NCBI GenBank assembly: GCA_026770705.1
Contig: JANJGN010000021.1
Span: 93,558,001-93,622,000, forward strand
Source of the DNA: Isurus oxyrinchus
Lineage: Eukaryota
Direction of reading: 5' to 3'
DNA length: 64,000 nucleotides
The translations under genes and the position numbers were made by a program. Below, in pieces: positions 1-64,000 of the stretch (position 1 is the first letter of the stretch; each line of letters begins with the position of its first letter). Under the pieces are notes generated by a model. The model saw only the letters and a list, made by a program, of their open reading frames with translations. It was not told the DNA's origin and did no database searches.

Positions 1-735
1 GATACAGTCCCTCAAACTGATACAGCCCCTCAAACTGATACAGCCCCTCAAACTAATACAGCCCCTCAAATTAATACAGCCCCTCAAACTGATACAGCCC
101 CTCAAACTAATACAGCCCCTCAAACTGATACAGCCCCTCAAACTAATACAGTCCCTCAAACTAATACAACCCCTCAAACTAATACAACCCCTCAAACTAA
201 TACAGTCCCTCAAACTAATACAGCCCCTCAAACTAATACAGACCCTCAAACTAATACAGCCCCACAAACTGATATGGTCCCTTAAACTAACACATCCCCT
301 CAAACTAATACAGTCCCTCAAACTAATACAGCCCCTCAAACTAATACAGTCCCTCAAACTAACACGGTCCCTCAAACTGATACAGTCCCTCAAACTAATA
401 CAGTTCATCACACTAAATCAGGCCGTGAAACTGATAAAGTCCCTCAAATTAATGCAGGCTTCAAAGCTATAAAGACCCTCCAAACAGATACAGTCCCTTA
501 AATTAGCACAGTCCTTCAAACTAATACAGTCCTTCAAACTAATACAGTCCTTCAAACTAATACAGCCCCTCAAACTAATACAGACCCTCAAACTAATACA
601 GCCCCTCAAACTGATACAGTCCCGCAAACTAATATTTTCTCAAACTAATACAGTTCCACAAAATAATATAGTCCCTCAAACTAATACAGTCAGCCAAACT
701 GATACAGCCCCCCAAACTAACACGGCCCCTCAAAC
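1..735. repeat. 18-bp tandem satellite (CTRATACAGYCCCTCAAA), continues beyond window start
   Basis: About 40 tandem copies visible; spurious ORF shows 6-aa periodicity (CISLRD). Confidence 0.95.
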
Positions 736-3043
736 GAATCACAGAATCACATCGTGCAGAAGAGACCCTTCAGCCCATCAAGTCTGCACCGACACGTAAG
801 AAACACCTAAACTAACTACCTGATCCCATTTACCGGCACTCGGCCCATAGCCTTGAATATTATGACGTGCCAAGTGCTCATTCAGGTACTTTTGAAAGGA
901 TGTGAAGCAACTCGCTTCCACCACCTTTCTAGGCAGTGCATTCCAGACCATCACCACTCTCTGGGTAAAAAGATTTTTCCACACATCCCCCCTCAACATC
1001 CTGCCCCTCACCTTTAACTTGTGCCCTCGTGACTAACCCTTCAACAAAGGGGAACATCTGCTCCATATCCACCCTGTCCATGCCCCTCATAATCTTGTAC
1101 ACCTCAATCAGGTCACCCCTCAGTCTTTTCTGCTCCAACAAAAACAACCCAAGTCTATCCAACCCCTCTTCATAACTTAAATGTTTCATCCCAAGCAACA
1201 TCCTGGTGAATCTCCTCTGCACCCCCTCCAGTGCAATCACATGCTTCTTATAATGTGGTGACCAGAACGGCACACAGTACTCCAGCTGTGGCCTCACCAA
1301 GGTTCTGTACAACTCCAACATGACCTCCCTACTTTTGTAATCTATGCCTCGACTGACAAAGGCAAATGTCCCACATGCCTTTTTCACCACCCAACTAACA
1401 TGCCCCTCCGCCTTCAGAGACCTATGGACACACACACCAAGGTCCCTTTGTTCCTCAGAACTTCCTAGTGTCATGCTGTTCATTGAATACTTCCTTGTCA
1501 AATTTCTCCTTCCAAAATGTATCACCTCACTCTTTTCAGGGTTAAATTCCATCTGCCACTTATCTGCCCATTTGACCATCCCATCTATATCTTCCTGTAA
1601 CCCAAGACACTCAACCTCACTGTTAACCACCCGGCCAATCTTTGTGTCATCTGCAAACTTACTAATCCTACTCCCCACATGGTCATCTATGTCATTTATA
1701 TAAATGACAAATAATAGGGGACTGAGCACAGATCCCTGTGGTACACCACTGGCTTCCAGTCACTAAAGCATCCTTCTGTCATCACCCTCTGTCTCTTACA
1801 ACTAAGCCAATTTTGAAGCCACCTTATCAAATTACCCCCCAATAGTTTCCCTACTACTGACTTGAGACTCGCTGGCCTGTAGTTCCCTTGCTTATCTCTA
1901 CAACCCTTCTTAAATAGCGGAACCGCGTTAGCTGTTCTCCAGTCCTCTGGCACCTCCCCTGTGGCTGAGGAATTAAAAATTTGGGTCAGAGCCCCTGCGA
2001 TCTCCTCCCTTGCCTCCCTCAGCAGCCTGGGACACAAATCACCCGGACCTGGAGATTTGTCCACTTTTAAGCCTGACAACACCTTGTCACTCCCTATATC
2101 AAATTGCTCAAGAACCTCACAGTCTCTCCCCCCAAGTTCGATACCTTCATTCCCATTCTCTTGAGTGAAGACGGATGTGAAGTATTCATTCAACACTCTA
2201 GCAATGTCCTCTGGTCCATCCATAGATGGCCCCCTTCATCTCTATTGGGCCCTACTCTTGCCCTGGTTATCCTCTTCCCATTGATATACTTACAGAATAC
2301 CTTGGGATTTTCCCTACTTTTACCAGCCAGGATTTTCTCATATCCCCTCTTTACTCTCCCAATTGCTTTCTTAAGCTCCATCCTGCACTTTCTGTACTCC
2401 ACTAATGCCTCCGCTGATTTGCTTCCCTTGTGCCTGCTAAAAGCCTCTCTTTTCCTTCTCATCATATCCTGAATATCTCTGGTCATCCATGGTTCTCTGG
2501 GCTTGTTACTCCATCCAACACCCTAGAGGGAACATGTTGAGCCTGTACCCTCTCCATTTCCTTTTTGAACCCCCCACTGCTTCTCTGTAGATTCCCCCAC
2601 AAGTAGCTGTTCCCAGTCTACCTTGGCCAGATCCTGCCTTATTTTACTAAAATGCACTCTCCCACAATCCAAAACCTTTTTTTGCAACTTGCCTGTTTCT
2701 TTGTCCATAACAAGCTTAAACTGTACCATGTTATGGTCGCTATCACTAAAATGCTTCCCCCCCCACCACCTCTGCCACCTGTCCGGCTTCATTCCCCAGA
2801 ATTAGGTCCAGCAATGTGCTGTCCCTTGTTGGGCCCTTTAAATATATACTTTTTAGGTATATTGACCTAAAAAGTTCTCCAGTATACATTTAAAGATATG
2901 CACTCCATCCAAGCCCTTAACACTATGTCTATCCCAATTAATGTTGAGAAAGCTGAAATCGCCTAATATAATTACCCTATTGTTATTGTTTTTATACACC
3001 TCCGCAAGTTGTGCCCAAACTTGCTCCTCAATTTCCCCGCTGA
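736..3043 (-). mobile_element. CR1 LINE, 5'-truncated (end of APE, RT, 3'UTR), frameshifted
   Basis: Minus-strand ORFs with RT motifs (LFVIYINDIDD, SKFADDTKIG, LVRPQLEYC, KSPGPGDLCPRLL); (ATTCTGTG)n-type tail at 736-750. Confidence 0.93.
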
Positions 3044-3341
3044 CTAATGCAGCCCCTCAAACTGATACTCTCTCAAACTAATACAGACCCTCAACTGATA
3101 CAGTGTCTCCATCTGATAGTCTCTCAAACTGAAACAGTCCCTCAAACTGATACAGTATCTCAAATTAATACAGCCCCTCAAACTGATACAGTCTCTCAAA
3201 CTGATACAGTCCCTGAAACTGATACAGTATCTCAAACTAATGCAGTCCCTCAAACTGATACAGACCCTCAAACTGATACAGACCCTCAAACTGATACAGA
3301 CCCTCAAACTGATACAGACCCTCAAACTGATACAGCCTCTC
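3044..3341. repeat. 18-bp satellite, continuation after CR1 insertion
   Basis: Same unit and orientation as 1-735. Confidence 0.93.
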
Positions 3342-3387
3342 AGATTCATATAATGTCTCAAATAACACTGGCCCCCAGAATAATTTC

Positions 3388-4095
3388 TCTTTTTATTCTT
3401 TCATGTGATCTGAGCTTCGCTGGCTCAGCCAGCATTTGTTTCTCAACCCTAATTGCCCGTGAGGCCATTGGTGAAGAGCCACCTTCTTGCAGTCCCTCTG
3501 GTTTAGGTATACCCCCAGTGCTTTTAGAGAGGGAGTACCATGATTTTGACACTGTGACCGGGAAGGAATTCTAATCCAATTCAGGATGGTGTGTGGCTTG
3601 GAGGGTAACTTCCAGGAGTTGGTGTTGCCATGCATCTGCTATCCTTGTCCTGCATGGTCGAGTTTGCCGGTTTAGGGTGCTACTAAAGGAGTTTTGACAA
3701 GCTGCTACAGTGCATTTTTTACATGGTACACACTGCAGCCACTGAGTGTCAGTGGTGAAGAGAGTGAATATGTAAGGTGGGTGAATGGCATGCTGTCCTG
3801 AATGGTGTTCAGCTTCTTGAGTGTTGATAGAGCTGTGCTCACCCAGGCAAGTGGACAGTATTCCATCACACTCCTGACTTGTGCCTTGTAGATAATGGAC
3901 AGGCTTTGGGGAGTGAGGTTGAGAGTTACTCAGCAGAATATCCACCTTCTGACCTGAGCTTGTAGCTGCGGTGCTTATATGACGTGTTCAGTTAAGTTTC
4001 TGGTCAATGTTACCCGCCATCCCACCCAACCCTCCAAGAAAGTTGAGTAATGCCATTGAATGTCAAGGGGAGATGGTTAGATGCTCTCTTGTTGG
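3388..4095 (-). mobile_element. LINE family B (CR1/L2-group) 3' portion
   Basis: 3' end motif CCAGCATTT...CCCTAATTGCCC shared with copies at 5500, 25760, 29065, 45320; resumes at 5190 after an LTR insertion. Confidence 0.8.
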
Positions 4096-4114
4096 TGTCA
4101 CAATCAGAAGACAG

Positions 4115-4156
<42 letters not shown>

Positions 4157-5189
4157 TCCTGGCTACTTTATAAACTTAATGCTTTTTAAAAAATGGACAG
4201 ATGGCTGGACTGATAAAAGGGCCGCAGCTGACCACATGATGGTAGTGCTGGAAGCTTCTGAGCAGTTTAAGCATGGACAAAATGCTAACTCATCAAACTC
4301 TTGCAATGTAACACACTTTGCATTGTATAAACATTCCAGCCAAACTAACACAAAGGGCTAGTAGACAATGCCAGTCAGTGCTGGAAAAAGGCAGAGCTAT
4401 TAGGATCCTCCTCTCCAATGTTGTGCTAAAATTTCCACAGCTACCTGGTCAAAGCATAATGGGTGGTTACAAGGGCTCTCATTAGCTGAATAGCTAAGCC
4501 CCAAACCACCCTGTCACATGACTGGAGACTTGAGCTGTTTGAATTCCTTTGATTATACAGCTTTTGAATTTTATCTTCAGCTGCAGTTTAATTTCAGAAG
4601 AGAAAACCAGACTCTAGGTGAGCAGCCTGTCTCTGACCTCCATAGCTCTCAGAATATGACCTCCAGACAGTATCTTATATTTTGCCTACAGAGTGAACTA
4701 ATACACAGGATACAAGGATAATTTGCTGCATCTTCAGCAGACTCAACCTGCAACTGAGTTCCTAGGACCAAGGTCAGGAACTCTGCCAGATAATGGCACC
4801 TGAAAGAACCTTTCTTGGACATTGATTCTGGATTCTGGACTCATGTGAAACCATAGTTCTTATTTTTATTGTGGTCTTTGCCCTGGACCCTTTTCTTTCC
4901 CTTATCCCTCTTTCATTGTATGAATGCAAAAGGGGCGGATGTTGCAAAATCCCTCCGTGCATTTTGTGTGCATGTAACATAAACCAACACTCTTATTTTC
5001 CCTTATCTCAAGTTTGCTATGAGGTTATTTATAACGGATTGGATCACACCAAAACTGAGGGGTTGGGGGAAAACACACCACCACATATAAAGCGGGAAAT
5101 CAAAAATCAATAGCATCTTTCTGCTTATGTACGGGTAGTAAGTGGAGAAATCAGGGCTGTTTAAATTAGTCCTCACCCTGTCTGCAATA
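4096..5189 (+). mobile_element. Solo LTR inserted in LINE family B
   Basis: Starts TGTCAC, ends GCAATA (decayed AACA), flanked by 4-bp TTGG duplication (4092-4095, 5190-5193); LINE sequence is contiguous across it. Confidence 0.7.
4117..4154. repeat. (TA)n microsatellite
   Basis: About 19 TA units. Confidence 0.97.
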
Positions 5190-5499
5190 TTGGACATGGT
5201 CATTGCCTGGCTCATGTGTGATGTGAATGTTAGATGCACCTTATCAGCCCAAGCCTGGATATTACCCAGGTCTTACTGCAAACGGAAATGAATTTATTCA
5301 GTATCTTAGGAGACGTGAATGGTAATGAACATGGAACAATTATTCTCAGACATCCCCACTTCTGAGCTTATGATGGAGGGAAGGTCATTGATGAAGCAGC
5401 TGAAGATGGTTCTGCCCAGGACACTATCCTGAGGAACTCCTGCAGCAATTTTAGGGGGTTGAGATGATTGGCTTCAATTAGCGACAACCATCTTCCCTA
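5190..5499 (-). mobile_element. LINE family B, continuation (RT domain fragment)
   Basis: Reverse strand reads AAGVPQDSVL..IFSCFINDLPSIISSEVG-like RT motif. Confidence 0.75.
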
Positions 5500-6319
5500 T
5501 TTTTTAATTCATTCATGGATGTGGGCAAGGCTGGCTGGGCCAGCGTTTATTGCCAATCCAAATTGACCTTGGGAGGGTGATGGTGAGCTTCCTTCTTGAA
5601 CTGGTGCAGTCCATGTGGTGTAGGTACACCCACAGTGCTGTTAGAGAGGGAGTTCCAGAATTTTGACTCAGTGACAGTGGAGGAACAGCAATATATTTCC
5701 AAGTCAGAATGGTGAGTGGCTTGGAGTGAAAATTCCAGGTGGTGGTGTTCCTATGTGTCTGCTGCCCTTGTCCTTTTAGATGGTAATGGTCGTGAGTTTG
5801 GAATGTGTTGCTGAAGGGGCCTTGGTGAGTTCCTGCAGTGCATCTTGTAGATGGTACACACTGCTGCTACTGTGCATCGGTGGTGGAGGGAGTGAATGTT
5901 TGTGGGTGGGGTGACAATCAAGTGGGCTGCTTTGTCCTGGATGATGTCAAGCTTCTTGAGCATTGTTGGAGGTGCACTCATCCAGGCAAATGGATAGTGT
6001 TCCATCACACTCCTGACTTGTGCCTTGTAGATAGTGGACAGTCTTTGGGGAGTCAGAAGATGAGTTACTCGTCACAGGATTCCTAACTTCTGACCTGTTC
6101 TTGTAGTCACAGTATTTATATGGCTAGTCCAGTTCACTTTATGGTCAATGGTAACCTGCAGGATATTGATAGTGGGGGATTCAGTGATGGTAATGCCATT
6201 GAATGTCAAGGGGTGATGGTTAGATTCTGTCTTGTTGGAGATTGTCATTGTCTGGCACTTGTGTGGTGCAAATGTTACTTGCCACTTGTTAGCCCAAGCC
6301 TGGATATTGTCCAGGTCTT
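5500..6319 (-). mobile_element. LINE family B 3' portion (second copy)
   Basis: Tail (CCATGAATGAAT+polyA on minus) at ~5500-5520; ORF MMEHYPFAWMSAPPTMLKKLDIIQDKAAHLI typical of RT C-terminus. Confidence 0.82.
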
Positions 6320-6505
6320 TGTAATAATTATAGCTTTAGTGTGTGACTGTAGCTGTAGTTTAAGGCTTAATTGTGTTGTATAGTATCACGTGACAGTGTG
6401 AACAAATCAGCTCTAAGCACAGGGAACCTTAGAGTGGGAGTTTGTCTTCTAATTGTGGAGCTTGACTGAAGCAAGTAACTGCTGCTGCAGCCTGTAAATA
6501 AAGTA
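6320..6505 (+). mobile_element. LTR fragment related to the Gypsy LTR at 12381-12585
   Basis: Starts TGTAAT; AATCAGCTCTAAGCACAGGGAACCTTAG resembles AATCAGCCCTAAGCGTGTGGAACCTTAG (minus strand of ~12497-12524); AATAAA at ~6498; cut by CR1. Confidence 0.6.
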
Positions 6506-7226
6506 CAGAGGGACATATGTGTCCTTGTATATCAGTCACTGAAAGCAAGCATGCAGGTACAGCAAGCAATTAAGAAGGCAAATGGTATGTTGGCCTTCAT
6601 TGCAAGAGGACTTGAGTACAGGAGCAAGGATGTCTTACTGCAGCTGTACAGGGCCTTGGTGAGACCCCATCTGGAGTATTATGTGCAGTTTTGGTCTCCT
6701 TACCTAAGAAAGAATATACTTGTCACAGAGGGAGTGCAGTGAAGGTTCACCAGACTTATTCCTGGGTTGGCAGGATTGTCGTATGAGGAGCAATTGGGCC
6801 GACTAGGCCTGTATTCACTAGAGTTTAGAATAATGAGAGGGGATCTCATTGAAACATATAAAGTTCTGCCAGGGCTGGACAGACTGGATGTAGGGGTGAT
6901 GTTTCCTCTGGCTGGAGTGGTCTAGAACGAGGGGTCACAGTCTTAATAGGCCAATTAGGACCGAGATGAGAAGAAATGTCATCACGTATGGGGTGGTGGA
7001 CTTGTGGAATTCTCTACCACAGAAGGCTGTGGAGGCCAAGTCACTGAATATATTTAAGAAGGAAATAGATAGGTTTCTGGACTCTAAAGGCATTAAGTGG
7101 TATGGGGAGGGAGCAGGAAAATGGCATTGAGATAGAGGATCAGCCATGATCATATTGAATGGTGGAGCAGGCTCAAAGGGCCGAATGGCCTACTCCTGCC
7201 CCTATTTTCTATGTTTCTATGTTTCT
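6506..7226 (+). mobile_element. CR1 LINE 3' fragment
   Basis: ORF QAIKKANGMLAFIARG...LVRPHLEYYVQFWSP; (TTTCTATG)n tail at 7207-7225. Confidence 0.92.
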
Positions 7227-7229
7227 CGG

Positions 7230-8010
7230 TGATGGAAATCGAGATCTTGCTGGGAGGAGGGGAGCCACCCAGCGCAGTGTTCACAGGGACAGATTCAGCT
7301 CTTTCGCTGTGGGTGAGCACTGCTGCCTCCGGTGGCTCAAGCTTTCATGGCAGGTCATTGCCGACTTCCGCAGCCTCCTGGGGCAAGACCTCCTTCCCAC
7401 TTGTTCAAGTGGGCACACATTGCCAGGGATCACCAAGAGGAGGGCCACCTCCCCTTCTCTGTCTCTCCCCGAAGGTTGGTGCCCTTTTCTTCTCGAGGGA
7501 AGAAAGGCAGAGAATTGGATGCATCAGAAATAGATTGCGTGGAGAGGAGGGAAGGACACTATTTGGGGAGGGTATCTGTCAGGCATAGGTGTGAGATGGC
7601 ACAAAGATAAGTATCAGTGTGAGTGTTGGGTGCTCAGATGGGAGTGTGAGGAGGCACCTGGAGAGAGATGAATGAGTGGAGCTGCAAGGTGTGTGGGCCT
7701 CTGGAGTATTGTACAGCAGAAAGCCAGGAGCATCAGACTGTGGGGCCTGGCCCCTGAACGAGTTATGCCACTCACCTTTCCTGCCCCCTTTGAACACCTT
7801 GGAGGCACTGTCTCCAGGTTCGGGGGAACCATACTCCTGTTGCTCATTTCCTTGGCCAGTCTCATCCACGCCTGCTTGTTTGATAGGCTGACCTCTCCCT
7901 CTTACCCTTAGCAAAAATAACCTCATTTCGGTCCCTCCCATTCCACAGCAGGACCTCAAGTTAAGCGTCCGAGACCTGCTGGGTAGCCTCCCCTGTTCCC
8001 TTCTCCATTT
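7230..8010 (-). mobile_element. Harbinger-type Myb/SANT DNA-binding gene remnant (2 exons)
   Basis: Manual translation across frameshifts: VSDA*LEVLL...EVIF...QAWMRLAKEMSNRSMV.RTWRQC, donor GTGAGT at ~7775; second exon KKRAP..RERQRRGGGPP; parallels the Myb gene at 20120-21116. Confidence 0.65.
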
Positions 8011-8077
8011 CTGTGGTTTCCGGAGCTCAGCAATTATTGTACAGCTCAGCCATTCTAACCCGTAGCTGGGGTCACAA

Positions 8078-8195
8078 TGCTCACAGAATCTCAGTGCAGA
8101 AGAGGCCCTTCGGCCCATCGAGTCTGCACCGACACGTGAAAAACACCTGACCTACCTACCTAATCCTATTTACCAGCACTTGGCCCATAGCCTTG
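8078..8195 (-). mobile_element. Short CR1 3'-end fragment (same subfamily as 736-3043)
   Basis: Near-identical to 740-853. Confidence 0.85.
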
Positions 8196-9557
8196 TTGAC
8201 CTGGTGTGATAGATGTCAGCAATGACCTATTGTGAAAGCCTGGGCCTCATGGGGAATCCTTCCTTTGACCGGCTCAGCGCCTCATCCCTGCTCACCCTCT
8301 TCCCTTTGGCGGGAGAACGATGCTAATGCCATGGTTGGGTTCAAGAGCCAGATTGAAAGGCGTGACTGAATCAAATGGGTTCCCAGCTCGCTTCCAGCCT
8401 CCCCACCATGCGCCAGCCTGTCACAATCAGATTCCATCCCTTGTTTCCCATCCGTGCCTGCATCATGAAGTGCCACTCTCTCTGCCACAGTTGGCCACTG
8501 TGGGGAACAACAGCCGGGACAATCAACTGCTCTAAAATCCACCATGGACAGCAGATGATGCAGGCTGAAGTAATCCAGATGCTGCAGAATATTGCAGCTG
8601 AATGTGGTTCTAGTTCATCATTTACTGGCTTCAGAAGGCATGGTCCGAGAGACACCCCTGGCGTCGAATGCCACCTGTCTGACCTCATGAGCCCACGGGA
8701 GAACGCTAAGTCATTTGGAGACTAAACACGAACATTCCTTTCAATTAGCGATTTGTTATTTGTCCCGAGACACTCCCAATTGTTACTCAGGGTGACAAGC
8801 GCTGGACCAATTTGGCCACATAATTCAATAGAGAGCGATTCACAGGCACTAATTCCAAAGAGTTCAGCGTAATGACCTGTATCTGGACCTTGCCAGGCTG
8901 TGATGGATGGCCTGGCAGTTAGAGTGCCTAATAGATTATTGTTTACCCACAGTCCGAAAACGGGCAAGCTGGGTACACTATTGCGCCCCATAAATACCTA
9001 CAATATGGAATCACCCTCCAGGAGGCATTGCTGTGCAGACTGGCATTCTTGGGTAATTCTCTCCCCAGTGATTTAAGCCTCCATCCCTCTATAGGTACCT
9101 CCACCATCCTTGTCCACGGGGGTTCACTCCCAGCAGACCTGAATGAGTTGCAGCTCCCGTGTAAATTGATCCATTGTGGAATCCAGTTCATTCCACAAGC
9201 AACAGAGTTTTCCAGTCCCCTGTTTGTCCCCCGACCGCTCGCCCTTGCGGGGAGTCTTCTTGGATGCATTTTGGAGTCAAAAGCCTGATTTCTAAAAGTT
9301 GACAATGAACAGGAGCCACTCAGGTCGGGGGGGGGAAAGCATGTGGGCATGTCCTCGGGCTGGCATGGACAAGATGGGCCAAATGGCCTCCTTCTGTGCT
9401 GTAACTTTTTTATGGTTCTCCAGAGATATTTTAAAAAAAACCTTTGAAAATGAAAACACGCCTTGAGAGGTTTTCCCGAGACAAATTATCCCGACGTTTC
9501 CCCTTGGAGAGTTGTATGACTTTGGGACTCTCTGCTTCAGAAGGCAGTGGAAGCAGG

Positions 9558-9706
9558 GACTGGAATTTTCCAGCCCTTCCAGTGCTGCTGATAGGAATGG
9601 AGGTTCCAATGACTCGCCGGCTCTGGAGCAGGGAAACCCGCTGCCGGGTTGGGGGGTTGCGGGGGAGGTTGGGGGAGTGGGTGGGCGTGACTGGAACATT
9701 CCGGCC
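9558..9706. mobile_element. Small Harbinger-family MITE
   Basis: Inverted termini GACTGGAATTTTCCAG / CTGGAACATTCCGGCC, same TIR type as other Harbinger elements here. Confidence 0.6.
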
Positions 9707-9709
9707 TAG

Positions 9710-9897
9710 GCCATTGAACATCTTTGAAGCAGAGGTGGTTAGATTCTTGTCAGACAAGGGGGAGCCAAATGTTATCGAGGGTAGATGGGAACGTAGAACT
9801 CGAAACACAAACAGGTCAGCCACGGATCTTGCTGAGTGATGGAGCAGGCTCGAGGGGTTGAGTGGCCTACTCCTGCTCCTAACTCGTATGGTCGTAG
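9710..9897 (+). mobile_element. CR1 3'-end fragment
   Basis: GGAGCAGGCTCGAGGGG...GGCCTACTCCTGCTCC 3'UTR motif also at 7163-7200. Confidence 0.75.
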
Positions 9898-10084
9898 AAT
9901 GATAAGATCCACATTCCGCTCCTCTAAGCCAGCCTGAAGGCTGAAGAGCTGGAGCCGTGTCAAGGTTGGGAGATGGTGCTACTGCTGCTCACAACAGTTT
10001 TCCTATCAGCGGCTTTCACTTTTTAACAGCTGACCTCCAATTTCATGGAAATCAGTTCACCTGCATAAAGCTTCACTCACCTTG

Positions 10085-12585
10085 ACCTGCATCTCCCTAA
10101 TAAGTGTAGAAGGGCTAACACTGTAGATAGATTTAGGCAAGAATCAACCGTAATAATTTACCAACCCTAAAAATTTGGCCAAAAGTTAGTAGGGAGGGCA
10201 GTTCCTTCGTTGCCCTGACTTTCTCCCTCTAATAGGTATAACCCTTGGGCATCCACTCAGTGACCCAGATGTGCAACTTCCTTTGCTTGGAAGGTGCATT
10301 TTTCTCTTTTTAAATGAATGCCAACCTCTAAAAACCTCTTCAGAACCTCTTCCAGGTTTGCCACATGTTCTGCTTCTGAGGATCCTGTGATCAGGATGTT
10401 GTCCAGGTACACTATAACTCGGGGGGGTCTTTGTAGTATGCTTTCTATGGTTCTTTGGAAAATCGCACAGGTTGAAGACACATTGAAGGGTAGGCGTGTA
10501 TATTTGTACAAGCCTTGTGCGTGTTTATGGTGACACAACTTCTTGATGTGTTGTCCAGCTCAAGCTGCTGATGCGCATGGCTCATGTCCAGTTTAGTATA
10601 TAATCTTCCTCCTGCAAGTTTAGCATACAGACCTTCAGTCTTTGGGATTGGCTATTTGTCTAATTTCACAGCCTTGTTTACCGTTAATTTATAATCCTCA
10701 CAGATGCGAATGGTTTGGGCTGGCTTTAGCACAGGGACAATGGATGCTGCCTATTCTGAAAACTGGACAGGCTGGATTATTCCTACCTTCTCCAAAGGAC
10801 ACAATTCCGCATCTACTTTTTCTCTCAGAGCATAAGGCACAGGTTTTGCCTTAAAAAGTTGCTTCAGGGTCCACATATATTTTAGCTTGCAGACCTTCGA
10901 AATTCCCCAACTCATCTCGGAATAATCAGTCATATTTTTTCAGCAACTGTGGAATTCCCCCTGCTCGGACTTGAAAAATTTCTGACCAGTTTAATTTGAT
11001 TTCTTTCAGCCAATCACGGCCCGGAAGGCTAGGTCCTTCTCCAGCTACAACAATTATTGGCAACTGAGCTGCCTGTTGTCTGTATGATACAGGTACAGTG
11101 GCGATGCCTTTCATCTGTATTACTTCTCCTGTATACGTTCTCCAAACTCAATGGGCAGAATTTTACGGCCCTGTTTTGGCGGGGATGGGGGCCATAAAAT
11201 GTGGCGAGACATTCTAAACCTCATTGTCTTCAGTAGGAACGTAAAATCCCGCTGTCATAAAATTTCACCCAATGGCTGGGCACCTTCTCTGAGGTATTTA
11301 AAGATTTGTTCTCCCACCACTGCGATCGATGCTACTGTGTCCAACTCCATGGGCAGAGACGTTCCATTTACTTGAAGCGTAACAGTGATTGGTTCAGTTT
11401 TCCTGGTCTACAGGTTGTGTGGGGAATAAACGTCAGCCTCAGTAACTTTTGGCTATTGTGGACTTCATTTAACTTGACCTGCTGTCTGGAGGGCTGCCTT
11501 GATCTAGCCCTGCCCTGTTTAACAACATGCCCTTTATTGTGGCAGTAGTGGCACTCTGCCTCTTCAAATCTACAGACTCCAGGTGCATGATTTCCCCCCA
11601 CAACAGTAACACTTTAACTTCTGGGTTACTGGTGAGCTGCTTCCAGTATTTCTTTTTGTTTTGTTAGCGGTAGGGACCGTGTCCCGCTTTACGGTACCTC
11701 CCTGATCTACCCGCCACACCCAGTGGGAAGTTCCCACCCTAGCTGCAAAACGGCACCATGTTGCACACTCTGCAGAGCCTGGAAGTCCCTCTCAGCACTC
11801 TCCATTGCAAGTGCCATCTCTATGGCGCTCTTTAGGCCTATCTCAACATCTGTGACAAATGGTGCTGAATGGCATTGTCGCTTATGCCACAAACCAAACG
11901 ATCTCGCAACATGTCGTTTAAAGTATCACCGCAGTCACAGCGCTCCGTTAACTGTTTTAACTTCACAATGTCTGCTGCAATCGATTCGGGGGGGCCCTTA
12001 CCCAAGAGTTAAACTTGAATCTTTGCACGATCACAGAAGGTTTAGGCTGAAAATGTCCTTTCATGATGTCCATTAACTCGGTGGAGGATCTGGAATTTGG
12101 CGCATACGGAGCCTTCAAGCTATGGATTAGGTTATAGATTTTGCTCCTACGGACACTCAGGAGAATTTCCTTCTATTGCGCCTCTGCCCCTCTGTCGTTG
12201 GCTACAAAGTAGAACCCTAATCGCTGATTGTATTGACTTCAGTGCTCGAAGGATGACTGGTACAGCTCAATTCTACCAAAGTGAGGCATTGCTGGGGATT
12301 ACACTTTTTTTTCTTTCTTTCTTCCGTTCAAATATCAGAGGCCAGGTGCTGTGTCGACGCTATTTATCCTCATCACCAATTGCAATAAACTTGGAGAGTG
12401 CAGGGCTAGTTTCTTGTAAGAAACAGTGAACTTTACTTAAAGACTCCAGATGAGGCTATACGCTTGTTCCAAGACCAAGGCTAAGAAACTCTGCCCCTAA
12501 GGTTCCACACGCTTAGGGCTGATTCGTCTATACAGTCACATGATCCACATAACAGTAAGAAATCAATTAACTTACAATCATTACA
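10085..12585 (-). mobile_element. Gypsy LTR retrotransposon, 5' LTR + gag-PR-RT, 3'-truncated, degenerate
   Basis: LTR TG..CA 12585-12381, PBS-like TGGTGATGAGGAT at 12378-12366, zinc knuckle CHYCHNKGH, protease MELDTVAS, RT YTRLPF...VYLDNILITG...YLGH-like VAHLGH. Confidence 0.88.
11153..11270. mobile_element. Harbinger-family MITE nested in Gypsy pol
   Basis: TIRs GGGCAGAATTTTACG / CATAAAATTTCACCC with 3-bp AAT target duplication. Confidence 0.75.
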
Positions 12586-13226
12586 GGATTAGTTTGAGGG
12601 GCAGTATCAGCTTGAGGGACTGTATCAGTCTGAGGGGCTGTATCAGTTTGAGGGACTGTATTAGTTTGAGGGACTGTATCAGTTTGAGGGGCTATGTCAA
12701 TTTGAGGGACTGTATCAGTTTGAGGGGTGTATTAGTTTGAGGGACTGTATTAGTTTGAGGGAGGGGCTGTGTCAGTTTAAGGGGCTGTATTAGTTTGAGG
12801 GGCTGTGTCAATTTGAGGGACTGTATCAGTTTGAGGGGCTGTATCAGTTTGAGGGACTGTATTAGTTTGAGGGACTGTATCAGTTTGAGGGGCGGTATCA
12901 GTTTGAGGGACTGTATTAGTTTGAGGGGCTGTATCAGTTTGAGGGGCTGTGTCAGTTTGAGGGACTGTATTAGTTTGAGGGACTGTATCAGTTTGAGGGA
13001 CTGTATTTGTTTGAGGGACTGTATCAGTTTGATGGGCTGTATCAGTTTGAGGGGCTGTGTCAGTTTGAGGGGCTGTGTCAGTTTGAGGGGCTGTATCAGT
13101 TTGAGGGGCTGTATCAGTTTGAGGGGCTGTATCAGTTTGAGGGGCTGTATCAGTTTGAGGGACTGTATCAGTCTGAGGGGCTGTATCAGTTTGAGGGGCT
13201 GTATCAGTTTGAGGGGCTGTCTCAGT
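12586..13226. repeat. 18-bp satellite, inverted relative to 1-3341
   Basis: About 35 copies of GTATCAGTTTGAGGGRCT, reverse complement of first array. Confidence 0.95.
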
Positions 13227-13500
13227 TCAAATTTGGAATTTTCATTGGTTAATTAATGTGTTCAAATTGGTTCAGTCTTTAGGATTTTCCAATTAAACCT
13301 CAGTTCTACAACAGGGAGTTAACATGCCTTTTGTAATCTATTTGCTCCTTTTTTTTAAAAGAACTAATTCGATGATGTTGAGAAACTTCAATGTCTTCAT
13401 GGAGATCCCACAGGATATAAATGAAAGACTATGAATGTATAACCTCAGAGTTTAATTCAAAACGATTGCTGCAGCAGCAAGGGACAGATCACAGATAAGT

Positions 13501-13555
13501 TTGCACAGTATTAGGAAAATATACTACATGATTCTTGCTGTCATTGGTGTCTTTG
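13501..13555 (+). pseudogene. Possible first-exon fragment of a GPR139/GPR142-like GPCR (family expanded in sharks)
   Basis: Reads LHSIRKIYYMILAVIGVF, resembling the N-term/TM1 exon (KIYYxIxAVIGVP) of this family from recall; no upstream ATG, no canonical donor, no second exon found. Confidence 0.35.
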
Positions 13556-13872
13556 TGACCATTGAAGTTTTGTACTATTGTTCACCATTGTGTAAATCTG
13601 TGTGTGAGCTTGTCTCTGGTTATACTCTGTGACTGATGATGTTACATGCTGATTTCACAGTGACCATTATACAGACACCAATCAGTGATGTAATTTTGTT
13701 AAGTGGAATGTCCAGAATTACCTCTGTGGCTTTATTCCATTGCCTCAACTGAAAAAAGTAAAGCTGTTTTTGTAACTCTCAGGTTCATTGAATTATCAAG
13801 TCATTTTGTTTAGTGGAATAGTGCGCACACGTGAATCAGATATCAGTACAGACAACACCATGGGAAGGACGT

Positions 13873-14819
13873 AGATAAATGACATAGATGACTACGTGGG
13901 GGGTAAGATTAGCAAGTTTGCAGATGACAGGTGGTTAACAGTGAGGTTGAGCGTCTTGGGTTACAGGAATATATAGACGGGATGGTCAAATTGGCAGATA
14001 AGTGGCAGATGGAATTTAACCCTGAAAATTGTGAGGTGATACACTTTGGAAGGAGTAATTTGACAAGGAAGTATTGAATGAACGGCATGACACTAGGAAG
14101 TTCTGAGGAACAAAGGGACCTTGGCGTGTGTGTCTATAGATCTCTGAAGGCGGAGGGGCATGTTAGCAGGGTGGTGAAAAAGGCATATGGGACACTTGCC
14201 TTTATCAATCGAGGCATAGATTACAAAAGTAGGGAGGTCATGTTGGAGTTGTATAGAACCTTGGTGAGGCCACAGGTGGAGCACTGTGTGCAGTTCTGGT
14301 CACCACATTATAGGAAGGATGTGATTGCACTGGAGGGAGTGCAGAGGAGATTCACCAGGATGTTGCCTGGGATGAAACATTTAAGTTATGAAGAGAGGTT
14401 GGATAGACTTGGGTTTTTTTCGTTGGAGCAGAGAAGACTGAGGGGTGACCTGATCGAGGTGTATAAGATTGAGGGGCATGGACAGGGTGGATAGGGAGTA
14501 GCTGTTCCCCTTAGTTGAAGGGTCAGTCATGAGGGGACACAAGTTCAAGGTGAGGGGCAGGAGGTTTAGGGGGGATGTGAGGAAAAACCTTTTTACCCAG
14601 AGGTTGGTGACGGTCTGGAATGCACTGCCTGGGAGGGTGGTGGAGGCGGGTTGTCTCACATCCTTTAGAAAGTACCTGGATGAGCACTTGGAATGTCATA
14701 ACATTCAAGGCTATGGGCCAAGTGCTGATAAATGGGGTTAGGTAGGTAGGTCAGGTGTTTCTCACATGTTGGTGCAGACTCGATGGGCTGAAGGGCCTCT
14801 TCTGCACTGTGTGATTCTG
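13873..14819 (+). mobile_element. CR1 LINE 3' fragment (same subfamily as 736-3043)
   Basis: ORF MNGMTLGSSEEQRDLGV...LVRPQVEHCVQFWSP nearly identical to 929-1729 ORF; tail TGTGATTCTG. Confidence 0.93.
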
Positions 14820-15190
14820 AAGGGATTACTGGGGATATCTATTACTGTGGAATTGTACTGTGTGGTTTGCTAACTGGAGTGGAACACCTGACCCCAGTGA
14901 ACATATATCACTAGGAGTATCTGCCACTGTAGAATTGTACTGTATACGTTTGGAGTGGGACAAGCTGGTTCCAATTTTATATTGTTTCAGGTGACCGATC
15001 CCACCACTCTATGGATTTGTCTCGTTATTTATGAATATAATCGATGGCCAAGGGAAGTACTTTTGTTGTTGGTTGATGATGTTTGTGACAAAAATGCTTA
15101 CAGTGAAACGTATCGATATCGCTCTTTCCACTTGAATGGCACCAACAAGGCAGATGTTAACTATATACTGACAGGTAACTAGCAGGACAT

Positions 15191-15629
15191 AGTTATATGT
15201 GTCTCTCCTTGAAGGGACACACCTCACTGAGCTGAGAGCAGAGATCAGTGTTAGTTACATGTGCTGAGTCTCTGAATTATAGCAGAAGTAGTGATTTTAA
15301 AAACCACAGTCCAATATCTGAAAGGACAGGACAGCACCATTACTGTAATCAAATCCTCTGTACAATGAATTACTCTGATTATAGTTATTGTCAACACTTT
15401 ATTTGTTTTGGTGCTGATTAAACCCCTTTCTCTCCAAAACGGACCTGAGAATCTGAGAGTCATAAGTGTTTTTTTATGATTTCTCTTTTCCTGTCCTTTC
15501 AGATATTGGATTGTGGTTTTTAAAACCTCTACTTCTGCTATAATTCAGAGCCTCAGCACATGTAACCAACACCGATCTCTGCTCTCAGTTCAGTGAGGTG
15601 TGTCCCTTCAAGGAGAGACACATATAACT
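15191..15629. repeat. Long inverted repeat (~140-bp arms, ~157-bp spacer)
   Basis: 15191-15331 is the reverse complement of 15489-15629 with few mismatches. Confidence 0.9.
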
Positions 15630-15814
15630 GAAGAGCATAGATACTTGTCTTCATAAAACAGAGATCAGTCCAGGATAAGCAAATACTAACATTATTAAAC
15701 CATTAATAATAGAATAAATAGAGCACTGCCACAATTATTAAGCCACTTTAATATCTGCAATGTTAGAAAAGAACTGATCCTTGTGATTTAATTAACGCAC
15801 AAATTAAGGTTACA

Positions 15815-16250
15815 TTGAACTTACAGCACAGAAACAGGCCATTTAGCCCAACTGGTTTCTGTCAGTGTTTATGGTTCACATGATCCTTCTCTTATCCTTC
15901 TACATCGAACCCAATCACCATAACCTTCCTACTGCTTTCTACCAAATGTACTTATCTAGCTTCTACTTGCAGTAATCTAATAAGCCTTAAATACCCCAAG
16001 TTGCAGCAAGTTCCATTCTCCGAATAAAGACAGCTCACCTGCAAGCCTTCTCAGCTTTACTAATGATGATCTTATATTGATGATCTCTAAGCCCCCACCA
16101 ACTGGAAGTATCTTCTCTATGTCACCCCTATCAATCTCCTTCATAATTTTACCTGTTAGGTCTGTCCTCAGCTTTCTCTCTTCTAAAGACAAGATTCCAA
16201 CCTGGTTTTTCTTTCAGATAGTTATAACCTCTCAGCTGATATTACACTGA
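15815..16250 (-). mobile_element. Old CR1 3' fragment
   Basis: ORF SLEERKLRTDL...IMKEIDRGDIEKILP; CR1 3'UTR motif ACAGCACAGAAACAGGCCATT. Confidence 0.7.
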
Positions 16251-16383
16251 GATCTCTCTCTCTCTTCCTCTACACTTTTTCAAGCTGATTCCTCATCCAT
16301 TGCTTTGAGCTTTTCCTACTGCTCCACAACACACACAACTTTCTCCATTCGGAGTTCTTGTGTTTGAGCCGTTTTTAATGACT

Positions 16384-16525
16384 TGTTGTTGGAGTCTTCT
16401 GAGGTAGGGTTGAACATCAACTTTATTCCAAACAGAACAACAAATAACTACAAGAATGAGACTTCATCCTCGCCACAAGAGAGAACCTGATCATGATAGT
16501 CAGATGATCTTACATCGCTTCCCCA
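16384..16525 (-). mobile_element. Short 3' LTR with polypurine tract
   Basis: Minus strand: GGGGAAGCGA then TGTAAG...AATAAA...AACA (16514-16384). Confidence 0.55.
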
Positions 16526-16539
16526 AGATGATGAGCTGC

Positions 16540-16782
16540 GAAGAGTGTCCTGCAGTCAACATCGCAGCGAAGCAGTCTTGGAAGAGTGTCCTGCAGTCAG
16601 CATTGTGGTGAAGCAGTCTGGGAAGAGTGTCCTACAGTCAGAATCATGGTGAAGCAGTGTGAGAAGAGTGTCCCGCAGTCAGCATCGCAGTGAAGCAGTG
16701 TGAGAAGAGTGTCCCGCAGTCAGCATCGCAGTGAAGCAGACTGGGAAGAGTGTCCTGCAGACAGCATCGCTGTGAAGCAGTC
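16540..16782. repeat. 41-bp tandem repeat x6 (GAAGAGTGTCCTGCAGTCAGCATCGCAGTGAAGCAGTCTGG)
   Basis: Units start 16540, 16581, 16622, 16663, 16704, 16745. Confidence 0.92.
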
Positions 16783-17545
16783 ACTTCAAAAAGTGGTGTC
16801 CGTACAAAGGTGAGAGCTGATTGGTGAGTAGTGGATAAGTGTGTTTCTCCAGCTTTTTTCTCCAGTTTAAAATAGATTAAGTTAAGGAAAGGTAAGGGTT
16901 CTAGTTTTTATTTAAAGTACATAAATAGTTTAAAGTTTTTTTACTGTATTCAACTTTAAAGTAAGGTTTTTTTTCAACTAGAGGCATGGCAGGGTAGCCC
17001 AGTCCTGTGTTATGTACTGCCTGCGACGGACACATGGGAAGTTGGAGATGCTCCTTGCGCTTTGACCAACCATGTGTGCAGGAAGCACCACCAGCTGCAG
17101 CAACCTGAACTCCGAGTTTCAGAGCTTGAGCGGCAGCTGGAGGCGCTGAGGTGCATCTGCGAGGCTGAGAGTTTCGTGGATAACACGTTTTTAGACGTGG
17201 TCACCCCACAGCCTATGGAAGTGCGGACAGAGAGGGAATGGGTGACCATCAGTCAGAAGAAAGGTGTCAGGCAGGTAGTCAGGAAATCTCCAGGGTGCAT
17301 CTCACTCGAGAACTGTTTTTTTTGTGTTGGAAAGTGGTAAGACTGATGGTTCCTCTGGGGAGTGCAGCCACGCTCGTGGCACCGTGAGTGGCTCAGCTAC
17401 ACAGGGGGGGAGGGAAAAGAGGGGAAGAGCAATAGTGGTAGGACACGTGATAGTTAGGGGAACAGACAGGCATTTCTGCGGCCATAGACGTGACTCCAGG
17501 ATGGTATGTTGCCTCCCTCTTGCCAGGGTCAAGGGCATGACACTC
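16540..17545 (+). mobile_element. CR1 LINE 5' end (5'UTR with tandem repeats + ORF1 N-half), 3'-truncated
   Basis: ORF1 from ATG ~16986 (CxxC..HVCRK..LRVSELERQLEALRCI, AIVVGHVIVRGTDRHFCG..SRMVCCLP), homologous to ORF1 at 49582-48965. Confidence 0.85.
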
Positions 17546-17790
17546 CATGATACCCAGGCAATCTTGTTGTAACCTCTGAAGAAAATCAAGTCATCAGACT
17601 CTGAGTATGACCAGTCTCTCATCATAAGTCAGCATGTCGTCTACGACTCATCTCCTGCTCAACATATTGCCTCAGGATAGGATTTTGTGGTGCTTATTCT
17701 GGCCAGCCTCTGATGCAGTACTCTCAGATTTGAGCGCATTCTTCGGCTGACAGTTGTGCATTTCTGACCTCATTTTTAGTGTAGCATTGT
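17546..17790 (-). mobile_element. Gypsy pol fragment (pre-integrase region)
   Basis: Reverse translation EYCIRGWPE...VVDDMLTYDERLVI...LGI with stops. Confidence 0.5.
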
Positions 17791-17819
17791 AGCTGCTCGA
17801 TATTTGCTTACTACTGAAG

Positions 17820-18650
17820 CAAAGATCTCCACGTCTTCAACAACATTTACATCCCCTCGACCCGGCCTTGCTACAGGAATATGTGACAATGACCCCTGGC
17901 AACATCCTGGTCCAATCCTGCATGACATCCAACATCTGGGTTCCCTTCCCCCATTACCTTCCCATGCAAGGAGACAAGATGCAACACTTTACCTCCTTTT
18001 GTCCAGGGCCCCAAACAGATGGAAGACTGATTTTTACTTGCACATCCTCCAGTTTAGTAACTGTATTCACCTTTCACGATGTTGGTCCCTCTACATTGAA
18101 GAGACCAAACACAGAATGAGTGATTTATTTATTTGTTTTCCATTCATGGGATCTTGGGGTCACTGGCTAATGCCAACATTTATTGCACATCCCTAACTGC
18201 CCTTGTTCAGAGAGCATTTAAGAGTTGACCATGTTGCTGTGGACCTTGAGTCACATTTTGGCCAGGGCAGGTAGAGTCGACAGATTTCCTTCCCTAAAGG
18301 ACGTTATTGAACCAGATGGGTTTTTACAACAATCAGCAATAGCTTTGTGGTCATCAGACTTTTTTAATTCCAGATTTTTATTGAAAATCACGTTTCACCA
18401 TCTCCCATGGTGGGATTTGAAACTGGGGCCCCTGGAATTATAGTCTATGCCAATACCAATATGCCACTGCCTCAGGTTTCAAGCATAACTGTCAAGTTTC
18501 TAGTCACTTTTTCCATTTTAATTCTACACTCCAATCACATTCTGACCTCTCTATCCTCGGTCTCTTACACTTTTAAGCTAAATGAGGATCAGCGCCCTGT
18601 TTTGGCATTAGGCTCTTTATTACTTGCCGAAGTCAGTTTACAAGCTTCAG
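17820..18650 (+). mobile_element. Penelope-like element fragment (GIY-YIG endonuclease region), interrupted by SINE
   Basis: FTCTSSSLV / CIHLSRCWSLYIEETKHRMSD matches FTCTSSNLVYCIRC..CGLLYIGETKRRLGD motif. Confidence 0.7.
18125..18470 (-). mobile_element. tRNA-derived SINE with LINE family B 3' tail
   Basis: Minus strand: A-box-like TGGCATATTGG, B-box-like GTTTCAAATCC, central AAAAACCCATCTGGTTCA..TTTAGGGAAGGAAATCTG domain, tail GGGCAGTTAGGGATGTGCAATAAATG...CCCATGAATG. Confidence 0.8.
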
Positions 18651-19786
18651 ATCATAAGCACTGTTCCCATTTTCCTGGACAACATATTCTGTTATTGGAA
18701 GATGGCTGCGCACAGCCGCTGAGGGTTGGGTAGAGGTAAGCTGATGCTTGGGGTTGGGATTCCCTCACTGTATATGGCCTGTGGACTGGTCCATATCTCT
18801 GTGGTCAACCCAACTTTCTCCATAACATTCCCTCCTCCACTGCTGCCACCTTCACTCCCTCTGTTATTCTGCTTTGACTATTTCCACCTCCCCTGGAGCT
18901 ATCTTCAGGTTCCTTTAATTGCTTATGACATGGTAGATGATGTGTGCCAGGTGGACCAAATCCATAAGGGAAAATTAGTCTCGCTATCACAACGGTTTTG
19001 TAATTCCTATTTATTATGAGGTGTGTGCACTAAATTGAGAAGTAATAAGTCTACCAAGACATTCAGATTTTAAAAATTAAAATATTTTAAAACAAAATAT
19101 AAAAGATTTCAAGCACACAAATAAGACAACAATTGCTTTCTACTACAATAACTCCTAAAATTTCTAATTAACCTGATTCCCAGTTACACTCCATTTAAGG
19201 CAACGGTCCAAAATAGATTTTAGGTTTAAAACAGAATCACCACGTCTTCAACACACAATACCCACTTGACAGTGGAATTCCAAATTTACTGAACTTGCTG
19301 CACCCCTAGCCAGACTCACCTAATGACAGCCTACATTACAAAAATATTATAATTTCCCCAATACCCCTACCCAGTTCAGTGACAGGCTGAATGCTGGATA
19401 AGTCACAGATCATTCCTCTGTGTGTGTTGAGTTAGCTGGACTTAGGTAGATTTGAAAGTCCTTAAAAATAAACACAAAGGGGAGAATTTTCCCCATGTCG
19501 GGTGGGCCGGTTGGGAACAGGCGCGTACCCGATCACTGCCCGCAATCAAGTCTCTGCTGCCATTTTACCCGGGCGGGCCAATTAAGGCCCGCCCAGCATA
19601 CTTCACGGCTCTCAGGCATAGTGGGAGTGGACGGGCAGTGGTGGGCGTGCTCAGCCCGCTGGGTCCAATGGTGACACAGCGGCCTGTATAAAGGAGGGCC
19701 TGGCAGCCTTGGAAAGGCTGCTTGCAATGGCTGGGAGAAGGGCTCTGTAGAGCCCATGTTGCTGATGCAATCCAGAGGGTAGGCCT

Positions 19787-20120
19787 TTGGGGCAGGCTAG
19801 GCCGGAGGGTAGGCCTTCGTGGCAGGCCAGGCTGGAGGGTAGGCCTTCGGGGCAGGCCAGGCCAGAGGGCAGGCTTCAGGGCAGGCCAGACTGCAGGGTA
19901 GGGCAGTGGGGCAGGCCAGGCCAGAGGGTAGGCCTTTGGGGCACCAAGCTGGAGGGTAGGCCTTCGGGGCAGGCCAGGCCGGAGGGTAGGCCTTCAGGGC
20001 AGGCCAGGCCAGAGGGTAGGGCAGCGGGGCAGGCCAGGCCTGAGGGTAGGGCAGAGGGGCAGGCCAGGCCGGAGGGTTGGGCAACGGGGCAGGCCAGGCC
20101 TGAGTGTAGGGCAGCGGGGC
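19787..20120. repeat. 30-bp G-rich tandem repeat (~11 copies)
   Basis: GGGCAGGCCAGGCCGGAGGGTAGGCCTTCG units; reads GQARPEGRPS. Confidence 0.92.
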
Positions 20121-22260
20121 AGTGTGCCCCTCATTTTTCAGACATGTGCCTAGTTGCCCTCCTGGAGGAGGTGGCAGCATGACAGGAGGTTCTTCTTCAG
20201 AGGGTCAGAAGGTGGAGGCCGCGCCCACTTGACCAAACATGCGTGGGAGGAGGTGGTCAAGAGTGTGAGGTCATATGATGTGGTGCGGTGCACATGGCTA
20301 TAGTGCCGTAAAAGGTTCCATGATCTCATGCGCATGGGAAGGGTGAATACCATGTTGCCTCAAGTCACTTAATGCAGCCGTCACCATTACTCTCCAACCC
20401 CCACAATCCCCATCCACACACCCCCACCCCCCCACACACACCCCCACCAACTCTGAGTACAGTGACCTCATGGGATCCCTCACGGCATGTATCTCTCACC
20501 GGGTGTTACACCAGAGATTGCCCAAGCCCAGTTCACCCTGAGAGGGTTGAGCTAGGAGGTGTTCTGCATCTGCAGCATGTGTGACACTGACACCCAGGGA
20601 ATAGAATGGGGGTGAAAGTCAAGGATCTGCACCTAGGCAGAGTGCTGGAACTGCAAAGCATATCAAAGTCAGGGTGCTAACATGCTGGGAGGGGAGCTTC
20701 CTGTGGGCGGGGCACCAATCCATCTGCTGGTGTTTGTGCTCCACATGCTTGTGCCTCCTTGCTTAGCAAAGTTACACCTTGTGGTGCCACATGTGAAGGG
20801 GGCAGCATTTGGGCAATGGTGGGGGTGGTCAGCCCTGGCTTGTTTGGGTGAGTGGGCAGCAGCTGCGGGGTGACAAAGAACTGGAGCCCTGCAATATCCC
20901 ACCCTGGCTGGGTTGGCAGGGATGCGATGGGAATTCAGGTGCAGGCTGGACTAATCAATGCTCTTCTCTCCTTTTCAGGAAAAGACTGCGCACAATGTGT
21001 CTGGACGAATGTGGACTGGCAGATCCTAACGGCTTTTGAGCAGCAGGCCATGGATCTGGAGAGGCGCCATGGCCCCAGGTTCACCGGTGGTGGTGAGACT
21101 GGGGAGCCACGGGGAGGTATGTTTGGCAAGCTCTCAGGCCACCTTGTATGTCACAGAAGCCATGGCATGCTGAATGCTCAGTGATTAAAGTTAGCAACAT
21201 GGGTTTACCATTGACTATGGAAGGATGAGTGCATCATGATCCCAGGCAGTGGTGTGCAAGTTGACATTGTCTGCAATGTAACTAATCAAATGTCCTTTTC
21301 CTTCCTTTCAGCATCACCAGAGCAGGGCCGGGAGGAGGACGCAGAGGGCCCACCTCTCAGCCCTGAAGCCCCAGAGCAAATGCACTCACCAGCGTCACAC
21401 CATCTCAGCCAGGCAGGCACTAGCGCAGATAATAGCACCTCGGTGGGAATTAGATCTTCAGCTGGTGTCCTGGGGCACGTTGGTGAGGGCATTTCACACT
21501 CGCTTGAGGTGCAGGCAGGGACAGAGAGTGCCCAGGGCGCCGGCAGTCGGAGGACTGCTGGGGACCAGATACTTGCTCGGTCAGCAGCTGATGATGTGCC
21601 TCTTGAGTTGTCCGTGAGGCAGCGAATGCTGGAAGTGCAGCAGGGTGTGCGGGACGATCTGTAGAGATACATGAAGCTACACATGGCATTGTGCCGTGCT
21701 GGAGGAGTCCATGCAGAGCATCACTGATGCAATCAGCCTCATGGCTGAGCACCATGCGTCCTCCATGGAGAGAGTGGCGACTCTCATGGAGAGGCTCCTC
21801 CAGGAGAACAATCAGGGCCTCCTGGGGATGCGCTCGGACCTACAAGCCCTCACAGCGGCATTGACCACAGCTGGTCAGTGCCAGTGTGGGAGATGCTCTG
21901 GGCACCAAGTTTCCCAGCTCAGTGCCTATCCATCTACGGTGAGCAGGGAAGTCCAAAACGACCTCACGTCAGTGCAGCAGCTACATGTCATCTCTGTAGG
22001 CTCTTCTCAGGACACTTCGGATGAGGGCAGCAGTTCCTCTGCCCCTCTGCCAGTGACAGTGGCATCTGATGAGGCTGTGGCAACTGGGGAGATGCCAGCT
22101 GTGGAACTGGATGCTCCCTCCCAGGCGGGGCCAGAGGACATCCGCCAAGGTCAGAGGCTAACAGGACAGCACAGTGAGCAGGCTGTCTCGGATGTCAGTG
22201 CCAGCAAGGGGACAACACCTAGATGTAGCACCTGTAAGCGTAAATTTAAGGCACATTGGC
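19787..22260 (+). pseudogene. Harbinger Myb/SANT-like DNA-binding protein gene (3 exons: ~19787-20342, 20979-21116, 21312-~22260)
   Basis: APHFSDMCLVALLEEV...AWEEVVKSVRSYDVVRCTWL*CRKRFHDLMR; GT/AG junctions; coiled-coil-like C-terminal ORF 21696-22358; stops and frameshifts. Confidence 0.75.
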
Positions 22261-22604
22261 ACACCACAGGGTTTCTCACTGGTGCTTTTATGTTGGTCCA
22301 CAGTACATATTCTAAAACTCGGTGTGATGTCCAACACCATTTTTGTTTTGCTTTATGAATTTACTTTTCTTTACTCAATAAATTTTGACTTGTTGCCATG
22401 TCTCAGGGTGATTCCTTACTTCTGCATGTGTACTGTAAGCCATGAAGTTCTGAGTAAGTTGTTTGACATTGAACTTTATTGACAAGGGCTTTAGTTAATG
22501 TTATTATCCAGGCTGATTTAACACTCAGGTATCGTGTGTGGAGCCTGCAGCCTTGGCATATGTTGAAGGTCCATCTGTGGTGGGCTAGCTGAATGTTCTT
22601 TGGA

Positions 22605-23700
22605 CTAAAGCCTCCCAGGTGTCCCTGCCTCCCTGGAGTATGCCCTCTCAGCATTCTTGTGTGTGTGGTTATCCTCGGATTCACTGCTCGACTCATCATT
22701 TGCATCCGGAGCAACTGCATCTACATCTTCCTCGTCCACTGCATCCTCCCTTTCCAGCACCAGATTGTGGAGAGCGCAGCATGCAGCCACTATCACTGAC
22801 ACACGATCTGGGGGGTACTGGAGTGCGCCCCCTGAACGTTCCAGGCATCGGAAGCACATCTTGAGAAGACTGATGGTTCTCTCCACCACAGCCCTTGTGG
22901 TGCCCTGGCTCCTATTGTACCACTGCTCAGCTTCTGTTCTTGGATGGCGGAGAGGCGTCATGAGCCACCTTCTGAGGGGATAGCCCTCGTCACCCAGCAG
23001 CCATCCATCCAGTCGGGCTGGAGCACTGAAGAGCCCCGGCACCTGGGAGTGTTTGAGGATGTAGGCGTCGTGGGAGCTACCTGGGTACCTTGCACAGACT
23101 GTAGAATCAGCATCCTGTGATCACACACAATCTGCACATTCATGGAGCGGAAGCCCTTCCTGTTGACAAGGCACCGGGCTCACCTGCTGGCGCCTTGATG
23201 GCAACAAGTGTATAGTCTATAGCACCCTGGATGCAGGGGAAGCCAGCAATGGCTGCGAAGCCTCTGGCTCGCTGTGTCTGACTGGCATCATCCCAAAGGT
23301 AGTGGATGAAGGTCAATGCACACCTGAACAGAGCGTCTGTAACCTGCTTCACACAGTGTGGACAGCTGATTGGGAAACACCGCAAAGATCACCCACTGAG
23401 CCCTGGAAAGAGCTGGAGGAATAGAAGTTGAGGGCAGCTGAGACCTTTAGAGCCACTGGCATGGGGTGTCCACCCACACAGTTTGCAGAGATGTCAGGGC
23501 CAATCATCTGACAGATGTAGTTGAGAGACGGACCCTCCTTCAGCACCACACCTCAGACATATTGAGGTAGCTGCTTCGCCGCCTGTATACCCTGGCAGCA
23601 GGATAGTGGCATCTTCTGCAGCCCTTCCATCTTGGACTACCTGTCGGCCCTGCACCCCTTGTGCCTGCGCCTATCCTCCCAAAGGTGGCTCCCCTGGAGG
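22605..23700 (-). pseudogene. Harbinger DDE transposase (HARBI1-like, DDE_Tnp_4)
   Basis: Motifs [67 protein letters not shown] across frameshifts. Confidence 0.9.
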
Positions 23701-24589
23701 CTGATTGTGGACTCCTGGCCTCCTCCCCCTTCTGGCCCTCCCTTCCTCCTCAGAGGAGGTGCCTCCAGTGGAGACCACAACTCCCATTCCCAGGCAAAGG
23801 GAAGGCTTCCTGAAAGCTGCAGGCCCCAGAAATGATTTCTACTGTAGTGTCCTGACCAAGGCTTTTACTCCTGTCCTAGCAGCTGGTGTGAGTTTTGAGG
23901 TCTTCCTGCTTACTCAGGCAAGTAAAAGTTACTTTCAAACTTAAATCCCTCAAACACCACATTCATGACCCCACACTTATCCCACCCGTGGATGAGGTTT
24001 ATACAAATGTTTCCTACCCGCCTGCCCATAGCGCTCATGTGACATCCTGAAGATCGCACGGGCTGCGATAAATCAAGATCAATTGTTGCCTCAAGGGCCT
24101 TAACTCGCCTGTTAATTGATGGCGGGCGCGCATCCAAACTTATAGCATGCCCGCCTTCCCAAATATTGCGATGGCGCGCAGAGACAGTGGGACACTTGCC
24201 CGATGGCACAGCGGGTCATTTTACACGCAGGCTTATGGGGCCAACCACCACATGCCAACAGGAAAAATCTGGCCATAGAGTTCCTAATAGTTCAAGATCA
24301 GAAAAGAAAGAATCATAGGAAGAAATTTCATCTGCTTCAAATCAATTTTACATTGCTTCATAAACTTTATCTTGCAGGCTGACTCCAACAGTCTGGATTG
24401 AACCTATCCAATTGCTTAACTGAGGAAGCATGATATAAATTTTCATATTCAATCTACAACCAATCACAGAACGGCTGACATTTACTGTGAAGGTTCAGTC
24501 ATTGATACTTGTCATTTTGGGCATGTTTGAGAGTAGCTGATGGTCACAGGAGCTCATGCTGGGAAAGAGGCAATGTCTTCAATAGAGGA

Positions 24590-24810
24590 AGAGACCTTAG
24601 TTAGACTTTTTCATGCAGCTAGTGGTTAAGATCTGGAATGCACTCCCCGAGGGTGTGGTGGAGACAGGTTCAATCATGGCGTTCAAGAGGAAGTTGGGTT
24701 GTTATCCAAAAAGGCAGAATGTGCAGCGCCATGGGGAGAAGGCGGGGGAGTGGCCTACGGAGAGCCGGTGCAGCTGGGATGGTCCATCGGTGCCATAACG
24801 ATTCCGTGAC
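24590..24810 (+). mobile_element. CR1 3' fragment
   Basis: FFMQLVVKIWNALPEGVVE motif. Confidence 0.75.
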
Positions 24811-25014
24811 TCCATTCACTTTAACTGCTCTAAGTTATTGTGAGTTCCACATTCCAACCATTCTCCAGTTAGACATTTCTCCTGAATGCCTTCTTGGATC
24901 TGTTAATGATGATCTTATATTGATTATGGAGTTCCCACCAACTGGAAGTATCTTCTCTCTGTGAGCTGTCAAACCTCTATTAGATCTGACTGCACAGGCA
25001 GGAAGAGGAAAAAG

Positions 25015-25757
25015 ACCCTGAAAGCAGATTTTAGGGAGTTAGCAAAGAACCTCAATAGCAGTAATGTCAGGATTACTCCCAGTGCCACGTGTTAGTGAGC
25101 ATAGGAATAGGAGGATTGAGCAATTGAACGCGTGGCTGGAGAATTGGTGTAGGAGGGAGAACATCAGACTTCTGAGGCATTGGGACTGGTTCTGGGGCAG
25201 GCGGGACCTGTACAAGATGGATGGATCGCACCTTAGCAGGATTGGGATCGACATCCTTGCAGGGAAATTTGCTAGTGCTATTGGGGGGGGGTTTGGATTG
25301 AAACTAGCTTGGCAGGAGATTGGGAACCAGAGAGGGAGCTCAGATTGAAGGGAAGGAAAACTGGCAACAGAACAGTAGTAAAAGTAACTAGAAGGCAGGT
25401 GAAATAAAGGCAAACATCAAATAGGATCAGAATGTGGAATAATGTTAAAAGAACAAAGTGCACACTATCTGAACGCACACAGCACTCACAACTAAGTAGA
25501 TGATTTGAAGGTGCAAATAGAGGTAAATGGGTATGATTTAACTGCCATTGCAGAGATATGTTTACAGGGTGACCAGGATTGACTATTCAGGGATATTCAT
25601 CACCTAGGAAGGACAGGTGGAAGGGAAAAGGAGGTGGGGTAGCAGTGTTAAGAAGGGACGATATCAGGACATTAGTGAGAGATGAACTTAGATCAAATGA
25701 TCAAGGTATTAAATCAGTACAGCAAACATTGGTGGGAGTTGTCTATAGGCCACCAAA
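25015..25757 (+). mobile_element. CR1 internal fragment (ORF1 esterase C-term to ORF2 APE start)
   Basis: SGLLPVPRVSEHRNRRIEQLNAWLENWCRRE...DGSHLSRIG; RKDRWKGKGGGVAVL...GVVYRPPN. Confidence 0.85.
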
Positions 25758-25759
25758 CA

Positions 25760-27470
25760 TTTTTTTATTCATTCATGGGATGTGGGCTTCACTGGCTGGG
25801 CCAGCATTTGTTGCCCATCCCTAATTGCCCTTGAGAAGGTAATCGTAAGCTGCCTTCTTGAGCCACTGCAGTCCCTGTGGTGCAGGTACACCCACAGTGC
25901 TGTTAAGGAGGGGAGACCCAGGATTTGGAACCAGTGACAGTGAAGGAATGGTGATATATTTCCAAGTCAGGATGGTGAGTGGCTTGGATAGGAACTTCCA
26001 GGTGTTGGTGTTCCCATGTGTCTGCTGCCCTTGTCCTTCTAGATGGTAGTGGTCATGGGTTTGGATGGAGCTGTCTAAGGATCCTTGGTGAGTTTCTGCA
26101 GTGTATCTTGTAGATGGTACACACTGCTGCCACTATACGTCTGTGATAGAGGAGTGAATGTTTGTGGATGAGGTGTCAATCAAGTGGGCTGCTTTGTGTT
26201 GGATAGTGTCAAACTTCTTGAGTGTTGTTGGAGCCGCACTCATCCAGGCAAGTGGGGAGTATTCCATCACACTCCTAACTTGAGCCTTATAGATGGTGGA
26301 CAGACTGGGGAGTCAGGAGATGAGTTACCTGTAGCCACATATGGCTGGTCCAGTTCAGTTTCTGCTCAATGGTAACCCCCAGGATGTTGATAGTGGGGGA
26401 TCCAGCAATGGTAATGCCACTGAATGTCAAAGGACGATGGCTAGTTTCTCTCTTGTTGGAGATGGTCATTGCTTGGCCATCAATGTTACTTGCCACTTGT
26501 CAACCCAAGCTTGGATATTGTCCAGGTCTTACTGTATTTGGACATGGACTGCTACAGTATCTGAGGAGCTGTGAATGGTGCTGAACATTGTGCAATCATC
26601 AGCGAACATCCCCACTTCTGATCTTATGATAGAAGGAAGGTCATTGATGAAGCAGCTGAAGATGGATGGGCTGAGGACACTACCCTGAGGAACTCCTGCA
26701 GTGATGTCCTGGAGCTGAGATGACTGACCTCCAACAACCACAATGATCTTCTTTTGTGCTTGGTATGACTCCAACCAGTGGAGTATTCCCTATTCCCATC
26801 AACTCCAGTTTTGCTAAGGCTCCTTGATGCCACACTTGGTCAAATGCTGCCTTGATGTCAAGGGCAGTCACTCTCACCTCACTTTAGGAGTTCAGATTTT
26901 TTGTGCATGTTTGAACCAGGACTGTAATGAGGTCAGGAGCTGAGTGGCCCTGGTAGGACCCAAACTGAGCAAATATGAGCAGATTGCTGCTAAGCAAGTG
27001 CCGCTTGATAGCACTGTTGATGATTTCTTCCATTGCTTTACTGATGATCGAGAGTAGATCAATGGTCGGTAATTGGCCAATACGGATTTGTCCTGCTTTT
27101 TTGTGTACAAGACCTACAAGGGAAATTTTCCACATTGCTGGGTAATTGTCAGTGTTGTACCTGTACTGGAACAGCTTGGCTCGCTTGCGGCAAGTTCTGG
27201 AGCACAAGTCTCCAGTACTATAACTAGGATGTTCTCATAGCCCATAGGCTTTTCTGTATCTTGTGCCTTCAACTGTTTCTTGATATGACATCTGTGAATT
27301 GAATTAGCTGAAGACTGGCATCTATGATGCTGAGTTCCCCTAGGGGAGGCTGAGATGGATCGTCCACTCGGCAGCTCTGGCTGAAGATGGTTGCAAATGT
27401 TCAGCTTTGTCTTTTGCACTGATGTGCTGTGCTCCCCCATCACTGAGGAACAGGATGGCCCATTCCCTGG
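25760..27470 (-). mobile_element. LINE family B (RT + 3'UTR)
   Basis: TAGVPQGSVLSPSIFSCFINDLPSIIRSEVGMFADD; RVTALDIKAAFDQVWH; NYRP motif; tail at 25760. Confidence 0.9.
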
Positions 27471-27724
27471 ACAGCCGTACACTGGAAGATGCACTACCCA
27501 CCCACCCCCGCACCGCCCCACCACTCCAACGGACCCATGCAAGGACTACACAGCAATTGCCCTGGAAGTTTAAACTTTCACTGGTGAATTACCCTGCACC
27601 TGGAACCATTGGAAACTCCAATTTAAATCACAGACTTCAGACGGTTCTGACTCTTAACAGAATAGTTACCCAGGAAAAGTTAGAATGCTTAAAACCAGGT
27701 TTAATTCTTGTAACTATGGTACTG

Positions 27725-28235
27725 ACACCCACTCCCTACTACCCCCACTCACCATCTGACCGCCCCCAATTCCGACTACTCTCTGACCCACCTGTAACGC
27801 CCTTCACCACCACTGACAACCCCCTAACCCCTGAACACCAAAACCTTAAATACCCCTAACAGCTGACTCTTCCCACTTCCCTGACTACCCATCTGCCCCT
27901 GACTACCCCCACCCTGTGATCCCCCTCTGACCACATGATTCTTCCCAGCCCCCTGACAATCTGAGCCACTCCATGACTTGCTGACACCAGCCCCCCCCGA
28001 TCATCTGACCGCATGATTCCCCCACCTCCCACTATGCCCCAACAACAATCAACCGCCTGACTGCCCAATCCCTGACCACCCAACCTCCCCAAACTCCACC
28101 TCCCCACAGACCACCCCCTGACCACCCTAACCAGTCATCTGCACCCAGCCTACCTGACTACCTCCCAACACCCTCACACACACCCCATCCCAGTGCACCA
28201 ACCCATCCTATCCACTTACCTTACCCACTTACCTT
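27725..28235. repeat. C-rich low-complexity tract (CCCCTGAC-like), probably part of a non-autonomous element
   Basis: Strong C/A strand bias, recurring CTGAC(C/T). Confidence 0.55.
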
Positions 28236-28530
28236 CTCTCCTGTCCAAGTGGCTGATAGATGCATCTGTGAGAGGTAGGTTGAAGAGGATATGGTCCAGT
28301 AGGTTGTTGCATCTTGGCTCCCTATCTGTTCAGGCCCAGTCTGGCAGATAAATCCTTCAGAGCTCGGCCAATAGTGGTACAACCGAGTCATTCTTGGTGG
28401 TGGACATTGAAGTCCCCCGCACAGAGTACACTCAGTGATCCTTCCAAGTGGTGTTCAACATGGAGGAGCACTGATTCATCAGCTGAGGGAGGGTGGTATG
28501 TGGTAATCGGCAGGAATTTTCCTTACCCCT
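28236..28530 (-). mobile_element. LINE family B endonuclease fragment
   Basis: Reverse complement resembles 50400-50750 (GDFNVHHQEWL motif). Confidence 0.65.
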
Positions 28531-29064
28531 GCTGATGTTAATGCTCCAGTTGAGCTTCTTCCCATCTTTTCTCATCTAAATGTACCATTGTAACAATCTA
28601 TTCTCTTTTCCATGAGCCATAGCTGACACTATAAAGCTCAGGAGTCTACTTGCTTTACCAACAGCCATTCCCAACTTGTCCTGACACCTTTAGAGATTTG
28701 TTTACGTACACTTCCAGGTCCCCCTGTACCTACCCCATCTTAAAATGGGACCATTATATTTATATTGTCTTAGCTCATCCAAGTGTCCAGAGTGACTCAC
28801 TTCTACATGGAAACACCGTAAATCTCAAAGGCAGGAATCACAGCTTGGAGAGGTGGGGCTGCATAGAGTCTTGAAGGTTCCTTGTTGTCATATTCCTGTG
28901 CCCCAAGACCTAACTGGAACGAGGGGCTGGAATGGTACAAGGGGACATTGCGATCCAGCTGAAGCTTTCTTTTGTGAAGACAAATGAAAAGTGTTCATTT
29001 CATCTTCTCTAACTGTTCCACCACGTTTTCACTGTCACCATGTCCTTTTCTTACTCTTTTGCAG

Positions 29065-29740
29065 GATGTGAGCCTCAATGGTTAGCCGGGTATTTATTGC
29101 CCATCCTTAATTGCCCTTGAGAAGGTGGGGGTGAGCTTCCTTCTTGAACAGCTGCAGTCCATGTGGTGTAGGTACACCCACAGTGCTGTTAGGGAAGAAG
29201 TCCCAGGATTTGGAACCAGCGACAGTGAAGGAATGGTGATAGATTTCCAAGTCAGGGTGGAGAGTGATTTTGAGGGGAACTCCCAGGTGGTCGTGTTCCA
29301 TGTGTCTGCTGCCCTTTTCCTTCTAGTTGGAGAGGTTGTGGGTTTGGAAGGTGCTGTCAAAGGAGCCTTGGTGAGTTTCTGCAATGCATCTTGTGGATGG
29401 GACACACCGCTGCTACTATGCGTCGGTGGTGGAGGGAGTGAATATTGAAAGAGGTGGACGTGGTGCCGGTCAAGCAGACTGCTTTGTCCTGGATGGTTTC
29501 AAACGTCTTGAGTAGTGTTGGAGCTGCATTCATCCAGGGAAGCAGAGAATATTCCATCATATTCCTGACTTGTGCCTTCTAGATGGTGTACAGTCAGGAG
29601 GTGAGTTGGTTGCAGCAGATCTCCAGATTCTGACCTGTGTTTGTAGCCACAGTATTTATATCGCTGGTCCGTTTCCATTTCTGGTCAATGGTAGGATGTT
29701 GATAGTGGAGGTTTCAGCATTAGTAATGCTATTGATTGTG
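29065..29740 (-). mobile_element. LINE family B 3' portion
   Basis: MMEYSLLPWMNAAPTLLKTFETIQDKAVCL; shared 3'UTR. Confidence 0.82.
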
Positions 29741-29939
29741 TGTCTGTGAATGGACATATGGGAATGAGAGAGTGTGCGCGTGTGTCTGCCTCACTCCCAA
29801 TCTCAGCTTTCACACTCACTATCGCCACCACAAACCAACACATACTCACACCCACTCACACAGTGGCTGAGGGTGAGTGATTGAGCACCCTGAGACCGGG
29901 AGCGAGCCTGCCTCTGCCACACTGACCCTCTCTCACGCT

Positions 29940-30655
29940 GGTCATTTTTATTAATTACTCTATCTCAACTTAGCAACTTATTGCTTCGATATTGCTTTAT
30001 TTTTGCTCAGCAAGTTGTTTCTTTTCTTAATATCACAGCGATTTTTTGAAATTCAGTTAATTGTGCCAAGTATTATCTTTCCAAAATTTGTTCATCAGTC
30101 CTTTAAGTAAGAAAAAAATGGAAATGTGCCCCCCCCCCCCCCACCCCCACCAAGCAAAAAGGTTGGACAAGCCTAGCTTATTTAATGGTTAGGCAACAAT
30201 TGGGTTAAATCACTCTCAGTAAGGTTTGCTATGTAACAAAGGTATAAAAAAAAGTGTTCTCAGTGCTTAACCTGAGGCCTGGGGCTATCCCACTGATGAA
30301 CAGCTGGTGAAGGGAACACATGTGTTCGTATCACAATTGCTGACAAGACAGGGCCTGTAGTGTGATTATTGGGTGTTGTCAGGTAGAGATGACATTCCTA
30401 CCTAGGGACTAATAATGACACCATTTGCGCTTTGATGCTACTGCTCAGACATGTGTTTAACGAGCTAAGTGTCAAGACTTTGATACCAAATAAAACCTAA
30501 ACACTACCACTGATAAAGATTAGCGATTTGAGTTGCTTCAGAAGTTGAGAGTGACTAGAGTTAAAGGGTCAATCCCCTCCCATTTTCTCATCCACTCCTC
30601 CGTCTGATCGCAGGAACTGATGTCACTGGATTCCCAGCCAGGACACGGGAGGCCG
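29940..30655 (-). pseudogene. Probable terminal exon/3'UTR of the MHC class I pseudogene
   Basis: Strong acceptor CCTTTTTCTTCCTCAG| at 30656, non-repetitive sequence, AATAAA on minus at ~29947-29952 and ~29996-30001; position downstream of TM exon. Link is inferred. Confidence 0.4.
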
Positions 30656-30779
30656 CTGAGGAAGAAAAAGGAATAGGTGGTTACAGGGCAAGGGAAAACT
30701 CAGCAGACCCAGCAGAATCCCACAAATGCCAGCAGCAGAACTCTTCAGACCAACCGCCAAACACCACAAAACCCATTAT

Positions 30780-31960
30780 GAGCCAGCCTCCAGTACTCCC
30801 TGGGGAAGAGAATTCCATAGACTGGCGACCCCTAGAGAAAAATAATCTCCACCTTAAATGAGAGGCCCCTAATTTTTAAACTGCATCCCCCTAGTTCTAG
30901 ACTCTCCCACAAGGGGAAACACCCTCTCAGCATCCAGTCTGTTAAGTCCCTTCAGGATCTTATGTTTCGATAAGATCACCTCTCACTCATTCTTCTAAAC
31001 TCAATGGAAGTAGGCCCAAACTGCTCAACCTTTCCTCATAGACTAACCCCATTCATCCCAGGATTTAGTTGAGTGAACCTTCTCTGAACTTCTTCTAGTG
31101 CAATTATATCCTCTCTTAAGTAAGGAAACCAGAACTGCACATACTACTCCAGATTGGTCTAAGTCCTTACTCATATACTTCATTCCAGTTGCAAGAAATG
31201 CCAACATTCCATTTGTCTTCCTAATCTTCCTGTACCTGCACACTAATATTTTGTAATTCATGTACCAGGACACCCAGATCTCTCAGTTCTGCAGTTTCTC
31301 TCCATTCAAATAACATAATGCTTTTCTAAGCTTCCTGCCAAAGCAGAAAAGATTACATTTTCCCACATTATACTCCCCCTGCCAATTTTTTGGCTACTCG
31401 CTTAATCTATTTAAATCCCTTTGTATACTGTGTCCTCTTGAGAACTTACCTTCCCACCTCTCTTTGTGTCATCAGCAAATTTAGCTCCCATACATTCGAT
31501 CTCTACATCCAAGTCATTGATATAGATTATAAATAGTTGAGGGCCCAGTACTGATTCTTGTGGCACTCCACTAGTTAAAGCTTGCTAAACTGAAAATGAC
31601 TCCTTTATCCCCACTCCCTATGCTCTGCTTCTTGTTAACTAACCAAGCCTTTCCAAGCTAATATGTTACCCACTACACATTGAGCTTTTTATTTTGTGTA
31701 GTAACCTTTTGATGTGGTTCCTTACAAATGCCTTTTGGAAATCCAAATGTGCCACAGCTACAGATTCTGCTTTATCCACCTTGCTTGTAACTTCCTCAAA
31801 TAACTCTAATAAATTAGTGAAACATGATTTCCCTTTCACAAAACCTATTGGCTCTGTCTGATTGTATTATGATTTTCTAAATGTCCTGCCATTACTTCTT
31901 TTATAATGGATCTCTAATTTTCCTTATGACAGATGTTAGGCTAACAGACCTATAGCTTTC
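30780..31960 (-). mobile_element. CR1 RT fragment
   Basis: IRKTNGMLAFLATGM; GVPQESVLG and FADD-like motifs in reverse. Confidence 0.8.
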
Positions 31961-31964
31961 TGAA

Positions 31965-33035
31965 GAGATAGCGAAACAGGAGGTGGGGATAGAGATAGAG
32001 AAATAGGAGCTAGAGATAGACATAGAGAAACAGGAGCGAGAGAGAGAGAGAGAAACAGGAGCTAGAGAGAGAGAAATAGGAGCTAGAGAGAGAGAGAGAG
32101 AAATAGGAGCTAGAGAGAGAGAGTAGGAGCTAGAGAGAGAGAAGTAGGAGCTAGAGAGAGAGAAAAACAGGAGCGTGAGAGAGAGAGAGAGAAATAGGAG
32201 CTAGGGAGATAGAGAAAAATAGGAGCTAGAGAGAGAGAGAAATGTAAGCTAGAGAGAGAGAAATGTGAGCTAGAGAGAGAGAAAAATGTGAGCTAGAGAG
32301 AGAGAAAAATGTGAGCTAGAGAGAGAGAAAAATGTGAACTAGAGAGAGAGAAAAATGTGAGCTAGAGAGAGAGAAAAATGTGAGCTAGAGAGAGAGAGAA
32401 ATGTGAGCTAGAGAGAGAGAGAAATGTGAGCTAGAGAGAGAGAGAGAAATAGGAGCTCGAGAGAGAGAGAGAAAAAAATAGGAGCTGGAGAGAGAGAGAC
32501 AGGAGCTGGAGAGAGAGAGAGAGTGAGAGAGACAGGAGCTGGAGAGAGAGAGAGACAGGAGTTGGAAAGAGAGAGAGAGAGAGAGAGGAGTTGGGCAGAG
32601 AGAGAGGGAGACAGGAGCTGGAGAGAGAGAGAGAAATAGGAGCTGGAGAGAGGGAGAGAGAGACAGGAGTTGGGGAGAGAGAGAGAAACAGGAGCTGGAG
32701 AGAGAGAGAGACAGGAGTTGGAAAGAGAGAGAGAGAGAAATAGGAGCTGGAGAGAGGGAGAGAGAGACAGGAGCTGGAGAGAGAGAGAGAGAGCGAGAGA
32801 GACAGGAGCTGGAGAGAGAGATAGGAACTGGAGAGAGAGAGAGAGAGAGAGAGATAGGAGCTGGAGAGAGAGAGAGAGACAGGAGTTGGGGAGAGAGAAA
32901 GAGAGAGAGAGACAGGAGCTGGAGAGAGAGGGAGAGAAACAGGAGCTGGTGAGAGAGAGAGAGAGAAATAGGAGCTTGAGATAGAGACAAACAAATAGGA
33001 GCTTGAGATAGGGATGGAGATGGAGAAATAGGAGC
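31965..33035. repeat. GA-rich compound tandem repeat (GAGCTRGAGAGAGAGAAAYAG/ATGT units)
   Basis: Variable (GA)n spacers between GAGCT/GAGTT cores. Confidence 0.92.
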
Positions 33036-33048
33036 ATCTACCCACACG

Positions 33049-34115
33049 GTCTTGAAAGGTCCTAACTTTTTTTAAAGAAACCTTGGAGTAAAGTTACTGA
33101 ACAAATTCACAGGAGTCTGCTGATGAACCTTTAATATAAAGAATATAAAAAATTATCAAAAGAAGAAAAGTTAACTATATTATACCAGAGAAAAAGGTTG
33201 GAAAGGATTCAATACAAACACAAGAGGATGATTAACATTCCCACTATTCCTTTATCTTATTCCAATACCCTTACAGACACAAATACCTGTGAACAGTTAC
33301 CTCTAGTTTGACACAAAGGTGAGCTAGAGAGAGAGAGAAATGTGAGCTAGAGAGAGAGAGAAATATGAGCTAGAGAGAGAGAGAAATGTGAGCTAGAGAG
33401 AGAGAGAGAAATGTGAGCTGGAGAGAGAGAAATAGGAGCTAGAGAGAGAGAGAGAGAGAAATAGGAGCTGGAGACTGGCTTGGGACTGGCACAGTTGAAC
33501 TTAGCTTTCTTCTGGTGAATTCCTGAGCATTCACACAATGTTTCTCCCCCAAACTTTTATCTCTCCCTGAGACACCCAAAAACCACACTCTAAACTCACT
33601 GTTTCTTCAACTGCGGAGCAAACAAATGAGTTCCCTAAACTCAGTCTCCCAGCAGCACCTCCGCTAAACTCATCATTTTATTAATCAGTCAACTACTGTC
33701 CCACTAGCCTTGGAGTTTCTTTTTCTCCTCAGAAAGCTTAAAATCCCTATCTTCTCTCTTTTATATAAACTGAACACCCTCTCTCTTCACTCCTGCCTTT
33801 TCTGTGTCTGTGTCCCTGGATCGCTGTCGCAACAGTAAAACTTATCTACTCTGTTTATTTTTTCCAGAATTACTGAACTTTCAACCCCTTTTAACCCGTC
33901 TCTTTAACCTCAGAGGTTGTAAAGCCTCATTAAAAATGTATATATACAAACAAACCCAAAACATCTGAAAGCTTTTAGTTCACAATTCTACCCAGTATCC
34001 AAGGCACCAAGATTCGTAAACAAAACCTAAATGAAACTGATTTACCATTTTTAACCCAAATATATATATATCATATCTACATAAATTCAACTTAAACTTA
34101 TACATTGTTCATAAC
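33049..34115 (-). mobile_element. Probable solo LTR, interrupted by GA-repeat block 33320-33472
   Basis: Ends CATAACA (minus start TGTTATG, as the LTR at 36165); AT-rich LTR-like composition; no TSD confirmed. Confidence 0.4.
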
Positions 34116-34368
34116 ACACCAACCTAGGACCCTACACCCACACTCTGAAACACTGAATCCTGAAATCCTCCAGCCAACCCTGATGAACAGGCCACCATCT
34201 TGTGTCACTCCTCCACAAATTGAGACCCTTCCCAAACAGCCTGAACCACCCCCACCCTGACATATTCCTCCAAACACAGGGATACTTCCCCCACCCTGAG
34301 CCCCCCCATCAACCCTCGAGCCATTCCTCACATGCTGCGCTACTCCCCTGGGGGCCTACTCTACCCAC

Positions 34369-34517
34369 CCTCGGCCGTGAATAAGTAGCTGTCATTGTCT
34401 CTCCATTTCCTACCTTTCTTTTGTAGATGACAGCCACAATGATGAGAGCGATGAGCATCATGAAGCCTCCAAATACAATCCCTACAATAACATGAACCTG
34501 GTTGCAAGACTGCAGAT
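34369..34517 (-). pseudogene. MHC class I connecting peptide/transmembrane exon
   Basis: Acceptor (CT)nAACAG| at 34518; (D)LQSCNQVHVIVGIVFGGFMMLIALIIVAVIYKRK; donor either at 34413 (GTAGGA) or 34368 (GTGGGT); same strand, downstream of alpha1/alpha2. Confidence 0.7.
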
Positions 34518-34521
34518 CTGT

Positions 34522-34895
34522 TAGAGAGAGAGAATCAGAGAGAGAGAATTGGAGAAAGTGTAAAAGAATCACAAAGAGAGATAGAGGGAAAATCACAGAG
34601 AGGGAGAGAGAGAATGAGAGAGAAAAAATGAGAGAGAGAGAGAATCAGAGAGAGAGAATTGGGAAGAGAGTGAATCAGAGAGGGAGAGAGAGAATCAGGG
34701 AGAGAGAATCAGAGAGAGAGAATTGGAGAAAGTGTAAAAGAATCACAGAAAGAGAGAGGGAGAATCACAGAGAGGGAGAGAGAGAATGGGAAAGAAAGAG
34801 TAAGAGAGAGAGAGAATCAGAGAGGGAGAATTGGGAAGAGACAGAATCAGGGAGAGAGAGAAAATCAGAGAGAAAGAGAGAATCAGAGACAGAAT
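34522..34895. repeat. GA-rich repeat (GAGAATCAGAGAGAGAGAATTGG) with internal duplication
   Basis: 34528-34577 repeated at ~34704-34750. Confidence 0.9.
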
Positions 34896-34929
34896 CATTC
34901 TGCAAGTTTACAAAAGCTCTTCTGTAATT

Positions 34930-35430
34930 TGTTGCAGTCCTCCTCAGTATTGCCTATATCCCCAACTTGGTGCCATGCATAAAGTTAGAAATTGATTTTT
35001 TGATTCCAAAGTCCAATTCATTAATTTAAATTGTGAGCATCAGTGATCTCAGCATTGATCCGTGTGGAACACCACTCCCCACTTTCAGGCACTCTGAGCA
35101 ACCACCCCTTACTCACACTCTCTGTTTTATGTCTTGAAGTCAGCGAACAATCCATTCTGCCACTTGTTCCCTGACTGCATCCTCTGACCTTATGTATTAG
35201 TCTAATTATGAGTCATCTTACCGTTAAGGCTTTTGAAAATCCAGATTAATTACGTCTACTGCAATACCGCTGTCAACTCTCCGTAACCTCATCAAAAACA
35301 TTGGTCAAACAAGATTTTCCTTTTTGAAATCCATGCAGACCATTCATTATTGTTTCCAAATGTCCTTCTATTCTCTCCTCTTCCATAATTATTCCTACCA
35401 TTAATGTTAGGCTCACTGGTGTATAATCCC
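34930..35430 (-). mobile_element. Old CR1 RT fragment
   Basis: Reverse reads QHGFQKGKSCL..., DVINLDFQK, SGVPHGSML. Confidence 0.65.
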
Positions 35431-35483
35431 AGAATACACTGGGTTTATATGATACCCCATGTGCTGTTGGTGGAAAACCCTAT

Positions 35484-36160
35484 GGGCAAAAGCTTTACCT
35501 CAGTGAGTGGGCAGCCGTGCGTCTGACCCGCTCAAGTGTAAATTGACGCATGTTGATGCCGGGCGAGCATCCCGACGTCAACAGGCAGTCAGGCGATATT
35601 TTGGTTGGTGGGCACACACAGGAATCAGCAGCCCACCCGCTGACAATTAAAAGGACTGTTCAGGCCATTAAAGTCTTAATTCACTTATATTTCCCTCTCC
35701 CTGCCCAACTTTACAGTTGGCGGGCAGGCAAAAACACCAAGCGGCCTTTGCACTTTTTAGGAAATCTCATCCACGGGATGATGTTTCCAAAAGCAAATAA
35801 AAACAAAATAAAAATTTTAAAATTGAATTAATAACATGTCCCTGCTCATGTGACAGAGTCACATGAGGGGACATGTTTTATAACATTTTATGAGCCTTTA
35901 TTTAGTTTTCTTGAAGGCTCTTCATCTCCCTCTCTGTGCCTTAGGGAGATTTGCAAGTGCGCACCTGCGTGAAATTCGCGCTCGCACTCACCCCCACCCC
36001 ACACAGGCAGCACTGAGCGCTGCCATGCATGTTTCACACTGGGTGGGTCCTAATTGGCCTGCCAGCGTGAAATTGCAGTGCAGTCCCGATCGCGGGCGGT
36101 TGTCGGCTTCCCGATTGCCCGCCCCCACCGAGTCCACTCAACAAAGGCTCAGTTCTGCCC
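35484..36160. mobile_element. Harbinger-family MITE (~680 bp)
   Basis: Termini GGGCAAAA / TTCTGCCC, TAT/CAT flanks, central palindrome CATGTCCC..TCATGTGAC AGA GTCACATGA..GGGACATG; related to 38533-39567 and to ends of 19479-24274. Confidence 0.75.
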
Positions 36161-37194
36161 CATATGTTATGGTGGGACGATGGTCCATTCAAGAACTTGG
36201 TTTCTCTAAAGGTGGATTTCTTATCAAAAGCAACTTGCTTCTCGTAACTGGCCATACATATGTCCAAGTTGCCTGGAAGATAAACAACAGTAAAGCAAAA
36301 GAGTCAACAAGAAGTTAATTATATGTGTGAGTAGGATCCTGTGGCTCTGGTCTCAAGTATGGTTTTAGTTTTTAGTTTAGAACAAGCTTGCTGCAGGAAA
36401 CATCTCTTTCAAGCAGGATTAATTGAAATTCCATGTGTTGGCTGAAAGCATTTAAAACTCTTGTTAACTGAAGGACCCCTAACAGTGAGTTGAACTGTTG
36501 GGATAGCCAAGCTGAATATAGAGAGAGAGAGAGAGAGAGATTTCTTAGGTGCAAGACTCCAGAGCTCAACAACATTAAACTGGAGAGTTTTGACCCAAGG
36601 TGGCTACGCTTAAGACGTTAGCGACATCTGTGTTGAACTGGGAGTTTACAACCGTGGGAAGGCTGAAGGAGGTTTGAAAGGACAACTTTGCAGGAAGTAA
36701 GTGCAAGGCCTAAGAAATTGCAACCTTTATACAAACCTCTGAAACAGTACTCAACCAAGTGGTAATCTTCCAATTTTTGCTAAGTATCTGGCTTGAGTTT
36801 TGAGGTCTAAGTCAAATGGGTGTAGAAGGAAAGTTGAATTAAAATGTTTGGTTTAGAGCATAAGTAACAGTTTTCATTGTACGTCTAATATCTTTAACAT
36901 AATTGATTGTCTAAGAATGTAGTTATTTGTGTTCATGTTGTTTGATTTTCATGTAGTAAACTTTTGTTTTAAACTATGCACCTTGTGGCTTCATTCTTTC
37001 AGTAAATACCTGGGATTTCAGATTTCCAGCAAATAAAAACACTATTGGTCTCTCCTGAGATCATAACAACTGAGGGCTCTAGCGGGGATGTGAATTCACA
37101 GATTGTGATGAGTGTGCTGGGATATTGGCTAAAGTCTAGACTCACAGAGTTCATGGTAAATTTTACTATACCAAGTGAACAGCAAAGTGACTAG

Positions 37195-37295
37195 CTCTGA
37201 AGAAAAGTCATATGGACTCGAAACATTAACTCTGTCTTTCCCTCCGCAGATGCTGTCAGACCTGCTGAGTTTTTACAGCAATTTTTGTTTTTGTA
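37195..37295 (+). mobile_element. Penelope-derived short element with hammerhead-like core
   Basis: CTGAAGA-AAAGTC ATATG GACTC-GAAAC...GATGCTGTCAGACCTGCTGAGT, homologous to minus strand of 39640-39755. Confidence 0.7.
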
Positions 37296-38532
37296 ACAAA
37301 GCGACTTTGTCAATTGCTAAGACTTTTCTGAAGAGGGAAGATTTGTCTGCGAGTGATTTACAACAATGAACAAAGATGAGATTAGGAGAATTAGAGTTAA
37401 AGTCAGAATAAAAAAAACTGAGGCTAAAAAAGCAGCAATATTTGATGCAACAGTGCAGTATTTGGAATGAGAAGAAGAAATGGTTAACCCAGATCAAAAA
37501 CAGATTGAGTTGGCTAGGATTTAGTTGCACATGAAGCAGCTTGAAATAGAAAAAGAAAGGGAAATCAGGAAGCTTGAAATTGATGTGATTTACCTTCCAG
37601 ATAGTCTGGTGAAAGAAAAGGTACTGATAATTATTTATGGGTGACACAAACCTGTTCCCTTTATACAAAGTTAAGTTATGAAGTGACAGGATACATGGAG
37701 TTCTTACTGAAGGAATTGACCCTAGTTTGCCTATTGAAGTGGTTGATTTTTTTTTCAATGGAGAAATGATTTGGCAGTTGAGTTCTAAGAGAGCTGGCCG
37801 AGGTAAGAGAAACTACGATTCTGCAGGCGGGACATCTTGGATTGTACCCAGGTTGCATAGCAAAGAGGCATCAAGCTCGGAAAGTGGGACAGGATAAAGT
37901 AAATTCATCTGCAAGGCAGGATTTTTTTTTCAGGAAGTGGGATGATGATTAAAAACTCTGAAAAAAGTTAGGCTGACTTATTTAGTCAAGCATGTTTAAT
38001 TGAATCCCAGGAGGTAGACCTTGGTTTGCAGGGATGACCTCAGACAAGGGAAGAACAGAAGAAGTTCCTGAATGTTATTACGTAAAAAAAAAGATATATT
38101 AATGTGAAAATGGAGATCTCCTTAAAAAGACCTGTGGATGAGGAAGGGCTGTAGTCCATCAAATTGTTATTCCTCCTGGCTATCGCAGGGAAATTTTAAG
38201 AACTACACGAGATTCTGATGGGAAGTCATTTAGGAATAAGTAAGGCTCAAGCTCAAATAAAGAAAATGTTTGTTGGCTGGGATGTGGTTGAATTCTGCAA
38301 GACATGTCACACAGCAAATGGTTAGAAAACTCCTGCCGTTAATTAAACCAGCTCCATCGAGCTGTACATCCACTATTGCTGAAACCTTTAGCAGGGTTCT
38401 ACTGGACCCTTACCAAAATGGGGTATCAATATTTTTTAACAATAATGGATTTGTCTGCAAAGTTCCCAGAGGCCATTTACTCGAAGAAAGATTACTGCAA
38501 AAGATTGAAGGGTGACTTCAGTTTTTCACTAA

Positions 38533-39567
38533 GGGCAGAATTTTCCATTAGGTGGGCGGGCCTGACCCAATTGTGGGCGGGCGGGGAGCCGATCGCCATC
38601 AGCAATCGGGGCCACACTGCCATTTTACGTGGGTGGGCCAATTAAGGCATGCCCAGCGTGACATCTGCCAAGAAGCGCTATGTGCTCCCTGTGCAGGAGG
38701 GGGGGAATCCATAAAATCGAGAGTGCACTTTTTTGCGCATTCGCACGAAAAGCGCACATCTCCCTGAGGCTAAGTGCAGCCTCAGGGAGATTGCTTCAAC
38801 TTTTAAAAATATTAAAAATAGAGAAAAGAAAATTCCCTTACCTGTCCCCTCTTATGACAATTTTCTGTGTGACATGTCTTGCAGAATTCAACCACATCCC
38901 AGCCAACAAACATTTTCTTTATTTGAGCTTGAGCCTTACTTATTCCTAAATGACTTCCCATCAGAATCTCGTGCAGTCCTTAAAATTTCCCTGCGATAGC
39001 CAGGAGGAATAACAATTTGATGGACTACAGCCCCTTTCTCATCCACAGGTCTTTTTAAGGAGATCTCCATTTTTTCATTAAAATATGTTTTTTTACGTAA
39101 TAACATTCAGGAACTTTTTTCTGTTCTTCCCCTGTCTGAGATAATCCCTGCAAACCAGGGTCTACCTCCTGGGATTCAATTAAACATGCTTGACTAAATA
39201 AGTTGAGTTGGGACATGTTCATAATCTACAGAACAACTTTATTACAATTTTTAAAACCCTGCATGAAACTTCATCCTGCCGGTGGATGAGGTTTCATGTT
39301 TTCTCTAGTTGCCGCTGGGTCTCCTGGCCTGCTCACCAACCTTAATGTTGAACGGGCAGGTCCTTTAATTGGTTAATCGATCCTGTCGATGGTGTCAAGT
39401 GGCCTTTGACAGGTCGGTGGGCCCGCAGCTGATTTTGCTGCGCCCCCCGCCTTCCTGAATATTTAAATGGGACGGGGTGACATCGGCGGTTCTGCCCGAC
39501 TTCATCCCGAGTCATTTTACGTGTCGGCGGGCCCCACCCCCTGCTCGCCAATGACAAAATTCTGCCC
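38533..39567. mobile_element. Harbinger-family MITE carrying an inverted copy of flanking DNA
   Basis: Perfect 12-bp TIRs GGGCAGAATTTT / AAAATTCTGCCC; 38865-39203 is reverse complement of 37976-38314. Confidence 0.88.
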
Positions 39568-39614
39568 TGTGTGTCCAAATTTTGAGACAGACTGACAGAA
39601 ACATCTATATATAT

Positions 39615-40290
39615 AAAAACAAAAACAAAAAAACTGCGGATGCTGGAAATCCAAAACAAAAACAGAATTACCTGGAAATACTCAGCAGGTCTGGCAGCAT
39701 CGGCAGAGAAGAAAAGAGTTGACGTTTCGAGTCCTCATGACCCTTCGACAGAACTTGAGTTCGAGTCCAAGAAAAAGTTGAAATATAAGCTGGTTTAAGG
39801 TGTGTGTGTGGTGGGCGGAGAGATAGAGAGAGAGAGAGAGAGAGAGAAGTTGGGGGGGGGTTGGGGATGTGGTTGTATGGACAAACAAGCAGTGATAGAA
39901 GCAGATCATCAAAAGATGTCAACGACAATGGTACAATAGAACACATAGGTGTTAAAGTTAAAGTTGGTGATATTATCTAAACGAATGTGCTAATTAAGAA
40001 TGGATGGTAGGGCACCCAAGGTACAGCTCTAGTGGGGGTGTTTTTTTTTTATAATGGAAATAGATGGGAAAAGGAAAATCTTTATGATTTATTGGAAAAA
40101 AAAGGAAGGGGGAAACAGAAATGGGGTGGGGATAGGGGAGGGAGCTCACGAGCTAAAGTTGTTGAATTCAATATTCAGTCCGGAAGGCTGTAAGGTGCCT
40201 AGTCGGAAGATGAGGTGTTGTTCCTCCAGTTTGTGTTGGGCTTCACTGGAACAATGCAGCAAGCCAAGGACAGACAAGCCAAGGACAAAC
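39615..40290 (-). mobile_element. Penelope-like element 3' portion
   Basis: Reverse reads LGLLHCSSEAQHKLEEQHLIFRLGTLQPSGLNIEFNNF (GIY-YIG C-term); terminal hammerhead-like motif and (TTTTTG)n tail. Confidence 0.85.
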
Positions 40291-40830
40291 ATCTATAGTT
40301 GTTTGAGGACACCTTAAGGTTTTGTGACAGGTAATGAAAAAAACAAGCAGATAAGACAGCTGAAGAACGCACTTCTAAACCTTGGGATGAAGCACTGATT
40401 CTGTTATCTATGCAGGGTCAACCACCGAAGGCTAGATTTAGTGGGCTTATTCAATGAGTGTGTCACATGAATATGCTGAAGTGGTATTATAACTGGGAGA
40501 ATAATCAACCAATGAGTGTACTTCAGGTAGTAAGGAAGTAAGAGAGTGGATATGACCATACCTGAGAGTTCAGATGATGAGACAGACACTGAACATTTTC
40601 AAATTAAATCACCGATAAAAGTTTGTAATATATTACACCATCTTCCAGCAGAGTCTCGGGGTGACAATCAAATTGCTAAAAGAATGTGTAGAAGTAGACT
40701 AGGATGAACATTTTTAAATACACATGAAGTTGATGTGGGAAGTACTCCAGCCGTTAAACAAAACCTTATAGACTGAACTCTGAGAAATTGGCTCAAATCA
40801 GACAAGAATTCACCTTCCAGCTGAATATTA

Positions 40831-41398
40831 GAAACATAGAAAATGGGAACAGGATTAGGCCATTCAACTCTTCGAGCCTGCTCCACCATTCATTATGATC
40901 ATGGTTGATCATCCAACTCAATAGCCTGCTCCTGCTTTCTTGCCATATCCTTTGATCCCTATCAACCCAAGAGCCATATCTAACTCCTTCTTGAAAACAT
41001 ACAATGCTTTGGCCTCAGCTACTTTCTGTGGTAACAAATTCCACAGGTTCACCACTCTCTGGGTGAAAAAATTTCTCCTCATCTCAGTCCCACCACCAGT
41101 CCCACCATCCCAGGAATCAGTCTGGTAAACCTTCACTGCACTCTCTCTATATCAAGAACATCCTTCCTCAGATAAGGAGACCAAAACTACACACAATATT
41201 CCAGGTGTGGTCTCACCAAGGCCGTGTATAATGGCAGCAAGACATCCCTGTTCCTGTACTCGAATCCTCTCGCTATGAAGGCCAACATACCATTTGCTTT
41301 CTTTACCGCCTGCTGCACCTGCATGCTTACCTTTAGTGACTGGTGTACAAGGACACCCAGGTCTCATTGCACATTCCCCTCTCTCAATTTATAGCCAT
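40831..41398 (-). mobile_element. CR1 3' fragment (internally deleted) nested in Gmr1-like RT
   Basis: EMRRNFFTQRVVNLWNLLP; tail TTTCTATGTTTC; Gypsy RT contiguous either side. Confidence 0.88.
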
Positions 41399-42718
41399 GA
41401 TATAATTGAACTGAGTTGAAGCAGTTGGAGTTCAGCAGTTGTATTGGTACCAAAACCTGACGGAACTCAAATATTTTACATTGGTTATCATAACGTGAAT
41501 GCTATAACAAAAACTGATTCTTATTCTATACCATAAATTGAAGATAGTATTGATAGAATCGGAAGCTTAGAGCTTATCAGCAAGATTGACTTATTAGAAA
41601 AGAATATTGGCAAGTGACACTAACAGATCAGGTCATGGAAATCTCTGCTTTTGTAACCCCAGGCAGCCTATATAAATGTAAAGTGATGCCATCTGCAATG
41701 AAGAATGCAGCAGATACTTCTCGAAGGCTAACAAATCAAGTTATTCATTGACTGTGTTGTGTATATCACTGGTTTAATGGTCTACAGTGACACTTGGGAA
41801 GACCATGTGGAACACCTCAGTGTAATGTTCCAGAGACTACAAAAAGCTGACTTGACGATAACTTTGGTGAAAAGTGAATTTGCCAATGCCAAAATTATTT
41901 ACTTGGGGCATGTTGTGCGGCAAGGTTGAGTGCTGCCCGGAGAAGCTAACGTTCAAGTGATTATGGACTTTCCCATTCCCCAAACCAAATGAGAGATACT
42001 GCAGTTCTTCGGAATATATGGATTTTACAGGAAGTTTGTCCTGAATTTCAACATGCTAGCCACTCCATTAATAAATTCATGGAAGAAGAAAATCAAATAT
42101 GACTGGACAGAGTCTTGCTGGACTGCCTTTGCGAGATTAAAGGCTGTCTTGATAAATAGGCCTGTGTTGGACGCTCCAAATTTCAAGATGGCAACTGGTG
42201 CTGGTGATAAAGGGGTGAGAGCCGCATTGTTACAAGATCAAGATGACACCATAGAGCATCCAGTCAGTTATTTTTCAAGAAAACTTAACCCTTGTTAACA
42301 AAAGTACAATGCAGTTGGAAAGGAAGCATTAAGCCTTGCTTTGGCCCCTCAACAATTTGAAACTTTATGTTTCCAGAAATGCTGGAAAGACTGTGATCTA
42401 CAGGAGCCATAATCCATTCGTGATTTTAAGAGAAATTCCAGACTACGCTCCCCATTTGTTCCACTGGAGTCCACAACCATTTATTTTAAAACTTGCTCAC
42501 GTTGCAGGAAGGGAAAACACCATTGCAGAGGCTTTGTCCAGAGTTTAACGACTTGTTTAAATACCTCGTAGCTATATAAAGGAGGCTTCTAAATTTTATC
42601 TTATATGTCAACAGTTTTGGATGTAATCTTTGCACCTGTTTAAATGCCATGATCCTTGGGTCAAGGGCTTGAGGTCACAAGATGTTGGACATTTGAATTG
42701 TGAGTGAACTACAAGCGG

Positions 42719-42741
42719 CGGGGGGGGGGGGGGGGGGGGGG
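42719..42741. repeat. poly(G) run
   Basis: About 22 consecutive G. Confidence 0.95.
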
Positions 42742-43627
42742 AGATTATATTGTGCATCACACATAATTTGATTGCTAAAGTGTTATAATGTTAAAATGTG
42801 TAGTATTTTAAAGGGCTGTGAAAATAATCCTTATTCAGTAAGGGTTTTTTTTCTCTTGAGAGTGTTGTGTGAAAACTCAAGGGCTTTTAGAGAAAAACAA
42901 ACATATTTTATGCTGGGGTGATGGTCTTTTTAAGAATCAGGTTTCTCTATAAGCTGATTTTTTTGTAAAAATTAACTTGTTGCAAGTAACTGATCATGTG
43001 ACCAAGTTGCCTGGAAGAAAAACAGTTTAGAGTTTAAAGAGTTTAAAATTCTTGTAAACTACAGGGCTCCTAACAGGGGACTGGAATTCTTGAATGGTCA
43101 AGCTGAGAGAGAGGGTCCTGAGATGCAAGACTCCAGAGTTAAAGAACATTAGAACCATGAAAGTTCTAACCAAAGTGGTACTGTGGCCAGGTGAGGAGAC
43201 TCCTCTCTTTTCCCAATCCTCATTTGGTTGTAGCAGAGATTTTGAATTTTAAAATGATGCTGCATTGCCAATTTGGTATGTACTTGACTGTGCGCAGTTT
43301 GTAAGATTTAAGCCAGACAGCTATTCTTGAGTTAAACGTGTAAGGGGTTGGTTTTATTATGCTGAAACTAATCCAGGTAAAAGTTAAAAATGTACAAATA
43401 CACCCTACTTTTCACTAATGTACACAAACACACTTAAACTCCAAGCATGCAGAAAGAAATATAACTTTACAAAGTGCTGGATACTAACCTTGGCCAAGTT
43501 AAAGTGAAGATTAAAAAAAAGGTCAGTAGGATTTCACTGATTGTATCTGGAGGTGCTAGTTCTTAGCTGAGGTGTGTTTTTTTTCCACAGTTGCAGCTAG
43601 TATCTCAGTTTTTCTCCCAGAAACACT

Positions 43628-44480
43628 GGCCGGAATTTTCTAGCCCCACTGGTATTAGGCATCATGGCGGGCGGGTGGGAAGGAAGGGGGGAACAATATG
43701 GCGAGAAGGCCAAACATTGGTTTTACACCATTGCGAAACCAACTTGCAATCATTCGCTCCAGCTCTCAATGGTCAATGGCAGGCCCCGTTTCCCGCCTCC
43801 GCACGTTGGGAGCATCGTTTTAATACATTTCCATCTCTACTACTCGCTGGAATTATTCCCCCCTGCCCCCCCCGCGTCACATTGCCTACGTCGGCATGAC
43901 TACAAAACGGCGTGTTTCACAACTGCCTTTAAAAGGTGTGCACCTGGCAACATGAACTTCGAAGGGAATTCGGGGGTGAGCGCACACAACCCTTGTGCTG
44001 CGCTCGCGAGCATTGCTTGTAGGACATCAAGGAAGAAGAGCTGCGCATTTGCGGGGGTGGGAGCGCAGGTAAGCCCCTTTTTCCTGGCTGGCTTTCTGTG
44101 CCTGTGCCAGGGCAAGGGCTCCAGGGTGGGTCAGGTTGAAGGGGCAGTGGGGTGTGGGAAGGCAGCACAGACTGAAGGAAATACCCAAGCGCATCCCGAT
44201 GGGAAGTGGGGTTTAGTGGCCACGCACTTGGAAAAGCTTGTCTGAAGTAAGTATTCCTTCGCAGCTGAGACTGTTCAGCAGCAGCTCCGTCGATAATCTT
44301 GGAATCGGGCCTCTGATGCTTTCCTGCCCACTCAAGCAATGCAAAAGCACGAAGGTGCCACCAATTGATCCAGAACTTTTCACCCCTCGGACTCAGACTG
44401 CAAATGAATGTAGGTTTTAGGGGGCAAGAGAACAATTGGCTGACTGGGCAAGCTGTTCAATCCCTTTGTGAAAGGTGACC
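43628..44480. mobile_element. Harbinger-related element, one end only, abutting truncated MHC alpha2 exon
   Basis: Begins GGCCGGAATTTTCTAGCCCC (same TIR type), GC-rich subterminal motifs; no right TIR seen. Confidence 0.6.
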
Positions 44481-44600
44481 ATGTACAGTTCCTTGTCGAA
44501 GATGAGGATATCTTGTCCATCGAATGCGACTTTGTTGAATGCCCCCCGGTCCCAATATCCCTCAGTTCACAGCCGAGCATCAACTGCAAAGTGTGGACAC
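44481..44600 (-). pseudogene. MHC class I alpha2 exon, 5' part only, frameshifted
   Basis: Acceptor TGACAG|; GVHTLQLMLGCELRDIGT then after frameshift FNKVAFDGQDILIFDKEL; homology then stops. Confidence 0.88.
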
Positions 44601-44922
44601 CTGTCAATCATTCGCACACACACAGCCAATCAGACACAGTTCTACTTGGCGAGCCTACCTACTGTCCCACCACTCCAAAGATTAAAAGCCTGTCATACAC
44701 CTCCTGGACTAGTGGGTTATTCAACAGACCCCTTGGCAGCCCATCTATGAATTTAATGAATCAATGTCCAGCAACTCCCTATTGGCTGTTACTATTGGTT
44801 TGGGCAACAAGGTGTCAACTTTATAGCGGCCTAGCTCTAATCTACTCCTGGCTTCTCCCGAATCCCACCCAGACCCTCCGAATCCATAGGAAAAGGCCAA
44901 TCGTGGGGAGGCAAGGACTCAC

Positions 44923-45173
44923 CACCAACCAGGCCATGACAAGCGGGAAATGCATTTTAAAATCCAGCTCCAATTCCCTTGCGAGCATCCTCTTCCACTC
45001 CCAGGACTCACTCCCCTCGCTCTCCATCATCCACTGCTCCCTGGGGACCAACTCCTGCCGATTGCTGTCATATACACTAAACAGCTCCCCATCCACACAG
45101 CCGACCGCCACATACTGCGGGAAGCCAGGGATCGGAGTCATACTGGTGAAGAAAACCTGGAGAGAGTGAGAGC
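44923..45173 (-). pseudogene. MHC class I alpha1 exon (divergent/non-classical)
   Basis: TTTCAG|GC TCT CAC...; GSHSLQVFFTSMTPIPGFPQYVAVGCVDGELFSVYDSNRQELVPREQWMMESEGSESWEWKRMLARELELDFKMHFPLVMAWLV; donor GTGAGT at 44922; 251 nt is out of phase. Confidence 0.92.
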
Positions 45174-45319
45174 CTGAAACACAGAGGGAAGGACATCAGG
45201 GCATGATTTCCCCCATCACCCCAAACACCAATTCTACACCCAACAGAGAGTTAGATATCTTAGTTTGCTGTCAACGCTAAGTCAGGTGGCACAGTGAGGT
45301 AAATAGAGGTGGAAATTAT

Positions 45320-45655
45320 TTTTATTATTCTTTCATGGGATGTGAGCATCACTGGCAAGGCCAGCATTTGATACCCATGCCTAAGTGAATTGGGAAGCTG
45401 ATGAGCTGCCTTCTTGAGCCGCTGCAGTCCATGTGGTGCAGGTACACCCACAGTACTGTTAGGGTGGGAGTTCCAGGGTTTTTAATCCAGCGACAGTGAA
45501 GGAACGGCGATATAATTTCAAGTCAGGACAGCGTGTGAACTGCAGGGAAACTTGCAGCTGGTGGTGTTCCCATGTATCTGCTGCTGTTGTCCTTTTCAGT
45601 AGTAGAGGGCATGGGTTTGGAATGTGCTGTTGAAGAACATTTGGAAAATTGCTGC
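45320..45655 (-). mobile_element. LINE family B 3' end
   Basis: Shared 3'UTR/tail. Confidence 0.8.
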
Positions 45656-45669
45656 ATTGGATCCTGTAT

Positions 45670-48600
45670 TAGAGTTCTTACAGGGCAGAAGAAGGCCTAT
45701 TCAGCCCATTGTGTCTGCACCGGCTCTGCGAATGAGCAACTCACTTAGTGCCAATCTCCAGCCTTCTCCCTGTAACCCTGTACATTCAACCTTTTCCCAT
45801 AAATATCTAATTCCTTTTTGAATGCCTCGATTGGGTCCACCTCCCCCACACTGGTAGTGTATTCTAGATCCTAACCACTTGCTGCGTGAAAATGTTTTTC
45901 CTCATGTCACCATAGCTTCTTTTGATAATTAACTACTTTAAATCTGTACTCTCTCATTCTCGATCCTTTCACAAGTGGGAACAGCTTCTCCCCATCTACT
46001 CTGTCCAGACTCCTCATGATTTTGAACATCTCTATCAAATCTCCTCTTAGCCTTCTTTCCAAGGAGAACAGTGCCAACTTCTCCAAAATATCCTCATAGC
46101 TGAAGTTTTTCATTCCTGGAACCATTCTTGCAAATCTCCTCTGCACTCTCTCCAATCACATCCTTCCAATGGCGTGGCTACCAGAACTGTACACAATATT
46201 CCAGCTGATGTCTTACGAGTATCTTATATAAATTCAGCATAACCTCCTTGCTCTATGTACTCTATGCCCCTATTAATAAAGCTCAGGATACTATGTGCTT
46301 TACTAACTGCTTTCTCCCCCTGTCCTGTCACCTTCGATGATCTATGCACGTATACACCCAGGTCTTTCTGCTCCTGCAAACCCTTCAAAATTTCATCCTT
46401 ATTTTATATTGTTTCTCCATGTTCTTCCTACCAAAATGCATCACCTCACACTTTTCCTCATTATACTTCATCTGCCATCTATCTGCCCACTCCACCAACT
46501 TGTCTATGTCCTTTTGAAGCTCTATACTGTCTTCCTCACAGTTTACAATGCTTCCAAGTATTGTATCATTCACAAACTTTGAAATTGTCCCCTGCACACC
46601 AAGGTCTAGATCATTTATATATATCAGGAAAAGCAATAGTTCCAATACCGACCCCTGGGGAACTCCACTACAAACCTTCCTCCAGCCCGAGAAATATCCA
46701 TTGACCATTACCCTCTGTTTCCTACTACTCAACCAATTTTGTATCCATTTTGCTACTGTCCCTTTTATTCCACGAGCTATAACTTTTCTCACAGGTCGGT
46801 TGTGTGGCACTATATCAAATGCCTTTTGAAACTCCATGTGCACCACGTCAACAGCATTACCCTCATCAACCCTCTCTGTTACCATTTCAAAAGACTCCTG
46901 CAAGTTAGATAAAAACGACTTCCTCTTTAGAAATCCATGCTGGGTCTTCCTACTCATTCCACATTTTTCCATGTGACTACTAATTTCATTCCGAATAATT
47001 TTCTCTCGTGGTTTCCTCACTACTGAAGTTAAACTGACTGGTCTGTAATTGCTGGGCTTGTCCTTACGGATTCTTTTGAACAAGAGTGTAATGTTTACAA
47101 TTCTCCAGTCCCCTGGCACCTCCCCTGAGTTTAGGGAAGACTGAATGATTATGGCCAGTGCCCCTGCAATTTCTACTCTCACTTCATTGGATGCATCTCA
47201 TCCGGTCCTAGTGCCTTGTCAACCTTAAGAACCGACAGTTTATCCAACACTTCCGCCTTATCAGTTATGAACAGAGTTTCTTCCTCTGTCACCATGGCCT
47301 CGGTAGCATCTGTTTCCTTGGTAAAGACAGATGCAAGGTATTCATTTATCACCTCAGCCATGCCCCATGCCTCCATGTGTAGATCCCCTTTTTGGTCCCT
47401 CATCGATCCCACTCCTCCTTTTACTACCCTCTTACTACTTATGTGCTGATAGAAGACTTTGGGGATCCTCTTTATGTTGCCTGCTAGTCTTTTCTTATAA
47501 TCCCTCTTTGCTTCTCTTATTTGCTTTCTCACATCCCCTCTGAACTTATTCCTCTTGGTTCTCAATTGTATTTTCTACCTGACACCTGTCATAAGTGCAC
47601 TTTTCTTCCTTATCTTAATTTCTATCTCCTTTGTCATCCAGGGAGCTCTGGATTTGTTTGCCCTACTTTCCCTTTTGAGGGAATATACCTTGACTGTGCC
47701 CGAACCATTTCGTTTTTAAAGGTAGCCCATTGTTCAGCTACAGATTTTACCACCAACCTTTAGTTCCAGTCTATCTGGCCTAGCTCCGTTCTTGCCCCAT
47801 TGAAGTTGGCTTTCCCCCAGTTAATTATTCTTACTCTCAATTGCACACTATCCTTTTCTACCATCATCCTAAACCTTACGATATAATGATCACTGTCTCA
47901 TCAATGTTCCTCCACTGAAACTTGATCTACTTGGTCCACCTCATTTCCAAGAACCAGGTCCATCAGTGTGTCTTTTCTTGTCGGATTGGACACATCCTGC
48001 TGTAGAAAATTCTCCTGAACACAACCTAGGAACTCTTGCCCCTCCCTGCCCTTTACACTACCACTGTCCCAGTCTACATTCGAGTAATTAAAGTCATCCA
48101 TTATAACTACTCTATAATGCTTGCATCTCTCTGTAATTTCCCTGCAAATTTGTTCCTCTACATCCTTGCCACTAATTGGCAATCTGTAGACTACACTGGG
48201 CAATGCAATTGCACCTTTTTTAACTCTTTAGTTCTAGCCAAATTGATTTTGACTTGAACCCTCTGGGACACCCTCTTTCTCCAGCACTGCAATGCTCTCC
48301 TTAACCAATACCGCCACTTCTCCTCTTCTCCTTTCTTTTCTGAACACATTGTACCAGGGAATATTTAACACCTAGTCCTGCCTGTCCTTCCTTGATCCAG
48401 GTCTCTGTTACACCACAATATCATATTTCCACATGGCAATCTGTGCCTGTAACTCCCTAATCTTATTTACTATACTCTGTGCATTCACATACACGTACAG
48501 TAACCCTGATTTATACTTCATGACTTTCTCTTCACTCCGACTTCATCTATTAACTTAGTTATCTCTGTACTATCTGTATCTGTCTCTCTGTCTCTCCCAG

Positions 48601-49895
48601 GTATTCCTCTCTAATACTCTCTCCTGGTTCCCACACTCCTGCCGAGTTAGTTTAAACCCCACCCCTCCACCCCCCCCAACAGTACTACCAAGGGTCTCAG
48701 TCCCAGCTCTGCTCAGGTGCAACGCGTCTGGCTTGTACAGGTACCATCTCCCCCAGAGCCAGTCCCAGTATCTCAGGAATCTAAAGCCCTCCCTCCTGCA
48801 CCATCTTTCCAGCCACACATTCATCTGCCTTATCCTCTTATTTCTATTCTCACTGGCACGTGGCACTGGGAGTAATCTGGAGATTACTACATTCGAGGTC
48901 CTGCTTGCTAATTTTTGACCTTGCTCCCTAAATTCTGATCACAGGATCACATTCCCTTTGCTAATTAAATCATTGGTACCAATGTGGACCACAGCCTCTG
49001 GCTAATCATCTCCCACAGAAGAATGTCCTGCAGCCGCTCTGTGACATCCTTGACCCTGGAACCAGGGAGGCAACAGACCATCCTGGGGTCATGTCCACGG
49101 CCACAGAAATGCCTGTCTGTTCCCCTAACTAATGAATCCCGTATCACTATTGCTCTTCCTTTCTTCTTCCTTCTCTCCCAAACAACCGAGCTGCTCGTGG
49201 TGCCACAAACTTGGCTCTGACCACACTCCTCTGAGGAACCAACTTCCAAAACAGAAAACCGATCTGTAAGCGTGACCCCATGGGACTCCTGCACCACCTG
49301 CCTGGTTCTCTTGTACTGCCTGGTGGTCGCCCATTCTCTTTCTGCCTGCGTGCTCCCAGCCTCTGGTGTGACCACTTCTCTGAATGTGCCATCTACCTAG
49401 CTCTTAACCTTGTGGATGTGCCACAGTGACTCCAGCCGCCGCTTGAACTCCGAAACCCAGAGCTCAAGTTTCTGCAGCTGACAGCACTTCCTGCACATGT
49501 GGTCATCTAGGACACTGGCAGCATCCATGACTTCCCACATATTAAAGGATACGCATTCCACACAACCGAGCTGCCCTGCCATGTCTTAACTTCAACTTCC
49601 TTGCTTTAATTTTAATGTGCTTTGGTTTACTTATATTACTTAATTTTTCTGGCCCTGACTTAAATTTACTCCCCTATTCCAAGTGTTTCTTACTTAAATC
49701 CAAGTAGCCACTCCTTTAAAGATAATATTCTTTCCAGTTTACAGCTATTTACAGAGACTCCCTAACAGTAGTTTCTCACCAACCAACAAACCTATGGTTT
49801 TCCTGCGATGTCACTCATCATTCCTTTCTTCAAACCTGGCGTTCTGGAGCTGGAGCTGAAGCAGCTGTCCAGGTGCGTTCTCCAACCAGGTTTGC
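45670..49895 (-). mobile_element. Full-length CR1 LINE (5'UTR, ORF1 zinc-finger/esterase, ORF2 APE-RT), degenerate
   Basis: ORF1 from 49582 (MAGQLGCVECVSFNMWEV...), SGNH-like region, APE (VVYRLP, IMDDFNY, DLVLGN), RT (NYRPVSLTS, SGVPQGSV, KFVNDT), 3'UTR; many frameshifts. Confidence 0.93.
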
Positions 49896-49899
49896 TCTC

Positions 49900-52070
49900 T
49901 GCTAGTCTCAGTAATAGTGACCACAAAACCATTGTCGACTGTTGTAAAAACCAATGCCCTGAGGAGAAGGAGACCTGCTGTCTTTATCTGTTCTGGGCTA
50001 CATGTGACTCCAGACCATAGCAGTGTGGTTCACTGTTAAAATGCCCCCCCTAAATGGCCTGGCAAGTCACTCAGTTGCATCAAACTGCTATGAAGTCTAA
50101 AAGGAATGAAACCAGATGGACCACCCGGCATCGGCCTAGGTACTGGAAACAACAACTGCGCACCCAGCCCTGTCGACCCTGCAAAGTCCTCCTTACTAAC
50201 ATCTGGGAGCTAGTGCCAAATTTGAGAGAGCTGCCTCACAGACTAGGCCTGACATAGTCATCCTCACAGAATCATACCTTACAGGTAATGTCCCAGTCAC
50301 CATCATCACCATCCCTGGGTATGTCCTGTCTCACCTACAGTGGTGTACAATCAGGAGTCAACATTGACTTTGGACCCCACGAAGTCTCATGGCATCAGGT
50401 CAAACATGGGCAGGGAAACCTCCTGCTGATTGTCAGTTACCAACAACCCCCCCACCCCCATCACTCCACGCCCCCCGCCTCCCTCAGTTGATGAATCCTC
50501 TATGTTGAACGCCACTTGGAAGAAGTACGGGGTGGGGGGTGGCAAGGACACAGAATGTACTCTGCATGGGGACTTCAATATTCATTAGAAAAAGTGGCTC
50601 AGTAGAATCACTACTGACCCAGATGGCAGAATCCTAAAGGGTGTAGCTGCTAGACTGGGTCTGGGTAGCTGGTTATGGAACCAACAAGAGGGATAAATCA
50701 GCATGACCTCATCCTCACTAACCTATCTGTCAAAGATGCTTCTGTCCATGACAGTAATGGAATAAGTGACCAACACACAGTGGAGGCAAAGTCCCATCTT
50801 CACATTGAGGATACCTCCATTGAGTCCTGTAGCACTACCACTGTGCTAAATGGGATAGATTTCGAATATACTTAGCAACTCAAGACTGGGCATCCATGAG
50901 GCACTGTGGGCCATCAGGAGCAGCAGAATTGTACTAGAACACAATCTGTAACCTCATGGCCCAGCATATCCCCCACTCTACCATTACCAACAAGCCAGGG
51001 GATCAACCCTGGTTCAATGAAGAGTGCAGGAGATTATGAATGGAGCATCACCAGGTATACTGGTGAAGTTACAACACAGGACCACTTGCATGCCAACTAT
51101 GCAAGCAGCATGCAATGGACAGACCTAAACAATCCCACAACCAACAGATCAGATCTAAGCTCTGCAGTCCTGCCAGATACGGTTGTGAATGCTGGTGGAC
51201 AATTAAACAACTCACTGGAGGAGAAGGCTACATAAATATTCCCATCCTCAATGATGGGGGACCCCAGCACATCAGTGCAAAAGATAAGGCTGAAGCATTT
51301 GCAACTATCTTCAGCCAGAAATGCCGAGTGGATGGTCCATCTTGGCCTCCTCCGGAGGTTCCCAGCATCACAAATGCCAGTCTTCAGTTAATTTGATTCG
51401 CTCCATGTGATATCAAGAAACGGCTGAAGGCACTGGAAGGCAAAGGCTTTGGGACCTGACAATATTCCGACAATAGTACTGAAGACTTGTGTGTCAGAAC
51501 TTGCCACACCCCTAGCCAAGCTATTCTAGTACAGCTATAACACCGGCATTACCCAGCTATGTGGAAAATTGCTCAGTTATGCCCTGTACACAAAAAGCAG
51601 AGCAAATCCAACCTGCCCAATTACTGCCCCATCAGTCTACTCTCGATCATCAGTAAAGTAATGGAAGGGGTCATCATCAGTGCTATCAAGCGGTGCTTAC
51701 TTAGCAATAACCTGCTCACTGATGCCCAGTTTGGGTTCTGCCAGGGCTACTCAGCTCCTGACCTCATTACAGCCTTGGTTCAACTATGGGCAAAAGAGCT
51801 GAACTCCCGAGGTGAGGTGAAAGTGACTGCCCTCGACATCAAGGCCGTACTTGACTAAGTGTGGCATCAGAGAGCCCCAGCAAAACTGGAGTCAATGGGA
51901 ATCAGGAGGAAAGCTCTCCATTGGTTGGAGTTATACCTAGCATAAAGATGGTTGTGCTAGTGGTTGTGTAGCTCACCTCACGACTCCATAAAATCTGGAC
52001 ACCATCAACAAGGCACAAGTCAGGAGTGTGATGAGATACCCTCCACTTGCCTGGATGAGTGCAGTTCCAA
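49900..52070 (+). mobile_element. LINE family B, 5' region + APE + RT N-half, internally deleted
   Basis: LLTNIWEL.., GDFNIH, MWKIAQLCPVHKKQSKSNLPNYCPISLLSIISKVME, VTALDIKA; 5' end matches SINE central domain. Confidence 0.88.
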
Positions 52071-52950
52071 TGTTGTGGGGTATCTAAAGACACTAGGCAC
52101 AAATCAGCTGTAAAGTGAAGCAGGCAGCAGTTTATTGATCAGTGCAAGTATGCATACAGGGGAGATCGTCTCAGATTATTCCAAAAGGGATCTCAGCGTT
52201 ACAAGGTTTCTCTTATACATTGATAGGATTCTTGTGGCATTACAATTTCAATCATAATTACCTCATGGATCATATGCCCTTGCTTATACTTTCAGAGCCT
52301 TACATACATGGCTATCTAAAAATAACCCACACTTGACCTTTGTTCCTCTATTATTCTCCTCCCCCTCATCTCATGAACATCCTGTCTCCTACATACATTG
52401 ACTTTCCATTTCCCTCTTTTGGCTCTCGTCTTATCAGTAATCAGGTATTTAACAAAAATAGCAATGTCCTAATCCATCTAATGTTATGTTTGCTTTCAGC
52501 AAAACTATCTCCCCTTACATCACCAAAGGACAGCTGCAACTGGATAGACATACCCTAATTATTCTGTTAGTCCTATATTGTTTCTGAAAGCTCAGCAAGG
52601 CTAACCAAAAAAAATGTAATCTCATGTGTATATGTAATCATTTGCATAGACCCCCCCCACAACCCCCTTGTTTTTTTTTTGGAGAAACCTGCCTTTTTAT
52701 CAAACTGCATCATCCATGACTCAATAAAATGTGTCTTTAATTTGACTGAACTTTTAACTTTCTGCTCCATGGGAGGTTTCTGTCCTCTCTGAGCTCGCCT
52801 CAGGTCACCTGCACTGCATTAATTTTTCCAAGTCGTTATTTTTAACTGGCAAGTGTTTGGAAAAGTTTATATTGGACTTCTGCCAGACATTTCAAGGCTT
52901 CAGAGTAAAGCAAAAAACTTTTGCATAAGTTCATTGAAAGATGGTGTAAT
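52071..52950 (-). mobile_element. 3' LTR (52661-52071) with polypurine tract and short internal remnant
   Basis: Minus strand AAAAACAAGGGGGT then TGTGGGG...AATAAA...CCCCACA(ACA). Confidence 0.65.
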
Positions 52951-52954
52951 TCAC

Positions 52955-54520
52955 AGACTCTCAGAATTTTAACGGTACAGAAGGAGGCCATTCAGCCCAT
53001 CGTCTCTGCACCGGCTCTCCAAATAAGCATTATGACCTAGTGCCATTGCCCTGCCTTTTCCCCATACCCCTGCGCATTGTTTCTATTTAAATAATCATCT
53101 AATGCCCCCTTGAATGCCTCGATTGAACCTGCCTCCACCACACTTCCAGACAATATATTTCAGACCCAAACCACTTGCTGTGTGAAAAAGTTTTTTCTCA
53201 TGTCACATTTGCTTCTTTTGCAGATCACTTTAAATCTGTGCCCTCTCGTTCTTGATCCTTATATGAGCGGAAACAGCTTCTCCCTATCTATTCTGTCCAG
53301 CTCCCTTATGATTTTTAACATCTTTATCAAAGGTCCACTTAGCCTTCTCGCCAAGGAGAACAGTCCCAATCTTGCCAACATATCCTCATAGTTGAAGTTT
53401 TTCATCCCTGGAGCCATTCTTCTAAACCTCTTCTGCACTCTCTCTACTGTGCTCACCTCCTTCCTATAATGTGGCATCCAGAACTGTATACAATATTCCA
53501 GCTGAGGTCTAACAATTATCTTATATAAATTCAGCATAACCTCCTTGCTCTTGTACTCTCAGCCCCTGTGAATAAAGCCCAGGATACTGTATGCTTTATT
53601 AACTGCTCTCTCCACCTGTCTTGCCACCTTCAATGATCTATGCACATACACACCTAGGTCTTTCTGCCCCTGCACCCCCTTCTAAATTTCACACCTTATT
53701 TTATATTGTCTGTCCATATTCTTCCAACCAGAATGCATCACCTCACACGTCTCCACATTGAACTTCATCTGCCACCTATCTGCCCACTCCACCAACTTGT
53801 CTATGTCCTCTTGAAGTTCTACACTGTCCTCCTCACAGTTTACAGCACTCCCAAGCTCCATATCATCTGCAAACTTTGAAATTGTCCCCTGCACACCAAG
53901 ATCTAGATCATTAATATATATCAGGAAATGCAAGGGTCGCAATACCGACCCCCGGGGAATTCCACGACTAACCTTCCTCCAGCCTAAAAAATATCCATTG
54001 ACCTCTCTGCTTCCAATTTCTCAGCCAATTTTGTATCAACTTTGCTCCTGTCCCTTTTATTCCATGAGCAATAACTTTTCTCACAAGTCTGTTGTGTGGC
54101 GCTGTATCCAATATCTTTTGAAAGTCCATGTACAGCACATCAACAGCATTTTCCTTATCGATCTTTTCTGTTCAAAAAACACCAGCAAGTTAGTTAAACA
54201 CAATTTCCCCTTTAGAAATCCCTGCTGGCTTTTCATTATCAACACATCTTTTTCCATGTGACTACTAATTCTATCCTGAATAACTTTCCAGAACTTTGCC
54301 CACCAATGAAGTTAAACTGACTGGTGTGTAATTGATGGGCTTATCCTTACAAACTTTTTTGAACAAGGGCGTAATGTCTGCAATTCTCCAGTCCTCTGGC
54401 ACCATCCCTGAGTCTAGTGATGGCTAAAAGATTATGGTGAGTGCTGCTGCCATTTCCGCCCTCACTTCATTCAACATCCTAGGGTGCATTTCGTCCACTT
54501 CTGGCACCTTGTAAAATTCA
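52955..54520 (-). mobile_element. CR1 LINE 3' portion (RT + 3'UTR), related to 45670-49895
   Basis: FLIYINDLDLGVQGTISKFADD; IVRPQLEYCIQFW. Confidence 0.92.
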
Positions 54521-54557
54521 GTTCCTGTATTTAAGTTGACTAAAAAATCAAATTCAT

Positions 54558-57500
54558 ACACACACCCCCAGTGACAAACCTCACACACCCCCAGTTACAA
54601 AACCCACACACACAACGACAAAACACACACATCCCTAGTAACAAACCCACACACCCTCAGTGACAAACCACACTCAGCCCCCAGTTATAAAACCCACACC
54701 CCCAGTGACAAAACCCACACACACCCTGTTACAAAACCCACACACACCCAGTGACAAACCTCACACACCCCCAGTGACAAAACCAACTCACCCAGTGACA
54801 AACACCACACACCCCCAGTGACAAACCTCACACACCCCCAGATACAAACCCCACACACCCAGTGACAAAACCTACACACACCGAGTGACAAAACCTTCAC
54901 ACACCCAGTGACAAAACCAACACACCCCCAGTGACAAAACCAACACACCCCCAGTGACAAAACCTACACACACCCAGTGACAAAACCTACACACAACCAG
55001 TGACAAAACCACACACCCCCAGTGACAAAACCACACACCCCCAGTGACAAAACCTACACACCCTCAGTGACAAAACCCACACACTCCACTGTGACAAAAA
55101 CCACACACCCACACTGAACAACCCCTCACACCATGAGAGACAAATCCCACACACACCCAGTGACAAAACCAACACACCCCCCAGTGACAAAACAAACACA
55201 GCCCCAGTGACAAAGCCTGCACACACCCAGTGACAAACTACACACACCCCCAGTGACAAAACCCAAACACTCCCCGTGACAAAACCCACACACCCACACT
55301 GAACAACCCCTCACACCACGAGAGACAAATCCCACACACACCCAGTGACAAAACCCACACACACCCAGTGACAAAACCTACACACACCCAGTGACAAACC
55401 CAACACACACCCAGTGACAAAAGCAACACACACCCAGTGACAAAAGCAATTCACTCCCAGTGACAAAACCCACACACCCACAGTGACAAAAGCAACACAC
55501 CCCCAGTGACAAAACCCATACACCCCCAGTGACAAAAGCAACACACCCCCAGTGACAAAACCCATACACCCCAGTGACAAAAGCAACACACCCCCAGTGA
55601 CAAAACCTGCACACACCCAGTGACAAAACCCACACACCCCCAGTGACAAACCCAAACACCCCAAGTGACAAACCCCACACACCCCCAGTGACAAACCCCA
55701 CACACCCAGTGACAAAACCTACACACTGCCAGTGACAAACTCCACACCCCCAGTGACAAAAAACACACACCCCCAGTGACAAAAACCACACTCCCCCAGT
55801 GACAAACCCCACACACCCCCAGTGACAAACTCCACACCCCCAGTGACATATCCCACACACCCCCAGTGACAAGCCCCACACACCCCCAGTGACAAACTCC
55901 ACACCCCCAGTGACAAGACCCACACACCCCCAGTGACAAACCCCTCACACATCCAGTGACAAAACGAATACACCCAGTGACAAACCCCACACACCCCCAG
56001 TAACAAACCCCACACACCCCTAGTGACAAACCCCACACACCCTGTGACAAACCCCACTCACACCCCAGTAACAAAACTCACACCCCCAGTGACAAAACCC
56101 ACACACCCCCAGTGACAAAACCCACACACACCCAGTGACATACCCCATACACCCCCAGTTACAAAACCAACTCACCCAGTGACAAACCCCACACACCCCC
56201 AGTTACAAAACCCACACACACCCAGTGACAAACCCCACACACCCCCAGATAAAAAACAAACTCACCCAGTGACAAACACCACACAGCCCCAGAGACAAAC
56301 ACCACACACTCCCAGTTACAAAAGCAACACACCCAGTGACAAAACCTACACACACCCAGTGACAAACCCAAACACCCCAAGTGAAAAACCCCACACACAC
56401 CTAGTGACAAACCCCACACACCCAGTGACAAAACCCACACACCCCCAGTGACAAAACCCACACACCCCCAGTGACAAAACCCACACACACCCAGTGACAA
56501 AACCCACACACCCCCAGTGACAAAACCCACACACACCCAGTGACAAAACCCACACACCCCCAGTGACAAAACCCACACACACCCAGTGACAAAACCCACA
56601 CACCCCCAGTGACAAAACCCACACACACCCAGTGACAAAACCCACACACCCCCAGTGACAAACACCACACACCCCCAGTGACAAAACCCACACACCCCCA
56701 GTGACAAACACCACACACCCCCAGTGACAAAACCCACACACCCCCAGTGACAAACACCACACTCCCCCAGTGACGAACCTCACACACCCCCAGTGACAAA
56801 TCCCACACACCCCCAGTGACAAGCCACACACACCGCCCGTGACAAACCCCTCACACACCCAGTGACAAAACGAATACACCCAGTGACAAACCCCACACAC
56901 CCCCAGTGACAAAACCCACACACACTCTGTTACAAAACCCACACACCCAGTGACAAACCTCACACACCCCCAGTGACAAAACCCACACACACTCTGTTAC
57001 AAAACCCACACACCCAGTGACAAACCTCACACACCCCCAGTGACAAAACCAACTCACCCAGTGACAAACACCACACACCCCCAGTGACAAAACCCACACA
57101 CCCTCAGATACAAACCCCACACACCCAGTGACAAAACCTACACACACCCAGTGACAAAACCAACACACCCCCAGTGACAAAACCAACACACCCCCAGTGA
57201 CAAAACCTACACACACCCAGAGACAAAACCTACAAACACCCAGTGACAAAAACCACACACCCCCAGTGACAAAACCAACACACCCCCAGTGACAAAACCA
57301 CACACCCCCAGTGACAAAACCTACACACCCAGTGACAAAACCTACACACCCTCAGTGACAAAACCCACACACTCCACTGTGACAAAAACCACACACCCAC
57401 ACTGAACAACCCCTCACACCATGAGAGACAAATCACACACACACCCAGTGACAAAACCCACACAACCCCAGTGACAAAACAACACACCCCCAGTGACAAA

Positions 57501-60500
57501 ACCTACACACACCCAGTGGCAAACCCCACACACCCCCAGTGACAAAACCAACACACACCCAGTGACAAAACCTGCAAACACCCCCAGTGACAAAACCTGC
57601 ACACACCCCCCAGAGACAAAACCTACACACACCCAGTGACAAAACCAACACACCCCCCAGTGACAAAACAAACACAGCCCCAGTGACAAAGCCTGCACAC
57701 ACCCAGTGACAAACTACACACACCCCCAGTGACAAAACCCAAACACTCCCCGTGACAAAACCCACACACCCACACTGAACAACCCCTCACACCACGAGAG
57801 ACAAATCCCACACACACCCAGTGACAAAACCCACACACACCCAGTGACAAACCCAACACACACCCAGTGACAAAAGCAACACACACCCAGTGACAAAAGC
57901 AATTCACTCCCAGTGACAAAACCCACACACCCACAGTGACAAAAGCAACACACCCCCAGTGACAAAACCCATACACCCCCAGTGACAAAAGCAACACACC
58001 CCCAGTGACAAAACCCATACACCCCAGTGACAAAAGCAACACACCCCCAGTGACAAAACCTGCACACACCCAGTGATAAAACCTACACACACCCAGTGAC
58101 AAACCCCACACACCCCCAGTGACAAACCCCACACACCCAGTGACAAAACCTACACACTCCCAGTGACAAACTCCACACCCCCAGTGACAAAAAACACACA
58201 CCCCCAGTGACAAAAACCACACTCCCCCAGTGACAAACCCCACACACCCCCAGTGACAAAACCCACACACCCAGTGACATATCCCACACACCCCCAGTGA
58301 CAAGCCCCACACACCCCCAGTGACAAACCCCTCACACATCCAGTGACAAAACGAATACACCCAGTGACAAACCCCACACACCCCCAGTAACAAACCCCAC
58401 ACACCCCTAGTGACAAACCCCACACACCCTGTGACAAACCCCACTCACACCCCAGTAACAAAACTCACACCCCCAGTGACAAAACCCACACACCCCCAGT
58501 TACAAAACCAACTCACCCAGTGACAAACACCACACACATCCAGTGACAAACCCCACACACTCCCAGTTACAAAACCCACACACCCACACTGACAAACACC
58601 ACACACCTCCAGTGACAAAACCCACACACCCCCAGTTACAAAACCCACACACACCCAGTGACAAACCCCACACACCCCCAGATAAAATACGAACTCACCC
58701 AGTGACAAACACCACACAGCCCCAGAGACAAACACCACACACTCCCAGTTACAAAAGCAACACACCCAGTGACAAAACCTAGACACACCCAGTGACAAAA
58801 CCATCACACCCCAAGTGAAAAACCCCACACACACCTAGTGACAAAACCTACACACACCTAGTGACAAAACCTACACACACCCAGTGACAAAACCCACACA
58901 CACCCAGTGACAAAACCAACACACACCCAGTGACAAAACCAACACACCCCCAGTGACAAACCCCACACACCCCCAGTGACAAAACCCACACACACCCAGT
59001 GACAAAACCCACACACCCCCAGTGACAAACACCACACACCCTCAGTGACAAACACCACACTCCCCCAGTGACGAACCTCACACACCCCCAGTGACAAACT
59101 CCACACCCCCAGTGACAAATCCCACACACCCCCAGTGACAAGCCACACACACCGCCCGTGACAAACCCCTCACACACCCAGTGACAAAACGAATACACCC
59201 AGTGACAAACCCCACACACCCCCAGTGACAAACCTCACACACCCATAGTTACAAAACCCACACACCCAGTGACAAAACTCACACATCGCTAGTAACAAAC
59301 CCCACACACCCTCAGTGACAAACCACACTCAGACCCCAGTTACAAAACCCACACCCCCAGTGTCAAAACCCACACACACTCTGTTACAAAACCCACACAC
59401 CCAGTGACAAACCTCACACACCCCCAGTTACAAAACCAACTCACCCAGTGACAAAACCAACTCACCCAGTGACAAACACCACACACCCCCAGTGACAAAA
59501 CCCACACACCCTCAGATACAAACCCCACACACCCAGTGACAAAACCTACACACACCCAGTGACAAAACCTACACACACCCAGTGACAATAGCAACACTCC
59601 CCCAGTGACAAACCCAACACACACCCAGTGACAAACCCAACACACCCCCAGTGACAAACCATCACAACCCCAGTGACAAAACCTACACACACCCAGTGAC
59701 AAAACCTACACACACCCAGTGACAAAACCAACACACCCCCAGTGACAAAACCTACACACACCCAGAGACAAAACCTACAAACACCCAGTGACAAAACCAA
59801 CACACCCCCAGTGACAAAACCAACACACCCTCAGTGACAAAACCCACACACCCCCAGTGACAAACCCCACACACACCCAGTGACAAAACCCACACACCCC
59901 CAGTGACAAACCCCACACACCCCCAGTGACAAAACCAACACACCCCCAGTGACAAATCCCACACACCCCCAGTGACAAAACCCACACACCCCCAGTGACA
60001 AAACCAACACACCCCCAGTGACAAACTACACACACCCCCAGTGACAAAACCTACACACACCCAGTGACAAAACCACACACCCCCAGTGACAAAACCACAC
60101 ACCCCCAGTGACAAAACCAACACACCCCCAGTGACAAAACCAACACACCCCCAGTGACAAAACCAACACACCCCCAGTGACAAAACCACACACCCCCAGT
60201 GACAGAACCAACACACCCCCAGTGACAAAACCAACACACCCCCAGTGACAAAACCACACACCCCCAGTGACAAAACCAACACACCCCCAGTGACAAAACC
60301 ACACACCCCCAGTGACAAAACCCACACACCCAAACTGACCAACCCCTCACACCACGAGAGACAAAACCCACACACACCCAGTGACAAAAGCAACACACCC
60401 CCAGTGACAAAACCTACACACCCCCATTGACAAACCCCACATACCCAGTCACAAAACCTACACACACCCAGTGACAAAACCCACACACACCCAGTGACAA

Positions 60501-63500
60501 TAGCAACACTCCCCCAGTGACAAAACCAACACACACCCAGTGACAAAAGCAACACACCCCCAGTGACAAAACCAACATACTCCCAGTGACAAAACCTACA
60601 TACACCCAGTGACAAACTACACACACCCCCAGTGACAAACACCAACATACCCCAGTGACTAAAGCAACACACCCCCAGTGACAAAACCTACTTACACCCA
60701 GTGACAAACTACACACACCCCCAGTGACAAAACCAACACACACCCAGTGACAAACCCCACACCCCCAGTGACAAAACCCACACACCCCCAGTGACAAAAC
60801 CTACACACCCACACTGACCAACCCCTCACACCACGAGAGACAAATCACACACACACCCAGTGACAAAAGCAACACACCCCCAGTGACAAACCCCACACAC
60901 ACCCAGTGACAAACCCAACACACCCAGTGACAAACCCCACACACCCCCAGTGACAAACCCCACACACCCCCAGTGACAAACACCACACACCCCCAGTTAC
61001 AAACCCAACTCACCCAGTGACAAACACCACACACCCACAGATACAAACCCCGCACAACCAGTGACAAAACCTTCACACCTCCAGTGACAAAACCTTCACA
61101 CACCCAGTGACAAAACCAACACACACCCAGTGACAAAACCCACACACACCCGGTGACAAACTACACACACCCTCAGTGACAAACCCCACACACTCCCCTG
61201 CGACAAAACCCAAACACCCACACTGACCAAACCCTCACACCACGAGAGACAAATCACACACACACCCAGTGACAAAAGCAACACACCCCCAGTGACAAAC
61301 CCCACACACCCACACTGACCAACCCAAACAACCCCAGTGACAAACCCCACATACCCAGTGACAAAACCTACACACACCCAGTGACAAAACCCACACACAC
61401 CCAGTGACAAAACCAACACACACCCAGTGACAAAACCCACACACACCCTCAGTGACAAACCCCACACACTCCCCTGCGACAAAACCCAAACACCCACACT
61501 GACCAACCCCTCACACCACGAGAGACAAACCCCACACACCCCCAGTGACAAAACCAACACACACCCAGTGACAAACCCAAATACCCCAAGTGACAAACCC
61601 CACACACCCCCAGTGACAAACCCCACACACCCCCAGTTACAAACCCAACTCACCCAGTGACAAACACCACACACCCACAGATACAAACCCCGCACAACCA
61701 GTGACAAAACCTTCACACCTCCAGTGACAAAACCTTCACACACCCAGTGACAAAACCAACACACACCCAGTGACAAAACCCACACACACCCGGTGACAAA
61801 CTACACACACCCTCAGTGACAAACCCCACACACTCCCCTGCGACAAAACCCAAACACCCACACTGACCAAACCCTCACACCACGAGAGACAAATCACACA
61901 CACACCCAGTGACAAAAGCAACACACCCCCAGTGACAAACCCCACACACCCACACTGACCAACCCAAACAACCCCAGTGACAAACCCCACATACCCAGTG
62001 ACAAAACCTACACACACCCAGTGACAAAACCCACACACACCCAGTGACAAAACCAACACACACCCAGTGACAAAACCCACACACACCCTCAGTGACAAAC
62101 CCCACACACTCCCCTGCGACAAAACCCAAACACCCACACTGACCAACCCCTCACACCACGAGAGACAAACCCCACACACCCCCAGTGACAAAACCAACAC
62201 ACACCCAGTGACAAACCCAAATACCCCAAGTGACAAAGCCAACACACACCTCGTGACAAAACCCACACACCCCAAGTGACAAACCCCACACACCCCCAGT
62301 GACAAAACCAACACACCCTCAGTGACAAACCCCACACACACCCAGTGACAAACACCACACCCCCAGTGACAAACCCCACACACCCCCAGTGACAAACCCC
62401 ACACACACCCAGTGACAAAACGAACACCCCCAGTGACAAAACCACACACACCCAGTGACAAACCCCACACACCCCCAGTGACAAAACCCATACACACCCA
62501 GTGAGAAACCACAAATAACCCCTGTGATAAAAACCACACATCTGCAGTGACAAGCCCCACACCTCCAGTGACAAAACCCACACATCCCCAGTGACAAACC
62601 CGACACACGGCCAGTGACAAACACCACAACCCCAATGACGAACCCCACACACACCCAGTGACAAAATCCACACCCCCAGTGAAAAATCCCACACAACCCC
62701 AGTGACAAGCCCCACACACCCACAGTGACAAACCCCACAGACCCAGTGACAAAACCTACACACACCCAGTGACAAAACCCACACACACACAGTGACAAAA
62801 CCAACACACCCCCAGTGACAAACCCCACACACACCCAGTGACAAATCCAACACAGCCCCAGTGACAAACACCACACACCGACAGTGACAAAACCACACAG
62901 CCCCAGTGACAAAATGAACACACCCCCAGTGACAAACCCACACACCCAGTGACAAAACCCACACACCACCAGTGACAAATCCAACACACCCCCAGTGACA
63001 AATCCAACACACCCCCAGTGACAAACACCACACACCCCCAGTGACAAACACCACACACCCCCAGTGACAAAACCACACACCCCCAGTGACAAGCCCCACA
63101 CACCCCCAGTGACAAACCCCACACACCCCAAGTGACATACTCCACACCCCCAGTGACAAACCCCACACACACCCAGTGACAAAATCCACACCCCCAGTGA
63201 CAAATCCCACACAACCCCAGTGACAAGCCCCACACACCCAGTCACAAAACCCACACCCCCAGTGACAAAACCTACACACACCCAGTGACAAATCCCACGC
63301 ACCCCCAATGACAAACCCCACACACACCCAGTGACAAACCCCACGCAGCCCCAGTGAGAAACCCCACGCAACCCCAGTGACAAACCCCACACACATCCAG
63401 TGACAAACCCCACAGACACCCAGTGAGAAAACCCACACACCCCCAGTGACAAAACCAACACACCCCCAGTGACAAAACCCTCACATCCCCAGTGACAAAA

Positions 63501-64000
63501 GCAACACACCCCCAGTGACAAAACCTACACACACCCAGTGACAAAACGAACACACCCCCAGTGACAAACCCAAACACCCCCAGTGACAAAACCCACACAT
63601 CCCCAGTGACAAATCCCACACACCCCCAGTGACAAACCCCACACAACCAGTGGCAAAACCTACACACACCCAGTGACAAAATCCACACACACCCAGTGAC
63701 AAAACCCACACACCCCCAGTGACAAATCCCACACACCCTCAGTAACAAACAGCACACTCCCCCAGTGACAAAACCCACACACCCCCAGTGACAATCCCCA
63801 CACCCCCAGTGACAAACCCCACACACACCCAGTGACAAAGTCCACACCCCCAGAGACAAATCCCACACACCCCCAGTGACAAACCCCACACACCCCCAGT
63901 GACAAGCCCCACACACACGCAGTGACAAACCCCACACAAACCCAGTGACAAACGAACACACCCAGTGACAAACCCCACGCACCCCCAGTGACAAACCCCA
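54558..64000. repeat. ~21-23-bp satellite (CCCAGTGACAAAACCCACACACC), >9.4 kb, extends beyond window
   Basis: Roughly 400 units with near-invariant CAGTGACAAA core; extreme C/A strand bias; higher-order duplications. Confidence 0.97.

Follow-up and report, generated by a model that had tools for sequence, protein, structure and literature searches.

Why does a satellite array beside an MHC class I locus of the shark Isurus oxyrinchus read as a ladder of 23-RSS-like V(D)J signals, and does this resemblance reflect a history with RAG or the composition of the repeat itself? We addressed this question in a window of 64,000 nucleotides (the whole stretch analysed, to which positions refer unless a contig is named), in the remainder of the array and its flanks, and in the genome at large.

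Structure and genomic setting of the array

TRF placed the start of the array at window position 54559, with a period of 23 and 416 copies up to the window end. This portion (54559..64000, + strand) is the left fifth of a CA-derived 23-bp minisatellite with the unit CCCAGTG-ACAAA(A/C)CCC-ACACAC(C/A), which runs on 36 kb beyond the window end and comprises 45.8 kb and ~2,025 units as a whole (G000:C21:93612559-93658358). Its organization is that of a minisatellite: units run head to tail at a short period, some differ in length by a dinucleotide, and duplications of a higher order recur at about 2.4-3.2 and 8.1-9.1 kb. Among the 415 units anchored in the window, the step is 23 bp in 313 of 414 cases, 21 bp in 59 and 22 bp in 23, which bears out the geometry proposed in a preliminary description of this DNA, namely a period of 23 in which each heptamer-like word precedes the following nonamer-like word by 23 bp; all five 39-mers quoted there (56444-56482, 55479-55517, 57932-57970, 62788-62826, and 55749-55787) are exact. 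Across the whole array (2028 units anchored), 1632 of 2027 steps measure 22-24 bp, 1464 of them exactly 23, in keeping with the 23 +/- 1 bp spacer of a functional 23-RSS, and 21-bp steps, which are out of register, make up 18% of all steps. A hairpin structure of the repeat was rejected (z 0.81).

Genome-wide mapping revealed a single interstitial locus on C21, the contig carrying class I genes, and not a generic subtelomeric distribution. The left end of the array adjoins a decayed LINE reverse-transcriptase-like fragment recognized from translations (53685..54500, ends approximate, - strand), so labelled for its resemblance to an RVT_1-positive ORF at 929-1759. The class I locus previously noted beside the array is represented by an alpha1 exon (44923..45173, 3' end approximate, - strand; Pfam MHC_I, E 3.7e-11; best PDB match 6lup_A, E 9.6e-16) located 9.4 kb from the array, which lies upstream of it. 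However, judged from its sequence, this gene is a fragment, evidently a pseudogene: the alpha2 exon remnant (44474..44600, - strand) shifts frame in a G run, after which homology ends, and when 264 kb were searched by tblastn, paralog alpha3 exons had no match, although alpha1 did match. The sequence around a transmembrane-like exon (34408..34518, ends approximate, - strand) shows homology to the 3' portion of the class I paralogs. A protein homologue search with the alpha1 exon found nothing. Other class I paralogs adjoin arrays that are not RSS-like.

Long arrays of four units occupy ~30% of the 264 kb examined. CA-derived sibling arrays with a CAGTGAC core have periods of 12, 22/44, and 24, and related arrays rich in CAGTGACA were found at C17:90.6 Mb, C3:3.1 Mb, and C21:18.1 Mb. 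Five of 13 fetched stretches are rich in the CAGTGACA core and eight are not, in a sample biased by the choice of siblings for their similarity to the 23-bp unit.

Composition of the heptamer- and nonamer-like words

Candidate signals were scored with a PWM restricted to the heptamer and nonamer, trained on 84 distinct RSS-like sites (<=2 mismatches) from antigen-receptor loci of the same genome. These loci were chosen via perfect RSS matches and include C11 loci of assumed antigen-receptor identity, so the model is biased to the consensus and rich in paralogs; the training sites span 19.1-30.3 bits, scored in-sample. The heptamer reads CCCAGTG in 287 of the 415 window units and CACAGTG in four. 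Among the 2028 units of the whole array, C occupies heptamer position 2 in 1887 (93%) and A in 91, and 69 units start with CAC, the consensus being CCC. By contrast, C at this position occurs in 0 of the 84 training sites, in a scan that allowed it, and 79 of the 84 start with CAC, which upholds the earlier expectation that most units should not be cut. RIC assigns minus infinity to any site without a CA start (PMC2193808). The heptamers border further repeat units and no V, D or J segment. C-to-A changes at heptamer position 2 are no commoner than at other C positions (52 vs 40, 31, 28, and 54, after collapsing duplicated contexts), and the 22-24 register is kept by 58 of 69 CAC units versus 1574 of 1958 others (p=0.54).

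The nonamer previously put forward for the unit, ACAAAACCC, is present in 78 of the 415 window units but is outnumbered array-wide by ACAAACCCC (333 vs 357 of 2028 units). Position 7 of the nonamer matches the RSS in 9% of units and position 6 in 47%; conservation at position 6 (47% A) is the lowest among the 16 positions scored, and according to PMC12711392 this position belongs to the purine-A/T-purine motif bound by RAG1. Functional nonamers are common in the array: an in vivo screen in the mouse lists seven of the eight common array nonamers looked up, six plus ACAAAACCC, among its top 1000 functional ones, where ACAAAACCC ranks fourth with an NF of 0.81 vs 0.90 for the consensus nonamer and ACAAGCCCC is absent (PMC12711392 Table S2).

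The best-looking common unit modestly beats dinucleotide-preserving shuffles, 73 of 6000 of which reach its score by PWM and 138 of 6000 by mismatch count (1-2%), as against 1 of 6000 letter shuffles. For the five commonest units, 224, 49, 372, 149, and 44 shuffles out of 3000 each reach the score. Of 6000 simulated units made of the core plus A/C, 151 attain 17.4 bits; among the 491 with period 23, 44 do so. The consensus of the C3 sibling, CACAGTG-12-ACAAACACA, scores 17.4 bits as a 12-RSS versus 17.9 for the 23-bp array, and CAC sites of at least 19.8 bits number 4 and 8 in two 10-kb stretches of that sibling versus 17 in the 45.8-kb array. Genome-wide, CCCAGTG-22/24-ACAAAAACC sites number 26, with none on C26, C242, or the C16 85.8-88.5 Mb cluster.

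Candidate cryptic 23-RSS variants

The variant CACAGTG-23-ACAAAACCC at 55479..55517 (+ strand) scores 26.1 bits by PWM. The site at 57932..57970 (+ strand) shares its 39-mer and upstream context, so the two perfect sites reported earlier, though exact, represent one mutation copied by higher-order duplication and are not independent; a third copy lies outside the window. A further variant, CACACTG-23-ACAAAACCC at 58585..58623 (+ strand, 21.9 bits), was missing from the preliminary description, and 11 of its kind occur in the whole array. CACAGTG-23-ACAAACCCC at 62788..62826 (+ strand) is weaker, its 17.9 bits lying under all 84 training sites, and the CCCAGTG-23-consensus nonamer site at 55749..55787 (+ strand; duplicate at 58180-58218) is predicted to be uncleavable for want of CAC. 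In total, 17 CAC-variant units reach at least 19.8 bits, within the real-RSS range, and may be cleavable cryptic 23-RSSs, as had been surmised for a few variants. In other registers, with CAC required, scores stay below 15 bits at spacers 11-13, 22, and 24 on the + strand and at all tested spacers on the - strand.

Near the array, no RAG-like gene, V segment, or 12-RSS partner was found. Among 12-spacer sites with CAC, the top score is 8.0 bits within the array and 11.6 in the 218-kb flank, the latter being the maximum over 264 kb, and none of the 38 perfect 12-RSSs in the genome lies on C21. V-set matches on C21 number 0 among the best 150 scored of 3319 candidates, a lower bound. The RAG1 reading frame on C10 is intact, and C10 holds the only PF12940 (RAG1-family) match in a strict first look that can miss weak matches.

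Origin and possible effects of the array

Collectively, there is a high probability that this single-locus 45.8-kb array derives from a CA microsatellite and is neutral, its RSS look being a by-product of the CAGTGACA core, a short A run, and the period; it would be an ordinary minisatellite with a few chance cryptic RSSs. The CAGTGACA core places the heptamer AGTG beside the nonamer ACA, so that with a 23-bp period every heptamer comes to lie 23 bp from the next nonamer. The 21/23-bp length variants and kb-scale duplications suggest growth through slippage and unequal exchange. Ordinary C-to-A changes would now and then create a CAC heptamer, giving rise to about 17 cryptic 23-RSSs, which RAG would probably cut if a plasmid offered them a 12-RSS partner; chromosomal use would be rare because the sites share one orientation, are all of the 23 type, and have no 12-RSS near. 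The evidence favors the chance resemblance in a C/A-rich repeat that the preliminary description had offered as an alternative.

Several observations count against the by-product reading, among them the margin of the best common unit over shuffles, the functional nonamers, and the single locus on the class I contig. CAC sites of 19.8 bits or more number 17 in the array and 0 in the 218-kb flank, three of the four exact CACAGTG-23-ACAAAACCC sites genome-wide lie in the array, and two of four core-bearing arrays are high-scoring, above a simple family null. In a second, related species, too, the array seems to be retained with an unchanged junction. A single contig covered the left junction; it comes from run X1, possibly the very sample behind the assembly. 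A search of sequencing runs listed no RNA run with the sequence, a result that does not bear on expression. In favor of the by-product reading, the CCC heptamer is shared with the second species (species B), as no variant at heptamer position 2 was listed in its three runs at a 4% threshold. Summed contig depth, which is a hint only and does not equal copy number, is ~13,000 for the repeat in X1 and 160,000-286,000 in the three species-B runs, against 14-48 for unique flank.

An accidental origin could still be combined with real RAG off-target activity, whereby CAC units are cut measurably in lymphocytes and the MHC region suffers somatic deletions or rearrangements as a result, an outcome that we regard as unlikely. 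The real-RSS score range of the 17 sites, the NF of ACAAAACCC, and the intact RAG1 are consistent with it, as are the reports that CACACTG supports plasmid recombination and that cells cut the cryptic RSSs of the mouse gamma-satellite (PMC2193808). However, the sites are all 23-type and in one orientation, 12-spacer partners are as poor as described above, the adjoining class I gene is a fragment, and high-scoring cryptic RSSs in the mouse do not recruit RAG1, off-target activity being located at active promoters and enhancers (PMC5175335). The fragile site envisaged earlier is conceivable but lacks a 12-RSS partner. It is quite improbable, too, that a conserved single-locus array in the MHC region exploits its 23-bp period to assemble ~2,000 phased, mostly uncuttable RSS mimics from half-signals and thereby serves as a decoy for RAG, or as a site of RAG-induced fragility behind somatic or germline changes in copy number beside class Ib genes.

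Retention of the array purely as an uncleavable decoy, with ~2,000 nonamers and dead CCC heptamers binding or titrating RAG or excluding nucleosomes near the MHC, is very improbable. The common functional nonamers and the dead heptamer shared with the second species would suit such a role, but the poor conservation of nonamer position 6 within the RAG1 motif and the frequent 21-bp steps would not; mouse RAG1 binding tracks chromatin marks and strong sites are depleted in CA dinucleotides (PMC5175335), which makes the RAG-binding sink of the preliminary description unlikely.

Least probable of all, and largely refuted already, is the idea that the array survives from amplification of a true RSS, or of a RAG/Transib transposon end, in the proto-MHC. 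Word-level resemblance to heptamer and nonamer and the placement of an antigen-receptor precursor in the proto-MHC (PMC12227049 and PMC10751288) can be cited for it. However, a 39-bp RSS cannot fit a 23-bp unit, and such a relic would require exact loss of the whole spacer followed by a chance 23-bp period. The present spacer is the repeat itself, which agrees with 46 real spacers, a largely paralogous set, at 3-12 (median 7) of 23 positions. A Transib/RAG relic should have CAC-starting TIRs with a 5-bp TSD, and Transib TIRs keep CAC perfectly (PMC1131882), whereas the consensus here is CCC, also in the second species, and only scattered 5-bp matches occur within 60 bp of both array ends, none at both junctions. 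That C21 has neither a RAG1-family match in the strict first look nor a V-set match among the 150 best-scored candidates also argues against this origin, as do the period and the mostly retained CAC of true RSS-derived arrays in this genome (see below).

Comparison with known systems and significance

Tandem 23-RSS ladders on C26, located behind certain V segments that we take to be NAR-TCR supporting V-delta, resemble the array in their head-to-tail 23-RSS-like units of one orientation. They differ in a period of about 58-63, in a whole RSS with a real spacer per unit, and in CAC in 30 of 32 listed units, and they start at the V exon 3' end, a setting with no counterpart in the 23-bp array; its 23-bp unit also falls short of the at least 39 bp needed for a whole RSS with a real spacer. 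A literature search, for which most subscription papers were out of reach, found no paper on the 23-bp satellite or on tandem RSS ladders.

The closest precedent is the mouse gamma (major) satellite (Cowell et al. 2003, PMC2193808), which is likewise a tandem repeat outside antigen-receptor loci with RSS-like units, a subset of sites being predicted cleavable in both. A transposon link and a harmless sink were already proposed there, and this 2003 precedent covers the basic idea. However, the gamma-satellite has a 234-bp unit with whole CAC-starting signals, makes up ~6% of the genome, and has demonstrated cutting, whereas the shark array has a 23-bp unit, a signal spread across two units, CAC in 69/2028, and a single locus. 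CA-repeat cryptic RSSs (PMC2193808 and PMC5175335) are similarly CA-derived, with CAC/ACA words mimicking RSS parts, but thanks to its GTG core and A run the array has a far better nonamer and keeps a fixed register of 23 bp. Transib/RAG transposon TIRs (PMC1131882) share the heptamer-23-nonamer spacing, but the array has no CAC consensus, is not terminal, and has yielded no inverted partner, TSD, or transposase.

If RAG did act on the array, one could use this naturally phased substrate to ask whether a high density of cryptic RSSs attracts RAG without active chromatin or a 12-RSS partner, and whether RAG shapes the shark MHC. If the array is ordinary, it would be a clear case of CA-repeat periodicity making RSS look-alikes, and would call for care when RSSs are annotated in shark genomes rich in repeats.

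Anatomy and genomic location of the satellite

According to tandem-repeat analysis of the window (G000:C21:93558001-93622000), the satellite begins at position 54559 and continues to the window end with a period of 23; the whole array ends on the right at C21:93658358, spanning 45.8 kb and ~2,025 copies with 0 N, and includes higher-order duplications. Anchoring on the core yielded 415 units in the window, of which 287 carry CCCAGTG as the heptamer-like word and 4 carry CACAGTG; the step between units equals 23 bp in 313 of 414 cases. All five 39-mers quoted in the preliminary description as tandem 23-RSS-like signals proved exact in the window sequence. Because the heptamer-like and nonamer-like words are adjacent in the unit, a heptamer is separated from the next nonamer by exactly one period, and the repeat itself serves as the 23-bp "spacer". 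The satellite is single-locus in the assembly, as every genome-wide match to two dimer patterns (135/135 and 469/469) lies inside the array.

Comparison with the genuine RSSs of the genome

Perfect RSSs of this genome are concentrated on contigs C26, C16 and C242 (100 of 213 matches listed). From the loci around them, 84 distinct reference sites with at most two mismatches were collected, of which 79 start with CAC and none carries C at heptamer position 2. The matrix (PWM) built from these sites scores them at 19.1-30.3 bits (an in-sample range), CCCAGTG/ACAAAACCC at 17.9 bits and CCCAGTG/ACAAACCCC at 9.7 bits. Over 2028 units, agreement with the RSS consensus is weak at heptamer 2 (4.5%), nonamer 7 (9%) and nonamer 6 (47%). 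Appreciable cleavage needs the first three heptamer bases (PMC10536018), sites without a CA start receive a RIC of minus infinity (PMC2193808), and the essential positions are described as heptamer 1-3 and nonamer 5-6 (PMC1131882). The CCC consensus and rare heptamer 2 match support the earlier expectation that most units would not be cut, and a functional RSS array is rejected given this consensus and the absence of C at heptamer 2 among the real sites.

Derivation by amplification of an RSS, an earlier proposal, is not supported. Real tandem RSS arrays exist here: seven V exons on C26 (32.8-38.5 Mb; assembly stretches L080:6120-6591, L081:5075-5360, L082:5483-5756, L083:6980-7331, L084:6772-7045, L085:7566-7717 and L094:7578-7674) each have 2-8 complete 23-RSSs behind them, usually at intervals of 58-63 bp, and a CAC start is seen in 30 of 32 listed units. 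These ladders retain spacer, CAC and V-exon link, whereas the satellite has none of the three, its spacer showing a median identity of 7/23 bases to 46 real spacers; an RSS-derived ladder is thus rejected. The V exons end in YYCALSRRT-like sequence, several are broken, and a tandem ladder occurs in 7/7 such loci examined. One of them matched only antibody V domains in PDB, and we take them to be "NAR-TCR supporting V-delta"; this true RSS ladder is more interesting than the satellite. A Transib/RAG terminus is very unlikely, the consensus starting with CCC.

Probable chance resemblance and sibling arrays

Shuffled controls reproduced the resemblance in part: the PWM score of the best common unit was reached by 1/6000 letter shuffles and 73/6000 dinucleotide shuffles, and its mismatch count was equalled by 138/6000 dinucleotide shuffles. 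For the five commonest units, 224, 49, 372, 149 and 44 of 3000 shuffles reached the unit score. Simulated units combining the CAGTGACA core with random A/C filler scored at least 17.4 bits in 151/6000 cases, and in 44/491 at period 23.

Thirteen stretches in other places were reached through weaker BLAST matches; five of them, belonging to three arrays, have a high content of the CAGTGACA core, and perfect CACAGTG heptamers in them number in the hundreds per 10 kb. The C3 array (L043, L044, L121; G000:C3:3.079-3.114 Mb; period 24, varying over 20-30) is ~35 kb long and CA-derived, with perfect CACAGTG in most units. Its consensus, CACAGTG-12-ACAAACACA (17.4 bits), occurs in a minority of units and its best site is CACAGTG-12-ACAGAAACA (22.0 bits), making it a 12-type counterpart of the satellite with intact CAC. 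Two C3 stretches contain 4 and 8 CAC sites scoring 19.8 bits or more per 10 kb, versus 3.7 in the satellite. The arrays at L037 and L038 (G000:C17:90.62-90.65 Mb; period 22/44) and L046:1537-7828 (G000:C21:18.13 Mb; period 12) combine perfect heptamers with poor nonamers. As the siblings were chosen by similarity, they show a family prone to RSS look-alikes rather than an unbiased rate. An apparent interspersed repeat family (G000:C2:108584483, C4:1622712, C10:901000, C12:98612430, C17:632127, C20:57554637; L060:1501-1539) holds CCCAGTG-23-ACAAAAACC with a related spacer, perfect CACAGTG in one copy, and is apparently another chance look-alike.

Genomic surroundings

On the minus strand, window ~44923-45173 contains the alpha1 exon of an MHC class I gene (Pfam MHC_I, E 3.7e-11; best PDB match 6lup_A), which shares 54-61% identity with paralogs located at 93.9 and 99.6-100.1 Mb. 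Mapping confined the satellite to one locus on C21, which also carries 11/12 alpha1 matches, in agreement with the MHC region (PMC10751288). The claimed adjacency holds, but the neighbour (34408-45173, minus strand) reads as a pseudogene fragment with alpha1, a truncated alpha2 and a TM-like exon; in the assembly, the alpha2 frame is lost within a run of G before homology ends, and paralog alpha3 exons gave 0 matches in 264 kb, where alpha1 was detected. Four long arrays with unrelated units occupy ~30% of this 264 kb, and further class I paralogs adjoin long arrays without RSS likeness, so the proximity is unremarkable. Of the 150 V-set matches with the best scores (150 of 3319 candidates scored), none falls on C21, and the same holds for 38 perfect 12-RSSs; RAG1 is on C10.

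Elsewhere in the window, a DDE_Tnp_4 transposase fragment (22605-23120, minus strand; Pfam E 2.3e-24), presumably Harbinger-type, is not RAG-like. An 18-bp minisatellite family comprises a 7-kb array whose end falls inside the window and two small copies, and upstream lie two arrays of 21/42-bp units, 8 and 17 kb long. Together these minisatellites occupy window 2-744, 3050-3335 and 12591-13227 and G000:C21:93478259-93503953 and 93551619-93558744.

Selection, possible RAG use and origin

Variant units do approach the consensus, as first described: 17 CAC-starting sites of at least 19.8 bits occur in the array versus 0 in 218 kb of flank, all 23-type and co-oriented in the chromosome. There is no visible sign of selection toward an RSS. 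When each duplicated context is counted once, C>A changes number 52 at heptamer 2, compared with 40, 31, 28 and 54 for other positions bearing C; 58/69 CAC units are in register versus 1574/1958 others (p=0.54); and a single event, since copied, accounts for the three best-known CACAGTG-23-ACAAAACCC sites. The satellite is present in contigs from three runs of a related species. A single contig of 100 bp spans its right junction there, and contigs of the flank differ at 5 of 182 bases, suggesting that the site is likely orthologous. No heptamer position 2 variant reached the 4% listing threshold in these runs, so CCC is likely common to both species.

The nonamers are good by analogy with mouse: in an in vivo 23-RSS screen (PMC12711392), ACAAAACCC ranks 4 of the top 1000 (NF 0.81; consensus 0.90), which also includes ACAAAACCT, ACAAATCCC, ACAAACACC, ACAAAACCA, ACAAAAGCA and ACAAACCCC, with ACAAGCCCC and the C3 sibling nonamer ACAAACACA absent. 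Placed on a plasmid together with a 12-RSS, the 17 CAC sites would probably be cut; in the 264 kb around the array, the highest-scoring CAC 12-spacer site reaches 11.6 bits. PMC5175335 describes high-scoring mouse cryptic RSSs without RAG1 recruitment above background and off-target cutting at promoters and enhancers, and shark RAG may behave likewise.

The satellite resembles mouse gamma-satellite, a repeat with some cryptic 23-RSSs by accident (PMC2193808), but differs in that most of its units lack CAC and its cryptic sites are predicted ones. It probably arose from CA-microsatellite DNA and grew by slippage and unequal exchange; in the shark it is likely neutral, and RAG would use it rarely.
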